This document shows positions 1 to 64,000 of a DNA stretch of 64,000 nucleotides, one piece after another. A program made the translations under genes and the position numbers. This stretch comes from Schizochytrium sp. TIO01 (lineage: Eukaryota > Protista > Bigyra: Labyrinthulomycetes), in the NCBI GenBank assembly GCA_004764695.1, contig SMSO01000014.1, forward strand, positions 1,731,648 to 1,795,647, read 5' to 3'. Positions within the stretch are counted from its first letter, which is position 1, and each line of letters opens with the position of its first letter. The notes under the pieces were generated by a model. That model was not told where the DNA came from, did no database searches, and worked only from the letters and a program-made list of their open reading frames with translations.

Positions 1-1643
1 CACTCATAACATGCACTCAGCGGTCTCTACATGTCCAGCACTCGCTTCGGCCTCCGTGTGCGGAGACTTCGTAGAGCCACAAAGCAACAACGAGCTGCTC
101 ATGAATGGATGTATGTATGTATGTATGTATGCGTGCCCATTTATATCAAATATCGAGAGACATGTATCAACCCACTCGCGAATACATCGTGAAAGAACTC
201 TTTTCTATAGCTAGTTAACCATAAAAACAAAGTATTTGAGGATTGCAAAATGTAATGCAGAGTAGAGAAAACCAGTTGAAGACTGTCTCATTAGAATCCA
301 CCCCAAGTAATACCTAGAACAGGAGACTGCAATTCCTCGCGTGGGTTAAGTCTTCTGATGAATAAATGCGGAGTACCTTTCGATTCTGCCATGCACGCTT
401 CAAAGCGGCGGCCTTTCGGGCTCCTCGGAGAAAAACGAGCAGTGAGAGGACCTGATAACTAATAAATGGTAATATAATCTGGATGCCACAATTTTACCAT
501 GTTTCCCTTTGCGATTAAGAGGTTAGTAAGAAAAGGAAAGAAGAAAAAAAGAGCAAAAGAACACTGACTGATATTCATCTTTCGTTGATTTCCAATGAAT
601 ACATACATCAATCGATCTATTTTCAACAGCCCTAGCTCTAGAACGGCAGAAGATTTCCACTGCAGTGCTTGCCAAAGCTGCTGCACTAAATCTTCCTTGG
701 CTACCCGCCAGGGCTGCTTCGAGGCACTGCTGACGGAGCGTTGAGTTCAATCTGTAACGAACGAATCAAGCCACCGTCGTGAATTGTAATTGTGATCCTG
801 CATGAACAGACGGAGAAAAGAAAGAAACACAGCCATCGTTGATAACAACAAACACAAAAACATACCGCTTTTATAACCACATTCAATTGGAGAAGACCGA
901 CCTCAGTTGAAAGTTTTTAGTTTTAAAAATAAATAATAATAATAATAATAATAATAAAAATTAAAATGATCTCCTGTCGAAAACGAGAAACTATCGACTC
1001 CAATCGTGCCTAGTTGCGACTACCGAACTGCTACCAGCTCTCTCTGCCTACCACACTAATCATCTCCAGCATCTCACCCATAATAACACCATAATTTTCT
1101 TTTCTGTAAGTGGAAAAGAAAGAAAGAAAGAAAAAAGAAAGAAAGAAAGAGAGACTCCTTCGTTTGCTCAGCTCAGCTCAGCTCGCTCGGCGCGGCACCT
1201 CGGCTCAGCGGCGGCTCGGGCCTCGTGACGGCAGCGGCGACGCTCTCTCTGTCTCTCTGTCTGTCTTTCTGAGGCCCTGGCAGGCGGCCTGAGGCCTTCG
1301 TCGTCTCCAGCGGCCTTCTGCAACACAGGCAGGCGAGCAGGCGAGCAGGCGAGCAGGCGAGAGGTCAAAGAACGCGGCGATGCTGCTACTCACTTTGGGT
1401 TAATTAAGTAAAAAGGCGAAGTGAACCAATCAATGAAGCATTAAGTATCAATAGATTTAAGTGGCGCGTTCTAATATTGCAGCGTGGCGTTCTCTTTTTC
1501 CTTTCTTTTTCTCTTTTCTTTTCGTTTCTCTTTTCTCAAAGGCAGGCACTGAAACGGCGTTCCGTTTAAGGCGTTCTCTGAACAGAACGATGCGCAAGCA
1601 GGCGAAGATGACGAAGGAAGGCTTCAATGGCAGCGCATTCATT

Positions 1644-1723
1644 TTCATTCATTCATTCATTCATTCATTCATTCATTCATTCATTCATTCATTCATTCAT
1701 TCATTCATTCATTCATTCATTCA
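1644..1723. repeat. (ATTC)n microsatellite
   Basis: About 20 tandem units. Confidence 0.97.
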
Positions 1724-2014
1724 CTCATTTGGTGACTTTGGGTTGAACTCGGTTGTTTCATCGGAGTCAGTCACGCTCGTCTGCGAGGAGCTAGCTAGCT
1801 AGCTAGCTGTAAATAACAAGGTCTGCCTGAGTCCGCTGAGCCGCGCGGTTCTCGTTCATGGACCCTGCGAAACCGGCGTACTCTGCTTGTTTCCTGCTTT
1901 TGCTAACTAGGGAGCTTGGGATTCGCTCAATCATCCATTCATTGATGTTAGTTAGTTCATTGGTTCATTGACTTCGCCAACTCAGCATATTACTACTCAG
2001 AGTTTGGATGGCTC

Positions 2015-2045
<31 letters not shown>

Positions 2046-2452
2046 GATTGACAGTGAGTGAGTGAGTCGAGAACTGAGCTGTTTAGTTACTAATGGTTAG
2101 GAAGAAGTTCTGCTGCATACGACTGATGCGCGAACAGTTTAGGTCAGTCAGTCAGTCAGTATGCAGAACCAGTCCACTCCAATCCACTCCAATCCCTTTG
2201 GAGGCTGCCGATGGATTGAAAGGAAAGACCATGTGGCGGAGGAGGAGTTGGAGGCTACTCGAGGTATGCGCTTGCGGCAGACACGAGAGCCTTTCTCTGG
2301 AGCGGAGCGAGAGGAGTCTGCGTTTGGCTTCTTCGACCTCAGATGTACATACAAAAGAAGGGAGGAATAAGATAGAATAAACTTCATTTTTTAGATACCG
2401 AAGTGAAAAGAAGTGAACTAACATCGATCGCGGAAGGCATCATTGTTCTCTC

Positions 2453-2499
2453 CACTCACTCACTCACTCACTCACTCACTCACTCACTCACTCACTCAC
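2453..2499. repeat. (CACT)n microsatellite
   Basis: Direct tandem repeat. Confidence 0.95.
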
Positions 2500-3850
2500 G
2501 CACTCGCATACTTGACAATTAGATTTATGAAAGAACTCTGTAGGTCATCAATGTGGCGGTTCTTCGGGTTCTTCTTTGTCATTTTATGATAGAAGAGCTG
2601 CGCGTGGCGTGAGGTAGCGAGCGCTTGGGACCTTTTGCTCGGTGGAGGGCCAACAAGTACGCTCTTGCTCTGCATGATCGATCTTGGCTCGGGCAGCTCT
2701 GCAGAGGTTGCTCACTCGTTTAGAGGTGTTGCGAAGTTGAACTTCTTCGAACGGGGCAGAGATTAGTCGGTGATGTTTTTTTTAAATTATTATTATTATT
2801 ATTAAATAACTCATATTAATGAATAATAGTAACAACAATAAATTGTTATAATACTATGAAAAAGCAAAATAGACAGCATCGAAGGATAAAAGTCGATCAC
2901 ATGAAAGCACAACAGTGTATTTTAGCTCGGTCATTGAGCAGAATGTCTGCCATGAGCTAATAATATATCTTAATGTACTTAATGTAACGTGAAGCACCAT
3001 TTCCGATGTGGAAAGTGGCGGCCATCATGCCAATGAATCGCACGGAGACAGAAATTGGCGCAGGCAGCAGAATTGGGAACGTTTTCTTTCTCCTGATCAT
3101 CTCATAAGTTTTATTTTATTGTTTTTCAACACATATCCCTTACGTGGATATATTATAATTATCTTGTTAAAAATAAGAGGAGTGCCACCATGGTATCATG
3201 AAAACCATGGTTTCATTGAATTAGGTACGTACTGTTCATCATTGATTGCGCGGCGAGTTCTTCGTGAACCAGTCTGTAGCTAGGCATCTGATGCCAGGCG
3301 AGGCCATCTTAGCAAACGTCCGCCGCGCGTCGCCTCCGGTCTTCTGCTTTGACTCCCTGCTGTCAGACACGAATATTTGCATTGCCACAGCGATCTCTGA
3401 AGACAGGTCGATACATGGATAGATTGACCATCAATCAAGAAATAAGGAGGACATAAAGAGATTTTCCACAGGAAAGAAACATATTCATCCATTCATTCGT
3501 TCATTTGAGGAAACAACCATTGAAGCATGGTCGTATAAACTAGAGACAACAGCAGCATCAAAAGCAGTACTCCTTCTTTTGAACTCCCTCCACAGAGGCG
3601 GGAATGGAGCAAAGCTTTCTGGCTCTGGTCCAACACGGTCTACTTTGATTGAAGAAGAAGAAGAAGAAGAAGAAGAAAAAGTCCGCGCCAGTCTACTTTA
3701 CAGAAAGAAGGAAACGGTGATAGTGGGTTACCCTGATTGATTTTCCCTTTTATCTTCCTTTATCTTCTTGTTCTTCTTCTTTCTCTGAAGAAAGCGAGAA
3801 ATGAAAGAGTCCATGCCAGAACAAAGAACAAACAGCCTCTTTCTTAAAAG

Positions 3851-3902
3851 TCTTTCTTTCTTTCTTTCTTTCTTTCTTCAAAGATGATTAGATTAATCAA
3901 TA

Positions 3903-3937
<35 letters not shown>
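3851..3937. repeat. (TTTC)n followed by (GAAA)n: inverted microsatellite pair
   Basis: Complementary tracts separated by roughly 25 nt. Confidence 0.9.
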
Positions 3938-4229
3938 CTCAGGAATTATGCCGCGACGCCACCGCACGGACCCACGCACGATGCAATACTGTTCGCAATT
4001 AACTGCTCTCGAGCCTGAGGGAACGTTGTCAGACAGCTCACGAGGCGTGAGACACGCCTGCATACAATCAAATCGATCTAGATCAAAGCAAAAGCAGAGA
4101 GAGGCTGCTCGGGGTGTGTCTTGCTGAGGAGGACACAATAGTGACCAACACCATGCCAAAGAGGCTGACCCCACCAGAACTGGTGTATGCGCTCAAAGTT
4201 CTCGAGCAAAGTACCTCAGTATGTAAGTA

Positions 4230-5700
4230 AGTGAAGTGATGAAACGAGAGCTCTTGAGGCCAAAGAAAGAAGAGGTAGCGAGCGTCAAAGGACTCACGTG
4301 GTACCATGGCACTCTGAGTGGGACTGCAATTTGTCCGCTGAGTTGCGTACAATTGGTCAAGTACCGGAAAACCTTCTTGCGGCGGAATGCTGCTGCTGGT
4401 TCTATAAAAGCAAGCATTGAGGAGGACTTTTGGGAAAGGACTTTTCATTCTATGAAAGATAAAGAAGCGACGACGTTTATTTTCTATTCAAAGAAAAAGA
4501 AATGACTGTTCGAACAAACTTTTTCTTTCTTCTTTCTTCTTTCTTCTTTTTTTCTTCCTATTGCGCTCCCTTCCTTCCTGCCGTGTTGACGCAATACAAA
4601 AGAGGCGAGAACTTGGGAATGATGGAATGGGTCCTCCTTGCAATTCAATTCAATCCAAGCCATCAACCAGCGCGTCCACGGTTTATCAACGAAGCCTCGA
4701 GTGCAGAGAAGAAGCGAGGCGAGCGATGCATCTGGGCACCGCCTTGGGGCGCCTAGACAGCCGGTCCAGGCTTGTATCTCATGGGCCATCATCAGCTATT
4801 ATGATGATCGGGTTTGTGTGTCAAACGTCGTGTGATTCCAACCTTGAGTTAGGCAGCAATGCAAATTTCACTCGCTCACAGTGTCGCAGCACAATGACAG
4901 GCATCGATCACATTATATCCAATCAGCAACGGGGTTGGACACTGCTCTGATCTGCTCGCCCGAGCCGTTCGTCAGATCACTGAATGCAGCAGTTTTGTTT
5001 CCATCGCACCCTCCAGCGCGATTTATGTTCTAGGTCGGGTGATGCATGCGCTTCAAGTCAAGAAAGTCTACGCAAAGGGTGATTTGCTGCCGCTGGAGAC
5101 TATGCTCATGGATGTGTCCAACGTCAAGGTAAGGTCGCTGATTACGCGAAGATATGTCTTGCAGATCAGGGCGGCTTCGAGAGGTGCACAGATCATGAAT
5201 CCACAAATGCACGACAAGGGCGCACGAGAGGCATGCATGGCATGGCGTGGCGTGGCGTGGCATTTGCTTTGCTTTGCTTTGCTTTGCTTTGCTTTGCTTT
5301 GCTTTGCTTTGCTTTGCTTTGCTTTGACTTCGTTCGACTGGGCGTGTGCCGCGGATTCTCGCAAGAGCACGTCTGATAGAACGCACTGACTTCGAGTTGA
5401 ACCTGCAGCTGGTCCAAGGAATCTCTGCGCAGCTGCCACGGCAAGAAATCGAGCACAGCGCAGAGTGGTTCGAGCTGGCCGCACCGCAGGAGCCAGCAGC
5501 CCGAAGGCCGAGTCAGTCTTCGCATCACTGCGAAAAACGTGCTGTCTAGCGAGAGCAACGAAGGTGTGCAGTCGATTCTTTCAAAGCCATGCATCATCGA
5601 TCGCACATTTTACGAAGGACTTGCTTGCATCGGCACGCGCCAGTTTACGAAGAACTTCGATGCCATAAACTGGGCTCGTGGACGTCTACCACGAGCAGGT
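4230..5700 (+). mobile_element. Possible degenerate KDZ (Kyakuja-Dileera-Zisupton) transposase remnant interrupted by microsatellites
   Basis: Across frameshifts the order ICPLSC, FLRRNAAAG, KDKEATTFI, RFIN..GER, IISYYD..CQ, MHA resembles KDZ motif order; multiple stops and frameshifts. Confidence 0.35.
5263..5326. repeat. (TTTGC)n microsatellite
   Basis: About 12 tandem pentamers, preceded by short (GCGTG)n. Confidence 0.95.
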
Positions 5701-5949
5701 TCGCGGCCTCCACGCGGTGCGGCTCGCGAGGGTCCTGACGGCTCGCCGCGGCTGGAGCTCGCCCGTGTGCGCCTGCCGAGGCGGTCGCTCGCTCGATCGT
5801 AGGATTGCTGGTTGGGTCCGGCTCGCGCGGGCGTGGGAGTAGCGCACGCCGTCATGACCATAATTGCTGGCGCGTGCAAAGACTTCGAGTACAGTCAGCG
5901 AGCAAGGCGTGGGTAGGCTACTTGATGCCGCCACAGGCCATGCACCTCG

Positions 5950-6640
5950 CCACCTGGTGCTCGTCTCGTGAAGCTCGAAGAAGCTCGAAGAAGCCCCAGC
6001 CTGCATGGATGCCGGCACATGAATAGATTGTTCGTCTTCGTTTTCGACGTTGCAAGCATCAATAGCGAGCCTCCATCTTTGCACTCCCTTAGTCCCAATT
6101 TTACTCATGAAAGATGTGGTCTTAGCATTAGAAGTAGACCGTTGCTAGGAATCCAGCGCTTTAGATGTTTGGGTTTCTTTCTCTGTGTTGTTCGCAATTC
6201 TGGGTGAAAGACACTCTGAGAAAGAAGGTCGTGTGATGACAAGTTTCTTCAGATAGATAAGAGAAAGAGGGATTTATAAGGGTGCAAGCTCACAGGCTTC
6301 CTTTGAGCGCGTAAGATCCACTCTATGGTGGCACGCTTTCAACTTAGGCACAACATACTTTGCAGAGTCAAGTACTGTTGTATCTTTTTATTGATTCATT
6401 GATTTATTTGTTCTTCATTTATTTTCAATTACCTTTTCAATTACTTTTAATTAATGCCAACAAGGATTTAAAAAAATAATGAAGTGTGCACATTTTTATT
6501 ATAGGTGTTGATCAATTATCAATTTTTTGAGCTCTCTGAGTTTTCTTTCAAACTTTGGAAGTTGCTCCAAGCAGTGCACACTTCGATCGACGCACAGTAC
6601 TTTAATCCGGGACCTGCGTTCATCCCTTTTTCGGGGCCAT
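5950..6640 (-). pseudogene. Decayed coding-like sequence of unknown family
   Basis: ATG at 6640 (MAPKKG*) followed by protein-like stretches in shifting frames (IKVLCVDRSVHCLEQLPKFERKLRELKKL; VLDSAKYVVPKLKAC; YLKKLVITRPSF) broken by stops and an AT-rich tract. Confidence 0.25.
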
Positions 6641-9600
6641 AAATATAATATAAGCAGGGAAATTTGAGTACCATGTGGTACCGCAGCGTGCTGGGGGTGC
6701 GCGGTGAGTTAAATGGGAACCCGCTAGCAAGGCGGACACAGGTGGAGGAGATGCGTTACGGCGGGCGGATGGTTGATGAGCGCAGAAACTCGTAGGGATC
6801 AGATAGAGGAAATCATAGGCAGAGGAAGGACCAGGCACCTGCTGTGGCGTGGGTTGAAGAAGTTGGGAGGTGCGGAAACGGCACGTAAACGGTGATGGCC
6901 CAGCTTCCGCCACAGTAATCGAAGTGAGACGCACTCGAATTGAAGTTGTCTAAAGCTGGCACGCGGTCAATTAAATGGTTGGAATTGTAACGATAGCATT
7001 CGAAGCGATTTGACCGAAATCAATTCAACAAGTCAATTTATGATCTTCCTTCTATTGAGGTTCAACTTGCTGTCCACTACTATATTCTCATTCTCGTTAT
7101 TATTATTTTTATTATTATTATTATTATTATTTTATTATTATTTTATTATTTTATTAAAGACTGTTTTTAACTTTATAAGATTGTTTTTATTTATGGATTT
7201 ATTATTTCTTGATGGAGAGAAGAAAAAGCTACTCAATGTATTTACTGCAGATTGGTGCTTTTTTCTTTTCTTTTCTTTTCGAAAGAAGAAGAAAACTTCG
7301 AAAATGAGAAGAAAAGCTTTTCGTTTTGAAATAAAAATAAAAGTTAATCGAAATCGAAAACATAAGTCGCTTGTAAGTCGTGCATTGCAAGATGTCTGAG
7401 CAGGTTTTCACCTTCAACGATAATCCTGCAAGGCCAGTGTAGATCTCATGATGCGCACTCAGGCTCGCGATCTCTTTGGCATCCCTCGTTCCAAAGAAAG
7501 GAACTTCTGCGCGCCCTTCACGAACGGAAGAGTATGAACGAACTCAGACCATCACGAGATCCTCCAGAACCATCCCGCGAGGCGCTTTGCTCCAGATGAC
7601 ATCGACCTTGGTGCTCGTGTTGCTGACGAAAGGCAGACGCAGGGTCGCGTACCTCGAAAAGCCCACGCGAAGCTACTCCGAGCCCGAGCCTGACCGCCTG
7701 CCTGCCTGCCCCGGAAAGGGCATCGACGCAAGCAGGCCTTTCTCTGTGAAGGACGACTTCTGTCGTGTAATGGATTCCGCGCATCCATTACAATCTTCGC
7801 AATCTCTTGAGAGCGGATAAATAAATGTAATACAGCGCCTAGATGCTTACGATTCTGCAAAAGCGCTGCGCAGTCTTACGGGCGTACCGCTCGTTTTGCC
7901 AATGCAGTCTCAGCAGGCTGGCCAGGCAGATGTTGGCGGGGCTGCCGTGGCCGCGCAGGGCAAGGAGTCCACTCTCGCGCCTGTTCTCAGGTGATGGGCC
8001 AAGCTTGCAAAATTGATTGTAATGGTACGAGACACAAGCTCCCGGCACAGCCAGCACCCCAGAATATTGACCGCCACACTTAAGCCTCGATTTGGCGTCG
8101 TCGCCAGCTGGGAAACGTAGATTTGGGAGAGCTCCACGAAGATGGCCTGGGAAGGTGGCGTGGATGGCCATGGCCGCCATGGTCCGGGAGCAAAACAAAG
8201 TTCTGCGAACCTGCTCATACTACGTCCAAAGTATGGGCCTTTTCTCTTTTCCTTTTTACACTGTTGGACCCACATTTTAATCAACTTATTTAAATAGCAG
8301 CGGCCGTGGAGATTGGTGGATCCCGTTGGGAATCATCGCTAAGCCGCCTAACTTATATGCACTCGATTTGGCGCTGCCATGAGCGCAATGGTCTTAACTA
8401 TAGAGTTGACGGTGGTCTTTATCCGCGCTGGATCCACATGCAACCCATTGTTCTTAGTAAAAAATTATATTTAATTAAAACAAAAACCTTAACAAAAAAA
8501 AAGATATATGAAAATCATCAGAAAAATCTTAAAAGTATAGCGGCCACTGTATAGTATTCACAAACCGGTTCACGTACAACTTTTAGCTACCATTCAATGA
8601 GGATGAAATATCAATTTCATCTCAAAAATATCAAACTTAGTTTTAAATGTTGTCTGAGACTAATTAATGCTCTCGGTCTTGTTTGTGATGATAATAATAT
8701 AATTCATGATGAATATGTAACATTGGTTTGCGTTATGACACCCTATGAAAATGATAACGTCACGAGAGAAATAATACTTACTAGTTTCAAGTGGATATTG
8801 TCAGTTCGTTTTCAGGAATACTTTCGTGATCTAAACTAGAAATGCTTAAATGACAATTTTGATACGTCATCGCGCATTTGAAAAACAAAAATAAAAACAT
8901 AAAAAAGGTAATCATATGCTAATTCGTACGATGTTGATCAGCTGTACTACTCGTAGGCCAGGGACCGCGTCAAGCATGGAATAGTCAGCACAGTTTCACT
9001 GAGTCTCTCTGACGTCTTGGAGAAGATTTTTCAAGTTGCCGAGATTCTGATAACTCGCTATAAATTGTTTACATACTAAAATTGTCTAGGTAAATCATGA
9101 TGGTCCAAATGCTTGTTTCTTCATAAAAGGTAATTTGCGCTGAGAGTCGTGTCCTGGCATCGCTTATCAAATGATTCTTAGTTTCAGTCAGTAGAATTAC
9201 AATACTACCTCCTAGTACAACAGCATAAACCATGACTCATTTTTATATTTCATCAATACATCTTTAGGGCAAGTAACCCTCTGGCAGAGGAGAGTAGGAA
9301 GTGAATTGGCGCTGAAGATAAACATTATCGCTAGCTTGCTCTTCTCGTACGAGCTCTAAGGTCTACCACTACATACTTGTCTTTGAGTCTCATCCATCTT
9401 CTGCTTGTATTTCTTTGCTTTAAAAGATTAAAAAGGTTCTAAAGTAATAATCTTACCTGTTTTGCAAATGAAGATCAAATCTGAGGTTTTCAATAGCAGC
9501 TTAGTCTCCGGCGAGAACCTTCGACAAAAGTGAGATGAAAACCCTCAATTGTATCATCTCAAGACAATGGGTACTGTTCTTGAGAAGTACCCTGGAGTCC

Positions 9601-11049
9601 AACCTGCATTGAAGGATGAAGTTGAACTTACCTAGTTTTGTTCAAAAAATTTACGGTCTAGCGTAGTATGGCATTGCTCCGAACCCGCGAGGGTGCTGTT
9701 CCGAACCTTTTAGGAGGTTTCTTTCTTCCTCTAAAGAAACCAGAAGAAAACATAAATGTAGAACTTCAAGGAATCTTGAACCCTCGCGCCGGCGAAAGCA
9801 GGCGCCATCAACGACGATCCCAGATCCTCTAGTGCTTCCGTAAGCCCAGAGACATATAATTTGCGACGACTTCGGGAGGCAAACAACACGTTTGACTACA
9901 ACCTGATTAGTAGGTGAATCAAAACACCCAGAAAGCTTCCCTTGGTCTTTGCCTGCGATGGTGGCATTCCGAGAGCGAAGAAATCCCTGACACTTATCGC
10001 GGAAAGAGCGAATGAAACACCAGCGTTATTTATTTCCCTTGGGGGTTAATTAATTTTGGGGTGAGGCTAAATAAAGGCAGAACTCTGCCGAGGAGGCCAA
10101 GCGAAGGCACTTAAGTTTCCCCACTCGCGAATTTTCTTTTGCGACCGTGCCTCCAGCACATTCGTCGAAGCTCGTCCCAGACCGCCCGCGCCTGGTGCTT
10201 AGCAAACCCAAGCAACAACTAGCTCAGAAGGATTGTTTGTTTGATACAGCAGCCGGGAAATCAATCCCGCGAGGCGACCAGACTGCAGGAGCCGAGGAGG
10301 CAGGGAGCATACGCCAACAGAAGAGCTGCCTGGATGGTCAGCTATGCATGGGTCACGAATTACATATGGCCGACCATTGGAATAAGGATGGCTAGGAGAG
10401 GAAACTTCGCCATCTGCGCACAACTCCACTCGCTCACTCAAAAGGGCACGAACCACAGCGTTTCACTAAACTTTTGGCGATTGAATATCTTGCTTTGCAG
10501 TCGTGCCGCGCAATCTGTTCTTGGGATGGCCAAACTTGAGAAAACTAAACTAAAAACGAGTTGTTTCATTTTTAACAAACATGAGGGTTCAGCTAATCAT
10601 ATTGATCATTTCAATTGTAAGTTGTAATTGTTTTTATTCAGAATTTCATTTTTATTCAGAATTATTCTTACCTTTGTTGTAAAAACAAAAAACAATAAAA
10701 CAATAAACATATATACATTAAAATATTCATATTAAAAAAATGGGAGCAGTGCTTCTTCTTTCTTTTTGGTCCTCTTCACCTAACAGTAATAAATACAACT
10801 TTACTTCCGCAAAGGAGAGCTCGCCTCGGGAGGCCTCGTCGCTGGAATGCTTCTCCAACGCCGTCCGTGTTTTGCGGAGGAGATGAACGAGCGAGTTCTG
10901 AGCGAGACTAAGATCTTGTTTTCTTTGACTCTTTCTTTGACTCTTTCTTTTTTCCCTCAGGTTGTTCCTGCATTACCTTTTTTCGTTTTGCGATTTGTAA
11001 AAACAGTCGATAAGCGCGGCAATAAGCAAGCAGTAGGCCGACCTTAGCA

Positions 11050-12200
11050 GAACGTAGCAATGAAGCCTCCGCCAGTTTCCAAGTGACTTGGAAAGCGCGA
11101 AGGCTCAGCGACCACAGAAGAACTGCCGCAGCTCATTCATGTGGCGCAAGCTCGGGCTGATTGCATTTCTGGAAACTGGCGAGAAGGCGATGATGTCGGC
11201 GAGCAGCGCGATCTCTCCAAGATTGGCAGAGCTCCTCTCTCCGGCTGAAGAAGCTGCGAGGTCTCAGCGATAGATGTGCCTGCCAATGATTAAGCGGGTG
11301 GTGACGGCCAAGTTGAGAACTCGCGGTTCGTTGAGGATCGCAGTCTGTCTTCGTGGAGTGCGTTTTGTTTGGCCTCGAGGGCGAAGCAATGGACCAAAGA
11401 CGTATAGACAGACGGCCAGGATGACTGACCTTTAGATGGTTTGGGAGAGCCCCAACAAAGACGATGGCTCCCGCGTAAAGCAATCGCTCGCTGCCTTAGA
11501 AGAAGAAGCCTTTGGCTGGTCTGTGAAATACGAAGCAAGATCGTGGCAAAAGGCCGTTCGGCAGAAGTGACTGACCGTGATGAAGCGACGTTAAAGTAGG
11601 GTCATGACCATGCTGAGCAGAAAGGCAACGAGGAATGCCAATCGATCAGGCTGTGAATCCATAAGTTCATTCGCCTGCAGGCTCTCGAGAGCTGGCGATG
11701 ATGCTGATGCTCGACACGGGCAATGTGCGGAATTGGATATTGACTAGCTTGATGCCTGCCATGGAAATTTAATTACGAAGGGAAGACAATGCCGGCAGTG
11801 AAGTTGAGAAACACGCAACGAATTGCTCAGCGATGTTCGACTTTGCTACGATTGCGTTTGATGAGGAATAGCGTGTGCCTCGCTGTAGCTACTGAGAATC
11901 GTGGATGCTCTTGCTGTAGTGTAGTTCGATGCACTTGCTGAGATCAATCAGTGATGCTAAACGAGTGCGAAGCTTCACGCTCGCCATGAGCTGCCTGCGA
12001 TCGACAGGTTTACGAAGAGATCACAATCGAACCCACATTCGCCGCCAGCCACCTCGCTTTGCAAGAAGACTAAGACCAAACTCCAACTTTGCAGCAAGCT
12101 TAACCAAAGACGGCCCTTCATGTCAACGCGAACCTCACCACAAGTGAGTGGAAAGCGAAGAAGCTGCGCGGTAAAACGAAGTCTGCCGGGAACGCAAATA
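11050..12200 (-). pseudogene. Decayed coding-like sequence, possibly a membrane protein
   Basis: Hydrophobic fragments in different frames (AFLVAFLLSMVMTLL, VILAVCLYVFGPLL, GEIALLADIIAF) separated by stops and frameshifts. Confidence 0.2.
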
Positions 12201-15200
12201 GCACTCGCTACAACCGCAAAAGCATCGCAACGTTGTTCGCCTGTACGTGGGTGAGTTTGCATTTATTTAGGAGACGTCAAGCCAAGTCAGCGAACAGCGT
12301 CTCATATATTCATTCATTCATTCATTCATTCATTCACATACGTGATCCCAGAGACGGCAATGAATGCGGGAGGGAAGGTTGCCGCTCATTGTAAAGTGAT
12401 GCTGAGAAGGTCCGTGCACTCACTGACTCACGTTCTTCAGCGCAGGGACTCAAGGGGTGTGTCTTGACTGATGGACGAAGAATCTCTTTTTTCTTTTCTC
12501 TTAGTCACCCTTCAAGTTTTTGTATTAGTTTGAAAGGGTTTAGCTTCTCTTTTTTTTTTTTTTTTTTCTTTTTTTTTTTTTTAAATTTAACAATAGTAAG
12601 TAATTATGTGTAAATTTAGATCTTTATTTTTATTAGTCATGTTAAAAAAAGAAAAAAAAAGTATGCTTTTTGTAAAAATGGTTGAGGGACCACAGCGTGA
12701 ATGAGATGAATATAGGAAATTAGGGAGGTCTTGCGAAGAAGCTCGAGCTCTAGGGAGACTTTTATTTATAACTTCGCTGTAGATAGATAGATAGATACCT
12801 ACCACCATAGCTTACTCAAAGCATCAGCTACATTATACTATTTAGAAGTTACAATTTATTATTCTACTTAGATTGGAAATAAAAGTTTCTTGCGTTCTTT
12901 CTTTAAATATGATTTTAGAACGCGTCGCTTCCGCAGAATTCTTTGTTGTTCACATGTATGAGACTGATTGATTGCTTGATCCCACGCAGACTGGGAACTC
13001 ACCCATGCCAAAATTAATACACATTCCATGGCCTGAGGGCTTTAGGTACTTGAGCCCCCGTATTTGAAGGGCCTGCCAGCGTTTTTTATTGTTTATTTTA
13101 TATAGGTGAGAGAAGACGTCAAAGCGCCGAAATTCCCGCAAGCTCTTAAAACAACGTCCGTCAAGCAATCTCTTGTCTTGCAAACGCCAAGGGCAAGATG
13201 CCGTTGTATACTTAAACGAATGTCAAGCAGTGCATATGCATGCTTGGTTGATTGTTCTTGGATATGGCTGCCTCGCCGATAACGTTGTGCTATCAATATC
13301 AACTTGAAGTTTGCACGGATAAGCAGAAATGGCGTGATCCAGTGACCCAGAGGAACTGGCTGAGTGGCTAAAGTCGATGGTACACAGATTCTCTTGGGCG
13401 AAAGTGATTATTCCAAGGTAGGCTCTAGCTTCAAAAGAGCACATTTGAGGCTTTCGAAAACTATTATGAAAGGCCAAAGTCGAATGAAGGTATACAGGAA
13501 ATCAATCACCTTACATTGGCTAGGTTCATAGAGTCTTCTTCTCTTCTTCAATTAAGCCAATGAGAGCAAACCAATGAGCACGTGAGATTTTGATGAAAAG
13601 CCGTTGAGACATGGAAACGCTTCCCTGGGTTATTCAACGTCGAAGTACATTTTCACACAGACCATGTTGATTATACATTTTGCACGCTTTGCCTTGCCGA
13701 TCATCTAAACTGGTAAAAAGAATCGACCTGGCATACAAATAATGATACGCAACGATCCAAAGCAAGTGCTACTAGACCTTCCATTGAGGCATGGAAGTTC
13801 TTTTCCATAAAATACAGCGATCGCTGAGTTGCTGGCACTTTAGAGACTGCTCTGAGAGAGAGAGACTGATGCGTTTCAATGAAAGATCACCATCGAAGTA
13901 ATATGGGATGGCTCTTGATCCCTCTCGTCTCCCAGACATCGAGGCGACTCGCGAACGCCACAGGCTTGATTATCATCGAACGCTGTCTATGAGTTTCCTT
14001 CAATGCAATCATTGCTCGATCAGGGCAAGCAAGCTGATACTACTGCTCCTGTGATATTCGCAACTGAAGGACGGTATGTTTATTTGGATGAGATAACCAA
14101 AAGCCCGTTGACGTCGATCTGCAGCGCGGAGGGTAGGCGATCCCTTGAGACATCGTTTAGTTGAGGGTTCCAGTGAAACAAGCGTTGCGGTGGTCACAAA
14201 GAACCACAGAGCGGAAATGTTCTAAGTTTCTTCCCTCCTAGTTTTTTCTTTGCGTCTTTTTGATCTTATTGAACTTCATTCTTCATATTTCATCTCGATG
14301 GCTATAGTGGTAAGTCATCGTGGAGATTTGATCATGGATCAGTAGCGTTTGCTACAACGAATTGAGAGTTCCTAGCTCACGCAGCTCGGGACTGAAGAAC
14401 GGAAGTGCAGTGCAGGAACAGCACGCTCAAGTCATTTAAGTACCGAAAGGTAGATCCGTAGCTAGGAGTCTCACAAATAGCAGCATGAGCGAGATAAAGC
14501 TGTCAGCAGCAATGCTCCGCGCATGGTCCGATTCAGACGCACATGCGCATGTTGTTATTCGTTTCGATATTCAGCTTTCTCCTAGCTTAGCTACTATACC
14601 TAGGCCATATGTTAATTCTCTAAAGTTAGTCATGTATATCCTGGTTTTACTTTGTTTTAAGTGTTGTTTTGTTTTTGCTCTGTTTTGCATTTTCAACTTA
14701 AAGAAGAGGATAACGTTTGACAGTACGTATGCAACCATGTTCCCGATGGTTTTTCTTTTTTGAAGAGAAGAACCTGGCATTTCGAACTTTTTATTTTGTG
14801 GACGAAGAACCATGACAAATGAAATGCTAAGATGAGAACATACTCTAAGATTCCCCTTGCTACTAGAGACCTTAAGGATTGTGCTTCTGCGCTATGTGTT
14901 TATGGCTACACATCAGGGTCGCGGTTTATCATTTTGACAACAGATCCAATACCTTCTCAATTCACATTTGCAACGGTATGACACAAGCTCGCATAAAGTT
15001 TAACATGGTACTTTGGGTTCTAAAATCTATAACCCAGTAGCAATCATGATATCAAATCATATGGCACATCGTATTATGTGATAGGTTACACATACGCACG
15101 AACACTGTCTATCGTTGGTGCAGAGACAATGCTGTATGCACGTTGAGGAACGAACACATTGACGCCGGCTTATTCAAGTTCTTAGCGTACACTTCATTTA

Positions 15201-15554
15201 AGATTCAGGGTCACTTGAAGCTTATTACTCTCTTTGTGTATATGTCTTTTTCTGCTTATAATATCAACCTCTACTCCCAGTAGCCAATAGCCTCAGTGTT
15301 TTCGAACAAATGGTAAATAGAGTCCACCGAAGGCCAATAAGTCGTGCTATACGAGACCTATACAAAGTTAATAGAAGGAAATGAAAAACTGAAGACACCC
15401 GACTAGACAATTTGATAAAAATTATGTATTTCAAACACAGCACTTTCAAAAATAACAATATACAAACTCATTAAAATCGATTTACAAATGTCACATAACA
15501 GCTTCAGAAATTGCAGTTTATATTTGGTCAAACGATCAGACCAAGTGTTCGACT

Positions 15555-15695
15555 TTATTTTTGAGAGTCTTCTATTTGCTCTCCCGCTTCAACGTCTTGA
15601 ACTCCTTGTACATCTTCTCCTTCGTGTGCTTTTTGCGTTCCGTGTGATTTTTCACCTACTCTTGTTTGTGCTTCTTGTTGTTGTTGTAGTTGTTG

Positions 15696-15726
<31 letters not shown>

Positions 15727-18700
15727 TGTAGTTGTTGTAGTTGTTGTAGTTGCTGCTGCTGCTGCAATTGCAATTGTTGCTGCTGAGGCATCTGAAATGG
15801 AACTTGGAAGCCTGACACATTGGTCGTTTGGTGTTCTTGATTCGCAACAATAATCACAGCATCTCCAGAGATGGAAATCATGTTATATACAGACTTGAGA
15901 GCCTTCACTGTTGATTGTCGAGGAGTAATCTTATATGACAGCAGTGCATTGCCTTGAAGAGCTGCGACATGAGCACGCGCAATAGCTTGAGCTTCGTTTA
16001 GAAATTGTTGAAAAAACTTCCCTAACCCTCCGCCTTCACGTACTGCCCATGACTCACGAATGAAATGCAAGTTGATGCGACCTAGGTAGCGCACAATTGT
16101 GTGCCCTGGAACGAATGGTAGAGGTGACAGATGGATGATTGGTGTATTGACCACAAAGCTGGTGTTCGACGGCTGGCCGTAGCGATCACCTAACTGAGAG
16201 TCGTGCATAGCTCCACCCAAATTGTTCATAGATGGGTGACCATGCAAACTTAGGTCTAGAGAGTCCTTTCGTTGCAGTTCGTTTGGTTCCAGAAGTGAGA
16301 GATCTCGACTGCTACTTCGGTACTGCCTTGTCAAAGAACTTCCCCGCGTATGCCGAATTTGTGTACTTAGCTCCGTTGAGTTCCTTCGCAAATGTTGAGC
16401 TCCCTCGTCTTCAGGAATTCTACTACTCAGGGCTGCAGGTGCCAACAAAGGCGTAGAAATCGGTGAAGCCGCGATGCTATCGGTGGGAACACTTGACATC
16501 AAAACAGGAGAGGATGACCTTGGTGATGCTGACGGTCCATGTTGACGACCATGGCTACTACTATCAGACATTCCAAGGTGCGAAAGTGCCATATGGCGGC
16601 GAATATGCAGATGTGGCAGGGAAGGCAAAGTCATATGCAGATGGCGCTTGATGTTTGGTAAGTGGAATCGAGATAGTAACGGAGATGCACGTCGCCGCTC
16701 AATAACCGAAGGAACGTTGTTGAGCAGTTCTAAGTCAGCATCGGCACGTGGATTTGGCGGTAATGGTCCGAGAGTGGTACCTTCTTCCAAAAGATATGTA
16801 CTGTGGTCCTTATTTGCCCATATCTCGCGTTCCACCATCTGCAATTGCAAATCTTCATCATGTGTTTCAGCCAAAGGATGCATAAATCGAGAATTGATAG
16901 GATCCAGATTCAAGCGATCCAGCAAATCCAAGGCACGTGGTGTTGGTGCTGCCATAACTTCCCCACCAACAGCACCTGTTACAGAATCTCCCAGCTCAAA
17001 ACCTGCGTCATCACCGCCTCCTTCTTCCGAGATCTCGCGTTGCACATGCATCATGCGAGATTGGAGTAATTTAATGACAGTGTTTTCTACAGTAATAGGC
17101 ACTACAGAAGACAGACCAGCCACAGCTGGTTCGAATTTCCATGCATCGAAAAATGGAGAAATACCCTGGTCTAGCAGAGAGAGTTTGGGCATGTCAGCGC
17201 GATGGACAACTGCAGTCAACATGACTTCCACAGTATATTCGCTTGGGATCGAAAGATCACAACGTATGCCACATACCTCACACGGCACCATGGCCATGAC
17301 TTTAATTGCAAGCATGCCATAGAGTTCATGAAACAGCTCAGAAAACTGTTTATTCAGTCGAGTCAGGCGAGCCTCGTTCATTTGTTTGCGAACAATCATG
17401 GTTACCATGTGAGGTTTTCGGACAGATTGATAGCGACCTGTACCACCAGCAATGCCAGAGCTTACCCCGCCTTGAGGCAAGCAATCAGTATTGCAAAGGG
17501 ACATACCAGGAGGCGGAAGTTTGTCGAGTACCACAGCCATGACATCCTCATCTGCTTCGTCGTCAACCTCAATAACAAAAGTGTTGCGAGTGCTTCGCAT
17601 TTCCTCTAACATTGCCTCAGCCTTGTCTACGTCCATGTCACTATCCTCACTTGATGACGATGAAGATGATGAAGACGAGGATGAAGACCAGGACTCCGCA
17701 CCCCTACCCTCGTCGTCAGAGTCGCTTAGCAAAGGGACGGGATCATTTACTGCATCCAAGTGTTGGCCTGCCCATGTCCAAGACAGTGAAGAGGATGATG
17801 TTGACCCAGAGGATGAAGATGATGACGAGGATGACGAGGAAGACGAATCCGACTCTGAGGAGCTCGAGCGAGTTCCACGAGAAAGAACTGACTGCGGGGG
17901 TGCGGTAGATGCTACCGAAGACTCAATTGAAGAGGTTCGAGATCGCGAGCCAGAGTCTAACCCAGAATTGGAACCTTGGGACCAGTCGCTTTGACCATCT
18001 TCCCCTCGTGTACGATCGCGAGACTGTTTGCGTCGCCGGGATCGACGTTTCTTTCGAAACGACTTGCTCCCGCGCCGTCCGAGAATGCCACGTCCTTTGC
18101 CTGAACGTGTCTTTGCCTTAGGCGAGCTCATGAGCGTGTCAGAACCACGTTGACTTGAACGTCGCTTGACTGTTTTAGTATATTCTTCAGCATCTTCGCT
18201 CATATCCCCCATGTCGTCAGCCTCGTCATCACCGCGATAGTCAACCTCACGAGACTGCAAGCTTCCACGTTTAATGAGATTGCGAGCTTCCTTCTCTGCA
18301 CGCGCCTGGGCGGTGCGACGTTGGAGTTTAGCAATGAGGCCTTTGCCAGCGCCTGAGCTTCCCGCAGAACGGTCTTTTCGAGATGACTTGGTTCCGAGAG
18401 CACTACCTCCACCCCCCTGGTGACGGGAGGTTCCATCTCTATTTTCATCGTAATCGTGCCCAAAGCTAGCAGTTACATTTGATGAAGACCGTGAAGCTTC
18501 TCCATTTCGCTTGGCCCTTGAGAAAGGAGCAAACATATTTTTCGCAGTTTGAGCAAAGCTGGAAGTCTCGAGTTCTTGAGATGCACCTTTTCCAGAAGTA
18601 GAAATGTCCGTAGCACTATCATGGGCTTTTGTTGAGGATGAGTCCGTTGTCGCCTGGCTATGTTTGGGCTCGAGACCATGCTTAATTGCTTCCGCACTCT

Positions 18701-21700
18701 TCGCAGCTACAGACTCAAGCGAGTGTAGCAGAGATGCAGGTCCTGTCATTTGGTGTCGAGATGGGCCAGATGCTGTATTCGCAGACTTGCCTTGATAAAG
18801 CCTGGGCGGGGGAGTTTGCGCATGGATATCTGAGATAGGATGTTTATTCCCAGCTCCATTTGCTACAGAGTGACTTTCAGACCCTTTGAGGTTTGTAGAC
18901 ACGGTTGCAATATGAGAATCAGAGTTATACCTGTGTCGAACCCCTCTTTCTTTGACCAAAGGGCTTGCGTTAGAAACGACAGATTGCTTAGAAGTAGATG
19001 GTCGGTTCAGGTCTCGCGTTTTAGCACGTAAGCGTCGCCACACGGAAATTTGTTGGGGTGGGCCTGCGCGGCTTCCTCGATCATTGTGGTCGTCATCTCG
19101 GTCCCCGTCATCAAGATCGACATCTCGCGTCATTTCAACATCATGCGTGCGCCGCCGAAGAATTGCTCCATCTTCACTGTCGCCGTGATCACCATGCTCG
19201 TCACCAACAATTAATTCAGTCCAATTGCGACCATCGGCTGGCTGGTCGCCTGGTACTTCTTGCAACGAAGGAGTGGGAATTGGTGTCGGGACAGGCGTAG
19301 CGACTGGAGTCACAGGTGCTGATGACTCACTTATGTTGAGCCCTATTGATCCATGCTGGCTCGAGTTCTCTTCGCCCCCCATAGTGTTTGCGCCATTTTT
19401 TCGACGAGCAAGTCTTGCGAAAACAGCAACTGGGTTTCGAGTTTTATTCACACTACGAGCTGAACCGCGACGAGATGAATGAGATCGCTTGAAAATATCA
19501 GACCTATCATCTGCATCTCCATCCTCAAAACCGTCTTCATCGAAATCATTGAAGCCAACCGCGCCGCGTTCAGATTCGAGTTGTGTAGACTCTTGCAAAG
19601 AGGGAGTTGTTGCCTCCTCCATAGGGTAATAATGGGAATCGTTCGGTGTTTCTTTGTCCTCAACATCGTTCCCTCGTGTATCATATCGAGACCGGCGCAC
19701 TGGTTCGGAGTCATAACGAACATCATCTGTGTCCATACCACTTTCTCCAGTGCGAAATCCGCCAAGAGGAATGATGACTTTATCCTTCTCTTGTTCAACA
19801 AACCTCCCACTTGCTTTTACATCGCCCGGGTCATCGTCGCCTCCCTGTGAGTCCTTTGAACGGCGAGATAGGCGATGCATTACTTCTCGACCTCGCTGGC
19901 GACGCTTACGCTGTCTCTTGCGTGCTCTGCGTTTTCTTTCTTGCAATAAATACTCTTGTTGCCAACGTCGGCAAGTAGCCCTTGTTGCGCGTTGTATACG
20001 CCGCTTTGCAGTTGCGATTGCACGACGGTAAGCATGGGCATCAGCCACAGCCATCCGGATCATTTTCTCGCGATTTTCTGCTGCCACCATTTCGATACGT
20101 TTCTGAATATCCCATAGCTCGCGATCTTCTTTGTCTTCTACAGCTATGCTACGATGAATACGCAAAACGGCAGGTGGTGGCAACGCTGGTGTATGAACGG
20201 CAGTAGCAGTTGTGATGCCAACCATAAGACTTGATCCAATTTGCACCTGGGAACGCAACCCAAATGCAGCATTCATACCCATGAGCTTAAGTTTCAACAT
20301 AAGCTGCTTATGGAGTTCAATTTCCAAAAATATTAAGTTTTCTGAAACTGATGAAGCATCCACCTCACGACTTTCAGCTTTCGTGGTTACTTTCTGTCGA
20401 GCCCGGCAGATCCGTGCCTCAACAAGGACACCGTGGCCTGTGATTGGTAACAAGGGAGGCACCTCAGTGGTAGATAACATTACCTCTGGAACCCATTTGC
20501 GTCGACAAAGGCCACATGGCGCAAGACGCATATTCGCGAATGGTGCGGTACCGCGATGATAAGGTGCATGCACAATAGAGCAAGGTAAGACTGGCCTTGC
20601 ATCCCTACGACGCTGCTTCCGAGCTTGCGCTTCTGCATTACTTGTAAGACGGGGTCTGCCTTCGTTATCGTCACTTTCAGGGTACTGTGAAGGATTGTTT
20701 CCGGTAGGACCTCCCTCAGATTCACCAGCTGGGCCAGTACCTGATAAGTTATTCGTTGATCCTCCACCAGACGCGTTAACTCTTGATTGGCTCAACTCAG
20801 GCGACACAGAGGATTGATGTAAGCCTGCAGTAGACTGAGGAGGGCTCACATTTCCGGAACGAGCGTTCTGAGTACCACGCTTTGTTTGAGCAGATTTCCT
20901 GCGGCGTCGGCGATCATCTTGCTTTTGTTTCGCTTTCAACTGCCACTCTTCCAAGTCCAGACGAAGTTGTTCATAATGACTGAAACGCTGTGTTCCAGGA
21001 GGAGGGAACTCCATGACTAGCATTTCGGCGGTACTTGGTACAGATGTCATGGCATCAGCATCATTTGTAATGTCAGTCTGATCGTGCAGTCGAAGCCCAC
21101 TTCTGCTACGCCATGAGGTTTCCCCAAAATTGGAGCGTTGCAACGATGGCTCGGCGCCACGAGCAGCAAGTAAATCTGCAAGGATACCATCCTTGGGCTC
21201 TTGGCGTGAATCTCGTGGTGCGTCATAGTTGTCGTCGTCTGTGTTTCTACGGTCGTGTAATGATAAAACTCGTGTCTGCTGCGCGCGAGACTGCCTCACA
21301 CGGTCTTGAAGAGACTCGGTTGCAGCAGAAACACTCCAAATCGGGCGATCCGACATCACCGATGCAGCGGTTCCAGTTGCCTGCAAGATACACACATCAT
21401 CATGCACAACACAATGCTCTTGATAACCAATAACATATCGGCACCTTAAGATTCGAGCATGAGATCTTATTTCCTCTCGTATTTCTGCCCACCATTCATC
21501 GCGAGTTTCTTGATCAGCTATCTTTGCAGCGAGCCGGCCTAGAAATTTAACTGATCTCGAAGCCACCACGCCTGCGAGGCGTACTCGGACATTGAGTGGT
21601 AACACAGTTGACGTCAAAAGTGTAACCTCTCGCTCAAGACCAGGAAGTTTGCGAATAAATTGTGTTGTTGCGGCACCTGCCCTTGATTCATCATCGTCGC

Positions 21701-23003
21701 TTGAGCTGCCGTCCCCTGTGTTTTCAATCTCAAAGTGACGAAACCCGTGAGGACTTGGAATGTCATTCTCATTATTTTGCGCTGTGATGAGGGGGCTGTC
21801 AAATGGTGTGTCTTGAGATATTTCGCCGACCGAGAGGCTTCGTTTGCATTCTAATCGTTTGTGCACCGTCATAACTCGAATACCCTGATGTATAAAAGAC
21901 AATGGTGGAAAATTGAGACGATTCAGTGTCTCAAGTGCACCAATGCCTCCAGGCATGCCACCTGCCTGGGGAAGCAGAGGAATCTGGCCGACTAGTGGTC
22001 TCGCGAGAGGGCCCACGGCTCCAGCAAGGACAACAGCGTCCTCCCGAGACGTGCCCGCAACAGGTTCTACAATGCAAGCTGTACCAGCCCCGCGAGCAAC
22101 CATTCCAGAATCCCCCTCAACATCGAAGGTTTGTTGATATCCAATAACCGCATTGCCACCCAACTCTAGCACTTTCTTGCCAATCTGGCGTCGTAGCTGG
22201 CTGGATAATTTATGAAGTAGTCCTTGTCGAGACTCGTTACTCTTTCGAGCCGTTCGAAAATTATCAATGAGCTCATACTCTGGGTCTGCCTCCACAACCA
22301 GTTCCTCAACAAACCCAAGAACACCCTTAACGCACATAATACTTTGCTCAAGTGCTGATGCTGCAAAGAAGCGCACGCCTGCAGAACTATCTTTCCACGG
22401 GTTCTCATCTCCATAGAACGTAATCTTCACCACGACGTGCAGTTCTCCTCGAATTCCATTCAGCGTATCATAAATCGGAAACCATCCTGCGATTTGGTCA
22501 TCATCATGGCGTTCATATCCTTGCCTTTGTGAAGTTTTCAAACCAATATTTCCGTCTTGAAAGTCCTCTGGGCGGTCTGTATCCAAACCAGTAGAGCCCA
22601 CCGTTTCCAATGGCAGTGATGTGGACCTCTGCAAAGCAGTGCCCTGCTCGACTCCTTGAAGTGCTGCTGTCGCAAGATTATTGCTGCGATCAGAGCTATC
22701 CACAGCCATTTGAAGCAAAGGCCCAAGACCTATAGACACAGTACCAATGAGATCATCGGCACTATAGACATCATGATCAAGCACCCTAAACACGAGGGGT
22801 TCATTCTGCAAATCTGAGTCGTCAGAAACATGGAATCTCGTATCTTGTTTCCAGCACGGGTCTAGAGTTTTACGCGCGATTCGGGTTTGGAAAACGTGGC
22901 TTGCAAATCTGACCTCCACGAAAGCGTCGGTTAAGTTTGATGTGCGGTCCATTACGGGAAGGTCTCGTGCCTCGAGCACACGGATTTTTAGAGTAGACGG
23001 CAT
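15555..23003 (-). CDS. C2CD5: C2 domain-containing protein 5 (C2CD5/CDP138)-like; N-terminal C2 domain, YbjQ-like domains, long low-complexity inserts, C-terminal polyQ
   Basis: N-terminus MPSTLKIRVLEARDLPVMDRTSNLTDAFVEVRF...DLQNEPLVFRVLDHDVYSADDLIG closely follows the C2CD5 N-terminus; later blocks GFVEELVVEADPEYELIDNFRT, KKVLELGGNAVIGYQQTFDVEG, ETRDEWWAEIREEIRSHA and YLGRINLHFIRES...AIARAHVAALQGNALLSY are family-typical. The track start (23018) is TTG; ATG at 23003 used. Confidence 0.9.
15674..15785 (-). repeat. CAG/CAA polyglutamine tract in the C2CD5-like gene
   Basis: Encodes the Q-rich C-terminal tail. Confidence 0.9.
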
Positions 23004-24429
23004 CTTGCCTGACGCCAACTCAAATCAACTGCAGCTTACGAAACCTCGACACTAAGTGGTCGAGACCCGCGAGGATAGCCCGCAGGAACCACGACGCAGA
23101 AACGGCATACGTCGCAGAGCGAGACTTGACTTGGTCAGCGCGCAGGCTAAGGATTCCCGCATTGAAAGCTCCAATGACGATCACTTGAAACCTTTTTCCT
23201 ATGACTTCATGTTTAAGTACATAAATGGTACCCAAATATTACCGACTAAAGCAAATAACGTCGAGGTTCACCACTGCGCTGTATGAGCTCGCTCGCGGGC
23301 GAGAAAGCGCTCAAAGTTCGCCCAAGTGAATAGCTAATTCGACGTAATTAGGTCAAAACAGCTTTGGATTGGTTGATTGATATCTTGATGGTCGAATGAT
23401 TGATTTGTCACTCCTCAAAATGTAGTTCATGTGTAGGTGTTCAAGTGAAGACCTAAGTAAATCAAGGTACGTGCATGGAGATTTGATGTTTATATAATTT
23501 TTAATGTTGATGTTGCTTTCTGTACAAATGAAAGGCAGCTCTTAGGATTTCTCTTCGAAGCTACTCAAAGAAGCGGTACCAAGAATGCATCAGTGCTCGA
23601 TAAAGTTTATTACTCTTGTGCACACTGGCCAACAGTCTTTAGGCGTCAACGTTGAGGATACGTTGTCAATTTACACCTTTCGACCAGCTTCATTCGTTTT
23701 TTCACATTTCTATGATTTATTATGATTTAGGCTATTCTTATCATTTATAAGATTTGGTTTTCATTTTTATAAAAAGTTAAAAATCAGAACAAAACATAGG
23801 ATCAAAGGTCCCACGACTAGTTTCTTTTCTACAATGGTAAGAACTTATTCAGACTCGTGGCAATCAATCTGCATCTGCATCAAAGTGTTTCAATGATCTT
23901 CAAGACATCTCTTTCTGCGTTTACTCCACGACTATTTCGATATTGCGATGCCAAAATAAGCTAAAGCTTAGCAGAGCGGGTCTTTCACTTCGCACGCACG
24001 CGTCTAACGGCGAAAGAAAAAAGCTCTTAGTTTCGCTAGTAGTATTCACTAATTAGTGCTTGGGACGAGCTGATTTTGTGAAAGACAGCTTTGAAGCAAG
24101 AGAAACTAATGATCGCCGAAGCACAGGCTCGCTGTCCGCTTGGTAAAGTACCATGAAGAAGGTTTCTTCGAGGAGGCCGGCGAGCTCGCAAGAAGCTCCA
24201 AGCGAATTCCATCAGAAACACAGCGCGGTAGTGCCTATACTGCGATCAGCACGAAGGAAAATTTCATTTGTTCATACTAGCTAGGTACCTAGTAGATATC
24301 TAACTAAATATGATGAAAAGTTTTAACCGTGATGAAAAGAAGAGAATAGAATCATTCTGACGAATCAAATCCAAAACGCGATCGAAACAGCTTCGGGAGG
24401 GGCTCGTTTGCCGAGTGGCGCGTGGCAAA

Positions 24430-25662
24430 ATGCGTTTCGTCAGCGCCGTGGTTGCGTTTTTAGCGGTTGTGGTCGCTGTGGGCGCCCAGGACGACAGCAG
24501 CAGCGATGTTGCCTCGGAGGTGGGCATCGACGCGGGTGCAGTTCGAGTGAATCTTATGGCAGAATGCGCTGCCGCAGAGGCAAATGGCACGGAGATGAGT
24601 CCAGAATGCGCCAGTCTTGCGGATATGAACGACCCTGAAATGTCTATCATGGATGCTAATGATGTTGAAAGGTGCTTTTACAACGGAGAGAGCTTCTCCT
24701 CGTGTCTTGGAGGAAATCCCTTACGAGGATATTACCGGCAACCTTACAGTGGTTAAGCCTCTGAACGGAAGCGAGACGCCCGGGAATGCTGTTGCAGTAC
24801 AGCTTAATGTGAACACAAACTGCGAGAATGTAACTCGATTTCAAGAAAAATACAACGAATCTAACATTTGCATTTCTCTTGATGACTCAGACTTTGCGTG
24901 CTGGCCCATTTTTGGTCTCTCTCGATTTCCATTGTACACGAACTTGACCGAAGGTCCTCATCGCCTGGTAGCCAAGCTTATTGATCCTATTACTGGGGAG
25001 GAATTGATTGACGAAAGTGTCGTTGAATCTACTTTCTTCATGGTGCCAGCAAACGAGACTGATAACACAGCTCAAAAGAAAAGTCGTCATGAGGAAGATG
25101 ACGAATTTGATGATGACTTCGAAGATGACGAAGACGAGGAAGAGGCCGAGCCTGAAACTGAGACCATATCTATACCTCAGGTTGGTATTGAGTTCCCACC
25201 TGAACAGCATGCGGTGCCTGGTACTTTCGAAGTTCGCCTGCATATACTTACGGCGGCAAATCTCACCCAATTCAAGCGACTTTTTACAAACTCTTTCATC
25301 TGTTTGTCTCTTGACGCTGCTTCACATCAGGTATGCTGGCCTATTTTTGAGGAGAACTATTATCCCAAATTTTTCAATCTCAAGCCTGGACAGCATACAT
25401 TGGTGGCACACCTTTCTCATCCCAACACTTTGGAGATTATCCCGGGCACTGCTATGGAGATCCGGTCATTCTGGGTCTCTGAAAGGCATCAAGGTATGAT
25501 TCCCATGACATTGCGCGATCCATCAGATAGTTCGAATGCATTCTCAAACGAATTGAAGCTGCAAGCGGAAGCTCTGCGCCAGATGGCCGCTAAGCAGAAT
25601 GAGCCCGTTGAGGCTGTGCAGGAAGTAGTGTCGAATTCACAGCAAACCCCACCCTCCCAACA

Positions 25663-25738
<76 letters not shown>

Positions 25739-26005
25739 CCGCAGCAACTGCAGACGCAACAGAAACAGCAGGAACAGCAGGAACAGAAGCCGGGAAAGCT
25801 TCATGTATCACTGCAGATTAACGTGGATGGTTCTCGCCATGTCCTTATAGCCCACGAAGGCGAAGATACAATTGCTAAGGCCGGCTATTTCTGCGTAGCA
25901 AACAACATTATTGGACAGAACTGTGTTTCCTCTATTTCGCGCTTACTGGACATTGAGTGGCAGAAGCTACGCGACATCCCGCACATTGAGTTATACACCG
26001 CTTAA
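24430..26005 (+). CDS. Putative secreted protein (~524 aa if joined) with two internal beta-rich repeats, acidic linker and polyQ; reading frame broken by +1 within 24629-24753
   Basis: ATG at 24430 (caaaATG) starts a signal peptide MRFVSAVVAFLAVVVAVGA; this frame stops at 24756 while an overlapping +1 frame runs to 26005 with repeats ICISLDDSDFACWPIF...LTEGPHRLVAKL and ICLSLDAASHQVCWPIF...LKPGQHTLVAHL and several N-glycosylation sequons. Confidence 0.65.
25658..25738 (+). repeat. CAG/CAA polyglutamine tract in the secreted protein
   Basis: (CAG)n then (CAA)n in frame. Confidence 0.95.
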
Positions 26006-26552
26006 AATCAGTTCTTTAAAGGAAATAACAAAATAATTTCTTTTCATCGCTGGCAAGATACTCAGGCATCAAGTAGGCTGCATCCTGTTCTTCAGTAAAC
26101 TCATCCACCCATTTGACTTGACGCCTTCAATCCTTTTTCTAGAAGCTTGACCTCCTCAGGAGAAAAGTAAAAACGGTGTTGCTTCGTTTATTTATACGAG
26201 TCCGCTTTAATATAACGGCACAACTTATGGGACATAGAGGTAAGATTTGAAATGAAGGTTACACTGTCAATTACTTGAACGACAAATCAAAAAAGATAAA
26301 GAGAGATTAATTTTAATTTTTATATGTAAGACCTTACTGAATTAGATCGTCACACGATACCCCATCCAGACTTCGAAATCCTCAAGTGAGATGAGCTAGG
26401 ATAACTTCTGGAGAGTGAACTGTCAGAACATATCCAGCTCTTGCGAAAAGATGGGAACGTGAGATTTTTCTGGAGCAGATCACCTAGTTGCTGTTTTTGT
26501 GTATTCGAATTGGTGCCGCATTGCTCAGTTACAAGCTGCCACATCCAGTTAC

Positions 26553-29006
26553 TCAGGGTTTGATATTCTCCGACACAGTAATCCAGCCGGTACGCTGACG
26601 ACCAGAGGGAGCCCAAAGATGCAAAAGCTTGCCAGGGCCAACCCCAGCAAAACTTTCGTCCTTATCACCCTCTGTTTTTGAAGTAGAACCATCTGAGTCT
26701 TGCATAGCATTATCAGTGGCAGATGTTCCAGCAGGGCGAGGAGAATTTGACGCACTAGCGTCACCACTGGCGGTTGAAACCCCGTCTTGCTGATCTTCGG
26801 CCATGGCCGCTTCCTCTGCCGCGGCAGCGTTTGCATCTTCATCGTTGTCATCAAGATCCTCTTCCATACGAATCTTGACCTTTTTTCGCGAAGCAGCCTC
26901 TCCAGTAGCTTTAGGAGGAGCAGGGGGTTCTGCTGCGACAGGGTTGAATCTTGCATGTGGAAGCATTGTCTCGACCATGTTATGAACATAGTTGTGTGCA
27001 TATAGATGTGGACCTCCGTCAGCATTTTCTCGGCGAAGAAATTCAAAGTGTACATCGGATGTGCGCTGGTGGCGAATTTCGACCTTTTCCCATGTAATCT
27101 TGCCTGATTTATTTTTCCGGCCCTTACGACAGATCAGAAGGGTGTCTTTAGACTGGCGGATGTATGGGCTCGATTCGCAGTAGAAGTCGTTGTGTACGTG
27201 CTGCTTAACACAAACTGCATTTTCGACATAGTGCAGATCCATCTTCTCGAGAGCACGCAAGACGCGCAGAATCAAATGTTTTGGGGTCCAGATGTAGACG
27301 AAACCGGACGGGAGGAGTCCCTTCCTATTGAGTTTCAGCTTGAGGAGGTCCTCTGGTTCGATACCGCTGGGAATGTTATTAGGATTGGGCTCTTCAGAGT
27401 CACATACTAGTTTGCGACCATCCTTCCACGGCGGGCTGAGAACAATACCTTCAAGAGGGGCTCGGTTGCCAACAATCGAGAGAAGATCTGCATTAAGAAT
27501 GCAGTCGACCTGTGCATGTTTAGAGCATTTGGGTACCTCTGCTTTCATTGTAAAGTTATCTTCGTCAATGCAGACCTCGTCAGGACGCCATGTGGTGTGC
27601 CGATGCACCGCTGACTTTGGGCGATAAGGTGCGATACGTTTGGCCCATGATGGCGTAATTTCCCTCGGAATGCGAGTGTACATAATTGCATTCGGGTCAA
27701 ACATGCGAATTTTCTTTAGCCCAGTCACAAAGCGACCAGATTTGTCAGCCACAAAAGCAATGTGGGTAACACCGTTAGCAACAATCTTGGATACTGAGGT
27801 GGTTCGGTTCGAGGGCATGGCTAGCCTTGGTGCACGGACGCGAGCTTGCTTCTTCTTGCCAAATAGCTCGTCCCAGAGCTCATCATCAGTACCATCTCCA
27901 AAAAGAAAGACTCTTTCTCCAGACTCATTCTCGTGAGTGGTCACATGTCCCATTTCCCAACCGTCATCGTCATAGTAGTAATCGTCGCCCATCTTGTGTT
28001 GACGTGTGGCAGCCTCCACAGTGAAGTTCGAAGTTTGTCTAAAAACCTCGAGCAAGGCTGCCCTATCCAGCACGTTTTCCTCCTCCATCGGTTTACTCTG
28101 GCCTTCAGGTGTTGCTTCTGCTCCCTCAGCATTGGTCTTCACCACATCGCCTTCTGCGCAATTCGAATTTTCAATCGGCGATACCGCTGCGTCTCCTGCT
28201 GCATTTGTTGTTATTGCCGTAGAACTCTCCTGATGCTGATTAGCGTTGCTGGGATCATTACTCTGTGAACTCTGTTGGTTTTGGCTGGTCTCGCGATCCC
28301 TCTTAAGTCTAGCCTCAATCTCTTCGAGACGCTTGAACTTGGCCTCAATCATCTCCGGCGTTTCGTATTCCTCCACATATCCCACAAACAGGGTTGGATC
28401 CAGCACTTGCATAGTTTCATTTCGCCGTCTTTTAGGAGGCCTTGTCCTCGTCGATGTCCTTCTTGAGCCTGCCGCGGTCGAATTCAATGCTGCCATCGTC
28501 GATGCTGTCGTCGAGGTTTTTCTAGGGGCCGCCCTCCGACGGGGCGCCGTTGATGTGGTTTTGGCTTTGGTAGGTTTCTTTGCAGACGTGGTTCGGGCCG
28601 GAGGTTTCTTAGTACTAGCAGTGTTTCTCTTACTGAGGTCTTCATTAACCTTCTCCAAATCCTCCCGCTCAATCTTTTCGGGTGCTGGATCAACATTGTA
28701 GATTATGGTTGTCGAAGGCGCAGGCGCTGACAGCGAGAAGCCTCGCGTGGTAGCGAGTTTAGGTTTGGTCGCGGCTTTTGCTTTATCCTCAACTCTTTCC
28801 TGTAGATTGTCACCTGGTGCAGTAGCTATACCCGTCGCAGATTCTGTGGATGTCATCTTGATGTGCAAAGATATTTCACTTTTGAGATCACACGATGATG
28901 AAGGTGAAGATGAGGATGAAGTCGAGTCACCAGTGCCGGTTATGGCACTGAGAGCTAGCCGGGGAGATCCGGGGAGGTCCCGAGGCGCATCAACGCGCTT
29001 GCTCAT
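26553..29006 (-). CDS. MT-A70 family N6-adenine methyltransferase-like protein, most similar to AMT6/7 (MTA9) non-catalytic subunits
   Basis: GIVLSPPW (DPPW position), GFVYIW, YVEN, SKDTLLICRKG, EIRHQRTSDV, MVETMLP and KLLHLWA...RTGW occur in MT-A70 order. Track start 29024 is TTG; first ATG 29006, alternative ATG 28856. Confidence 0.8.
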   Translation of the reverse strand: MSKRVDAPRDLPGSPRLALSAITGTGDSTSSSSSPSSSCDLKSEISLHIKMTSTESATGIATAPGDNLQERVEDKAKAATKPKLATTRGFSLSAPAPSTTIIYNVDPAPEKIEREDLEKVNEDLSKRNTASTKKPPARTTSAKKPTKAKTTSTAPRRRAAPRKTSTTASTMAALNSTAAGSRRTSTRTRPPKRRRNETMQVLDPTLFVGYVEEYETPEMIEAKFKRLEEIEARLKRDRETSQNQQSSQSNDPSNANQHQESSTAITTNAAGDAAVSPIENSNCAEGDVVKTNAEGAEATPEGQSKPMEEENVLDRAALLEVFRQTSNFTVEAATRQHKMGDDYYYDDDGWEMGHVTTHENESGERVFLFGDGTDDELWDELFGKKKQARVRAPRLAMPSNRTTSVSKIVANGVTHIAFVADKSGRFVTGLKKIRMFDPNAIMYTRIPREITPSWAKRIAPYRPKSAVHRHTTWRPDEVCIDEDNFTMKAEVPKCSKHAQVDCILNADLLSIVGNRAPLEGIVLSPPWKDGRKLVCDSEEPNPNNIPSGIEPEDLLKLKLNRKGLLPSGFVYIWTPKHLILRVLRALEKMDLHYVENAVCVKQHVHNDFYCESSPYIRQSKDTLLICRKGRKNKSGKITWEKVEIRHQRTSDVHFEFLRRENADGGPHLYAHNYVHNMVETMLPHARFNPVAAEPPAPPKATGEAASRKKVKIRMEEDLDDNDEDANAAAAEEAAMAEDQQDGVSTASGDASASNSPRPAGTSATDNAMQDSDGSTSKTEGDKDESFAGVGPGKLLHLWAPSGRQRTGWITVSENIKP

Positions 29007-29484
29007 GAAGGAGTCCACCGACAACTCAGCCTGCCTTGCAAGCAGGACTCGATGAATAGACGGATGAAGTAAAGAGCGAGAAAACTGAAGAGTGATAGAT
29101 GGAGGCAGATCTCGAGGTCACCAACCTCACCTCGGCGACTGAAGTGATTTTAGGAGAAGATAAAATTCGAAAGGCCAATGTCAATTCACTACTGCACCTA
29201 ACGCCTACCCAATTGCATGTGTGGCTTGCCTTGCCAACGGAAGGGTTGCGCTTTGCAAGCAAGGACTAGAGAAGCGCAATCCGATGAACGAGGAACTGCC
29301 ACGAGGAAAGAAGGCCACAAAACAAGTCGAAGCCAACCCAGCCGCCCGACAGCTGCAGAACGCTGACTGCTAGGTACTGCTCCTGACTGCCGAGCAGTCA
29401 GAGGTCCTCTTGATCGCTTATCAGTCAGGAAGAGATTTGACTGCTCAAGTGAACCCAACTTTTATAATTCTATGTTTTATTCTT

Positions 29485-29485
29485 T

Positions 29486-29539
<54 letters not shown>
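29485..29539. repeat. (TTTC)n microsatellite in divergent promoter region
   Basis: Direct tandem repeat. Confidence 0.95.
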
Positions 29540-29540
<1 letters not shown>

Positions 29541-29664
29541 GTCTTATTTTTAGATTTGAGGAGATGTAACGTAAAGAATGAAACCAGAGGCAGAGGCAGC
29601 GAAATAGATGTGTCCTGATATGCCTCGCAGCAGCGATTTGTGGCACCTCTCGACAGCTCTTTCT

Positions 29665-29689
29665 TTCTGAAAGAAGGCTTCTTTCAGAA
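29665..29689. promoter_or_regulatory. 12-bp perfect inverted repeat with 1-nt spacer between divergent genes
   Basis: TTCTGAAAGAAG-G-CTTCTTTCAGAA; the structure is clear, a regulatory function is unproven. Confidence 0.35.
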
Positions 29690-30692
29690 GAAGGTTGTTG
29701 AATGTTGATGCATGCTTTTCTTCGTACTATCTGGGTTTCTTTTCTTTTTTCTTTTGCGACCTAACCACGGAATTCGGCAATGCACCTTAATAAGAGGCCA
29801 TGTTTTTGTGCGAACGATTAAGGCGATAATCGACGATCTGCCTAACGACGAGCGGCCAAAACGTCTCCCGAGTCCCAGGCGAAAGGAGCTTCGTCTTCTC
29901 AGAACTCATCAAAATAGGGAAGCCACGCTCGAACTCAAAAGTACACGTTCAATCAGCGCCCACGAAGCTTGACAAGCAATATAACGAACAGCTCAAGCAA
30001 GAGGCCTCGTTTCCATGTTTTGGCTCTTTGTCATATATTTGTAAAGAGAATATAAAATAAATGCTAGTGATGATAATTCTTTCTGCATTAAAAGTTTTGC
30101 CAACTTTTATAACTACCATGTCTGCCATATAAACTCCCTTTCAAGAGCGGTCGTTAGGTTTGCGATAAAAATATTTCTCTATAAAACTTTTCTTTTCTCT
30201 TTCCTCTTTAGGGGTTCTGAAAGTATTTTGAAGATAACTACGGATTGCATATAAAGGAGCATAGAGAAAGGTAAAAATGAATTAGTTTTTATTCGAAAGA
30301 ACTTGAAAATAATTTTTATACGAAGTTCACGAATTGTAAATTGAAACACTTGATCAAAGCAATCAAAACCATCACAGCTCCGTCGAGGACAGCGAGCAGA
30401 GTGGCAAGGCGTGGGTAGGCGGCAGCTTGCCCTAGCGCTGAGATCGCACGAGTTGCTGAAGAGTTCTGAAGCAGCTCCAGGTTAGTCTTGCTGCGGGCAA
30501 GACCGAGATCGGTAACCAAGTACAGAACCAAGTGCTCGAGGACGGCAACGACGACGGCCAGTACAAGAGCAAGGAAGCGCATTTGCATTCAGCAGCTAAG
30601 CTGCAGGTTTTGAGACGAGGACTTTCTTCTATCCCCCTGCAAGACCGAAGGAAGTAAGGAAGGACAGATCTGGACACAGTTCCACTGAGACC

Positions 30693-33600
30693 ATGTTTGC
30701 AAAGCGCATGACAACGCCGACGAAGAAAAAAGAAGCAACCGAGGATGAGGTAGACCTTACTGGCGACCAAGCTTCGACAAAATCGCCTGGAAAATCCAAA
30801 ATCGGCGACATTAGCCAAATTAAGTCCCCAGCAGCGACAAAGGACTCAACGCCAAATGCAAAGAAACCGGCCAAATCAATCATGTCATTTTTCCAAAAGC
30901 GGACACCGGGGCAGCCTACAAATAGCAACACGAACCAAAAGCGCGTGGCATCTGCTGTAATCGTCTCTAAAGATAAATCTGCAGATGCAACAAACCCGAA
31001 CAAAAGAGCTAAACTCGCGGAACAGAGCAATGCCAAAGAGGAGCTTGAAAACAAAGTCACAGACCCTGAGGAAACGATTCGTGAAGATCCAGAGGACAAG
31101 CCTTCCAAATCAACAAGATCAGACTTCAAGACCAGAAGCTCACGTAGACTTCGCGTAACCGTGCAAGAACACAAAAAAGAAGCTATGCATGAGGACAGTG
31201 ACAGCGAGTTTGAGCATGACGACGTTATTGAGAGGCCGAAGGATAGCGAAAGTGACAGCGAGAGCGAGAGCGGAAGTGGAAGCGATGGGTGGCTTGTAGG
31301 TGACGACGAGGAAGAGGATCACGAGGAAAATGAGAGCACTGTGGATCCCGACAATAAGGACTCTAGTGCTGACAAAAAGGTCTCTGAAAGCAAAAACAAA
31401 GATGATGTGGTTGTCGTTGTTGACATGGAGGATGCCAACAGTAATGATATCATCAATGATAACGCTGAAGAGGAGGACAGCAGCGCTAGTGAAGGCATGG
31501 AAGTTGATGATAACGAAAGCTCGGCCAATGAAAGCGATGCAAATGATGATGAGGACGATGAGGACGACGTCGACGACGACGATGATGATGAAAACGAGGA
31601 CGGGGACGAAGAAGAGGAAGAGGAAGAGGAAGAGGAAGAGGAAGAGGAAAATAACGAAAAGGACATCAACTCCGATGACAAAGTTAAAAAGCCTTACAGA
31701 GGCCGACCTAAACGTGTTAGATCACATTTGCTCGCTCCTAAGGTTGATATGAGCGATATTGCTGTCACCAACCTCGCCAATTGCGCCTACCGTGGAATTT
31801 TGGAAGCCAAAAAGAAAGGCGAGATCATTCAGGAGGCAAGAGAAAGCTATGTCAAGATGGAGCCTGAAAAACGTTTTACACTCAAGGAAGCTAATATCCA
31901 GCTAGCCTACATGTCAGACTTTACTAAGAAGAAGAATGATACCGAACGCCGCTGGTGGCTCAAGGAGGAGTTTGCGAATCTCGTAGAAAAGGAGCTTCGC
32001 AAGAGTGTCGACGAAAAAATGGATGACTACATTCGTGAACTTCTAAAAGCCAAGCGCGCGGCCAAGAGAGCAAAGTCAAAATCCAAGCGTAAGTCTGACT
32101 CCGATTCTGAAATAGGCTGTAAAAAGGCCCGAAAGGATAGTGACTCCGCTGGTACAACAGCAGCTGCTGCTGCTAAGCCCCCACCTCCGGCTGACCTTAC
32201 TGAAGATGATGATCCACGGATTGGTACCCACAAAGGCCACTTTGAGTCCTGGCTGGCCGACGCTCGTAAAATTATTGGTGAATCGTGTGTTACTGATGAA
32301 GAAATGCCGCAGAAACTCCCACTGGACAAGACACCGGAGGACTTCACCGATGATGCTACGCAAAAACTCCTCGCATGTATGATTCAGGGTCGATGTGAGA
32401 CGCTCGAACTTCTTGCGGAGCACATTGCAAAACAACTCTGTACAGAAAACTCAACTGATCTTCAAGACCGCATTCTCCTCCTCGCAGAGCGCAAGGCGCA
32501 CGGAGTTAAGGACCAGAGAGCCATCGCGAAATCTGACTCGAATCCTGACGCGCTTTGGCGATGGGAGGTCGTCAACCAAGCTCTTCTACCTGAAGACTGT
32601 CAAAAGACTCTCACAGATAATCGACGTCGTATGTTTCATTTCTCTCGTCGTATTGGTGCAGTGTCTAGGCTTCTCAAATCTCTTCGGAAAAATCACAACG
32701 AAATAAAAGAAACCCGCATTGCCAAAGATCTAGAGCTTGTCGAAAAGTACCTTCGTGAAGATGAGGTCGCACGCCAACGCGATGCTGAAAAGCAGGAACG
32801 TGTTGCGGCAAGAGAAGAGGAGAAAAAACGCAAGGAATTGGAGCGCGAGCAGCAGAAACGTGTACGTGAAGAAGCCAAGGCTCAAGAGAAGGCTAAGCTG
32901 GAGCGGAAGAAGGGCGTACCTCTTACAAACTTCTTCTCCGTCAAGGCCCAATCAGCTTCCACTTCAAGCACGAACGCGAATGGTGCAGCATCCCCTGCCA
33001 AAAAGGATGTTGCTTCAGAGGATGACGAACGTGCTCGGATGGCTGCAAAGATTGATGAGGCTCTACAAAGGCCAGAAGAGGCTCTGGTTTTGACAGACTG
33101 GGTCAAACGTCTTGTTGCAAAAAGACCTCGTGCAACGTCCCCTAGCCCTCTTCCCAAAGAACTTCAAAATGACCCAGTTGCTATTGCTAAGCAGAGCCGT
33201 AAAAAGCTTCTCCACTTTGGCGAGAACCGTCGTCCTCCTTACTTCGGTACTTTTCGGAAGAGGAGTGCACATGTTACAGCCCGCCGCCCCTTTGCAATGG
33301 ATGAATCTCTGGACTATGACATCGACAGCGATCTTGAATGGCAAGAAGATCCCGAAGATGCCGAAAGTCTTGGTGGAAGTGACGCTGCTTCAGAAAATGA
33401 TAAGGACCTTGATTACCAAGATGGTTGGTTGATGCGAGATGAAGATGTTGTTTACGCCTCCGATGCCATGGATAACGACGAATATGAAGATCCTGCTACG
33501 AGCGGCACTCATGAAAAGACCCAACCGGCTCGTGGTGCTCGTCGCTACGCTGTTGGTATCGTCTATGACCGCGAACGCATCGAGGCTGCGGATGACGGTA

Positions 33601-34247
33601 CAGATCCTGCAACGAACCTTTCGTCATATCCTGTCAAAGCTCTTCCCCTTTCGCACATTACTACTTATGAGCAAGCTGTGGCCTACCTTGAGGAGCCTTT
33701 ATCTCTCGAGCCACCTAACGAAACTGAAATCGCCAAGGAAATGTTGTCAAAGGCAGACTTAAAGTTGTTAAAGCAAAATGAAAAGGTCGCGCAGAAAGCT
33801 GCTGCGCAAAAGGCTGCTGCCCAGAAGAAGATTGAGCAAGATGAGAAGAAACGCCAAGAACAAGCTCTTCTGGCTGATGGTATTGTGGACATCACAACAA
33901 GTTCCACAGGTTCGCCGAAGAGGTCTCAAGCTACTGCACCACTTGCATCTACGCCGGGCTCGAAAAAGGATGGCCAGACAGAGTTGTTCCCAGAGATCTT
34001 CATGTCTGTGCTAGTAACAAATGTGCAAGGCTCAGATCTCATGCTGAAGAAGCTTACGCAGCTTGTCCAGGAAGAAATCGACAAGACACTGATGAAAGCA
34101 TACGTGGAAAACGATTTCAAGGGTGATAAGGGTAAACCACCAACCCAAACCTGCATCAAGGCAACAATCCAGGAGGTCGCTAAAAAGCCGAAGCGAGCTA
34201 GCTGGCAAGTCGAGCCCGATGTCCTTGCAAAGTACGCCGCTAAGTAA
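30693..34247 (+). CDS. CHAF1A: Chromatin assembly factor 1 subunit A (p150/Cac1/FAS1)
   Basis: CAF1A signature KKLLHFGENRRPPYFGTFRKRS..VTARRPFAMDESLDYDIDSDLEWQE, preceded by a KER-rich helix; PIP-like motifs KSIMSFF and VPLTNFF; acidic tracts; C-terminal winged-helix-like end (IKATIQEVA...WQV). Confidence 0.92.
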   Translation: MFAKRMTTPTKKKEATEDEVDLTGDQASTKSPGKSKIGDISQIKSPAATKDSTPNAKKPAKSIMSFFQKRTPGQPTNSNTNQKRVASAVIVSKDKSADATNPNKRAKLAEQSNAKEELENKVTDPEETIREDPEDKPSKSTRSDFKTRSSRRLRVTVQEHKKEAMHEDSDSEFEHDDVIERPKDSESDSESESGSGSDGWLVGDDEEEDHEENESTVDPDNKDSSADKKVSESKNKDDVVVVVDMEDANSNDIINDNAEEEDSSASEGMEVDDNESSANESDANDDEDDEDDVDDDDDDENEDGDEEEEEEEEEEEEEENNEKDINSDDKVKKPYRGRPKRVRSHLLAPKVDMSDIAVTNLANCAYRGILEAKKKGEIIQEARESYVKMEPEKRFTLKEANIQLAYMSDFTKKKNDTERRWWLKEEFANLVEKELRKSVDEKMDDYIRELLKAKRAAKRAKSKSKRKSDSDSEIGCKKARKDSDSAGTTAAAAAKPPPPADLTEDDDPRIGTHKGHFESWLADARKIIGESCVTDEEMPQKLPLDKTPEDFTDDATQKLLACMIQGRCETLELLAEHIAKQLCTENSTDLQDRILLLAERKAHGVKDQRAIAKSDSNPDALWRWEVVNQALLPEDCQKTLTDNRRRMFHFSRRIGAVSRLLKSLRKNHNEIKETRIAKDLELVEKYLREDEVARQRDAEKQERVAAREEEKKRKELEREQQKRVREEAKAQEKAKLERKKGVPLTNFFSVKAQSASTSSTNANGAASPAKKDVASEDDERARMAAKIDEALQRPEEALVLTDWVKRLVAKRPRATSPSPLPKELQNDPVAIAKQSRKKLLHFGENRRPPYFGTFRKRSAHVTARRPFAMDESLDYDIDSDLEWQEDPEDAESLGGSDAASENDKDLDYQDGWLMRDEDVVYASDAMDNDEYEDPATSGTHEKTQPARGARRYAVGIVYDRERIEAADDGTDPATNLSSYPVKALPLSHITTYEQAVAYLEEPLSLEPPNETEIAKEMLSKADLKLLKQNEKVAQKAAAQKAAAQKKIEQDEKKRQEQALLADGIVDITTSSTGSPKRSQATAPLASTPGSKKDGQTELFPEIFMSVLVTNVQGSDLMLKKLTQLVQEEIDKTLMKAYVENDFKGDKGKPPTQTCIKATIQEVAKKPKRASWQVEPDVLAKYAAK

Positions 34248-34755
34248 CAATATCTTCATCGCATTCAACCGTGCCATAGAATAAACTAGCTAGTCGTAGT
34301 GGCAGAGAAGGTCGTTCTAAGCTGCTGCTGTAAATCGAAAGAAATTTTATGATTTTGCATCTCTATTCAAGTTCACAAATTAATACTCGTGTCTTTGAGG
34401 ACCAGACCGAAGGTACGGCACGATAAACATGCTCTACTGCTTGGAATCCAAACACCTAGTAGTCACCTCAGGCGACCGGTCCAACCATGGTGGGTTATAC
34501 TGTAGAACGTTTCAACCTAAACAAAGTTTAAATGTAAAATACTCTCCATTTCATTCGTCTATATAGGACTTACAGTGCTATAATAGAGCACTTCGCGATT
34601 TAAAGAAAAGATAAGAAAATAACTTTACTACATGATTTCATAATACGAAAGCGTGGAATGTACGTAAAAAGCCAGTTTCGTCGGTAATGCAAGTTGTTGA
34701 AAAGATTCAGTTGCATCAAATTACTTAAAGACTGAATTGTGAATGATCGCGTAGT

Positions 34756-36159
34756 TTAGGCTTCGCAATACTGAGATGAACGCAAATAGCGCCCAAGAAA
34801 GTTCTTATCAAGGTAGTCTAGAGCAAGTCTAAATCCTTCGTCAAACAAATCTGACGAGACGCGGTCCTCCAAAATGGCGCTTTCTACACAGTCACGCAGT
34901 TCATCCGGCACGTCAATCGTGTCTAGCCCATCTAGAACAATGAATTGTTTGTTAACTGACTCAGCAAGATCCTTGCTGGGCTTTTTCTTGAAGTCAATAA
35001 CAGCAAGAGCGAACTCAAGCCAGGAGGTGTCTATTGAAGGCTGTTGCACTATAAAGGTTTCAATCTGCTTGTGATTCGACCGATCCGCAAGAAGTTCTTC
35101 CAAAAAGCTCCTTCGCATTACAGCAGATTGTTGTTCCGAAACGCCTCCCCTGTCAAGGGTTTTATAGCGCATCAATCGAATCGTGCCAGGCGTTCGACCA
35201 GGACGATAAGAAGAGGCTGTCCATCCAGATATGCCGGTGTCCTGGTGTATCTCATCACTAGAGTCACTCAAGTCTCCCTCATCCTCTTTGTCTTCACTTT
35301 CATGAATATGAGCAAAATTATCCAAAGAATTCTCAGACATATCACGTCGACTGTTTAGATGTTTGGATCTGTCAAATGACGCAACACCACCAATCGTGTA
35401 TTCATCAAAGTTAGCATCACTTGAATCTCGTCCTGTATAATTCGGACTCGTGAGCACCGGCGAAGCTGCCCGGGAATGAGTTTCGATAGTGGGAGGTTGA
35501 TGGATATTGCTGCCAAGTTTCATTTCCTCGACACCTTGTAATTCAAGTGCAAGTCCACTTTCTAGAGAGGCCCGCCGAGTTCCACGAAATCCGCTATCCG
35601 AAGCCCTTCGCCATTGCACTGTTGCGCCGCCCACAGGCGACCCCGGTCTCAACATGAATTGAGACAAGAGTTCTTCAAGAGCGCTAGCATCGGATTCAAT
35701 CAGTGCTGCCATGTTTGCTAATGCATCCTCCCTATACATGTCCAACGACAAAGTCAAATTTCGTGTAGAAAACCCTTCTGAATGGAAAGGTGGAGCAGCA
35801 GGAAGAGACCCAGTTGTGTCTGACTGAGCAGACGATACTGACGAAGACGGCACAACTCGAGAAGCAGAATCCTCAGGCTTCAAACATAGGATTGAAGCAT
35901 CATGTGCTACCTGCAGCAGCTCTCGCACGACTTTTCGCATCGCCTTAGGTTTACTCGCAATTTCAACTGCTGTGCCCATTCGTATCAGAAGTAGAAGCGA
36001 AACGTATGTTGCGGGTGCTGTGCGTAGCATACAGGTCACGATTCGTAACACTGCTGTTAGGTATGTATCGGAGTGGGAAGTGCACGTTGTGCGTTTGATT
36101 TGGCGGAGGCAGGCCGTAGTGAAGCCTAACGCGAAAAAGTTCCGCTCCTTTGTAGTCCA
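34756..36159 (-). CDS. C-terminal segment with an RGS domain; likely the +1-frame continuation of the Furry-like gene
   Basis: Frame is open from 36159 to the stop at 34756 and overlaps the upstream ORF by ~200 nt. End region FLEELLAD...IETFI...WLEFALAVIDFK...AESVNKQFIVLDGLDTIDVPDELRDCV...DLFDEG...LDKNFLGRYLRSSQY follows the RGS helix pattern (~34780-35110). Confidence 0.7.
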   Translation of the reverse strand, partial: WTTKERNFFALGFTTACLRQIKRTTCTSHSDTYLTAVLRIVTCMLRTAPATYVSLLLLIRMGTAVEIASKPKAMRKVVRELLQVAHDASILCLKPEDSASRVVPSSSVSSAQSDTTGSLPAAPPFHSEGFSTRNLTLSLDMYREDALANMAALIESDASALEELLSQFMLRPGSPVGGATVQWRRASDSGFRGTRRASLESGLALELQGVEEMKLGSNIHQPPTIETHSRAASPVLTSPNYTGRDSSDANFDEYTIGGVASFDRSKHLNSRRDMSENSLDNFAHIHESEDKEDEGDLSDSSDEIHQDTGISGWTASSYRPGRTPGTIRLMRYKTLDRGGVSEQQSAVMRRSFLEELLADRSNHKQIETFIVQQPSIDTSWLEFALAVIDFKKKPSKDLAESVNKQFIVLDGLDTIDVPDELRDCVESAILEDRVSSDLFDEGFRLALDYLDKNFLGRYLRSSQYCEA

Positions 36160-39100
36160 TTAAAGCAACACATGTAGATTGCAGCAGTTGTTCATCCGTA
36201 GGACGAAGGATGATAGCTCTTAATGAGTCTTGAATTTCTGCAGGTAGGTTCAGCTTGCTTATTGTTTCCTCAATCAAAACCCCGCGCGCTAAACCTCCCA
36301 TCGTAACAATAGGCAAAAGCACACATAGGAGTTCCATCCGCAAAAGACCGCAACAAAACAAGCGAGCACTCAATGAAAGTAAGTCATTTGGATCTTCATC
36401 ATCAGTTTCCATCTCGCTGTTGCCGAAGACCTCGTCCTGCTCTTCAAATAAAACGAGTTCACTGGTGATCTGGTCTTGAAGCTTCATTTCAAGAGCATCA
36501 ATGCACACGTTTTCTTCATCGAGCGTTTCAGGCAACGAATGCAGCAATAGCTTTTGACAAAGTTTCTCGATTTGCTTATTCTGTGCATTGGTAGCATAAA
36601 TATTCAGAATAAATTTGCAAAGAGTGGGTGAAATTTGCACAGCTGTCAGCTGAGAGATGCAAAACAGGGTCCGCTCAAGTAGGTCGGGTGACTTGTTATA
36701 CATTGCTTGGTGGCTCATACGTAGTATACCTAAAATTTCGATCCATGAAGCGACAGCTTCATCTACTTCTGCGAAGCCCCGAACAAGGTAAAGTGGACCA
36801 CTTATTTTGGTGCGAAGTATGGCATACACAGAGAGGCAACGTTCCATCAAAGATGGCTTCCAAAGCATTTGCTGTTGATAGAGGCCCAGCGCGTTTAGTA
36901 AGAGGCATTGACACCATAAATGCAACAAATCTCCATCCGGTGCACAAATGGTCAAAAGCTCAACCATCGCAGAGACTACTTCAGAAAGTTCCTGTTTTGT
37001 ATATTCAAGTGGGCTTGCTTCAGCCAATACCAGCAGTCGTTCTGTTGATGGACCTGTGAGATGGGCAGGAAGTGTGACAGCAAGCATAGGATCTGCAGCA
37101 GCATCTCGAGAGTGTTTTCGAATAAGTCGCTCATGGATTAGGGCGTGCAATAACTGCGTTATACAAGCTGAGGCTGCCCCACGAGTATCACGGGTCGATG
37201 TTCGCGGGGTACGTTGGTTCAGGCCCACGATGGAGCAGAGACTAAAAGTAAGCATTTGAGGAAATGCCATAGCACAGAGTTTGCGGTTTCCTGTAGCACA
37301 TTGGTTAAGTGCTTGCAAGACGCAACGTTGACTTTGCAAAAGTGTCATCAAGTTTTGTTCGCGTTCTGGGTTGTGCGATAAATGTCCTATCGGGTCTGCA
37401 TTTTGAGTAAGAGCGAGTTGAATCCACTCCTGTAAAATGCGAGGCCGCTGCGACGATGGGGAGGAGGTTGGGCCTGCAAAAAGTCCGCGAACTACATCTG
37501 AAAGATTGACACGGTAGAGTACACCAAGAACTAGGTTGTTCAGAATGATATTAGGAGAGGCAGCAAAGACTTCAGGTGCAATAGCAGTCAGGAAAAAGGA
37601 GGCAATCTCGCGGTGCACTGGAAGTCCCTGAGGTGAGCTGCTTTCAAGAATATGTGCAAGAAGAAAGTCAACTACGGTTGTGGCATGGTTTTGACAAAGA
37701 GCACGCCAAAGTGGCAAAAGCATATCAAGTGCATCTCGCCCATCCCAAACCAAAACTTTCGTACTTCCCATGGCTCGCTTTTCGTTTTCCACAACCTTTA
37801 AGACGTCGAGAATAGCGGTCCAGATTTCCTCCAAGTTAAAGTAAGATTTTTGTGCACGACGCATATCTTTTTGTACACTCTGTCGCATTTGTAGTTCCAT
37901 GGTTCCATGAGCAGCCCTACGAGATCCATGTGAGTCATGAGGTACTTGTACACGAATATCATCGACCTCAGCCCCGCCCCGCTGTGAGCCTCGAGCACTA
38001 TTGCTTCGAGATTTACGTGTGCGGACAAGGTGAGGTGGGGTTTCTGGCACAAAGTCTGGGTCTTGTGGAGCAGTGAAGGTAGATGTAGTACCACAAACCC
38101 GGGTCGAAGGACTCTGAGCAAATGCAATGCACACCTGGATTGCGTGGCGCATTAGTTTGGCTTTATACAAAGCAGGTAGCCGCTGGCACAGGTGGCTTAG
38201 GAGGCTTGCGCCAATACCTGAGCAACGGTCTGCTAGGATAATCGAGGCTTGTTCTGCTGCTTGTTCAATCGTTTTGGAATCCGACGCCCAAGTTTGCTGC
38301 CCTAAAGTACTAGCACTATGTAGCTCATATGGGAGAGCGCTACCACGTGCATTTCCAGTTTCAAGCCTGGCCCAAGAATCAGAGCGCTCAACAACATCAA
38401 GGATACCGAACGCTCTTGACCGGAAGCCGGGTCGTTCGTGGCTTGAGGCAAGCACCAGGGCAGCAAATGCCAGCAATGTGATTGCACTTGGCTCCAGCGG
38501 TCGGACCATAGCATGCTCCGAACCACGGAAAAGCCAGGCATTGATCGCATCTGAAAATGCAGCAAAAATTGCGTCAGCATGACTTTGACCAAGCGACTGT
38601 TTCTGAATTTCCTCAAACCATCTTTCAATGTAAGGGCCAAATGTGCCTCCTCCGGCAGCTTCGACGTCCCCAACATGCCAATGAGCCACCAGATAGTTTC
38701 TCAGCAATGGTGCTATTAGCTTCAACGATTTCGTGCACTCTTCGTCATAATAGAACCAAGCCCACAGCATTTCATCAGGTCGTGGTGCCACAGTTCCCAG
38801 AGATGTCGGGCCTAAGCAAAGCATTTGCGCGCCGACCTGGGTGGCAAGCTCGCGAATCATACGAAAGTTGGCTTCTGAAATAGGCTGCCGATCACCTTGA
38901 GCAAAGCTCCTCCCCGAAACATTCACGTCTGTCGCTCCAGAGCGGTTATGAGAGTTTGAAGTAGGAGTAGAACCATCAAGGCTGGTACGCGGAGGATTAG
39001 AGACTGACTGTACAGCGAAGATTTTGACGTCATCAAAGCCAACAATCGATTGCATAAGTTTCCAAATGCGCCGTCGCTCTGCACGCAACCACACTTGGTC

Positions 39101-42100
39101 AGCTCGTTGCACCACCTGAGGCATCTCAATTTCAGAAGGGAAACTTGATCGAAGAGTTTTTGCGCTCTGCAGTGCAAGTTTGACAAACTCCTGAGTCACA
39201 GTCCATTCTGAAGAGCGAAGACGCTCAGATTGTGCAACATGAGACATGTAATCAAAAACCATTCGCAAGGCTTGTTCCCAGCCAGGAAGTTGCGCATGAC
39301 GAGTTGCACTTGTAAGCAGAATCCGCAATGAAGAGCAGCATACTTGCTCAACCGTACCAGGGTCACCGTCAATGTGCTGAGGTGTGGAATTATCATTCGC
39401 TCGATTTCGCCTAAATTTTCCAAACTTGGGTCTTTCTTCATTAACTGTGGCTCGCGCAAGCCCTGAGCCAGTTGTCAAGCGTGTCTGTCGCCAAGACAAA
39501 CATAGTGATATAGCACGAGAAACGCACTTGGGATGAAAGCTCCGTCCTATAATATCGATGACGATACGCCGCAAAGCAATTTGTTCCTGGGAAGTGGGAC
39601 GAATTCGGATGGCTGCGTCCCACAAATCATGAAGAAGATTTTCAGTATCATTCTCCATTTCTCCGGGCCAATCAACAGAGTCTGGCTCGATTTTCAGTGG
39701 GGATCTATCCAATTCCTTACTTGTTCCGCTGAGCCCGAGCACGGTTGCCACAGCAGATTTACGTAAGACGGCTTCAAAGAACCAAATCTGATCATGATCA
39801 ATATGAAATGCTGAAAGTTTGTTGAGCCACTCCAGCAGGATTACAGTGGATTGATGAAGAAGTTCATAAAGATCGGGAAATTCAACCAGCTCTCTAGTAA
39901 TCTTAACAAGCTCATCTGCCCACTGGTCAGACCGCCCAGAACCACATCGAGGATCAAGTCCATCAACAGGCACACCAGTGGCACGGTACCACATGAACAA
40001 TTCATCCCGACTTACCAAGGGTGCTTCCTTCAGAGCGATGTAATCGTACGCCCCTTCAAGTGGAGCAGTGCTTCCTTTGAAAAGCGTATCAAGTGGGACC
40101 GCTCCACGTAAGACAGGAATACGAGGGGCGGCCCCTTCTCCCATGCTACCATGGCTATAGGTAGAAGCAGTAGATAGCGTTGGAATGATTTGATTTCCAC
40201 CAAGAGCAGGCATTGTCTGGGATCCAGTCTGAGGAAGCTGATTGGAGTGAATATGGTGACGCAGGCTATCTGCAGATAAAGGGCTACCCCTGGTATTTCC
40301 ATCAGCAGTGGCGCTTCGTTCATGGTGGTGATGAGGCTGCAAGTGTTGTTGATGCAATGTCGGGTGAGCCAGGGACTGTCCATTCATCGGTGAAGATGTA
40401 GATGCGGTGGGTGAACTGCGGTGGTTTACTTTAAGAGGCTGAGCGTCATCAGCGGTACGACGACGATGCAATTCTGTATCTGATGACACGGCTGCACAAC
40501 CGCATGATGCTTTTAAAGCACATTGGAAGGAGAATGGTTCATGTTTGCAGAATACTCGAGTGAGGCGTTTACACGCAGTTTTGAATTGCGGCCATAACTG
40601 TTGAATAGATTCAATAACTTCTTGAGCATGCATTCGGACACTTGTGCAAGGAAAGCACATGAGAGCAATGCTGAGAGTAAGTAAAGGCTCCCCTCCAACA
40701 TCAAGAAGTTCTGGCATTTTGTTCAGCTCTTCGTTGGTTTTGCAAGAGCGGAGATGCAGCCAAAGGCGCAAAAGTAACGTGAGTTGGCGAAGGTATGTCA
40801 GTACAACACGCGTACAGGTTGGTGCACGGCGTACAGAGCCTCGAATTTCCCGTGCAAGTTTTAGAAGGACACGAATGCGAATGTTGTCATCCGGTGCAGT
40901 ACCTACAATTCTCTGCAATGCATGCGACATAGCAGTTGCAATAAACCAATCTGCGTGTAGAAGTAGAGTCACGTCAGGCAGCGGTGCTTCGCCAGACGAA
41001 GGGCGCCCCTGAACTGGTGAGCATGACAACAAAGGAAAAATATAAATGAGCTCACGGAACACATCGAGCGCAGGATTTGATCGTTTTTTGAAAAAAGCAG
41101 ATCGAAGTCTCATTGTTTGAGCAATCTGCAATTCTGCGCCATACTTGTCGGTAAGGTTCCGCGCTCGAAAGGCAACTTCATTGCCGCCTTCAAACACATC
41201 AGAAGTGTTGAGAAGATGTTGAAGCTCTAGTACCAGTCCATTGGACGTAAATATATAAGTATCGAAAGATTGGCTTTTAGTAGGGTCTGCCCAAGCAAAT
41301 GGGTAGCCACGGTGGTCACCCATTGGATCATGCAAACTTTGAGTGTCGTCGCCAGAACTGCTGAAACCCATACAGCCATCCCACAACAAGGTAGGGACTA
41401 AAGGGTATTCTGACTGCCCCATTGCTTCGAGACCTAAGGCATGTTGCAAAGAGGACATCATACCTGTGATTGTGCGCACCGAAGCTTTTAATATGTCTTT
41501 GAGAGCTGCAAGATTGGGATCTATCTGGCCATGGTGAAGACAAAATGCAGTCTCCCGGAAGACACTGGTCCCTGGGCCAAGAATGTCCCACAAAGCACGA
41601 ATACCCACGGTTGCGCGATTTGCGGCTGAAGATGAGCAACGCGCCAAGTCGTCAGGAAGTTGTAATAGAGAAGGAAAAGCCTTATCACGGAAAATAGTGA
41701 GATCATGAGCTGCAAGCTGAAGAAGGATGTGTTTGCAAACGACGAGATTCTTCGGCAAAGCTGGCATGCTGTGCTGTTGAGCATGAGATATTGAAGGGGC
41801 CTTACTGAAGGATGATGTTGAGCCATAAGATGCAACTGAAACCACAGAGCTTTGGCTGGTACGGTTTCCGCTCATGAAAAGTGACCCCACATTACCTGTG
41901 TCTACCTCAATGGTATTAACAGGAGATGACGAAGTGTTTACTGTTGGGGGTGCACTATTTGCGAGATTATAAGAAGATGAGCCACTGAGAGAAGTAAGTG
42001 CCTTTGATTTTGAGCGCTCAAACACCTCCATATAAATTGATTCAAGAGCACGGCGGTTTAAAGTTGTTACATATGTAAAAGCACTATGCGACATACGAAA

Positions 42101-43399
42101 CCGTGTTTGCATAGGCACATAGTTCTCAAAAGCATCAAAGCCAGTTGCAGGGCGCGCAAAGCGATGGTTACGTAAAGATCGTAGAATAATCTCCAACGAA
42201 TGTGTCACCTTTCGTGGTTCCGAGAGGTGTCGCAAAACTCTTTTGGAGAAAAATGATGCATAATTTGACTCATGAAAGTCGCGAGGCGCATGAATCAAAA
42301 TCGTGAGCATTAAGGAAAGAGCCGCGGCCTTCAACTCTTCAATTTTAGCCAATTGTTCTGCAAGTTTAAAGAGACGATTTGCAACCACGTCATTAAAGAC
42401 AGATTTCCAGTTTGCATCTCGCTCAAGGAGAGGCTGGAAATTAATACGTTCCAAAATAGGTTCGAAAGCAAGAAGCATGACGAGACGCGACGCTTTCTCT
42501 GTTTTTGGTTGTGCCAACTGGTCCACAAGTAGAGCAAGTACCTCTCGAGCTACTTTTGAATTAGTGAGGGTCAAATCGACAAATTGCCATACTAGAAATG
42601 ATGGTCGCAAATTAAAAATGTGGGTGATTAGACTTGGTTTCCCTTTCACCGCAAGACCAATCAGACTTGCCCATGAAACTTGAGCTTGAGCAATTATACG
42701 ACTCATAATATCTCGTGGAACTTGCTCTCGGCCAGAGCCAGCTGGTGGCTTAAGCGAGCAGTGCGCTAAGGCAAGCTCCTCAAGTTTAGTCCAATCCCGA
42801 CTCATTGCTGCTTCATTGCCACCAGCAGCATCATAGCGTAACAAATGATTCAAAACGTCACCAGCACATCTTGACCATAGCACTTCTACTAAACGGTTGT
42901 TTCTCACTGAAATACCTGGAAATTTGTCTTGGGCAGAAAATGGCAACTCTGCCCATGCGAGAACTGCAGCGAGTAAGCCTTCGAACATTGGCCGAGGAAG
43001 GGCAAGCCAAGAACGCAGGCTTGAAACAAAGAAAGGGCATTTGCGAGGATAGTCTTCCCAAAGTGTCTGCATTAAGAATGAGTCCGGATGACCAGTAGAC
43101 ATATCTGGCATTCCACCAGAACTGTCATCAGAGGCATTGATAGAATCTAATTGTGCAATCTTCTGCTCGATACCCACAGCAAGATTTACTACGAAATCTT
43201 CAAGAAAAAACCACCCTTCGATTGCATTTACACTACTCTGACCACCTGACACATGGCGGGTTGAATCAGAATTTGTTGGTGTTGAAGCTCCAGAAGAAAG
43301 ACCTGGAAACGTTGCGAATCCTGTCGGCGTCGCCGGCTCCGAGCCTAGCGATTTCCGCGGGAGAGAGCCCCCTGTGCTAACGCTCTGTGAGTGCGACAT
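35963..43399 (-). CDS. Furry/Tao3/Mor2-like large helical scaffold (main ORF; probably continues in the +1 frame to 34756)
   Basis: Ordered blocks resembling the Furry N-terminal region: LSLMLTILIHAPRDF...SLEIILRSL, LVVCKHILLQLAAHDL, NRATVGIRALWDI, PALDVFRELIYIFPLL, LHADWFIATAMSHALQRIV, LRQLTLLLRLW, LMCFPCTSVRMHAQEVI. Track start 43426 is TTG; first ATG 43399. Confidence 0.65.
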   Translation of the reverse strand: MSHSQSVSTGGSLPRKSLGSEPATPTGFATFPGLSSGASTPTNSDSTRHVSGGQSSVNAIEGWFFLEDFVVNLAVGIEQKIAQLDSINASDDSSGGMPDMSTGHPDSFLMQTLWEDYPRKCPFFVSSLRSWLALPRPMFEGLLAAVLAWAELPFSAQDKFPGISVRNNRLVEVLWSRCAGDVLNHLLRYDAAGGNEAAMSRDWTKLEELALAHCSLKPPAGSGREQVPRDIMSRIIAQAQVSWASLIGLAVKGKPSLITHIFNLRPSFLVWQFVDLTLTNSKVAREVLALLVDQLAQPKTEKASRLVMLLAFEPILERINFQPLLERDANWKSVFNDVVANRLFKLAEQLAKIEELKAAALSLMLTILIHAPRDFHESNYASFFSKRVLRHLSEPRKVTHSLEIILRSLRNHRFARPATGFDAFENYVPMQTRFRMSHSAFTYVTTLNRRALESIYMEVFERSKSKALTSLSGSSSYNLANSAPPTVNTSSSPVNTIEVDTGNVGSLFMSGNRTSQSSVVSVASYGSTSSFSKAPSISHAQQHSMPALPKNLVVCKHILLQLAAHDLTIFRDKAFPSLLQLPDDLARCSSSAANRATVGIRALWDILGPGTSVFRETAFCLHHGQIDPNLAALKDILKASVRTITGMMSSLQHALGLEAMGQSEYPLVPTLLWDGCMGFSSSGDDTQSLHDPMGDHRGYPFAWADPTKSQSFDTYIFTSNGLVLELQHLLNTSDVFEGGNEVAFRARNLTDKYGAELQIAQTMRLRSAFFKKRSNPALDVFRELIYIFPLLSCSPVQGRPSSGEAPLPDVTLLLHADWFIATAMSHALQRIVGTAPDDNIRIRVLLKLAREIRGSVRRAPTCTRVVLTYLRQLTLLLRLWLHLRSCKTNEELNKMPELLDVGGEPLLTLSIALMCFPCTSVRMHAQEVIESIQQLWPQFKTACKRLTRVFCKHEPFSFQCALKASCGCAAVSSDTELHRRRTADDAQPLKVNHRSSPTASTSSPMNGQSLAHPTLHQQHLQPHHHHERSATADGNTRGSPLSADSLRHHIHSNQLPQTGSQTMPALGGNQIIPTLSTASTYSHGSMGEGAAPRIPVLRGAVPLDTLFKGSTAPLEGAYDYIALKEAPLVSRDELFMWYRATGVPVDGLDPRCGSGRSDQWADELVKITRELVEFPDLYELLHQSTVILLEWLNKLSAFHIDHDQIWFFEAVLRKSAVATVLGLSGTSKELDRSPLKIEPDSVDWPGEMENDTENLLHDLWDAAIRIRPTSQEQIALRRIVIDIIGRSFHPKCVSRAISLCLSWRQTRLTTGSGLARATVNEERPKFGKFRRNRANDNSTPQHIDGDPGTVEQVCCSSLRILLTSATRHAQLPGWEQALRMVFDYMSHVAQSERLRSSEWTVTQEFVKLALQSAKTLRSSFPSEIEMPQVVQRADQVWLRAERRRIWKLMQSIVGFDDVKIFAVQSVSNPPRTSLDGSTPTSNSHNRSGATDVNVSGRSFAQGDRQPISEANFRMIRELATQVGAQMLCLGPTSLGTVAPRPDEMLWAWFYYDEECTKSLKLIAPLLRNYLVAHWHVGDVEAAGGGTFGPYIERWFEEIQKQSLGQSHADAIFAAFSDAINAWLFRGSEHAMVRPLEPSAITLLAFAALVLASSHERPGFRSRAFGILDVVERSDSWARLETGNARGSALPYELHSASTLGQQTWASDSKTIEQAAEQASIILADRCSGIGASLLSHLCQRLPALYKAKLMRHAIQVCIAFAQSPSTRVCGTTSTFTAPQDPDFVPETPPHLVRTRKSRSNSARGSQRGGAEVDDIRVQVPHDSHGSRRAAHGTMELQMRQSVQKDMRRAQKSYFNLEEIWTAILDVLKVVENEKRAMGSTKVLVWDGRDALDMLLPLWRALCQNHATTVVDFLLAHILESSSPQGLPVHREIASFFLTAIAPEVFAASPNIILNNLVLGVLYRVNLSDVVRGLFAGPTSSPSSQRPRILQEWIQLALTQNADPIGHLSHNPEREQNLMTLLQSQRCVLQALNQCATGNRKLCAMAFPQMLTFSLCSIVGLNQRTPRTSTRDTRGAASACITQLLHALIHERLIRKHSRDAAADPMLAVTLPAHLTGPSTERLLVLAEASPLEYTKQELSEVVSAMVELLTICAPDGDLLHLWCQCLLLNALGLYQQQMLWKPSLMERCLSVYAILRTKISGPLYLVRGFAEVDEAVASWIEILGILRMSHQAMYNKSPDLLERTLFCISQLTAVQISPTLCKFILNIYATNAQNKQIEKLCQKLLLHSLPETLDEENVCIDALEMKLQDQITSELVLFEEQDEVFGNSEMETDDEDPNDLLSLSARLFCCGLLRMELLCVLLPIVTMGGLARGVLIEETISKLNLPAEIQDSLRAIILRPTDEQLLQSTCVALMDYKGAELFRVRLHYGLPPPNQTHNVHFPLRYIPNSSVTNRDLYATHSTRNIRFASTSDTNGHSS

Positions 43400-45299
43400 A
43401 AGACCTACTCCGGCACCAGAAAACAAGCTGTCTGCGCGGAGCAGGATTTACTTTCCCTCAGACAGCACACCTGTGACGGCACAACTCGAGTAAACAATCC
43501 ACCTCAGACGAAGAATTCGTTAAAGCTATCGAAATCGGATTTTCAAGGTTCCCAAACCTCAATTACAAGCTTCAACCACACTCCCAAGACAACGTATTAT
43601 ATTACCAAGTCTTCGCACCCCTTCAAGATAACTTCTCTCTGCCCACGTTGAGGTAAAAGTCACGCAACAATCTGACCTTAGTCACACAAAACAGGCTTTC
43701 TCGCACGCGAGACTTCCCGAGAAAGAAACTATCAGATAATAAAAATAACCGTGAAAACAGGTGTCTCCAGATCCTCAATCGGGCCACGAAACTGAAGCCG
43801 TGGAACCGGAGCCCCTAGATCCCTCAGCTTGTTTCACCGTCCAAAAGTAATTCAAGTTTGCGTGCCAATTACTTCGATTGATCCAGCGATAATCGATCGT
43901 CCAACGAATTGATCTAGTTAACTGCTTGCTATTTTCAGCACTACCTACGCAGCAATGAATCAATGAATCAATGAACCAATCTCTCTGGAACCAGTGCAAT
44001 CCAGCCTTGACGTTCCGCAGGCAACCAACCGGCGTTCTCTGCAACACCACAACCTCAATACAAAACAGCCAAATCGCGAAGAGTCACCAGAAGCAATCAC
44101 GCCGCCAAGGAGGAATGCCACCTAGATTTATCTACTCAACAAGAAGAAAGCACTGATGCCCTTACCGTATAAACCAAAGTCTATACTCTACTTTCGCCTT
44201 AATAACCCCACTATACCGTACAGTACAGTATAGCACGCGACACTATGCGTTATAGGGTAGAATGTAGAGTATTCCTCGGCCTACGCTCCTGTAAGAAACT
44301 CTTAGCTATTTAGCGAGCGAGCGATTGAAGCGGACGACACAGCGGGGCTCGCTTTTGCCCAGGCAGGCAGGCGAAGCGAGCTGTCTCCGTACGGCGGCTG
44401 ATGGACAGCCGGTCCGACTACGGTACCCAAGTTTAGTGAGAGCGCCCCGCACTGCCTCCGCTGCTGCCACGCCGCCAGAGCCGCAGCGGCCGGCAAGGGA
44501 CCTGCGAAGTCGAAACTCCGACTGTGATTTGTTTGCTTGCTTTCGCTCCTTTCTCTTTTCTCTTAATTCTCGTTTACTTTTTTTTCAAACAGAATTAATT
44601 AATTAATCATTCAATCAATTATGATTCATTCATTCATTCATTCATTTACTTACAGAACAAAAGAAGGTAGGTCTCTCTCTACCTAGGGTCCTCCTACGCA
44701 CTGCTAACACTACCGCTATCACTAGGAGCTGCCCTACGATGGTAGCATACAAACATACATACATTTATTTATATATATCTTTAGTACAGCGGTGGACTGG
44801 AAAAACAGAAACCATCGTCATCATCACCAAAGTAGAACTTAATCTTGATGATAGTGCGGCCTCGCGCTGGGGGAACGACCAAGACCGACATCCAGTCCTT
44901 TCCACAACTCCAGGGTCCTCTGGAGCGTGGTACTTCAGAGGTTTCTGACGGGATCCCTACGTGCGAGGCGAAGATCTGGGGTGTCTTGATTGTTCTTATT
45001 TTTACTCCAGCTTCTCATAAATCTCACCTTTCACGGCTGCTATATAAATAAATGCTAGTAATGTATATCTACTTATAAGTTATGGGCTGGCTGCCGCCAA
45101 GGTGGGACCAGCTTTGGTCCTTATTTTAAGGACCCCACATTGAGGTCGCGTTTCCCGTAGTTCTTCCATAGAGTAAAATAAGGTCGGTTTCTAAACGGCT
45201 ATATGATAACGAGAAAAGCAGGGATGATGATCATATGATGATGCCCTTGCTCTTGTCAACCTTGGTTTGTCTCGTTTGTTTTCTTGGATTCTTTGCAGC

Positions 45300-45500
45300 C
45301 TGGGCTGCCAGTTGCGATGGTTTTTATAGGATGGCATTTATGTGGTTTATTGGAGTAGGTTTTTATGTGATTGCATTTGATTCTTTCTTGGGGCGTGGGT
45401 GGAGTATAGATAGCTATTATGACCTGTCTGGGTCTTTACTTGCGGTTATCTTCCATCTGGAAGGAATCTGTAGTATCTGATTATGATGATATGATGCTTC
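45300..45500 (-). mobile_element. Possible non-LTR retrotransposon APE-endonuclease remnant
   Basis: Minus strand gives ...PDGR* then, in another frame, QVIIAIYTPPTPQER (IIAIYTPPTP = 45391-45420), like the APE 'IYAP' motif; no reverse transcriptase motif seen. Confidence 0.25.
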
Positions 45501-46508
45501 GCTTTGATTGCTGATATCTGGGCAACTTTGGGGAAACATTGCAAGTCTGGGCTCATCAGCCACGGGGAACTTGGAGGGTGAATATAGAAAACTGACCCGT
45601 GGGACCGCGGCTACTGGCGAAGCCGTGCACTCAAGAATCTAATATCTTCAGCAAACAGACATATTTCATTAAACGGAAGTGTTTTCACACGTCATCCTAT
45701 TTTTTAAAGAATATCAGAATCGGTGAGAGCACCTGTGTCGAAGGGGCCTAAACAGGATAATACAAATAACGATTCCTCGATCTGTATGGTCGTGCAAAAG
45801 AAGCTTCTCGTGCGGAAATAGCGGTGGCGATAAAAATTCACCTCCAAACAAGCCATCATTGTCAAAGCTTACAGGGGTTACTTTTTTTCTTTTCGTTGCC
45901 ATTTTTTAATTTTTGCTTAGTAGCTGCCTAGTAGTAGTTAGTGCATTTCTAAAAACAGTGTGCGAGCGGGTAAGAGTTTGGGGTGTTATGGAGTGTCACC
46001 GGCAATGAAAATGGCCCATCAAACACCTTCTGCAAGAACGTTGCACTCCCCTTGCGCGACTGAGGTCTTTGCCAAAGTCGCGGTCAGGAGGCAGCCACAC
46101 AGCTTTTCTGTTACTGAGGCTGCTGTTGCAACGGAAGGCGAGAAGCTCTAGCTGCGACCCCAGGTTTTGCCTTGTGGTGGCGTTATAGCTGCAACGCGAA
46201 CTAACCTACAAGAGACCAGGCGTGCTGAGACAAGAAAGACGACACAAGAAAACAGACAAAGTGAAGAAATTTGTGGAACAGAGCACCAACAAGCTAATCC
46301 TTTGCTTCTTTTTGGCGAGTTGAGGTTAATAAGTATTGCAGAGTTGCATCTGCAGATAAAAATTGCTTGCATCGAAAGGTGGCGGAGGTGAGACACCATA
46401 CTGGTCAAGACTGGAAAAGGAAACAACAGGTGTTGGATGTTGAACGCGGTGGTTTACCAGTGACAATTAGACTCACGAGGCTTCACAGAGGATAAAATCA
46501 AAACATAA

Positions 46509-49500
46509 ATGCAGCGTCTCGGTTCCTCCGTTAAACCGGTACGTGCCCTGCTGGTCATTGATTGTCAGAATGATTTCGTCCCAAGCGAAGATGGTTCGCT
46601 TGCTGTGCCAGACGCAGAAGCTATCATCCCAGTCATTAACAAATTAAGAAGCAAGGAGTTCGACTTTGTATACCTCTGCCTAGATTGGCATCCTTATAAT
46701 CATTGCTCGTTTCGTACAAACAATCCTGGCGCAGATCTATTCGAATGTGTACATCTACCGACGACTGGAAGTGCACAGATCATGTGGCCAGATCATTGTG
46801 TGCAAGGAACCCATGGTGCAGAACTACACAAAGACCTTAAGGTTGAAGTCTCAGATATCTTTACGTATGCAGGTTGCAACCCTCAGCGAGATAGTTATTC
46901 TGTCTTCAAAGATAACGGTTCATCGGTGTTGACAGAAATGCGTGACCTACTAGAAGAAAATGGAGTGACAGAAATTTATGCTGTAGGCCTTGCTACAGAC
47001 TACTGTGTTCAATACACACTACTAGACGCAAAGTCGCTATTGCAGGGTGTTGAAGTATTTTACATCGAGGATGGATGTCGAGGTATTAGTCCGCAGGGAG
47101 TGAAAAATGCTGTTGACGCCTTCAAAAGTGAAAAGGTTCATATCATCAAGTCAGAAGGATCCCAAATTGGGAATATTCCTAATCGTAGACTTCGAATTGA
47201 TGGTACCTTAGAAATAACTAAGCGCAATGACAGAGTCGCATTGTTTGTGGAAGTGGATCGAGTCTATGAAGCTGTTATCTTTCGCACAGCGACTGGCACA
47301 GCGTGGGAAAATGATGTTGCAAATCTTGTCAGGTCTTCAATTGTAAACCAACTGTGTTCATGGAGTGGGAAGAATGTATTGCATGCCTGCTGTGAGATGG
47401 GAGATGTCGATACGCTGAGACAGGTACTCTTAATTGCTGGCAAAAGCCTGAATCTTTCAGTACGCACAAGACGGGATGAAAACGCACTCATGCTTGCTAT
47501 CCAAGGGAAAGAGCCTAAACATCGAACAAAAGTCGTCCAAACTCTTTTGGAGTACGCCGACGACAACCAACTTCGAGAGCTCATATTTAGTCAGAGTTTG
47601 CAATTCAACCTCAGTGCACTCATGTTTGCTTGTAGAGATGGTTTGCCAGAAGTTGTGGAGACACTTTTGAAGTACGATGCTAAATCTTCTTTACAACTGA
47701 GGTCCGCATTTGGTAAAACACCAATTATGTATGCTTGTATGACAAATACAACAGAACATGCCACCGTGATTGAATTATTGTTGCGTTCACAGCCAAAAGT
47801 TGAAGATCGCATTGCGCTTCTGCAAGAGACTGATAAGGAAAGGTGGAACAGTCTTCATTTTAGCGCAAAATCTGGCTGTTTTGCACGTGTAGACTGGAGT
47901 CGCGCTTTGGAAGGGTATGAAAACACTTCTCGTCTTCCTATCAATGCAAAGACTCATTCTGGAATAACTTTTCTTCACTTGGCTGCATTTAATGGGCGCT
48001 TTGAGGTCATTCGTTCACTTCTCGATAGTTGCGACCCAAACCGCAAGCGTAAACTCATGGATGCAATTTTGAAAAAGGGCCTCCGACATCGTGTAAAGGT
48101 GAATGTAAAGATCAAGGGCACTGATAACGTAGAGTTAGACTTAGCGATTCAGCGACGTCACCTGGAGTGTGCTCGTTTGCTGTTGCGCTTAGGGTGCCAC
48201 GCTGGATCATCATCACCTGAGCAAATGCAAGAGCTTCTTCATCGTCTTGTACTCATGGGTGATGTTGAGGCATGCGAGAGTATCCTTAATTTTGCTGATG
48301 AAAATCGAATTACCATTGATGATGCTCTTGTAGAGACAACACAGCGTATAGAGCATCCGGAAACTTGTACTGTTTCATTTGCCAATCGTACAGATCCAGT
48401 TGGCCAGTATCTGTATAAATGCAAAATATGCCAGACCTGTGTCTGCCTTGTCTGTAAAGATCGTTGCCATGGTCCTGGGTCATGTCGCAGTAACTATTCA
48501 AAACTCGACTTTGAACACTTTCCGGACAAGGATTGGGAGCCCTGCGGTGTTGTGGTTTCACAGTGTGATTGCAACCGTGATACGTGCTGTGCTACAGCTG
48601 CAACAGACATTCGAGAAATTGAAGGATATAGATTTATTCCCCACCCAGTCAGAACAAGTCAAGTCCGTCTCACCGCAGAGTTTTTTCGCTTATCACAATC
48701 GATTGCTCGAAACATGCATAATGTGTGGGCAAAAACCCTGAGCCTTCAAGGCTGGCGCTATGGTCGAGACAAAGATGTCGAAGAGCGTCTCCATCCTCAT
48801 CTTCTCCCGTTTGACTCATTGTCTATTGAAGGCGCAAAGTACAATATGGATATGTCTGTTGAGACACTGAAAGTTATTCTTTCACTTGGATATGAGCTTG
48901 TTCGTGAAGTAGAGGTCCCAAGCTTTGAGCGTTCACAATTATCCATTAGTACAGAACCTTCTAGCCCACCGACGTTAATGAAAGCAGTGTCATTAATGAC
49001 GCCAGGTCCAGACAAACGTAGTAGGTTGAAAATGGCAACAACTTCTGATCTTCATGCAGGTGCAGCCAAATATGCTGAATTCGCTTGGGATATCTCACGT
49101 CCAGACTGTGTACCTCTGGATACAAGTGGATTTTTAATACCGCATCAATTAGATAACCTTATTGATCGAATTGCTTCGAACTCACATGAGGTTTGGGCTA
49201 GTGAAAAGATTCGGCAGGGATGGAGGTATGCTCCAAACCGCAACATTCGTAAAGATCTGAAACTCAATGCGTCTTTAGTTCCGTACTATGTTTTAACATC
49301 AGAGGAGAAAAATCAACTCCGAGAAGGGGCTATCGAGACTATTAAAGTAATTTTGATGTCAGGATGGATTATTCGGCGACCAGAAAACTTTCATGATTCT
49401 GACGACGAAGCGACAAGCCCAGCTTCTCCAGACCCCAACATCTCACAGGGGCGCCGCGATCGCCGCTTCAGTACGGCCATGATGCCTCTACGGCGGCGTG

Positions 49501-52500
49501 ACACTACTCAACCAGCAAAAATGACACTCGCATTTCGTCAGCTGAAGCATATCCGCCGCAAACTTTTCAACCAATTTCTTTTCGCAGCGGTCCGACGTGG
49601 GCAGATCGAATCTGTGAATATTTTACTTTCCAAACGATCAAGTATGCATGTAGGGGCAAATTTGAACGCAATTGATGAGTTTGGACACACTCCATTATAT
49701 ATTGCGATCAAGCGTGGTCATGTTGCAACGGCGCAACGCCTCTTGACACTAGGGGCGAACATAGAACTCCGAGACATTAATGGGCTCACACCTCTTTCGC
49801 TTTGCGCCTATTTGGGTAACTTAAAATTGTGCCAAGTTTTGATTCAACATCAAGCCAGGATTCTTGTGTGTGATGCAATGGGATTCACCCCCCTGCACCA
49901 TGCTGCTAACCAAGGACACGTTGAGGTGTGTAAGTATATCACAGAGCGTCTCCAGCAGGAACATCAAAGCAATGATATTGTAGATTTGAACGCAGATATG
50001 GTGGACTATGCTAGCTTAGGTGGCGTAATAGAGAAAGTTTCCATGGAAGATTCATCGAGCTACCTTGATCATACCTCTCCAGCTCATTTGAAGCGGAATG
50101 CTACGACCGCCCGAGAAAGCGCCCAATCTAAATGGCGTGTGTTTCGTATCATGTTCCGTTCACGAGGATTAGGTAGTGAGCGCTCACGAGCTGCGCGAAT
50201 AATTCCTGCCGAAAATCTAACAAATTCTCAACAGCTATGGACTCCAAGCCTTGCTGCACAAGGCTCTAACGTGCAACGCATGCCAATTCACCAAGGTACA
50301 CAAGGTTCTGACTTGGGCGAGCTATCACTCAGTGATCGAGGCAATCCTGATGACGGAACCTATCATACTGATGGATTAGGTGTTGGTCCATCAAAAGCCG
50401 CAATGCAAGTAATCCAAAAACCATCCATGAGAAATTTTACACCGGATCCAACACCAGAACCTGGCATGGCACTTTCCATGTACCCCCCCATGTCCCTTGC
50501 TGTTCAGTCTGACAACATCGAGATTGTTGAGCTGTTAATAAAACATGGGTCAAACCCTATGTTGGCAGATGGCCCAGCTGATCGAAGCGCAATGCTGAGC
50601 CCTTATATTCGTGCATTGCTCAGACATATTGAAATGAGTGCCAAAGTGGAGTACCTGCAGGACCGCATTGCCAAACGTGCTCTATATGAAATGCAAAAAG
50701 CTCAAACAATGCGTAGTGCATCTCGTAGAGGTCCGAACAATGGGCAAATGCAAGAAAATGGTCACCTTGGAACAGTCCGCATTTCGATGAGTTCAATTTT
50801 ACATGGTATGGACACCTTTCGTAACGAAGGCAACGGAATGGAAAATGATCCTCCAAGTCTAGATTCAGTCGAGCCGCACCCGAAACGAAAAAATACCAAT
50901 ACTATCATGAGCCAACCCATTTCGACGCCAAAGTCAACAGCAATTATGTCAAGACCATTGTCTCTTCGCAGACGCCTTGGATTGGTAAAACGTATAGATA
51001 CGCATATAGGGAACTTGTTTGGTTTCGCAAACCAAGTCGGTGGAGCGAATGTAGCAAACGTTGGCGATGATGTGATTGCAGAAAGTGCAGATGAAGAATC
51101 TGCTGGGCGAGCAAGCTCGCAGATCAATTCTACTCGGGAGCTTGATCAACTGTTGGAAAAGGCACAGAGAGATAAAGATAGAGCTGCACAGATGGTCGAG
51201 GCGATGAGTAAGTCTTCTAAAGTAAGTGCATGGCGTCGACGAACAGCAATTAAAATGTGTGTCAGGGAGACTAGTCTCATGCTGCTTTTGATTATCTCCT
51301 TTGGCTGTTTAGTACAGCTCTCGCCAGATTACAATATGGCTGCAGAGGGTACATGGGCTATTCAACTTGAGACTTACTTTGAAAACAGTACCGCCGATGT
51401 TGACGGCCCAGATGATTTTATGGGATGGATCCGGGATGAGTTTATATCGAAAGACCTCATGCGCAGTGAAAACTATACTAGGCTTCGCAACTCAAATTTT
51501 GTATTTGGGGCAATTTCCCTCAAAATGTACGATCTGAACGCTCTTGAGTATACCACTGAGTACTATCAAAGCTCAACAAGCTCCGACTCTAAGATAGAAT
51601 CTACAAGTCTACCAAGCAACTACATGTCCCTCTTACTGCCCCAGGCTAACCCAGAAGACATGGTTACCGTTTTCGATGAAGGAACTGTAAATTGGACTAG
51701 CCCCGGCGTCTATGTGATTTCCATGGAACTCAACTTATACAATCCTTTCTACGAAGTCTATGGTATAGTTGAGGTTCAGCAAACTTCCACGTTTATTGGA
51801 CTCAGTTCACTCAGCATGGACGTTAAGCCATTTCGCCTTGAGTATGGTCGTTTCCCGCCGTCCCGAACTTTTCAGATTGCTGTATTCGTGATGGTTGTGC
51901 TCTTTACTATTACAAAGGTTCGCAGCTGGCTTCGCTCTCAGCATCGCTCCCGTCGCCGCCGGCGGGAGGAGTGGATGATTGAAATCCTTTTGATCGGAAT
52001 TTTGCTATTTGATGTTTACGTCTATGAATCTACAAAGAATGTGATAATGGACTTACGCAACAGCGTCGACGAGTATATGGATTTGACTGGTGCCCAGCGG
52101 CTTTTGGAGATCGAGAGGCGCTTTTTTGCAGTGTATTTTCTCCTTAGTGTACTTCCGCTTCTAAAAGCTACTCAGACAATTCCTTCTATTGGACCTGTAG
52201 TCGTAGCCCTGTTGAGCACCATGACAGACACAGCTGTGTTGATCTATCTGCTAGTTATTTGCACAGCTTGCTTTCTGTTGACACTAACTTTTCATGTTGG
52301 CTTCGGCATTTCAGTGACTGAGTTTTCGACCATGATATCAACATTCGAGAATCTTTTTTTAACTCCCTTTGTTGAAACTTGGAATGGCATTACTCATACC
52401 GGCCACAGTTCATATCTTGGAGCTGTTTTGTACGTGTTCTACATTCTCTTTGCAACAGTCTCACTCAATCTTCTTATCGCTATCGTTACAGATGTATATC

Positions 52501-52835
52501 CGTCAGCACGGTCTGCATCAGATCGGGAATGGGAGGAGATTATCACTGGGGGAATTGAAGACAATCTTCGCGACCTTTTACATTCGAAAAATATCTCCTC
52601 AACAGATTTACGCATCGAAACATGGAGCGAGGCTAAATTGCTGCTGGGCCGTGATGGTCGCAAGCATTGGAGCAAGACAAAAGCAGAAGAAAGTAACGAA
52701 GATCCTGCTGAGCTTGCAAAAAATGGAGCATGCACAAAATCTACCTCTGAAAAGCTTGTAGACTTATCTGAGCAAATCAAGCAACTAACATCAATTGTTG
52801 AATCTCTGCGAAGCGAAATAGTAACTTTAAAGTAA
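46509..52835 (+). CDS. Multidomain cation channel: nicotinamidase-like domain + ankyrin repeats + UBR-box-like zinc finger + 2 RyR repeats + ankyrins + polycystin/TRP-type 6TM channel
   Basis: Single 2108-aa ORF. aa ~11-215 PncA motifs (LLVIDCQNDF, GSLAV, DWHP, WPDHCVQGT, DSYS, GLATDYCV); ankyrins (GKTPIMYAC, GHTPLYIA, GFTPLHHAANQGH); CxxC-rich finger; RyR repeats (HNVWA...QGWRYG...HPHLLPF; HEVWA...QGWRY...LVPY); S1, luminal polycystin-like domain, S2-S6 ending LNLLIAIVTDVY...SDREW, then a coiled coil. Confidence 0.9.
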   Translation: MQRLGSSVKPVRALLVIDCQNDFVPSEDGSLAVPDAEAIIPVINKLRSKEFDFVYLCLDWHPYNHCSFRTNNPGADLFECVHLPTTGSAQIMWPDHCVQGTHGAELHKDLKVEVSDIFTYAGCNPQRDSYSVFKDNGSSVLTEMRDLLEENGVTEIYAVGLATDYCVQYTLLDAKSLLQGVEVFYIEDGCRGISPQGVKNAVDAFKSEKVHIIKSEGSQIGNIPNRRLRIDGTLEITKRNDRVALFVEVDRVYEAVIFRTATGTAWENDVANLVRSSIVNQLCSWSGKNVLHACCEMGDVDTLRQVLLIAGKSLNLSVRTRRDENALMLAIQGKEPKHRTKVVQTLLEYADDNQLRELIFSQSLQFNLSALMFACRDGLPEVVETLLKYDAKSSLQLRSAFGKTPIMYACMTNTTEHATVIELLLRSQPKVEDRIALLQETDKERWNSLHFSAKSGCFARVDWSRALEGYENTSRLPINAKTHSGITFLHLAAFNGRFEVIRSLLDSCDPNRKRKLMDAILKKGLRHRVKVNVKIKGTDNVELDLAIQRRHLECARLLLRLGCHAGSSSPEQMQELLHRLVLMGDVEACESILNFADENRITIDDALVETTQRIEHPETCTVSFANRTDPVGQYLYKCKICQTCVCLVCKDRCHGPGSCRSNYSKLDFEHFPDKDWEPCGVVVSQCDCNRDTCCATAATDIREIEGYRFIPHPVRTSQVRLTAEFFRLSQSIARNMHNVWAKTLSLQGWRYGRDKDVEERLHPHLLPFDSLSIEGAKYNMDMSVETLKVILSLGYELVREVEVPSFERSQLSISTEPSSPPTLMKAVSLMTPGPDKRSRLKMATTSDLHAGAAKYAEFAWDISRPDCVPLDTSGFLIPHQLDNLIDRIASNSHEVWASEKIRQGWRYAPNRNIRKDLKLNASLVPYYVLTSEEKNQLREGAIETIKVILMSGWIIRRPENFHDSDDEATSPASPDPNISQGRRDRRFSTAMMPLRRRDTTQPAKMTLAFRQLKHIRRKLFNQFLFAAVRRGQIESVNILLSKRSSMHVGANLNAIDEFGHTPLYIAIKRGHVATAQRLLTLGANIELRDINGLTPLSLCAYLGNLKLCQVLIQHQARILVCDAMGFTPLHHAANQGHVEVCKYITERLQQEHQSNDIVDLNADMVDYASLGGVIEKVSMEDSSSYLDHTSPAHLKRNATTARESAQSKWRVFRIMFRSRGLGSERSRAARIIPAENLTNSQQLWTPSLAAQGSNVQRMPIHQGTQGSDLGELSLSDRGNPDDGTYHTDGLGVGPSKAAMQVIQKPSMRNFTPDPTPEPGMALSMYPPMSLAVQSDNIEIVELLIKHGSNPMLADGPADRSAMLSPYIRALLRHIEMSAKVEYLQDRIAKRALYEMQKAQTMRSASRRGPNNGQMQENGHLGTVRISMSSILHGMDTFRNEGNGMENDPPSLDSVEPHPKRKNTNTIMSQPISTPKSTAIMSRPLSLRRRLGLVKRIDTHIGNLFGFANQVGGANVANVGDDVIAESADEESAGRASSQINSTRELDQLLEKAQRDKDRAAQMVEAMSKSSKVSAWRRRTAIKMCVRETSLMLLLIISFGCLVQLSPDYNMAAEGTWAIQLETYFENSTADVDGPDDFMGWIRDEFISKDLMRSENYTRLRNSNFVFGAISLKMYDLNALEYTTEYYQSSTSSDSKIESTSLPSNYMSLLLPQANPEDMVTVFDEGTVNWTSPGVYVISMELNLYNPFYEVYGIVEVQQTSTFIGLSSLSMDVKPFRLEYGRFPPSRTFQIAVFVMVVLFTITKVRSWLRSQHRSRRRRREEWMIEILLIGILLFDVYVYESTKNVIMDLRNSVDEYMDLTGAQRLLEIERRFFAVYFLLSVLPLLKATQTIPSIGPVVVALLSTMTDTAVLIYLLVICTACFLLTLTFHVGFGISVTEFSTMISTFENLFLTPFVETWNGITHTGHSSYLGAVLYVFYILFATVSLNLLIAIVTDVYPSARSASDREWEEIITGGIEDNLRDLLHSKNISSTDLRIETWSEAKLLLGRDGRKHWSKTKAEESNEDPAELAKNGACTKSTSEKLVDLSEQIKQLTSIVESLRSEIVTLK

Positions 52836-53031
52836 CATGTGTAGTTTTGTAAATGGGTATCAACCTTCAGTTTTCCCCTCAAATCAGTATCATAATTCAA
52901 GTAGATAACGTGCTCGCCGAGGAAGTCGCAAGGACTCTAATTTATTTACCTCCGCCAAGGTTGAAGCAAGTACTATAATCGGAAACTCCAGATGAATGGA
53001 AGAAATAACTTTTAATAATAGTAAAAATAAA

Positions 53032-54948
53032 TTAATGCTCTACATCAGATTCATCTGAGGAGTCGAACAAAGACTTCGTTTTAAATGCGGCCGAGCTTGC
53101 TCGGGACGCAGTTATAGGCCTATGCTCCCTTTTCAATTGCCCGGCTGACACTGAAAGAGGCAACTCTGAGTTTCCAAGATTTGATGGAAGGTCTGACAGA
53201 ACTTGGGTAGTGTTCTCTTGTACTGCTAAGACTTTTCGGGAGTTTTTCAACACTTCCGGGGAGTGGAATCCTTGTTCGTCCTCACTAGCTTCGGTATCAC
53301 TGTCAAATAAGTTTGCTAAGAGCTTCCGGCGATGAGTTGATTTCTCGTTTTGAAAAGCTGACAGTTTTGGTGCCTTAGAAGAATATGGCACATCTTGCGC
53401 ACCAGAATTGGAAGGTATCTTGCTATCAGACAACTTGGTTGGAGGAGATAAAACGTTCCTATCTGTTTGGCTATTGAGAATAGCGGTTGGTAGTTTTGCA
53501 AGACCTGCAAGTTCTTTGGGTGGAGGTATCTCCAGTGGCTTTTCTGCGATGAACGGATTTTTAGAGTTTCGAGGAAAAACATCCTGCTGTATATTTGGAG
53601 TCATATCAATGAGCATTGTGTCTTTATTGTTGGAATCCATTCCTGCTCCTGAACTTCTTGATGCCATATTAACTTGGTTCACTTGAGGAGGAATTGATGG
53701 CTTTGGCCTTTCCACTCTCGTCTCAACTGGGACATGTTCTTCTATATCATTTGGTGGCTGTTGATATTGAGATGTCGCCATAGCCAGCCCTTTGCCCTTA
53801 GGGGAGCATATTTGATCACCTTTAGAAAAAAGTTCTGTAAGAGAACTATTGATGAGTTGGCGTTTCTTATCTATTTTGCTGTCATCAGGACTAACTTCAG
53901 GTATAATTGACGATTTTTTAATGGATCCAGATACGTCAGATTTATGAGTCCCCATCATGCGTTCAAGCTCTGCAAGGTCGTCAGGTTCATCATCGATATC
54001 GTTGCTAGCATGTTTGCGGCCATCTTCGGAGCTCAAGTAGTGTCCCTCATCAGGAGTATCGACATGCAGTTTGAGGTGAAGGTTTCCCGTCGTATTTGAG
54101 TTCGGTTGTGCCAAAACATTGGGCGATGGTGAGGTAGCCACACCTTCCAGGATATTGTGAGTAGAATGCTGTTTATATTTCTTTGCCTCTCCGCCTTTGT
54201 CATCTTCTTCGTCATCAGAAAATGGGTTCATAGAAGGCTGCTGCAAGCGAGGTTTAATACCCCCCTCCATAGTTTCTTTCATGGGTTCAGGAAAGTCCTT
54301 GAGGCCCTTTTCAATAAGAGCAGCAATTTCTTCATTACTTGGACGTGAGACAAATGTGGTATCCCCAAGGCAGGCAGAAGAAGGGGATCTAGCCTGTATT
54401 AAGTGTATTTCGTCTTCGTCTTCGATGCGACTTTCGAGAAATTGGTTATAAGAGAGCAGTGTGATTCGGTTGCGTGCATCATCAAGATCAGTGGCCATTG
54501 TTTGTGCTTTCAGATCTAACTCCTGAATGCTTTGTTGCAATTTCTCTGCACGTGCTGTCATGGCATCTGAGAAGATTTGAAGATATTTGAGCAGCTCTGA
54601 CTGTTGGTTGTTTCGACTTTGGAACTTCATTGCCTCAGTAGCTTTCATTAATCTTTCGTCAGTGCCTGCATGCTTTGTGTCATCCAGATGATGTACATTT
54701 GTAGCTCCTGGTCTAGCATCGGGTGCATGTTCTGTCATATAAGACGACGAATCGGTCCTCAGTGCAGTGGCGTCAATCTCTTCACCGTATTGGGAGCTAT
54801 TGTTTCCATCATCAGGGAGTTGGTTTCGTCTCGTGCCAATTGCAAGTCGTTCTAAAAGGTCTTCACGACCTGTGAGTGGAGCGCGTTCAGTTGCATGGAC
54901 AGAGTCTTGGGCAACGTCAAAGCCCGGCATCTTGCATGCTCCTTTCAT
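53032..54948 (-). CDS. WASHC2: WASH complex subunit 2 (FAM21)-like
   Basis: Head motif LLKYLQIFSDAM...IQEL...LLSYNQFLESRIEDEDE resembles the FAM21 head; disordered tail with LF-acidic motifs (NLFDSDTE, SLFDSSDESD). Track start 54966 is GTG; ATG at 54948 or 54930. Confidence 0.72.
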   Translation of the reverse strand: MKGACKMPGFDVAQDSVHATERAPLTGREDLLERLAIGTRRNQLPDDGNNSSQYGEEIDATALRTDSSSYMTEHAPDARPGATNVHHLDDTKHAGTDERLMKATEAMKFQSRNNQQSELLKYLQIFSDAMTARAEKLQQSIQELDLKAQTMATDLDDARNRITLLSYNQFLESRIEDEDEIHLIQARSPSSACLGDTTFVSRPSNEEIAALIEKGLKDFPEPMKETMEGGIKPRLQQPSMNPFSDDEEDDKGGEAKKYKQHSTHNILEGVATSPSPNVLAQPNSNTTGNLHLKLHVDTPDEGHYLSSEDGRKHASNDIDDEPDDLAELERMMGTHKSDVSGSIKKSSIIPEVSPDDSKIDKKRQLINSSLTELFSKGDQICSPKGKGLAMATSQYQQPPNDIEEHVPVETRVERPKPSIPPQVNQVNMASRSSGAGMDSNNKDTMLIDMTPNIQQDVFPRNSKNPFIAEKPLEIPPPKELAGLAKLPTAILNSQTDRNVLSPPTKLSDSKIPSNSGAQDVPYSSKAPKLSAFQNEKSTHRRKLLANLFDSDTEASEDEQGFHSPEVLKNSRKVLAVQENTTQVLSDLPSNLGNSELPLSVSAGQLKREHRPITASRASSAAFKTKSLFDSSDESDVEH

Positions 54949-55801
54949 ACGAACTGTTTTGGGCACGTTGTGATGCCTTATTTATTATATTTCGAGTCCG
55001 AGGCTCCTCTATCCAAATAAGTAGCTTCTTTGAAGTCTCTGTATCATATGGCAACGAACATAGTTTTAAAGAATATTTATTTTTAAAAATAAATTGACAG
55101 AGATTTCAAACGTAGGCTGATACGTGCCTTCTCTAAAACAATGTCTGCATGCGATCAGACTTGCGTTGCTATGACGAGAAGCAAAACTTTCCCATGACAG
55201 GCTCATGAAATTGAACAAAGTCCGTCTAAACTTGGTACTAGATATTTCGATATTTGTAAATCATCCTTATAAAAAAGCGCGTGGTTCTCAGACGCAGATT
55301 ATAGAATCATCATTTGACTTGGTCAAATTATACAGATGCACACAGAAGTCATGTGAAAGAAGGACGCATCTCCCAAAGTTGCAGTGAACTCCCGTCGTAC
55401 CTCAAGAGGCAGGTAGCAACCTAAAAATTTTAACTTGACTAGGATTGGTGCAGTGGTGCAGAAGATTAGAAAGCACAAAGTAGTAAGCAATAAAAACTTC
55501 AAGTAATAGAAATGAGAGAGGTATGCGTTGTTGTGTCCAAGCGACGAAAAAATGTGTACGTCAATGTTTAGGTGAAAATCAGTAGGGTTTGCTTGCAGTT
55601 GAAGCGACAGCTGCGGCAAGAGCGCTTTCAAATTATGTGTTTGAAAGGGTGATTGCTATCCAAGTATGTGGGCAGGCGGAAGCATTGCACGTGCGCAGCA
55701 TCTGCGACGCCTTCAGCTGCTGCTATGAAGAAGATGTCGAGGGAGTGAGAGTGGTGTGTAAAAAGGATTCTAGGGGAGGGAGAAACAAACAATCAATCAA
55801 T

Positions 55802-56560
55802 TTAGAGCACACCGGTCTCCTTGAGCTTGCTGATGACCTGCTCAACGGAGTCAACCTTGATACCGGCCTTGCGCTGGGGAGGGTCCTCAACCTGGGTGTA
55901 TTGGACGTGGGGGGTGAGGTCAATGCCGAGGTCCTCTGCCTTGATCTCCTCAATCTTCTTCTTCTTGGCCTTCATGATGTTGGGGAGGGTGGCGTAGCGG
56001 GGCTCGTTGAGGCGAAGGTCAGCGGTCACAACAGCGGGGAGGCTGAGCTCGAGCTTCTGGAGACCACCGTCAATCTCGCGGGTCACGTTGACCTTCTTGC
56101 CGTCAACGGTCACCTCAGAGGCGAAGGCAGCGATGGGGCTGTCGATGAGACCAGCGAGCATCTGGCCAGTCTGGTTGTTGTCACCGTCGATGGACTGCTT
56201 GCCGAGAATGTACATGTCGGGGGACTCCTTCTCGCCGATGGCCTTGAGGATCTTGGCGACGGCGAGGGGCTGGAGCTCAGTGTCGTGGCGCATGTCGGTA
56301 ACGATGTGGATACCGCGGTCAGCACCCATGGCAAGGGCAGTGCGGATGGTCTCCTGGGCGGCCTTGGGGCCGACGGAGATGGCGATGACCTCCTTGGCGA
56401 TCTTCTTCTCCTTGAGGCGGACGGCCTCCTCGCAGGCGATCTCGCAGAAGGGGTTCATGGACATCTTCACGTTAGCGAGGTCGACGGCAGACTTGTCGGC
56501 CTTGACACGCACCTTGACGGCGTAGTCAAGGGTACGCTTCACTGCAACCATAACCTTCAT
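55802..56560 (-). CDS. ETFB: Electron transfer flavoprotein beta subunit
   Basis: [96 protein letters not shown]; strong C/G third-position bias typical of a highly expressed gene. Confidence 0.98.
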
Positions 56561-57642
56561 TTTGGCTGGGGTTTGTTTGTTTGACAGTCGAGATTACAAC
56601 AAGGGCACCTGTGCGGGCTCCTGGACACCAATTCTGTGTATTATTATCATCGCGTTTGCATAATCGTTGTACAATGTCAACAATCGTTTTACACATCCAC
56701 TTCATTCGTTAGTCATTCCTCTTCATTCTTTCCAAATAATTAGATCGATCCATTCCGTTCGTCTCACCCCCACAAAAACACAAGCACAAAAGAAAGAGCA
56801 TTATTGATAACACCACAAACCACCCTGACACGAAATCCTCTCGAGGCCTCAACTGAGCTTTCTTTCCCTCGATCGCGCGCCTTCCCATCTCACTGTCATG
56901 CTTCATTTCTCTCCTCCCTGCCTCATAGTGAACTAGCCCTCGCACCATGGTATCATTGAGATGATACGATATCATGGATATAAGTATATATTACTATATA
57001 CATATTATACGGAGGTTTCGTCATTAGGAGATAAGAGGAGAGATCCATAAATGGACACATAAAGAAACAAGAAGTACAAATAGATATAGCGACCGACATG
57101 GCCTCAGGACCATCGCTTCATCGGCGTCCAGTCCATCGCACGAGCAGCGAGGGCGAGGCGGCCGTCATGATGCAAGGCAGACGAGGGCAGGTAGCTAGGT
57201 GGTTGAAGTAGGGAGTGTCGAGGAGCGGGGTGGTTTTTCAAAAAAGCCTTGCAGACTCCACGAGGAGGCCATTAGCCGCATTACCGCATCGTGTCTCCTG
57301 CGGCGCTTCAGCAAGGTCTAGCAGGTGTAGTGATGCTGATGCAGAGGCTCTTGTGCTGCTTGCTGTCTGTCTGTCTCTGCGGGGCGTGGCGTCGTGGCGG
57401 AGCGACCTCTCCGACGGGCGCGAGCTACGTACGAGCGTTGAGTGATTGCTCGAGATTTGCCTTCGACTTCTCTCCAGGTTTGGCTTATTATAAGAGGTCT
57501 CTGCTTATTCCCTTTAAACTTCTCTTTTACAGAAACAGACAAACAGACATTTAGATAGTGAATACATAGAGAAAGAAAATCACCTCTTTTGTGCGGGACT
57601 AATCCCCACTACCACTTACGGTAGCACTCTGCATTACGGCGA

Positions 57643-57886
57643 CTCCTTTTCTTTTCTTTTCTTTTCTTTCCTCTTGTCTTTCCTCTTTTCTTTTTCTTTT
57701 CCTTTTCTTTTCTCTCCTTTTCTCTCCTTTTCTTCGCTCGTCTGTAATTGCAATTGTCTTTTCTTTCCTTTTCTTTCCTTTTCTTTTCCTTCCTTTTCTT
57801 CCCTTTTCTTCTCTTTTCTTCCCTTTTCTTTTCTTTTCTTTTCTTTTCCTGAGGTTGATTCTTTTCTTTTTTGTTGACCTTTTCTT
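57643..57886. repeat. Long polypyrimidine/polypurine low-complexity tract
   Basis: Degenerate TTTTC/TTTCC units over ~240 nt with a short interruption. Confidence 0.9.
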
Positions 57887-57961
57887 TACATGGACTACCA
57901 CTTTACTACCCTCCATTACGAGTGGCTACCCCCTCCCTACTGATATCTTCATCTCAGAAAG

Positions 57962-57962
<1 letters not shown>

Positions 57963-58001
<39 letters not shown>

Positions 58002-58011
58002 CAGATAGATA
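57963..58011. repeat. (GATA)n microsatellite
   Basis: Direct tandem repeat. Confidence 0.95.
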
Positions 58012-60647
58012 GCATCGTAGGTGCCTATTGCCTACTATCACCTTAACTTCTTCTATCCAGCACAGAGAAAGCGAGAGAGAAAAAGGAGGAAAGAAAAGAC
58101 GAGGAGACAGACAGAGCAAAGCAGGGACAAAAGCTCAATCAACAACACGAAGCGGCAATCAATTAAGTGGGCACTCTTGCTGTATGTTGTATGTTGTATG
58201 TTGTATGTTGATGTATGTCAGAACGTAGTAGAAGACGCCTCTTTCTTCGACTTGAATCTCTCGACATTTTGCTCATGAATTGAACTGAGGAAGCACTGAG
58301 ATGGATCAATCACACGGATGATCCTTTATCCTTAAATTTAAAGAGACACGGGTATGGAGAGAAGAAGAAGAAGAAGAAGAAGAAGAAGAAAGAAACAAAT
58401 GTCACGGCCTGCTCTTCTTTGCCTCTGCTTTAGGCGTCGCAGCAGAAGAACGTGCACGAAAGCAAAGGGACTGAACACGAGGTGAGTGAGGGTCCACATT
58501 CCTTCAGCCCCATCGGTGTCACCATCGCGAACAAAACAAACCGTGATCATCAATCGCAATTGCTTTGCAACATAAAAAGTTTTGATGTGGTACCGCTTGC
58601 ATATCAAACAATTTGTAATTAATTAGCTAATTACTCATTAGTTAGTTAGTTAGTTGGATAGATACTTTAGATAGATACTTTAGACATGCGCGATGATGCG
58701 CATTCCTCTCTCTCTCTCTCTCTCTGTCTCTGTCTCTCTCCTTCTTAGAGCAGGTGTTCCTCTTAATCTGAGTTAGACGTAATGCATTTCTTTCCCCTAG
58801 CTAAGCACTAGCGTTGCTTAACATCATGTTGATTAAAAATCCCTGGCCTATGGCGCCCTTCTAGGCCAATCGCTAGCACTCTGCACTGGCGTTGTGCTAT
58901 AGTTTCGGTTAGGAGGCTGGTGGTGCGGCGCTCTGCATTACATTACATTCCGTAGGTGGCTACTAGAACATTGTAATTTGCAAGAGAGGCAGCGCAGGCA
59001 GTGCAGTGCAGTGTAACGCAATGCAATGCAATGCAGAGCGATGCAATGCAATGCAGTGCGGTGGATAAGTTGTCGATGGCCCGCTTTGGGGGCGTACTGG
59101 CGGCGATGACGGCGCGTCTGCAGAGCGTGGAGCTAGCTAGCTTGTGCCGCGTATCTTGCGAGAAGTTTTGACTTCATTCAGTCTTTTTGGAAAGCTTTTC
59201 CTCCCTCTTTCTTCTTTTGGCTCCTCCTTTCCCTTCCTATTTCTAACTACACAAAGCTAACTTTGCTTTCCTTTTCCTCCTCTTTTCTTTCCCTTTCCGC
59301 CAATTTCGATGACCTCCTTGTTCTCTTACAACTAAAAGACTAATTTTATTTTTTATAGATCGAGAATTTTAAAAATAAATATGCTTTCTTTAAAATTAAA
59401 TTTATTTAAACTTAATCAAATAAACAAATAAAATACCAATGGAGGAAAGACAAGCAGACAAAGATAAGATCCCTTATTTTTGTTAATACAAAAAAACAAT
59501 CCAATCCAATGCAATGCAATGCAGATCAGAGCGAGCCTTGGCATCATCCTGGACTCGGCGGCAGTGCAATGATAGACAGACAGACAGACCCATCATACTG
59601 TAGCCCCGCCCTTCTGGGCGGCCTTACTCGCGTTTGTATTGTGTGCGCCTGTCTAGTGGCGATGAAGTGACGGAGCCCTGTATGCCTTACGTTAAGGTTG
59701 TAGTTTCCTTTGCGGAGCAAATTGCAAAGCGCAGTTCTTTCTCTGGCACCTTTGGGGTCCGTCCATCCTGAACGATTGCTTCATTGTAATTTCACGAATT
59801 AGGATTTACAATCAATCCGAATCCCTGGCTCGAGGCGTGTGCTTGCAAGCGTCGCGGTGCTTGCGAAGGGAATGGGTGGGAGCTGGCTGGCGATGTCTGC
59901 CTGCCTGTCTGTCTGTCTGTCTGCTTGTCTATCTCGAAGATGGCGATTCACGAGGCAATGGAGGTAGAGAATATCTTCGCAAACGAACTAAAAAGACTTC
60001 AGAACCGGCACACAGACAGGCCTTATTTAGCGATTTCCAGCCAACTTCAACTACACTTGAGCAGTTCCAGAGACGGGAGACGCTCTTTTCATGGCAGGTC
60101 TCGAGCCTCTGTTCGGGAGGGAGCAAGTCAAGTCTCAGGTCTTCTTCTTCTCCAATGCATGCGATACATCGCATCAACGAGCAAAACACGAGGTCAATCG
60201 AATGTAACGTAATGCAGCGACTCTCGAGCATCTATCTTATCTCTCTATCTATCCGTGTAATAAGCAGCATACGCATGTTAGTATTATGAACGAGTTAATG
60301 AGTCTTCCTTCTTCTGATGAATAATCAATTTGTAAATCAATTTGTATATATATCACTGCGCGTTGTAGGTATCCTGGACACCCATCTTCTTTCGACTTTG
60401 GTGCACTTGCGTGCTTTCTCTTGCTCGCTTTCCTTTCAGGCCATGCCGTGCTCTGTAGCTTCGCATTGCAAGTGCTGAAGACGGGCCTGTGTATCTATCT
60501 ATGAACTATCTTTCTGTCTATCCAGTTGCGGAGGAGGCAGCTTCGTCCGAGTAATACGAGCAATGTTAGCAATGAAAAGGAGGCAGACAACGAACAGATC
60601 TTATTAGAGGAAAGGAACAAACTAAACAGAGCAAAGCAATGCGAAGC

Positions 60648-60752
60648 CTTTTCTTTTCTTTTCTTTTCTTTTCTTTTCTTTTCTTTTCTTTTCTTTTCTT
60701 TTCTTTTCTTTTCTTTTCTTTTCTTTTCTTTTCTTTTCTTTTCTTTTCTTTC
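60648..60752. repeat. (TTTTC)n microsatellite
   Basis: About 20 tandem pentamers. Confidence 0.97.
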
Positions 60753-62559
60753 TTGCAAGTTTCCTTTTCTCCCCTCGTCTTTTCTTCTTCTTCTTGGCTT
60801 TTCTTTTTTCTTTTTCTTTCTTTGCACATGCAGCATTTTCCTATCAGTGATACTAGACCTAGCTGGGGCCTAGTTGAATGTGTATCTATATCTCTCACTC
60901 ATATGTATGTAAAGTAACCATTAACCAAAAAAAGTAAAATCGTTTTAAAGCCTGCTATCGATAGGAGGTAAAAGGAAAAACAAACAAACAAAAAAGCATC
61001 TTTTATGCGCCGCTCCTGCGAGTGCAAAGCAGCACCGCATATTCCAATACAAGTTTACCACAGCCACAGATTAACTAGACCACTCACCATAATACAGTGC
61101 CCCTCGGCAGAACTTGTAGAAGCTCCTGGCAGGAAGGGGAGCCACTTGTGCTGCACAGCTAATTAATTAGCCACTACTAATTACTAATACTGACCTGGTA
61201 TGGTAATAGTTAGCCAGTCAGCTGGCGAGCAAAGTATTATGACGTAGTCTGAGCAACATCCTAACAATGCAACTCTACAGAAGACAGTCTTCGGGCGAAA
61301 ACGCGGCTCCTTATCGTCGCTTGCTTGCGCCTTTAAGCAGAGGGCTTTATCTCTATGGGGCATCGCGAGGCTGCCGCAATGGTCTCGTTCACCTTATTCA
61401 TCCTCCTCATCGTTGAAAGCTGTTTTCGTTGCCTTTTTCAGCGTTTTCCAATCATGGTCCTTTGAAGGGTCTGAATTGTTTATTTATAAAATAAGATCGA
61501 TTGATCAGAATTAAGGAAGGAAGGAAAGAGAGAGAAAGAAAAAGAAGAAGAAGAATATCTTTCGCGCTGGAGAATGGTTTTCATATTCCGACTATTGTTC
61601 GTTTGTTGTTTAGTTTTATTTCAATCCGCCACTTATTTCCTGCGATGGTAGATAAGGACACAGGCGTAGACATTCCCTGAGAGATTGTTGATCGTCTGTC
61701 TCTTGAGCTGTAGCTTTGGGTTGTATCCTTACTTCTTTCTCTTCAATATTTTACTGGATTAAAAAAATAATAAAATGAAAAATCGAAATGAAAGATTACT
61801 AAACTCAGCATTACCACGACAATGACACTAAACTAATCACACCTGTTTATCCTCTTTCAATCTTTCTTTCAACCACTCCTATTGCTCCATAGCTAGCTCC
61901 TAAGAAAGCAGAAGGGGAAGTAAGAAAGTGCAAAAGAAAGAAAGAAAGAAAGCAATGTGGAATTCAAAATTTCAAATTTCATGACATTTCAAGTAAAGAA
62001 AAGAACCGCTTTCACCACGCTCTCCCATTCTGTGAGATCCGCACCCCCTCCGCACAATACCAAACCGCTTTCCCCTTCTCTGTGCACGCCGCACGGGACA
62101 GCGTGTAAGCTTCGCTCCGGCGCCGCGGTGCGAATGTACGGGACGCGGAGAGCGGAGGCCTCTGCATAAGAAAGGGAGGGCAGCGAACACGAGGGAACCG
62201 CGAGCGCCGAGAGCACCTGAAGCGCGTGGGCTCTCGCCGCAGAAGTGGCGAGGCGCTGTCTCCTGGGCCCTTCCTGCGCTCTGGCCGGCCTGGAGGCGGC
62301 GCGAGGAGGCCTCTCTCTTCTCCGGCTCGAGGAAGGCCACGCGTAGCGTCCGCCGGAGAGAAAGGAGAAAGAAAGAAAGATATCCTCTCTGCGTGGATAT
62401 CTACTTACTCTCTTTCTTTCACATATGCATGCTCAGGTACGCACCTTCTACGCACTTATGGATGTGAAGGGGCGCATGCGCGGGTCTGGTGGGAAAATGG
62501 CGCCCGCTCTCTGCCTTGAATGAAATCAAACCCCGTCAGTGCTCGTCTTTTCCTGAAAT

Positions 62560-63253
62560 GGTTTTCCCTGGGCAAGACTAGGCGCGCCTAAGCGTGACTA
62601 GGCGCCAACTTCGGCCTTCGCCGCAACCCAAAAGTCTTCTCGTGGGGGAGACTCCTGAGAGGACCCCTGGAAGCGCCAGAGGCCGGTGCTTCGGTGCGGG
62701 GGCGCAAAGCACAGATGGGCTAGGCCAGGAGTTTGGCGGCGTGGGTGGAAGGGTGGAAGAGAGATACGGCACAGTATGGCGAAAAGAGGCCAGTGGGACA
62801 GGGCGCAGGAGACCCGGTGTGTTCCAGTTTGGAGAGAACGGAGGTTGGAACGCGCGCGAGTCCACTGAGATCGAGGAATTGATATTACTTACACAGAAGT
62901 ATTTGCATTGCAATGAATTAGTTGACTTGAAGGAGAACTTGGACTTGGACTCGAAGCTCGCTGCTTCTGCGGTGGACGATTGCAGATGATGATGCTATTT
63001 GCAGGCCGAGGATTGCTTGATTTCATTCTTGCAGAGCTTGAAGCATCTTGAAGCCCGCGGGAAAGACGGCGCCGGGTACTACGCCTGTGGCGTCATTGTG
63101 GGCATCGGCGTCGCGACTAAAAAGAAGCAGAGCAGGGTCCGCCATTTTCCTGAAATCTGGCCGAGCGCAAATCATCGCCGCTTTCCGCTGTGCGCTGTAG
63201 TCGCACAGACTGAGATAGACAAAGCAAACAAAGCAAACAAAGAAACAAATTGA
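62560..63253 (+). pseudogene. Decayed coding-like sequence of unknown family
   Basis: Two collinear in-frame ORFs (62594-62989, 62999-63253) separated by TGA stops, with protein-like composition (EIEELILLTQKYL...; DCLISFLQSLKHLE). Confidence 0.2.
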
Positions 63254-63561
63254 ACATAAGGTTGGAACTTCAAGCTGGTGGGAAAATACACTCATCCGGG
63301 ATCATGAATGATGGACGATGAATCGATCATGATCATGATCATGGTCATGAATTATGGTGTTTATTTGTTTGTTCGTCTGAATATGCATGCAGTGATGATG
63401 GGCAATCATCGACCGCATTGGCTGTAGTAGATCTCACGAGCTGAGGGTCTTCTGAGTAAGCTCAATCGATCGATCACACACAGCCTTGTGAAGATCAGCA
63501 AATTGCACTTTGTCTTGTCTCATGAATGCTCGCCGTGCGAATTCAGAGCTCTTAGATCAAG

Positions 63562-63568
63562 GTTGTCG

Positions 63569-63609
<41 letters not shown>

Positions 63610-63610
63610 G
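63562..63610. repeat. (GTT)n microsatellite
   Basis: Direct tandem repeat with degenerate continuation to ~63680. Confidence 0.95.
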
Positions 63611-64000
63611 CTTATGATGATGTTGTTACTGCTGCTGTCATTGTTGGTGTCGTTGTTATTGTTGTTATTGTTGTGGTGCAGTTGATCATCATTGTCTTTT
63701 TTTGCATTTTCTTTCTCGACATCACACATCCTATCTTCCTATTGTTTTCTTCCCTTTTAAAAATAGAATTAATTTTTAAATAATAAAAAATTGTGAAGAA
63801 AGCCATAGAAATTAATACCGCCTACTTTGCGGGTGCCTTCCTCGCAGGCATATTTGGGGTGATTGAGAAACAGCATAAAACCCGAAAGCTACGAAACTTT
63901 GAAGATATTTGACTGCTGATGATGAAACGAACTTGTGTGCCTTTGATGTATCGAAACGATTCGAACATGTGCCGTCTTGTTCATCTATTTTTAATTAAAA

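Follow-up and report, generated by a model that had tools for sequence, protein, structure and literature searches.

A nicotinamidase-like domain lacking its catalytic lysine is fused to a polycystin-type channel in a thraustochytrid

A genuine single-exon gene for a polycystin-type (TRPP-like) cation channel is found on the forward strand of the 64,000-nucleotide stretch of Schizochytrium sp. TIO01 analysed here (the window, contig SMSO01000014.1). Its product starts with a domain closely resembling the PncA-type nicotinamidases, in which the catalytic lysine is replaced by alanine. Behind this PncA-like domain come ankyrin repeats, a Cys-rich and possibly UBR-box-like finger, a pair of RyR repeats, further ankyrin repeats, a polycystin-2-like six-transmembrane (6TM) module with a putative TOP domain, and a probable C-terminal coiled coil. 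The N-terminal domain could be a ligand-sensing pseudoenzyme regulating the cation pore, a reading for which the chances look about even; we infer the ligand, the coupling to the gate, the ion selectivity and the tetramerisation. Few channels have domesticated an enzyme for sensing a ligand, and those that have, with TRPM2 as the textbook case, are informative about mechanism. In the present gene, a different enzyme fold (nicotinamidase) is carried by a different TRP subfamily (polycystin).

The gene, its probable transcript and the spread of the fusion

The intronless coding sequence extends over 46509..52835 (+) and encodes 2108 amino acids plus the stop codon. It begins with ATG and has no internal stop, in agreement with the single uninterrupted ORF proposed in the initial annotation. 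An open frame of 6.3 kb is far beyond chance in DNA of 45% GC. Neither joints nor indels are seen in the aligned contigs, and 9 of the 12 coding differences from the contigs of other strains are synonymous. The RNA nature of the aligned runs is a program's guess. The transcript evidence includes one 4369-nt probable RNA-seq contig corresponding to 46042-50409, jointless across the junction between the PncA-like domain and the channel arm; the segment 47100-47400, earlier singled out for a check of this junction, is thus bridged unbroken. The PncA-like domain and the channel are therefore probably carried by one mRNA. The contig start falls at 46042 in three runs, each from a separate study, with a depth of zero over 45200-46041 and the upstream intergenic DNA uncovered in four runs. 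The interval 46042..46508 (+) is a probable 5' UTR of about 467 nt that contains a single short uORF, whose ATG at 46437 is the only one upstream of the coding sequence in this interval.

The same fusion is present in at least nine independent full-length proteins, transcripts included. The full-length relative from Hondaea fermentalgiana, a labyrinthulomycete related to the window organism, comprises 2148 aa and shows 87% identity in the PncA-like domain. The fusion is also common to JGI contigs and one complete MMETSP transcript and, among euglenozoans, to EukProt transcripts from Papus ankaliazontas and Namystynia karyoxenos. The architecture is thus shared by independent assemblies and transcriptomes and spans distant eukaryotes, stramenopiles and euglenozoans. 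An artefact of gene model or assembly, through which two separate genes would have been joined, had no evidence in its favour and is effectively refuted by the frame free of stops and breaks, by the independent relatives with the same fusion and by the single contig across the junction. The earlier proposal that both parts belong to one gene holds, and the fusion is conserved.

Elsewhere in the window, two ORFs of 2487 aa each (15555-23018 and 35963-43426) were compared in case one was a copy of the other. They show no relationship, with 26% nucleotide identity and no BLASTP match.

The PncA-like domain and its missing lysine

The PncA-like domain covers aa 11-218 (46539..47162, +), as delineated by Pfam, structure-sequence and profile matches. 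The Pfam Isochorismatase family matches aa 13-214 (72 bits, 7e-20), the Acinetobacter baumannii PncA structure 2wt9 aligns with an E-value of 4.9e-47, and the closest bacterial-type PncAs share 47-48% identity with the domain. As in PncA/Pnc1 nicotinamidases, Asp18, the metal ligands Asp59, His61 and His96, the cis-Ala162 of the oxyanion hole and Cys166 are all kept at the sequence level. Unlike these enzymes, the domain forms part of a channel protein, scores just below the cut-off of the NCBIfam PncA equivalog NF008623 (169.3 bits versus 174), and has Ala121 (codon 46869..46871, +) at the position of the catalytic lysine, where the aligned 2wt9 and 9u8m have the Lys of a KG....DSYS motif. 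The domain had been described at first as a full PncA/Pnc1 domain: the homology is confirmed by 2wt9 and Pfam, but the catalytic triad is incomplete.

This replacement is not a peculiarity of the window gene. Position 121 is Ala in all seven full-length relatives of the alignment, and the catalytic lysine occurs in none of about 20 channel-fused copies, as compared with 118 of 120 stand-alone PncAs. Since it is replaced in every channel-fused copy, an enzyme-derived ligand sensor appears likelier than an enzyme coupled to a channel. The PncA-like domain is also the best-conserved module of the whole protein, with identities across relatives of 91, 79, 67, 58, 54 and 53%, versus 87, 68, 58, 39, 26 and 35% for the pore. 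Within the "type A" clade, which includes the window gene, every residue of the pocket and of the metal site is invariant, the lysine excepted. The loss of one catalytic residue in every copy, the remainder being conserved above the level of the pore, is the signature of a pseudoenzyme sensor.

The conservation also extends to Asp18 and Cys166, which binding alone would not obviously need. Covalent chemistry or slow turnover is thus possible: the lysine-less domain might still hydrolyse nicotinamide or form a nicotinoyl-Cys thioester, the turnover then timing or ending activation, as in the invertebrate and choanoflagellate TRPM2 chanzymes. Such a slow chanzyme would have a precedent in the very slow enzyme module borne by another TRP channel (PMC11479946), and it fits with the joint conservation of Asp18, Cys166, cis-Ala162 and the metal ligands in the type A clade. 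It is nevertheless unlikely, given that the triad lysine is missing from every fused copy and that the activity of SpNic, in which the pyridine nitrogen binds the metal, reportedly depends on the Lys-Asp-Cys triad (PMC6271260). Moreover, no conserved basic residue able to replace the lysine was found near Ala121 in the alignment of relatives, and Thr takes the place of the expected Cys in the orthologue P0005.

Another fate of the domain is illustrated by L006, a paralogue in the same genome, in which the PncA-like domain is kept with nearly every pocket residue destroyed. L006 forms with P0009, P0130 and P0008 a clade nested within the fused clade, whose members retain the fold although other residues stand in for Asp, the metal ligands, His and Cys. 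Since L006 keeps the domain without its pocket residues, the PncA fold seems to have a ligand-independent structural role as well. This could be its only role, the fold then being an assembly or scaffolding module of the cytosolic arm that binds no small molecule. Such a purely structural vestige is unlikely for the window gene: its own clade is invariant at every pocket and metal residue but the lysine, and its PncA-like domain has changed less than the pore, a pattern not readily accounted for if there were no site for a ligand.

The ligand of a sensor domain could also be something other than nicotinamide, such as nicotinate, NMN/NR, another aromatic amide, or a divalent metal (Zn/Fe/Mn) itself. 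The Asp/His/His metal site is intact, the specificity may have been reshaped by the loss of the lysine, and the channel family is modular, with EF-hand, RGS and NUDT9-H domains found among relatives. The pocket residues are however those of genuine nicotinamidases, to the closest of which the domain is nearly half identical, and another ligand appears improbable.

It was also considered that the fused domain might be the only nicotinamidase of the organism. A genome scan with Pfam PF00857 gave two matches, but a more specific PncA profile search detected a separate nicotinamidase-like ORF with both the Asp-Lys-Cys triad and the metal ligands, which rejects this idea. An NAPRT-like ORF is present in the same genome. 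Housekeeping nicotinamide salvage would be ensured by the separate full-triad gene together with NAPRT.

The cytosolic arm and the polycystin-type pore

The arm between the PncA-like domain and the channel is built mainly of repeats, and the ankyrins and two RyR repeats listed in the initial annotation are both matched by Pfam. The first ankyrin array spans about aa 291-595 (47379..48293, +; boundaries from the alignment of relatives), where Pfam Ank families match with E-values down to 4e-49. It is followed by a Cys/His-rich module, aa 596-700 (48294..48608, +), previously described as a zinc finger. A Cys-rich module is indeed present, but the zf-UBR profile has no Pfam match there at E up to 1, and the AF2-modelled module may resemble the UBR box at the fold level only. 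The tandem RyR pair is matched by Pfam RyR (PF02026) in two stretches over aa 709-956, with 154.6 bits in total (8.7e-46). Repeat 1 lies at aa 709-797 (48633..48902, +), and repeat 2, the second Pfam stretch, was placed at 49134..49376 (+) via a conserved alignment block. A second ankyrin array is located at about aa 1016-1150 (49554..49958, +; Ank_2 1081-1147, Ank 1059-1089, Ank_5 1050-1098), and a short third block at about aa 1301-1375 (50409..50633, +; Ank_KRIT1 1307-1346 and weak Ank matches), between two linkers that are poorly conserved and probably disordered. At the other end of the protein, the heptad-like C-terminal tail (52740..52832, +) is a probable coiled coil, as suggested by its sequence pattern and by weak Pfam matches to ATG16 (E 0.009) and Shugoshin_N (E 0.12).

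The polycystin-2-like channel module corresponds to aa 1570-2026 (51216..52586, +), as defined by the AF2 model, Foldseek and Pfam. The pre-S1 segment and S1 extend to 51317, S2-S6 occupy 51864-52508, and a post-S6 helix comes next, all on the same strand. Pfam PKD_channel matches aa 1788-1997 with 28.7 bits (cut-off 22.4; 46-64 bits in relatives) and Ion_trans reaches 26.2 bits (cut-off 25). The AF2 model of the module (pLDDT 86, pTM 0.79) retrieved only PKD2 and PKD2L1 among its top 40 or so Foldseek matches, with E-values from 3.7e-14 to 1e-10 and TM scores of 0.51-0.64 over about 465-510 columns. The 6TM polycystin/TRP pore assigned earlier is borne out by the PKD_channel score above cut-off and by this superposition on PKD2, and the pore is polycystin/TRPP-like. 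The channel is presumably a tetramer, with both ends of the chain expected in the cytosol.

The large S1-S2 extracellular loop (aa 1604-1785, 51318..51863, +) adopts in the AF2 model an alpha/beta fold like that of the TOP/polycystin domain, and its modelled helices and beta-sheet fall inside the PKD2 superpositions of about 500 columns. Polycystin_dom (PF20519) has no Pfam match in this loop of the window protein; it is matched in the relatives P0157, P0265, P0135 and P0184. The model places the predicted selectivity filter, FVETWNG (52368..52388, +), between pore helices 1 and 2. In weak alignments, its Glu1956 falls opposite the filter Glu in a PDB chain of NavAb type (Ion transport protein) and opposite the Glu of an LGE stretch in the relative P0007.

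The resemblance to PKD2/PKD2L1 includes the 6TM topology with a pair of pore helices, an acidic residue in the filter, the S6 motif NLLIAI..D.Y and, in the model, a large S1-S2 loop that may be TOP-like. In contrast, the sequence identity is only 12-15%, the PKD2 filter is LGD where the window protein has FVETW, and the Polycystin_dom match is absent. The cytosolic N-terminal arm of roughly 1,540 residues has no counterpart in the matched PKD2/PKD2L1 chains, of 429-484 residues.

Comparison with known channels and proposed function

RyR domains are already known in the PKDRR channels, described as an oomycete-only family with two R domains C-terminal to the channel (PMC7399828). The window protein is likewise a stramenopile PKD-type channel with two RyR (R) domains. 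However, its host is a labyrinthulomycete, and its repeats lie within the ankyrin arrays, about 600 residues before the channel. Membership in PKDRR is ruled out by this domain order (R domains at aa 709-956, channel at aa 1570-2026), and RyR-repeat-bearing PKD channels extend beyond oomycetes. Neither isochorismatase nor nicotinamidase is named in the full text of the PKDRR paper, where ankyrin comes up solely in connection with ITPR homologues (PMC7399828). Searches of a paper library found no description of the present architecture, in line with the initial remark that no described channel of this kind was known to its author.

A functional parallel may be seen in TRPM2, also a TRP-superfamily channel, with a domain that stems from an enzyme acting on an NAD metabolite. 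Its NUDT9-H domain has lost catalysis in some lineages with a role in ligand gating (PMC6461439, PMC11479946), and in the human channel it is catalytically dead and still in use (PMC6461439). The window channel differs in being TRPP-like instead of TRPM, in the isochorismatase-like cysteine hydrolase fold in place of Nudix, and in the N-terminal position of this domain, which is C-terminal in TRPM2. It may thus work like TRPM2-type NUDT9-H channels without being a member. Nicotinamide itself is an agonist of the TRPV channel OSM-9/OCR-4 (PMC5064019).

In the sensor reading, the domain would descend from a PncA-type nicotinamidase that lost its triad lysine and kept, besides its metal site and aromatic/pyridine pocket, both the cis-Ala and the nucleophile Cys. 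It would act as a pseudoenzyme, or at most as a very slow enzyme. Cytosolic nicotinamide, or a close pyridine relative, would bind to it, and its occupancy might be relayed to the channel gate by the scaffold of ankyrin, UBR-like and RyR repeat modules; glutamates (Glu1956) would form a ring lining the pore. NADases, sirtuins and PARPs release nicotinamide and ADP-ribose. Should nicotinamide or a similar compound gate the channel, the consumption of NAD+ would be coupled directly to the entry of cations/Ca2+ in a protist, a coupling that we infer and that the NUDT9-H domain of one related protein indirectly favours; how NAD turnover connects with Ca2+ signalling could then be tested directly in a genetically tractable thraustochytrid.

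A broader and more tentative proposal, which we hold possible though less than probable, is that of a protist polycystin family gated by NAD+-cleavage products. The lysine-less PncA-derived domain would sense nicotinamide and, in at least one member, NUDT9-H would sense ADP-ribose. Gating by NAD metabolites would then have been invented independently of TRPM2, and the PncA-derived domain would be the first nicotinamide-dedicated receptor domain on an ion channel. The window protein has no TRPM or Nudix Pfam match, and among the relatives searched only P0006/P0276 carry NUDT9-H. In P0006 this domain precedes the PncA-like domain; its E-values are 1.2e-12 against NUDT9 (1q33) and 2.3e-11 against the NUDT9-H region of Nematostella TRPM2 (6co7).

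One gene from a nicotinamidase-like domain to a polycystin-type channel

The window gene consists of a single open frame on the plus strand (46509-52835), with an ATG start and 2108 codons. Comparison of the whole product with Pfam gave matches to Isochorismatase (aa 13-214, 7e-20), several ankyrin families (best 4e-49), two RyR repeats (8.7e-46), PKD_channel (aa 1788-1997, 28.7 bits for a gathering score of 22.4) and Ion_trans (26.2 bits for 25). Solved nicotinamidases are far better matches of the N-terminal 235 aa than other isochorismatase-like enzymes, the top one being A. baumannii PncA (2wt9, E 4.9e-47), and the NCBI PncA equivalog model scores this segment at 169.3 bits, slightly under its cut-off of 174. 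The frame, the Pfam matches and the nicotinamidase matches thus bear out the succession of nicotinamidase domain, ankyrins, RyR repeats and polycystin/TRP pore described in the initial annotation, at the positions where it had been placed. Both RyR repeats are secure. Directly before them lies a conserved Cys/His-rich module (48294-48608), whose predicted fold resembles the UBR boxes of N-degron readers.

Four small runs from three studies, labelled 'RNA?' as a guess, provided Logan contigs, which were placed on 45200-51199. The stretch 45200-46041 is devoid of coverage, except for one run starting at 45940, and the contigs of three runs start exactly at 46042. Since the intergenic stretch is empty, the data argue for reading these contigs as transcript assemblies; the gene would then probably have no intron and a 5' UTR about 467 nt long. 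One contig of 4369 nt covers 46042-50409 with neither joint nor indel, and takes in the two RyR repeats as well as the junction of nicotinamidase and ankyrins. The contig of another run extends to about 190 nt beyond the stop codon, as extrapolated from the record coordinates. The contigs show 12 coding differences from the window, nine of them synonymous. The sole upstream ORF of the probable 5' UTR has 8 codons (46437-46463).

The fusion was then searched for among long proteins, with the N-terminal domain alone being scored. Seven proteins of 1959-3051 aa were found, with a PncA-like domain and ankyrins confirmed by Pfam; RyR repeats are also present in six of them, P0006 having none. The set includes the window's own product, a Hondaea fermentalgiana protein (2148 aa, 87% identical in the PncA-like domain), JGI contigs and an MMETSP transcript marked 'complete' (1975 aa). 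The channel part used as query recovered the same set, plus two more proteins. When 1.84 billion representatives were scanned in a full HMMER pass with the channel region as query, only 174 relatives were returned at E<=1e-3, and a PncA profile built from 120 stand-alone homologues detected the domain in about 20 of these, including two EukProt transcripts of euglenozoans, the prokinetoplastid Papus ankaliazontas and the diplonemid Namystynia karyoxenos. The fusion, first noticed in this one gene, is thus real, being common to long proteins from Hondaea, JGI, MMETSP and the EukProt euglenozoans. An assembly chimera or a two-gene model could be dismissed, given these relatives and the contig bridging the junction. 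In databases, the relatives go under names such as 'Ankyrin repeat domain-containing protein 1', 'Ryanodine receptor 3' or 'nicotinamidase/pyrazinamidase'. Within this family, the cytosolic arm is modular. An EF-hand pair is found in the arm of relative P0157, an RGS domain lies between the RyR repeats and the ankyrins of P0183, and P0135 and P0133 have three RyR repeats each.

The channel module

An AF2 model of aa 1540-2040, computed from an alignment of 36 sequences, has a mean pLDDT of 86 and a pTM of 0.79. From N to C terminus, a pre-S1 helix and S1 are followed by an alpha/beta domain of about 180 aa between S1 and S2, then by S2-S4, the S4-S5 linker and S5, and, beyond two pore helices, by S6 and a long helix after it; S4 is poor in charges. 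When this model was compared with the PDB by Foldseek, the first 40 or so ranks contained only PKD2, PKD2L1 and PKD1/PKD2 complexes (E 3.7e-14 to 1e-10, TM 0.51-0.64, about 465-510 aligned columns), TRPML1 coming next. By predicted fold and by profile, the protein belongs with the polycystin/TRPP channels, and membership of the TRPM family was rejected. In the model, the sequence FVETWNG forms the loop joining the pore helices. The counterpart of its Glu1956 is the filter Glu in a weak PDB match to a NavAb-type (Ion transport protein) chain, and in relative P0007 it is the Glu of 'LGE', a stretch that resembles the LGD filter of PKD2. A putative ring of four such glutamates would suit a Ca2+-permeable cation pore. 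Oomycete PKDRR channels differ in domain order, with the R domains C-terminal to the channel, and are described as an oomycete-specific family (PMC7399828); assignment of the window protein to PKDRR was rejected on that order.

A conserved pocket with a missing lysine

The initial annotation described a full nicotinamidase domain, which does not hold for one catalytic residue. The activity of SpNic depends on a Lys-Asp-Cys triad, the pyridine nitrogen of the substrate binding the metal (PMC6271260). In the alignments to 2wt9 and 9u8m, Ala121 takes the place of the 'KG.....DSYS' Lys, which is the third residue of this triad. This Ala is invariant in seven full-length relatives, and all fused copies have A, S, T, I, V, C, L or H in this column, never K. 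Lys is found there in 118 of the 120 nearest stand-alone homologues. The two exceptions, P0010 and P0011, are probably fragments of fusions, since they come from contigs of 1.8-2.7 kb and cluster with the fused clade in the tree. The window protein and its close relatives (the type A clade) retain the rest of the active site: Asp18, the metal ligands Asp59, His61 and His96, cis-Ala162 and, apart from one orthologue with Thr instead, Cys166. Retention of Asp and Cys would be compatible with a slow chanzyme, in which the domain still turns over (compare PMC11479946); with the Lys lost from every fused copy, we consider this fairly unlikely.

The PncA-like module is also the most conserved part of the protein, with 91, 79, 67, 58, 54 and 53% identity to six relatives, as against 87, 68, 58, 39, 26 and 35% for the S4-S5 to S6 segment. 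This conservation points to strong selection, probably for something other than efficient catalysis.

A PncA-profile scan of the source genome (64 Mb, 37 contigs) detected three loci: the window gene, a paralogue and a stand-alone ORF. The 1839-aa paralogue (L006:2159-7678, minus strand, about 4690658-4696177 of contig C33) has the same ankyrin/RyR x2/ankyrin/PKD channel layout, and its N-terminal domain is degenerate, Asp, a metal Asp, a metal His, Cys and Lys being all lost. It is nearly identical to relative P0130. In the domain tree, this degenerate clade (type B), which comprises the paralogue, P0130, Hondaea P0009 and P0008, branches within the fused labyrinthulomycete clade (support 95/81). 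The fusion is thus older than the duplication, after which one copy lost its pocket, the window gene being the copy that has preserved it. A purely structural vestige is the state seen in the paralogue; for the strongly conserved domain of the window protein, this explanation looks improbable.

The stand-alone nicotinamidase-like ORF (311 aa; L010:1447-2382, minus strand, about 2030388-2031323 of contig C24) has the Asp, Lys, Cys and metal ligands in place. It is very divergent, with a long branch in the tree. Together with a 558-aa NAPRT-like ORF (L007:499-2175, plus strand, contig C30), it suggests that salvage by the Preiss-Handler route runs independently of the channel, so that ordinary nicotinamide salvage would not need the channel-borne domain.

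We propose that the cytosolic N-terminal domain could be a PncA-derived pseudoenzyme whose metal site binds nicotinamide or a closely related pyridine, and that ligand occupancy would modulate polycystin-type gating through the ankyrin/UBR-like/RyR scaffold. A precedent for nicotinamide as a TRP agonist is provided by OSM-9/OCR-4 (PMC5064019). The kept metal site might also serve to sense a different ligand, or metal, which we regard as very unlikely. The proposed functional analogue of a nicotinamide-binding pseudoenzyme is vertebrate TRPM2, whose NUDT9-H domain has lost catalysis (PMC6461439). The window protein would be a variant of a kind already known, an enzyme-derived sensor on a TRP-superfamily channel. 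Literature searches on nicotinamidase with polycystin, or isochorismatase/RyR/polycystin/thraustochytrid, returned no description of the PncA-like/ankyrin/RyR/polycystin architecture, and none of the papers searched pairs nicotinamidase with chanzyme.

A NUDT9-H relative and the surroundings of the gene

In P0006 (JGI, 3051 aa; cluster mate P0276), two modules (aa 190-397 and 646-792) precede the PncA-like domain. One is a SMODS-associated NUDIX domain (Sa_NUDIX, 26.8 bits). The other, a NUDT9-homology stretch, has matches in human NUDT9 (1q33, E 1.2e-12) and in Nematostella TRPM2 (6co7, NUDT9-H region at residues 1278-1397, E 2.3e-11); among the relatives fetched, such a stretch was found only in P0006/P0276. 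The Nudix box looks degenerate by eye, and both enzyme-derived modules of P0006 may thus be catalytically dead. Cleavage of NAD+ gives two products, ADP-ribose and nicotinamide. The presence on one polycystin channel of domains derived from enzymes of both products supports, short of proof, the theme of NAD-metabolite sensing put forward in the initial annotation.

Convergent with the channel gene is a 644-aa ORF with no Pfam match (53032-54966, minus strand). With about 200 nt between the two stop codons, the 3' UTRs may overlap. At 55500-56600, the GC content rises up to 0.53-0.56, compared with about 0.42-0.47 in most flanking windows; ORFs overlap there on both strands (55589-56584, plus; 55802-56560, minus), the plus-strand one having no Pfam match. 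Two minus-strand ORFs (15555-23018 and 35963-43426) have exactly 2487 aa each. A duplication was rejected as their source, since the first is C2CD5-like and the second an unrelated protein, the equal length being a coincidence.
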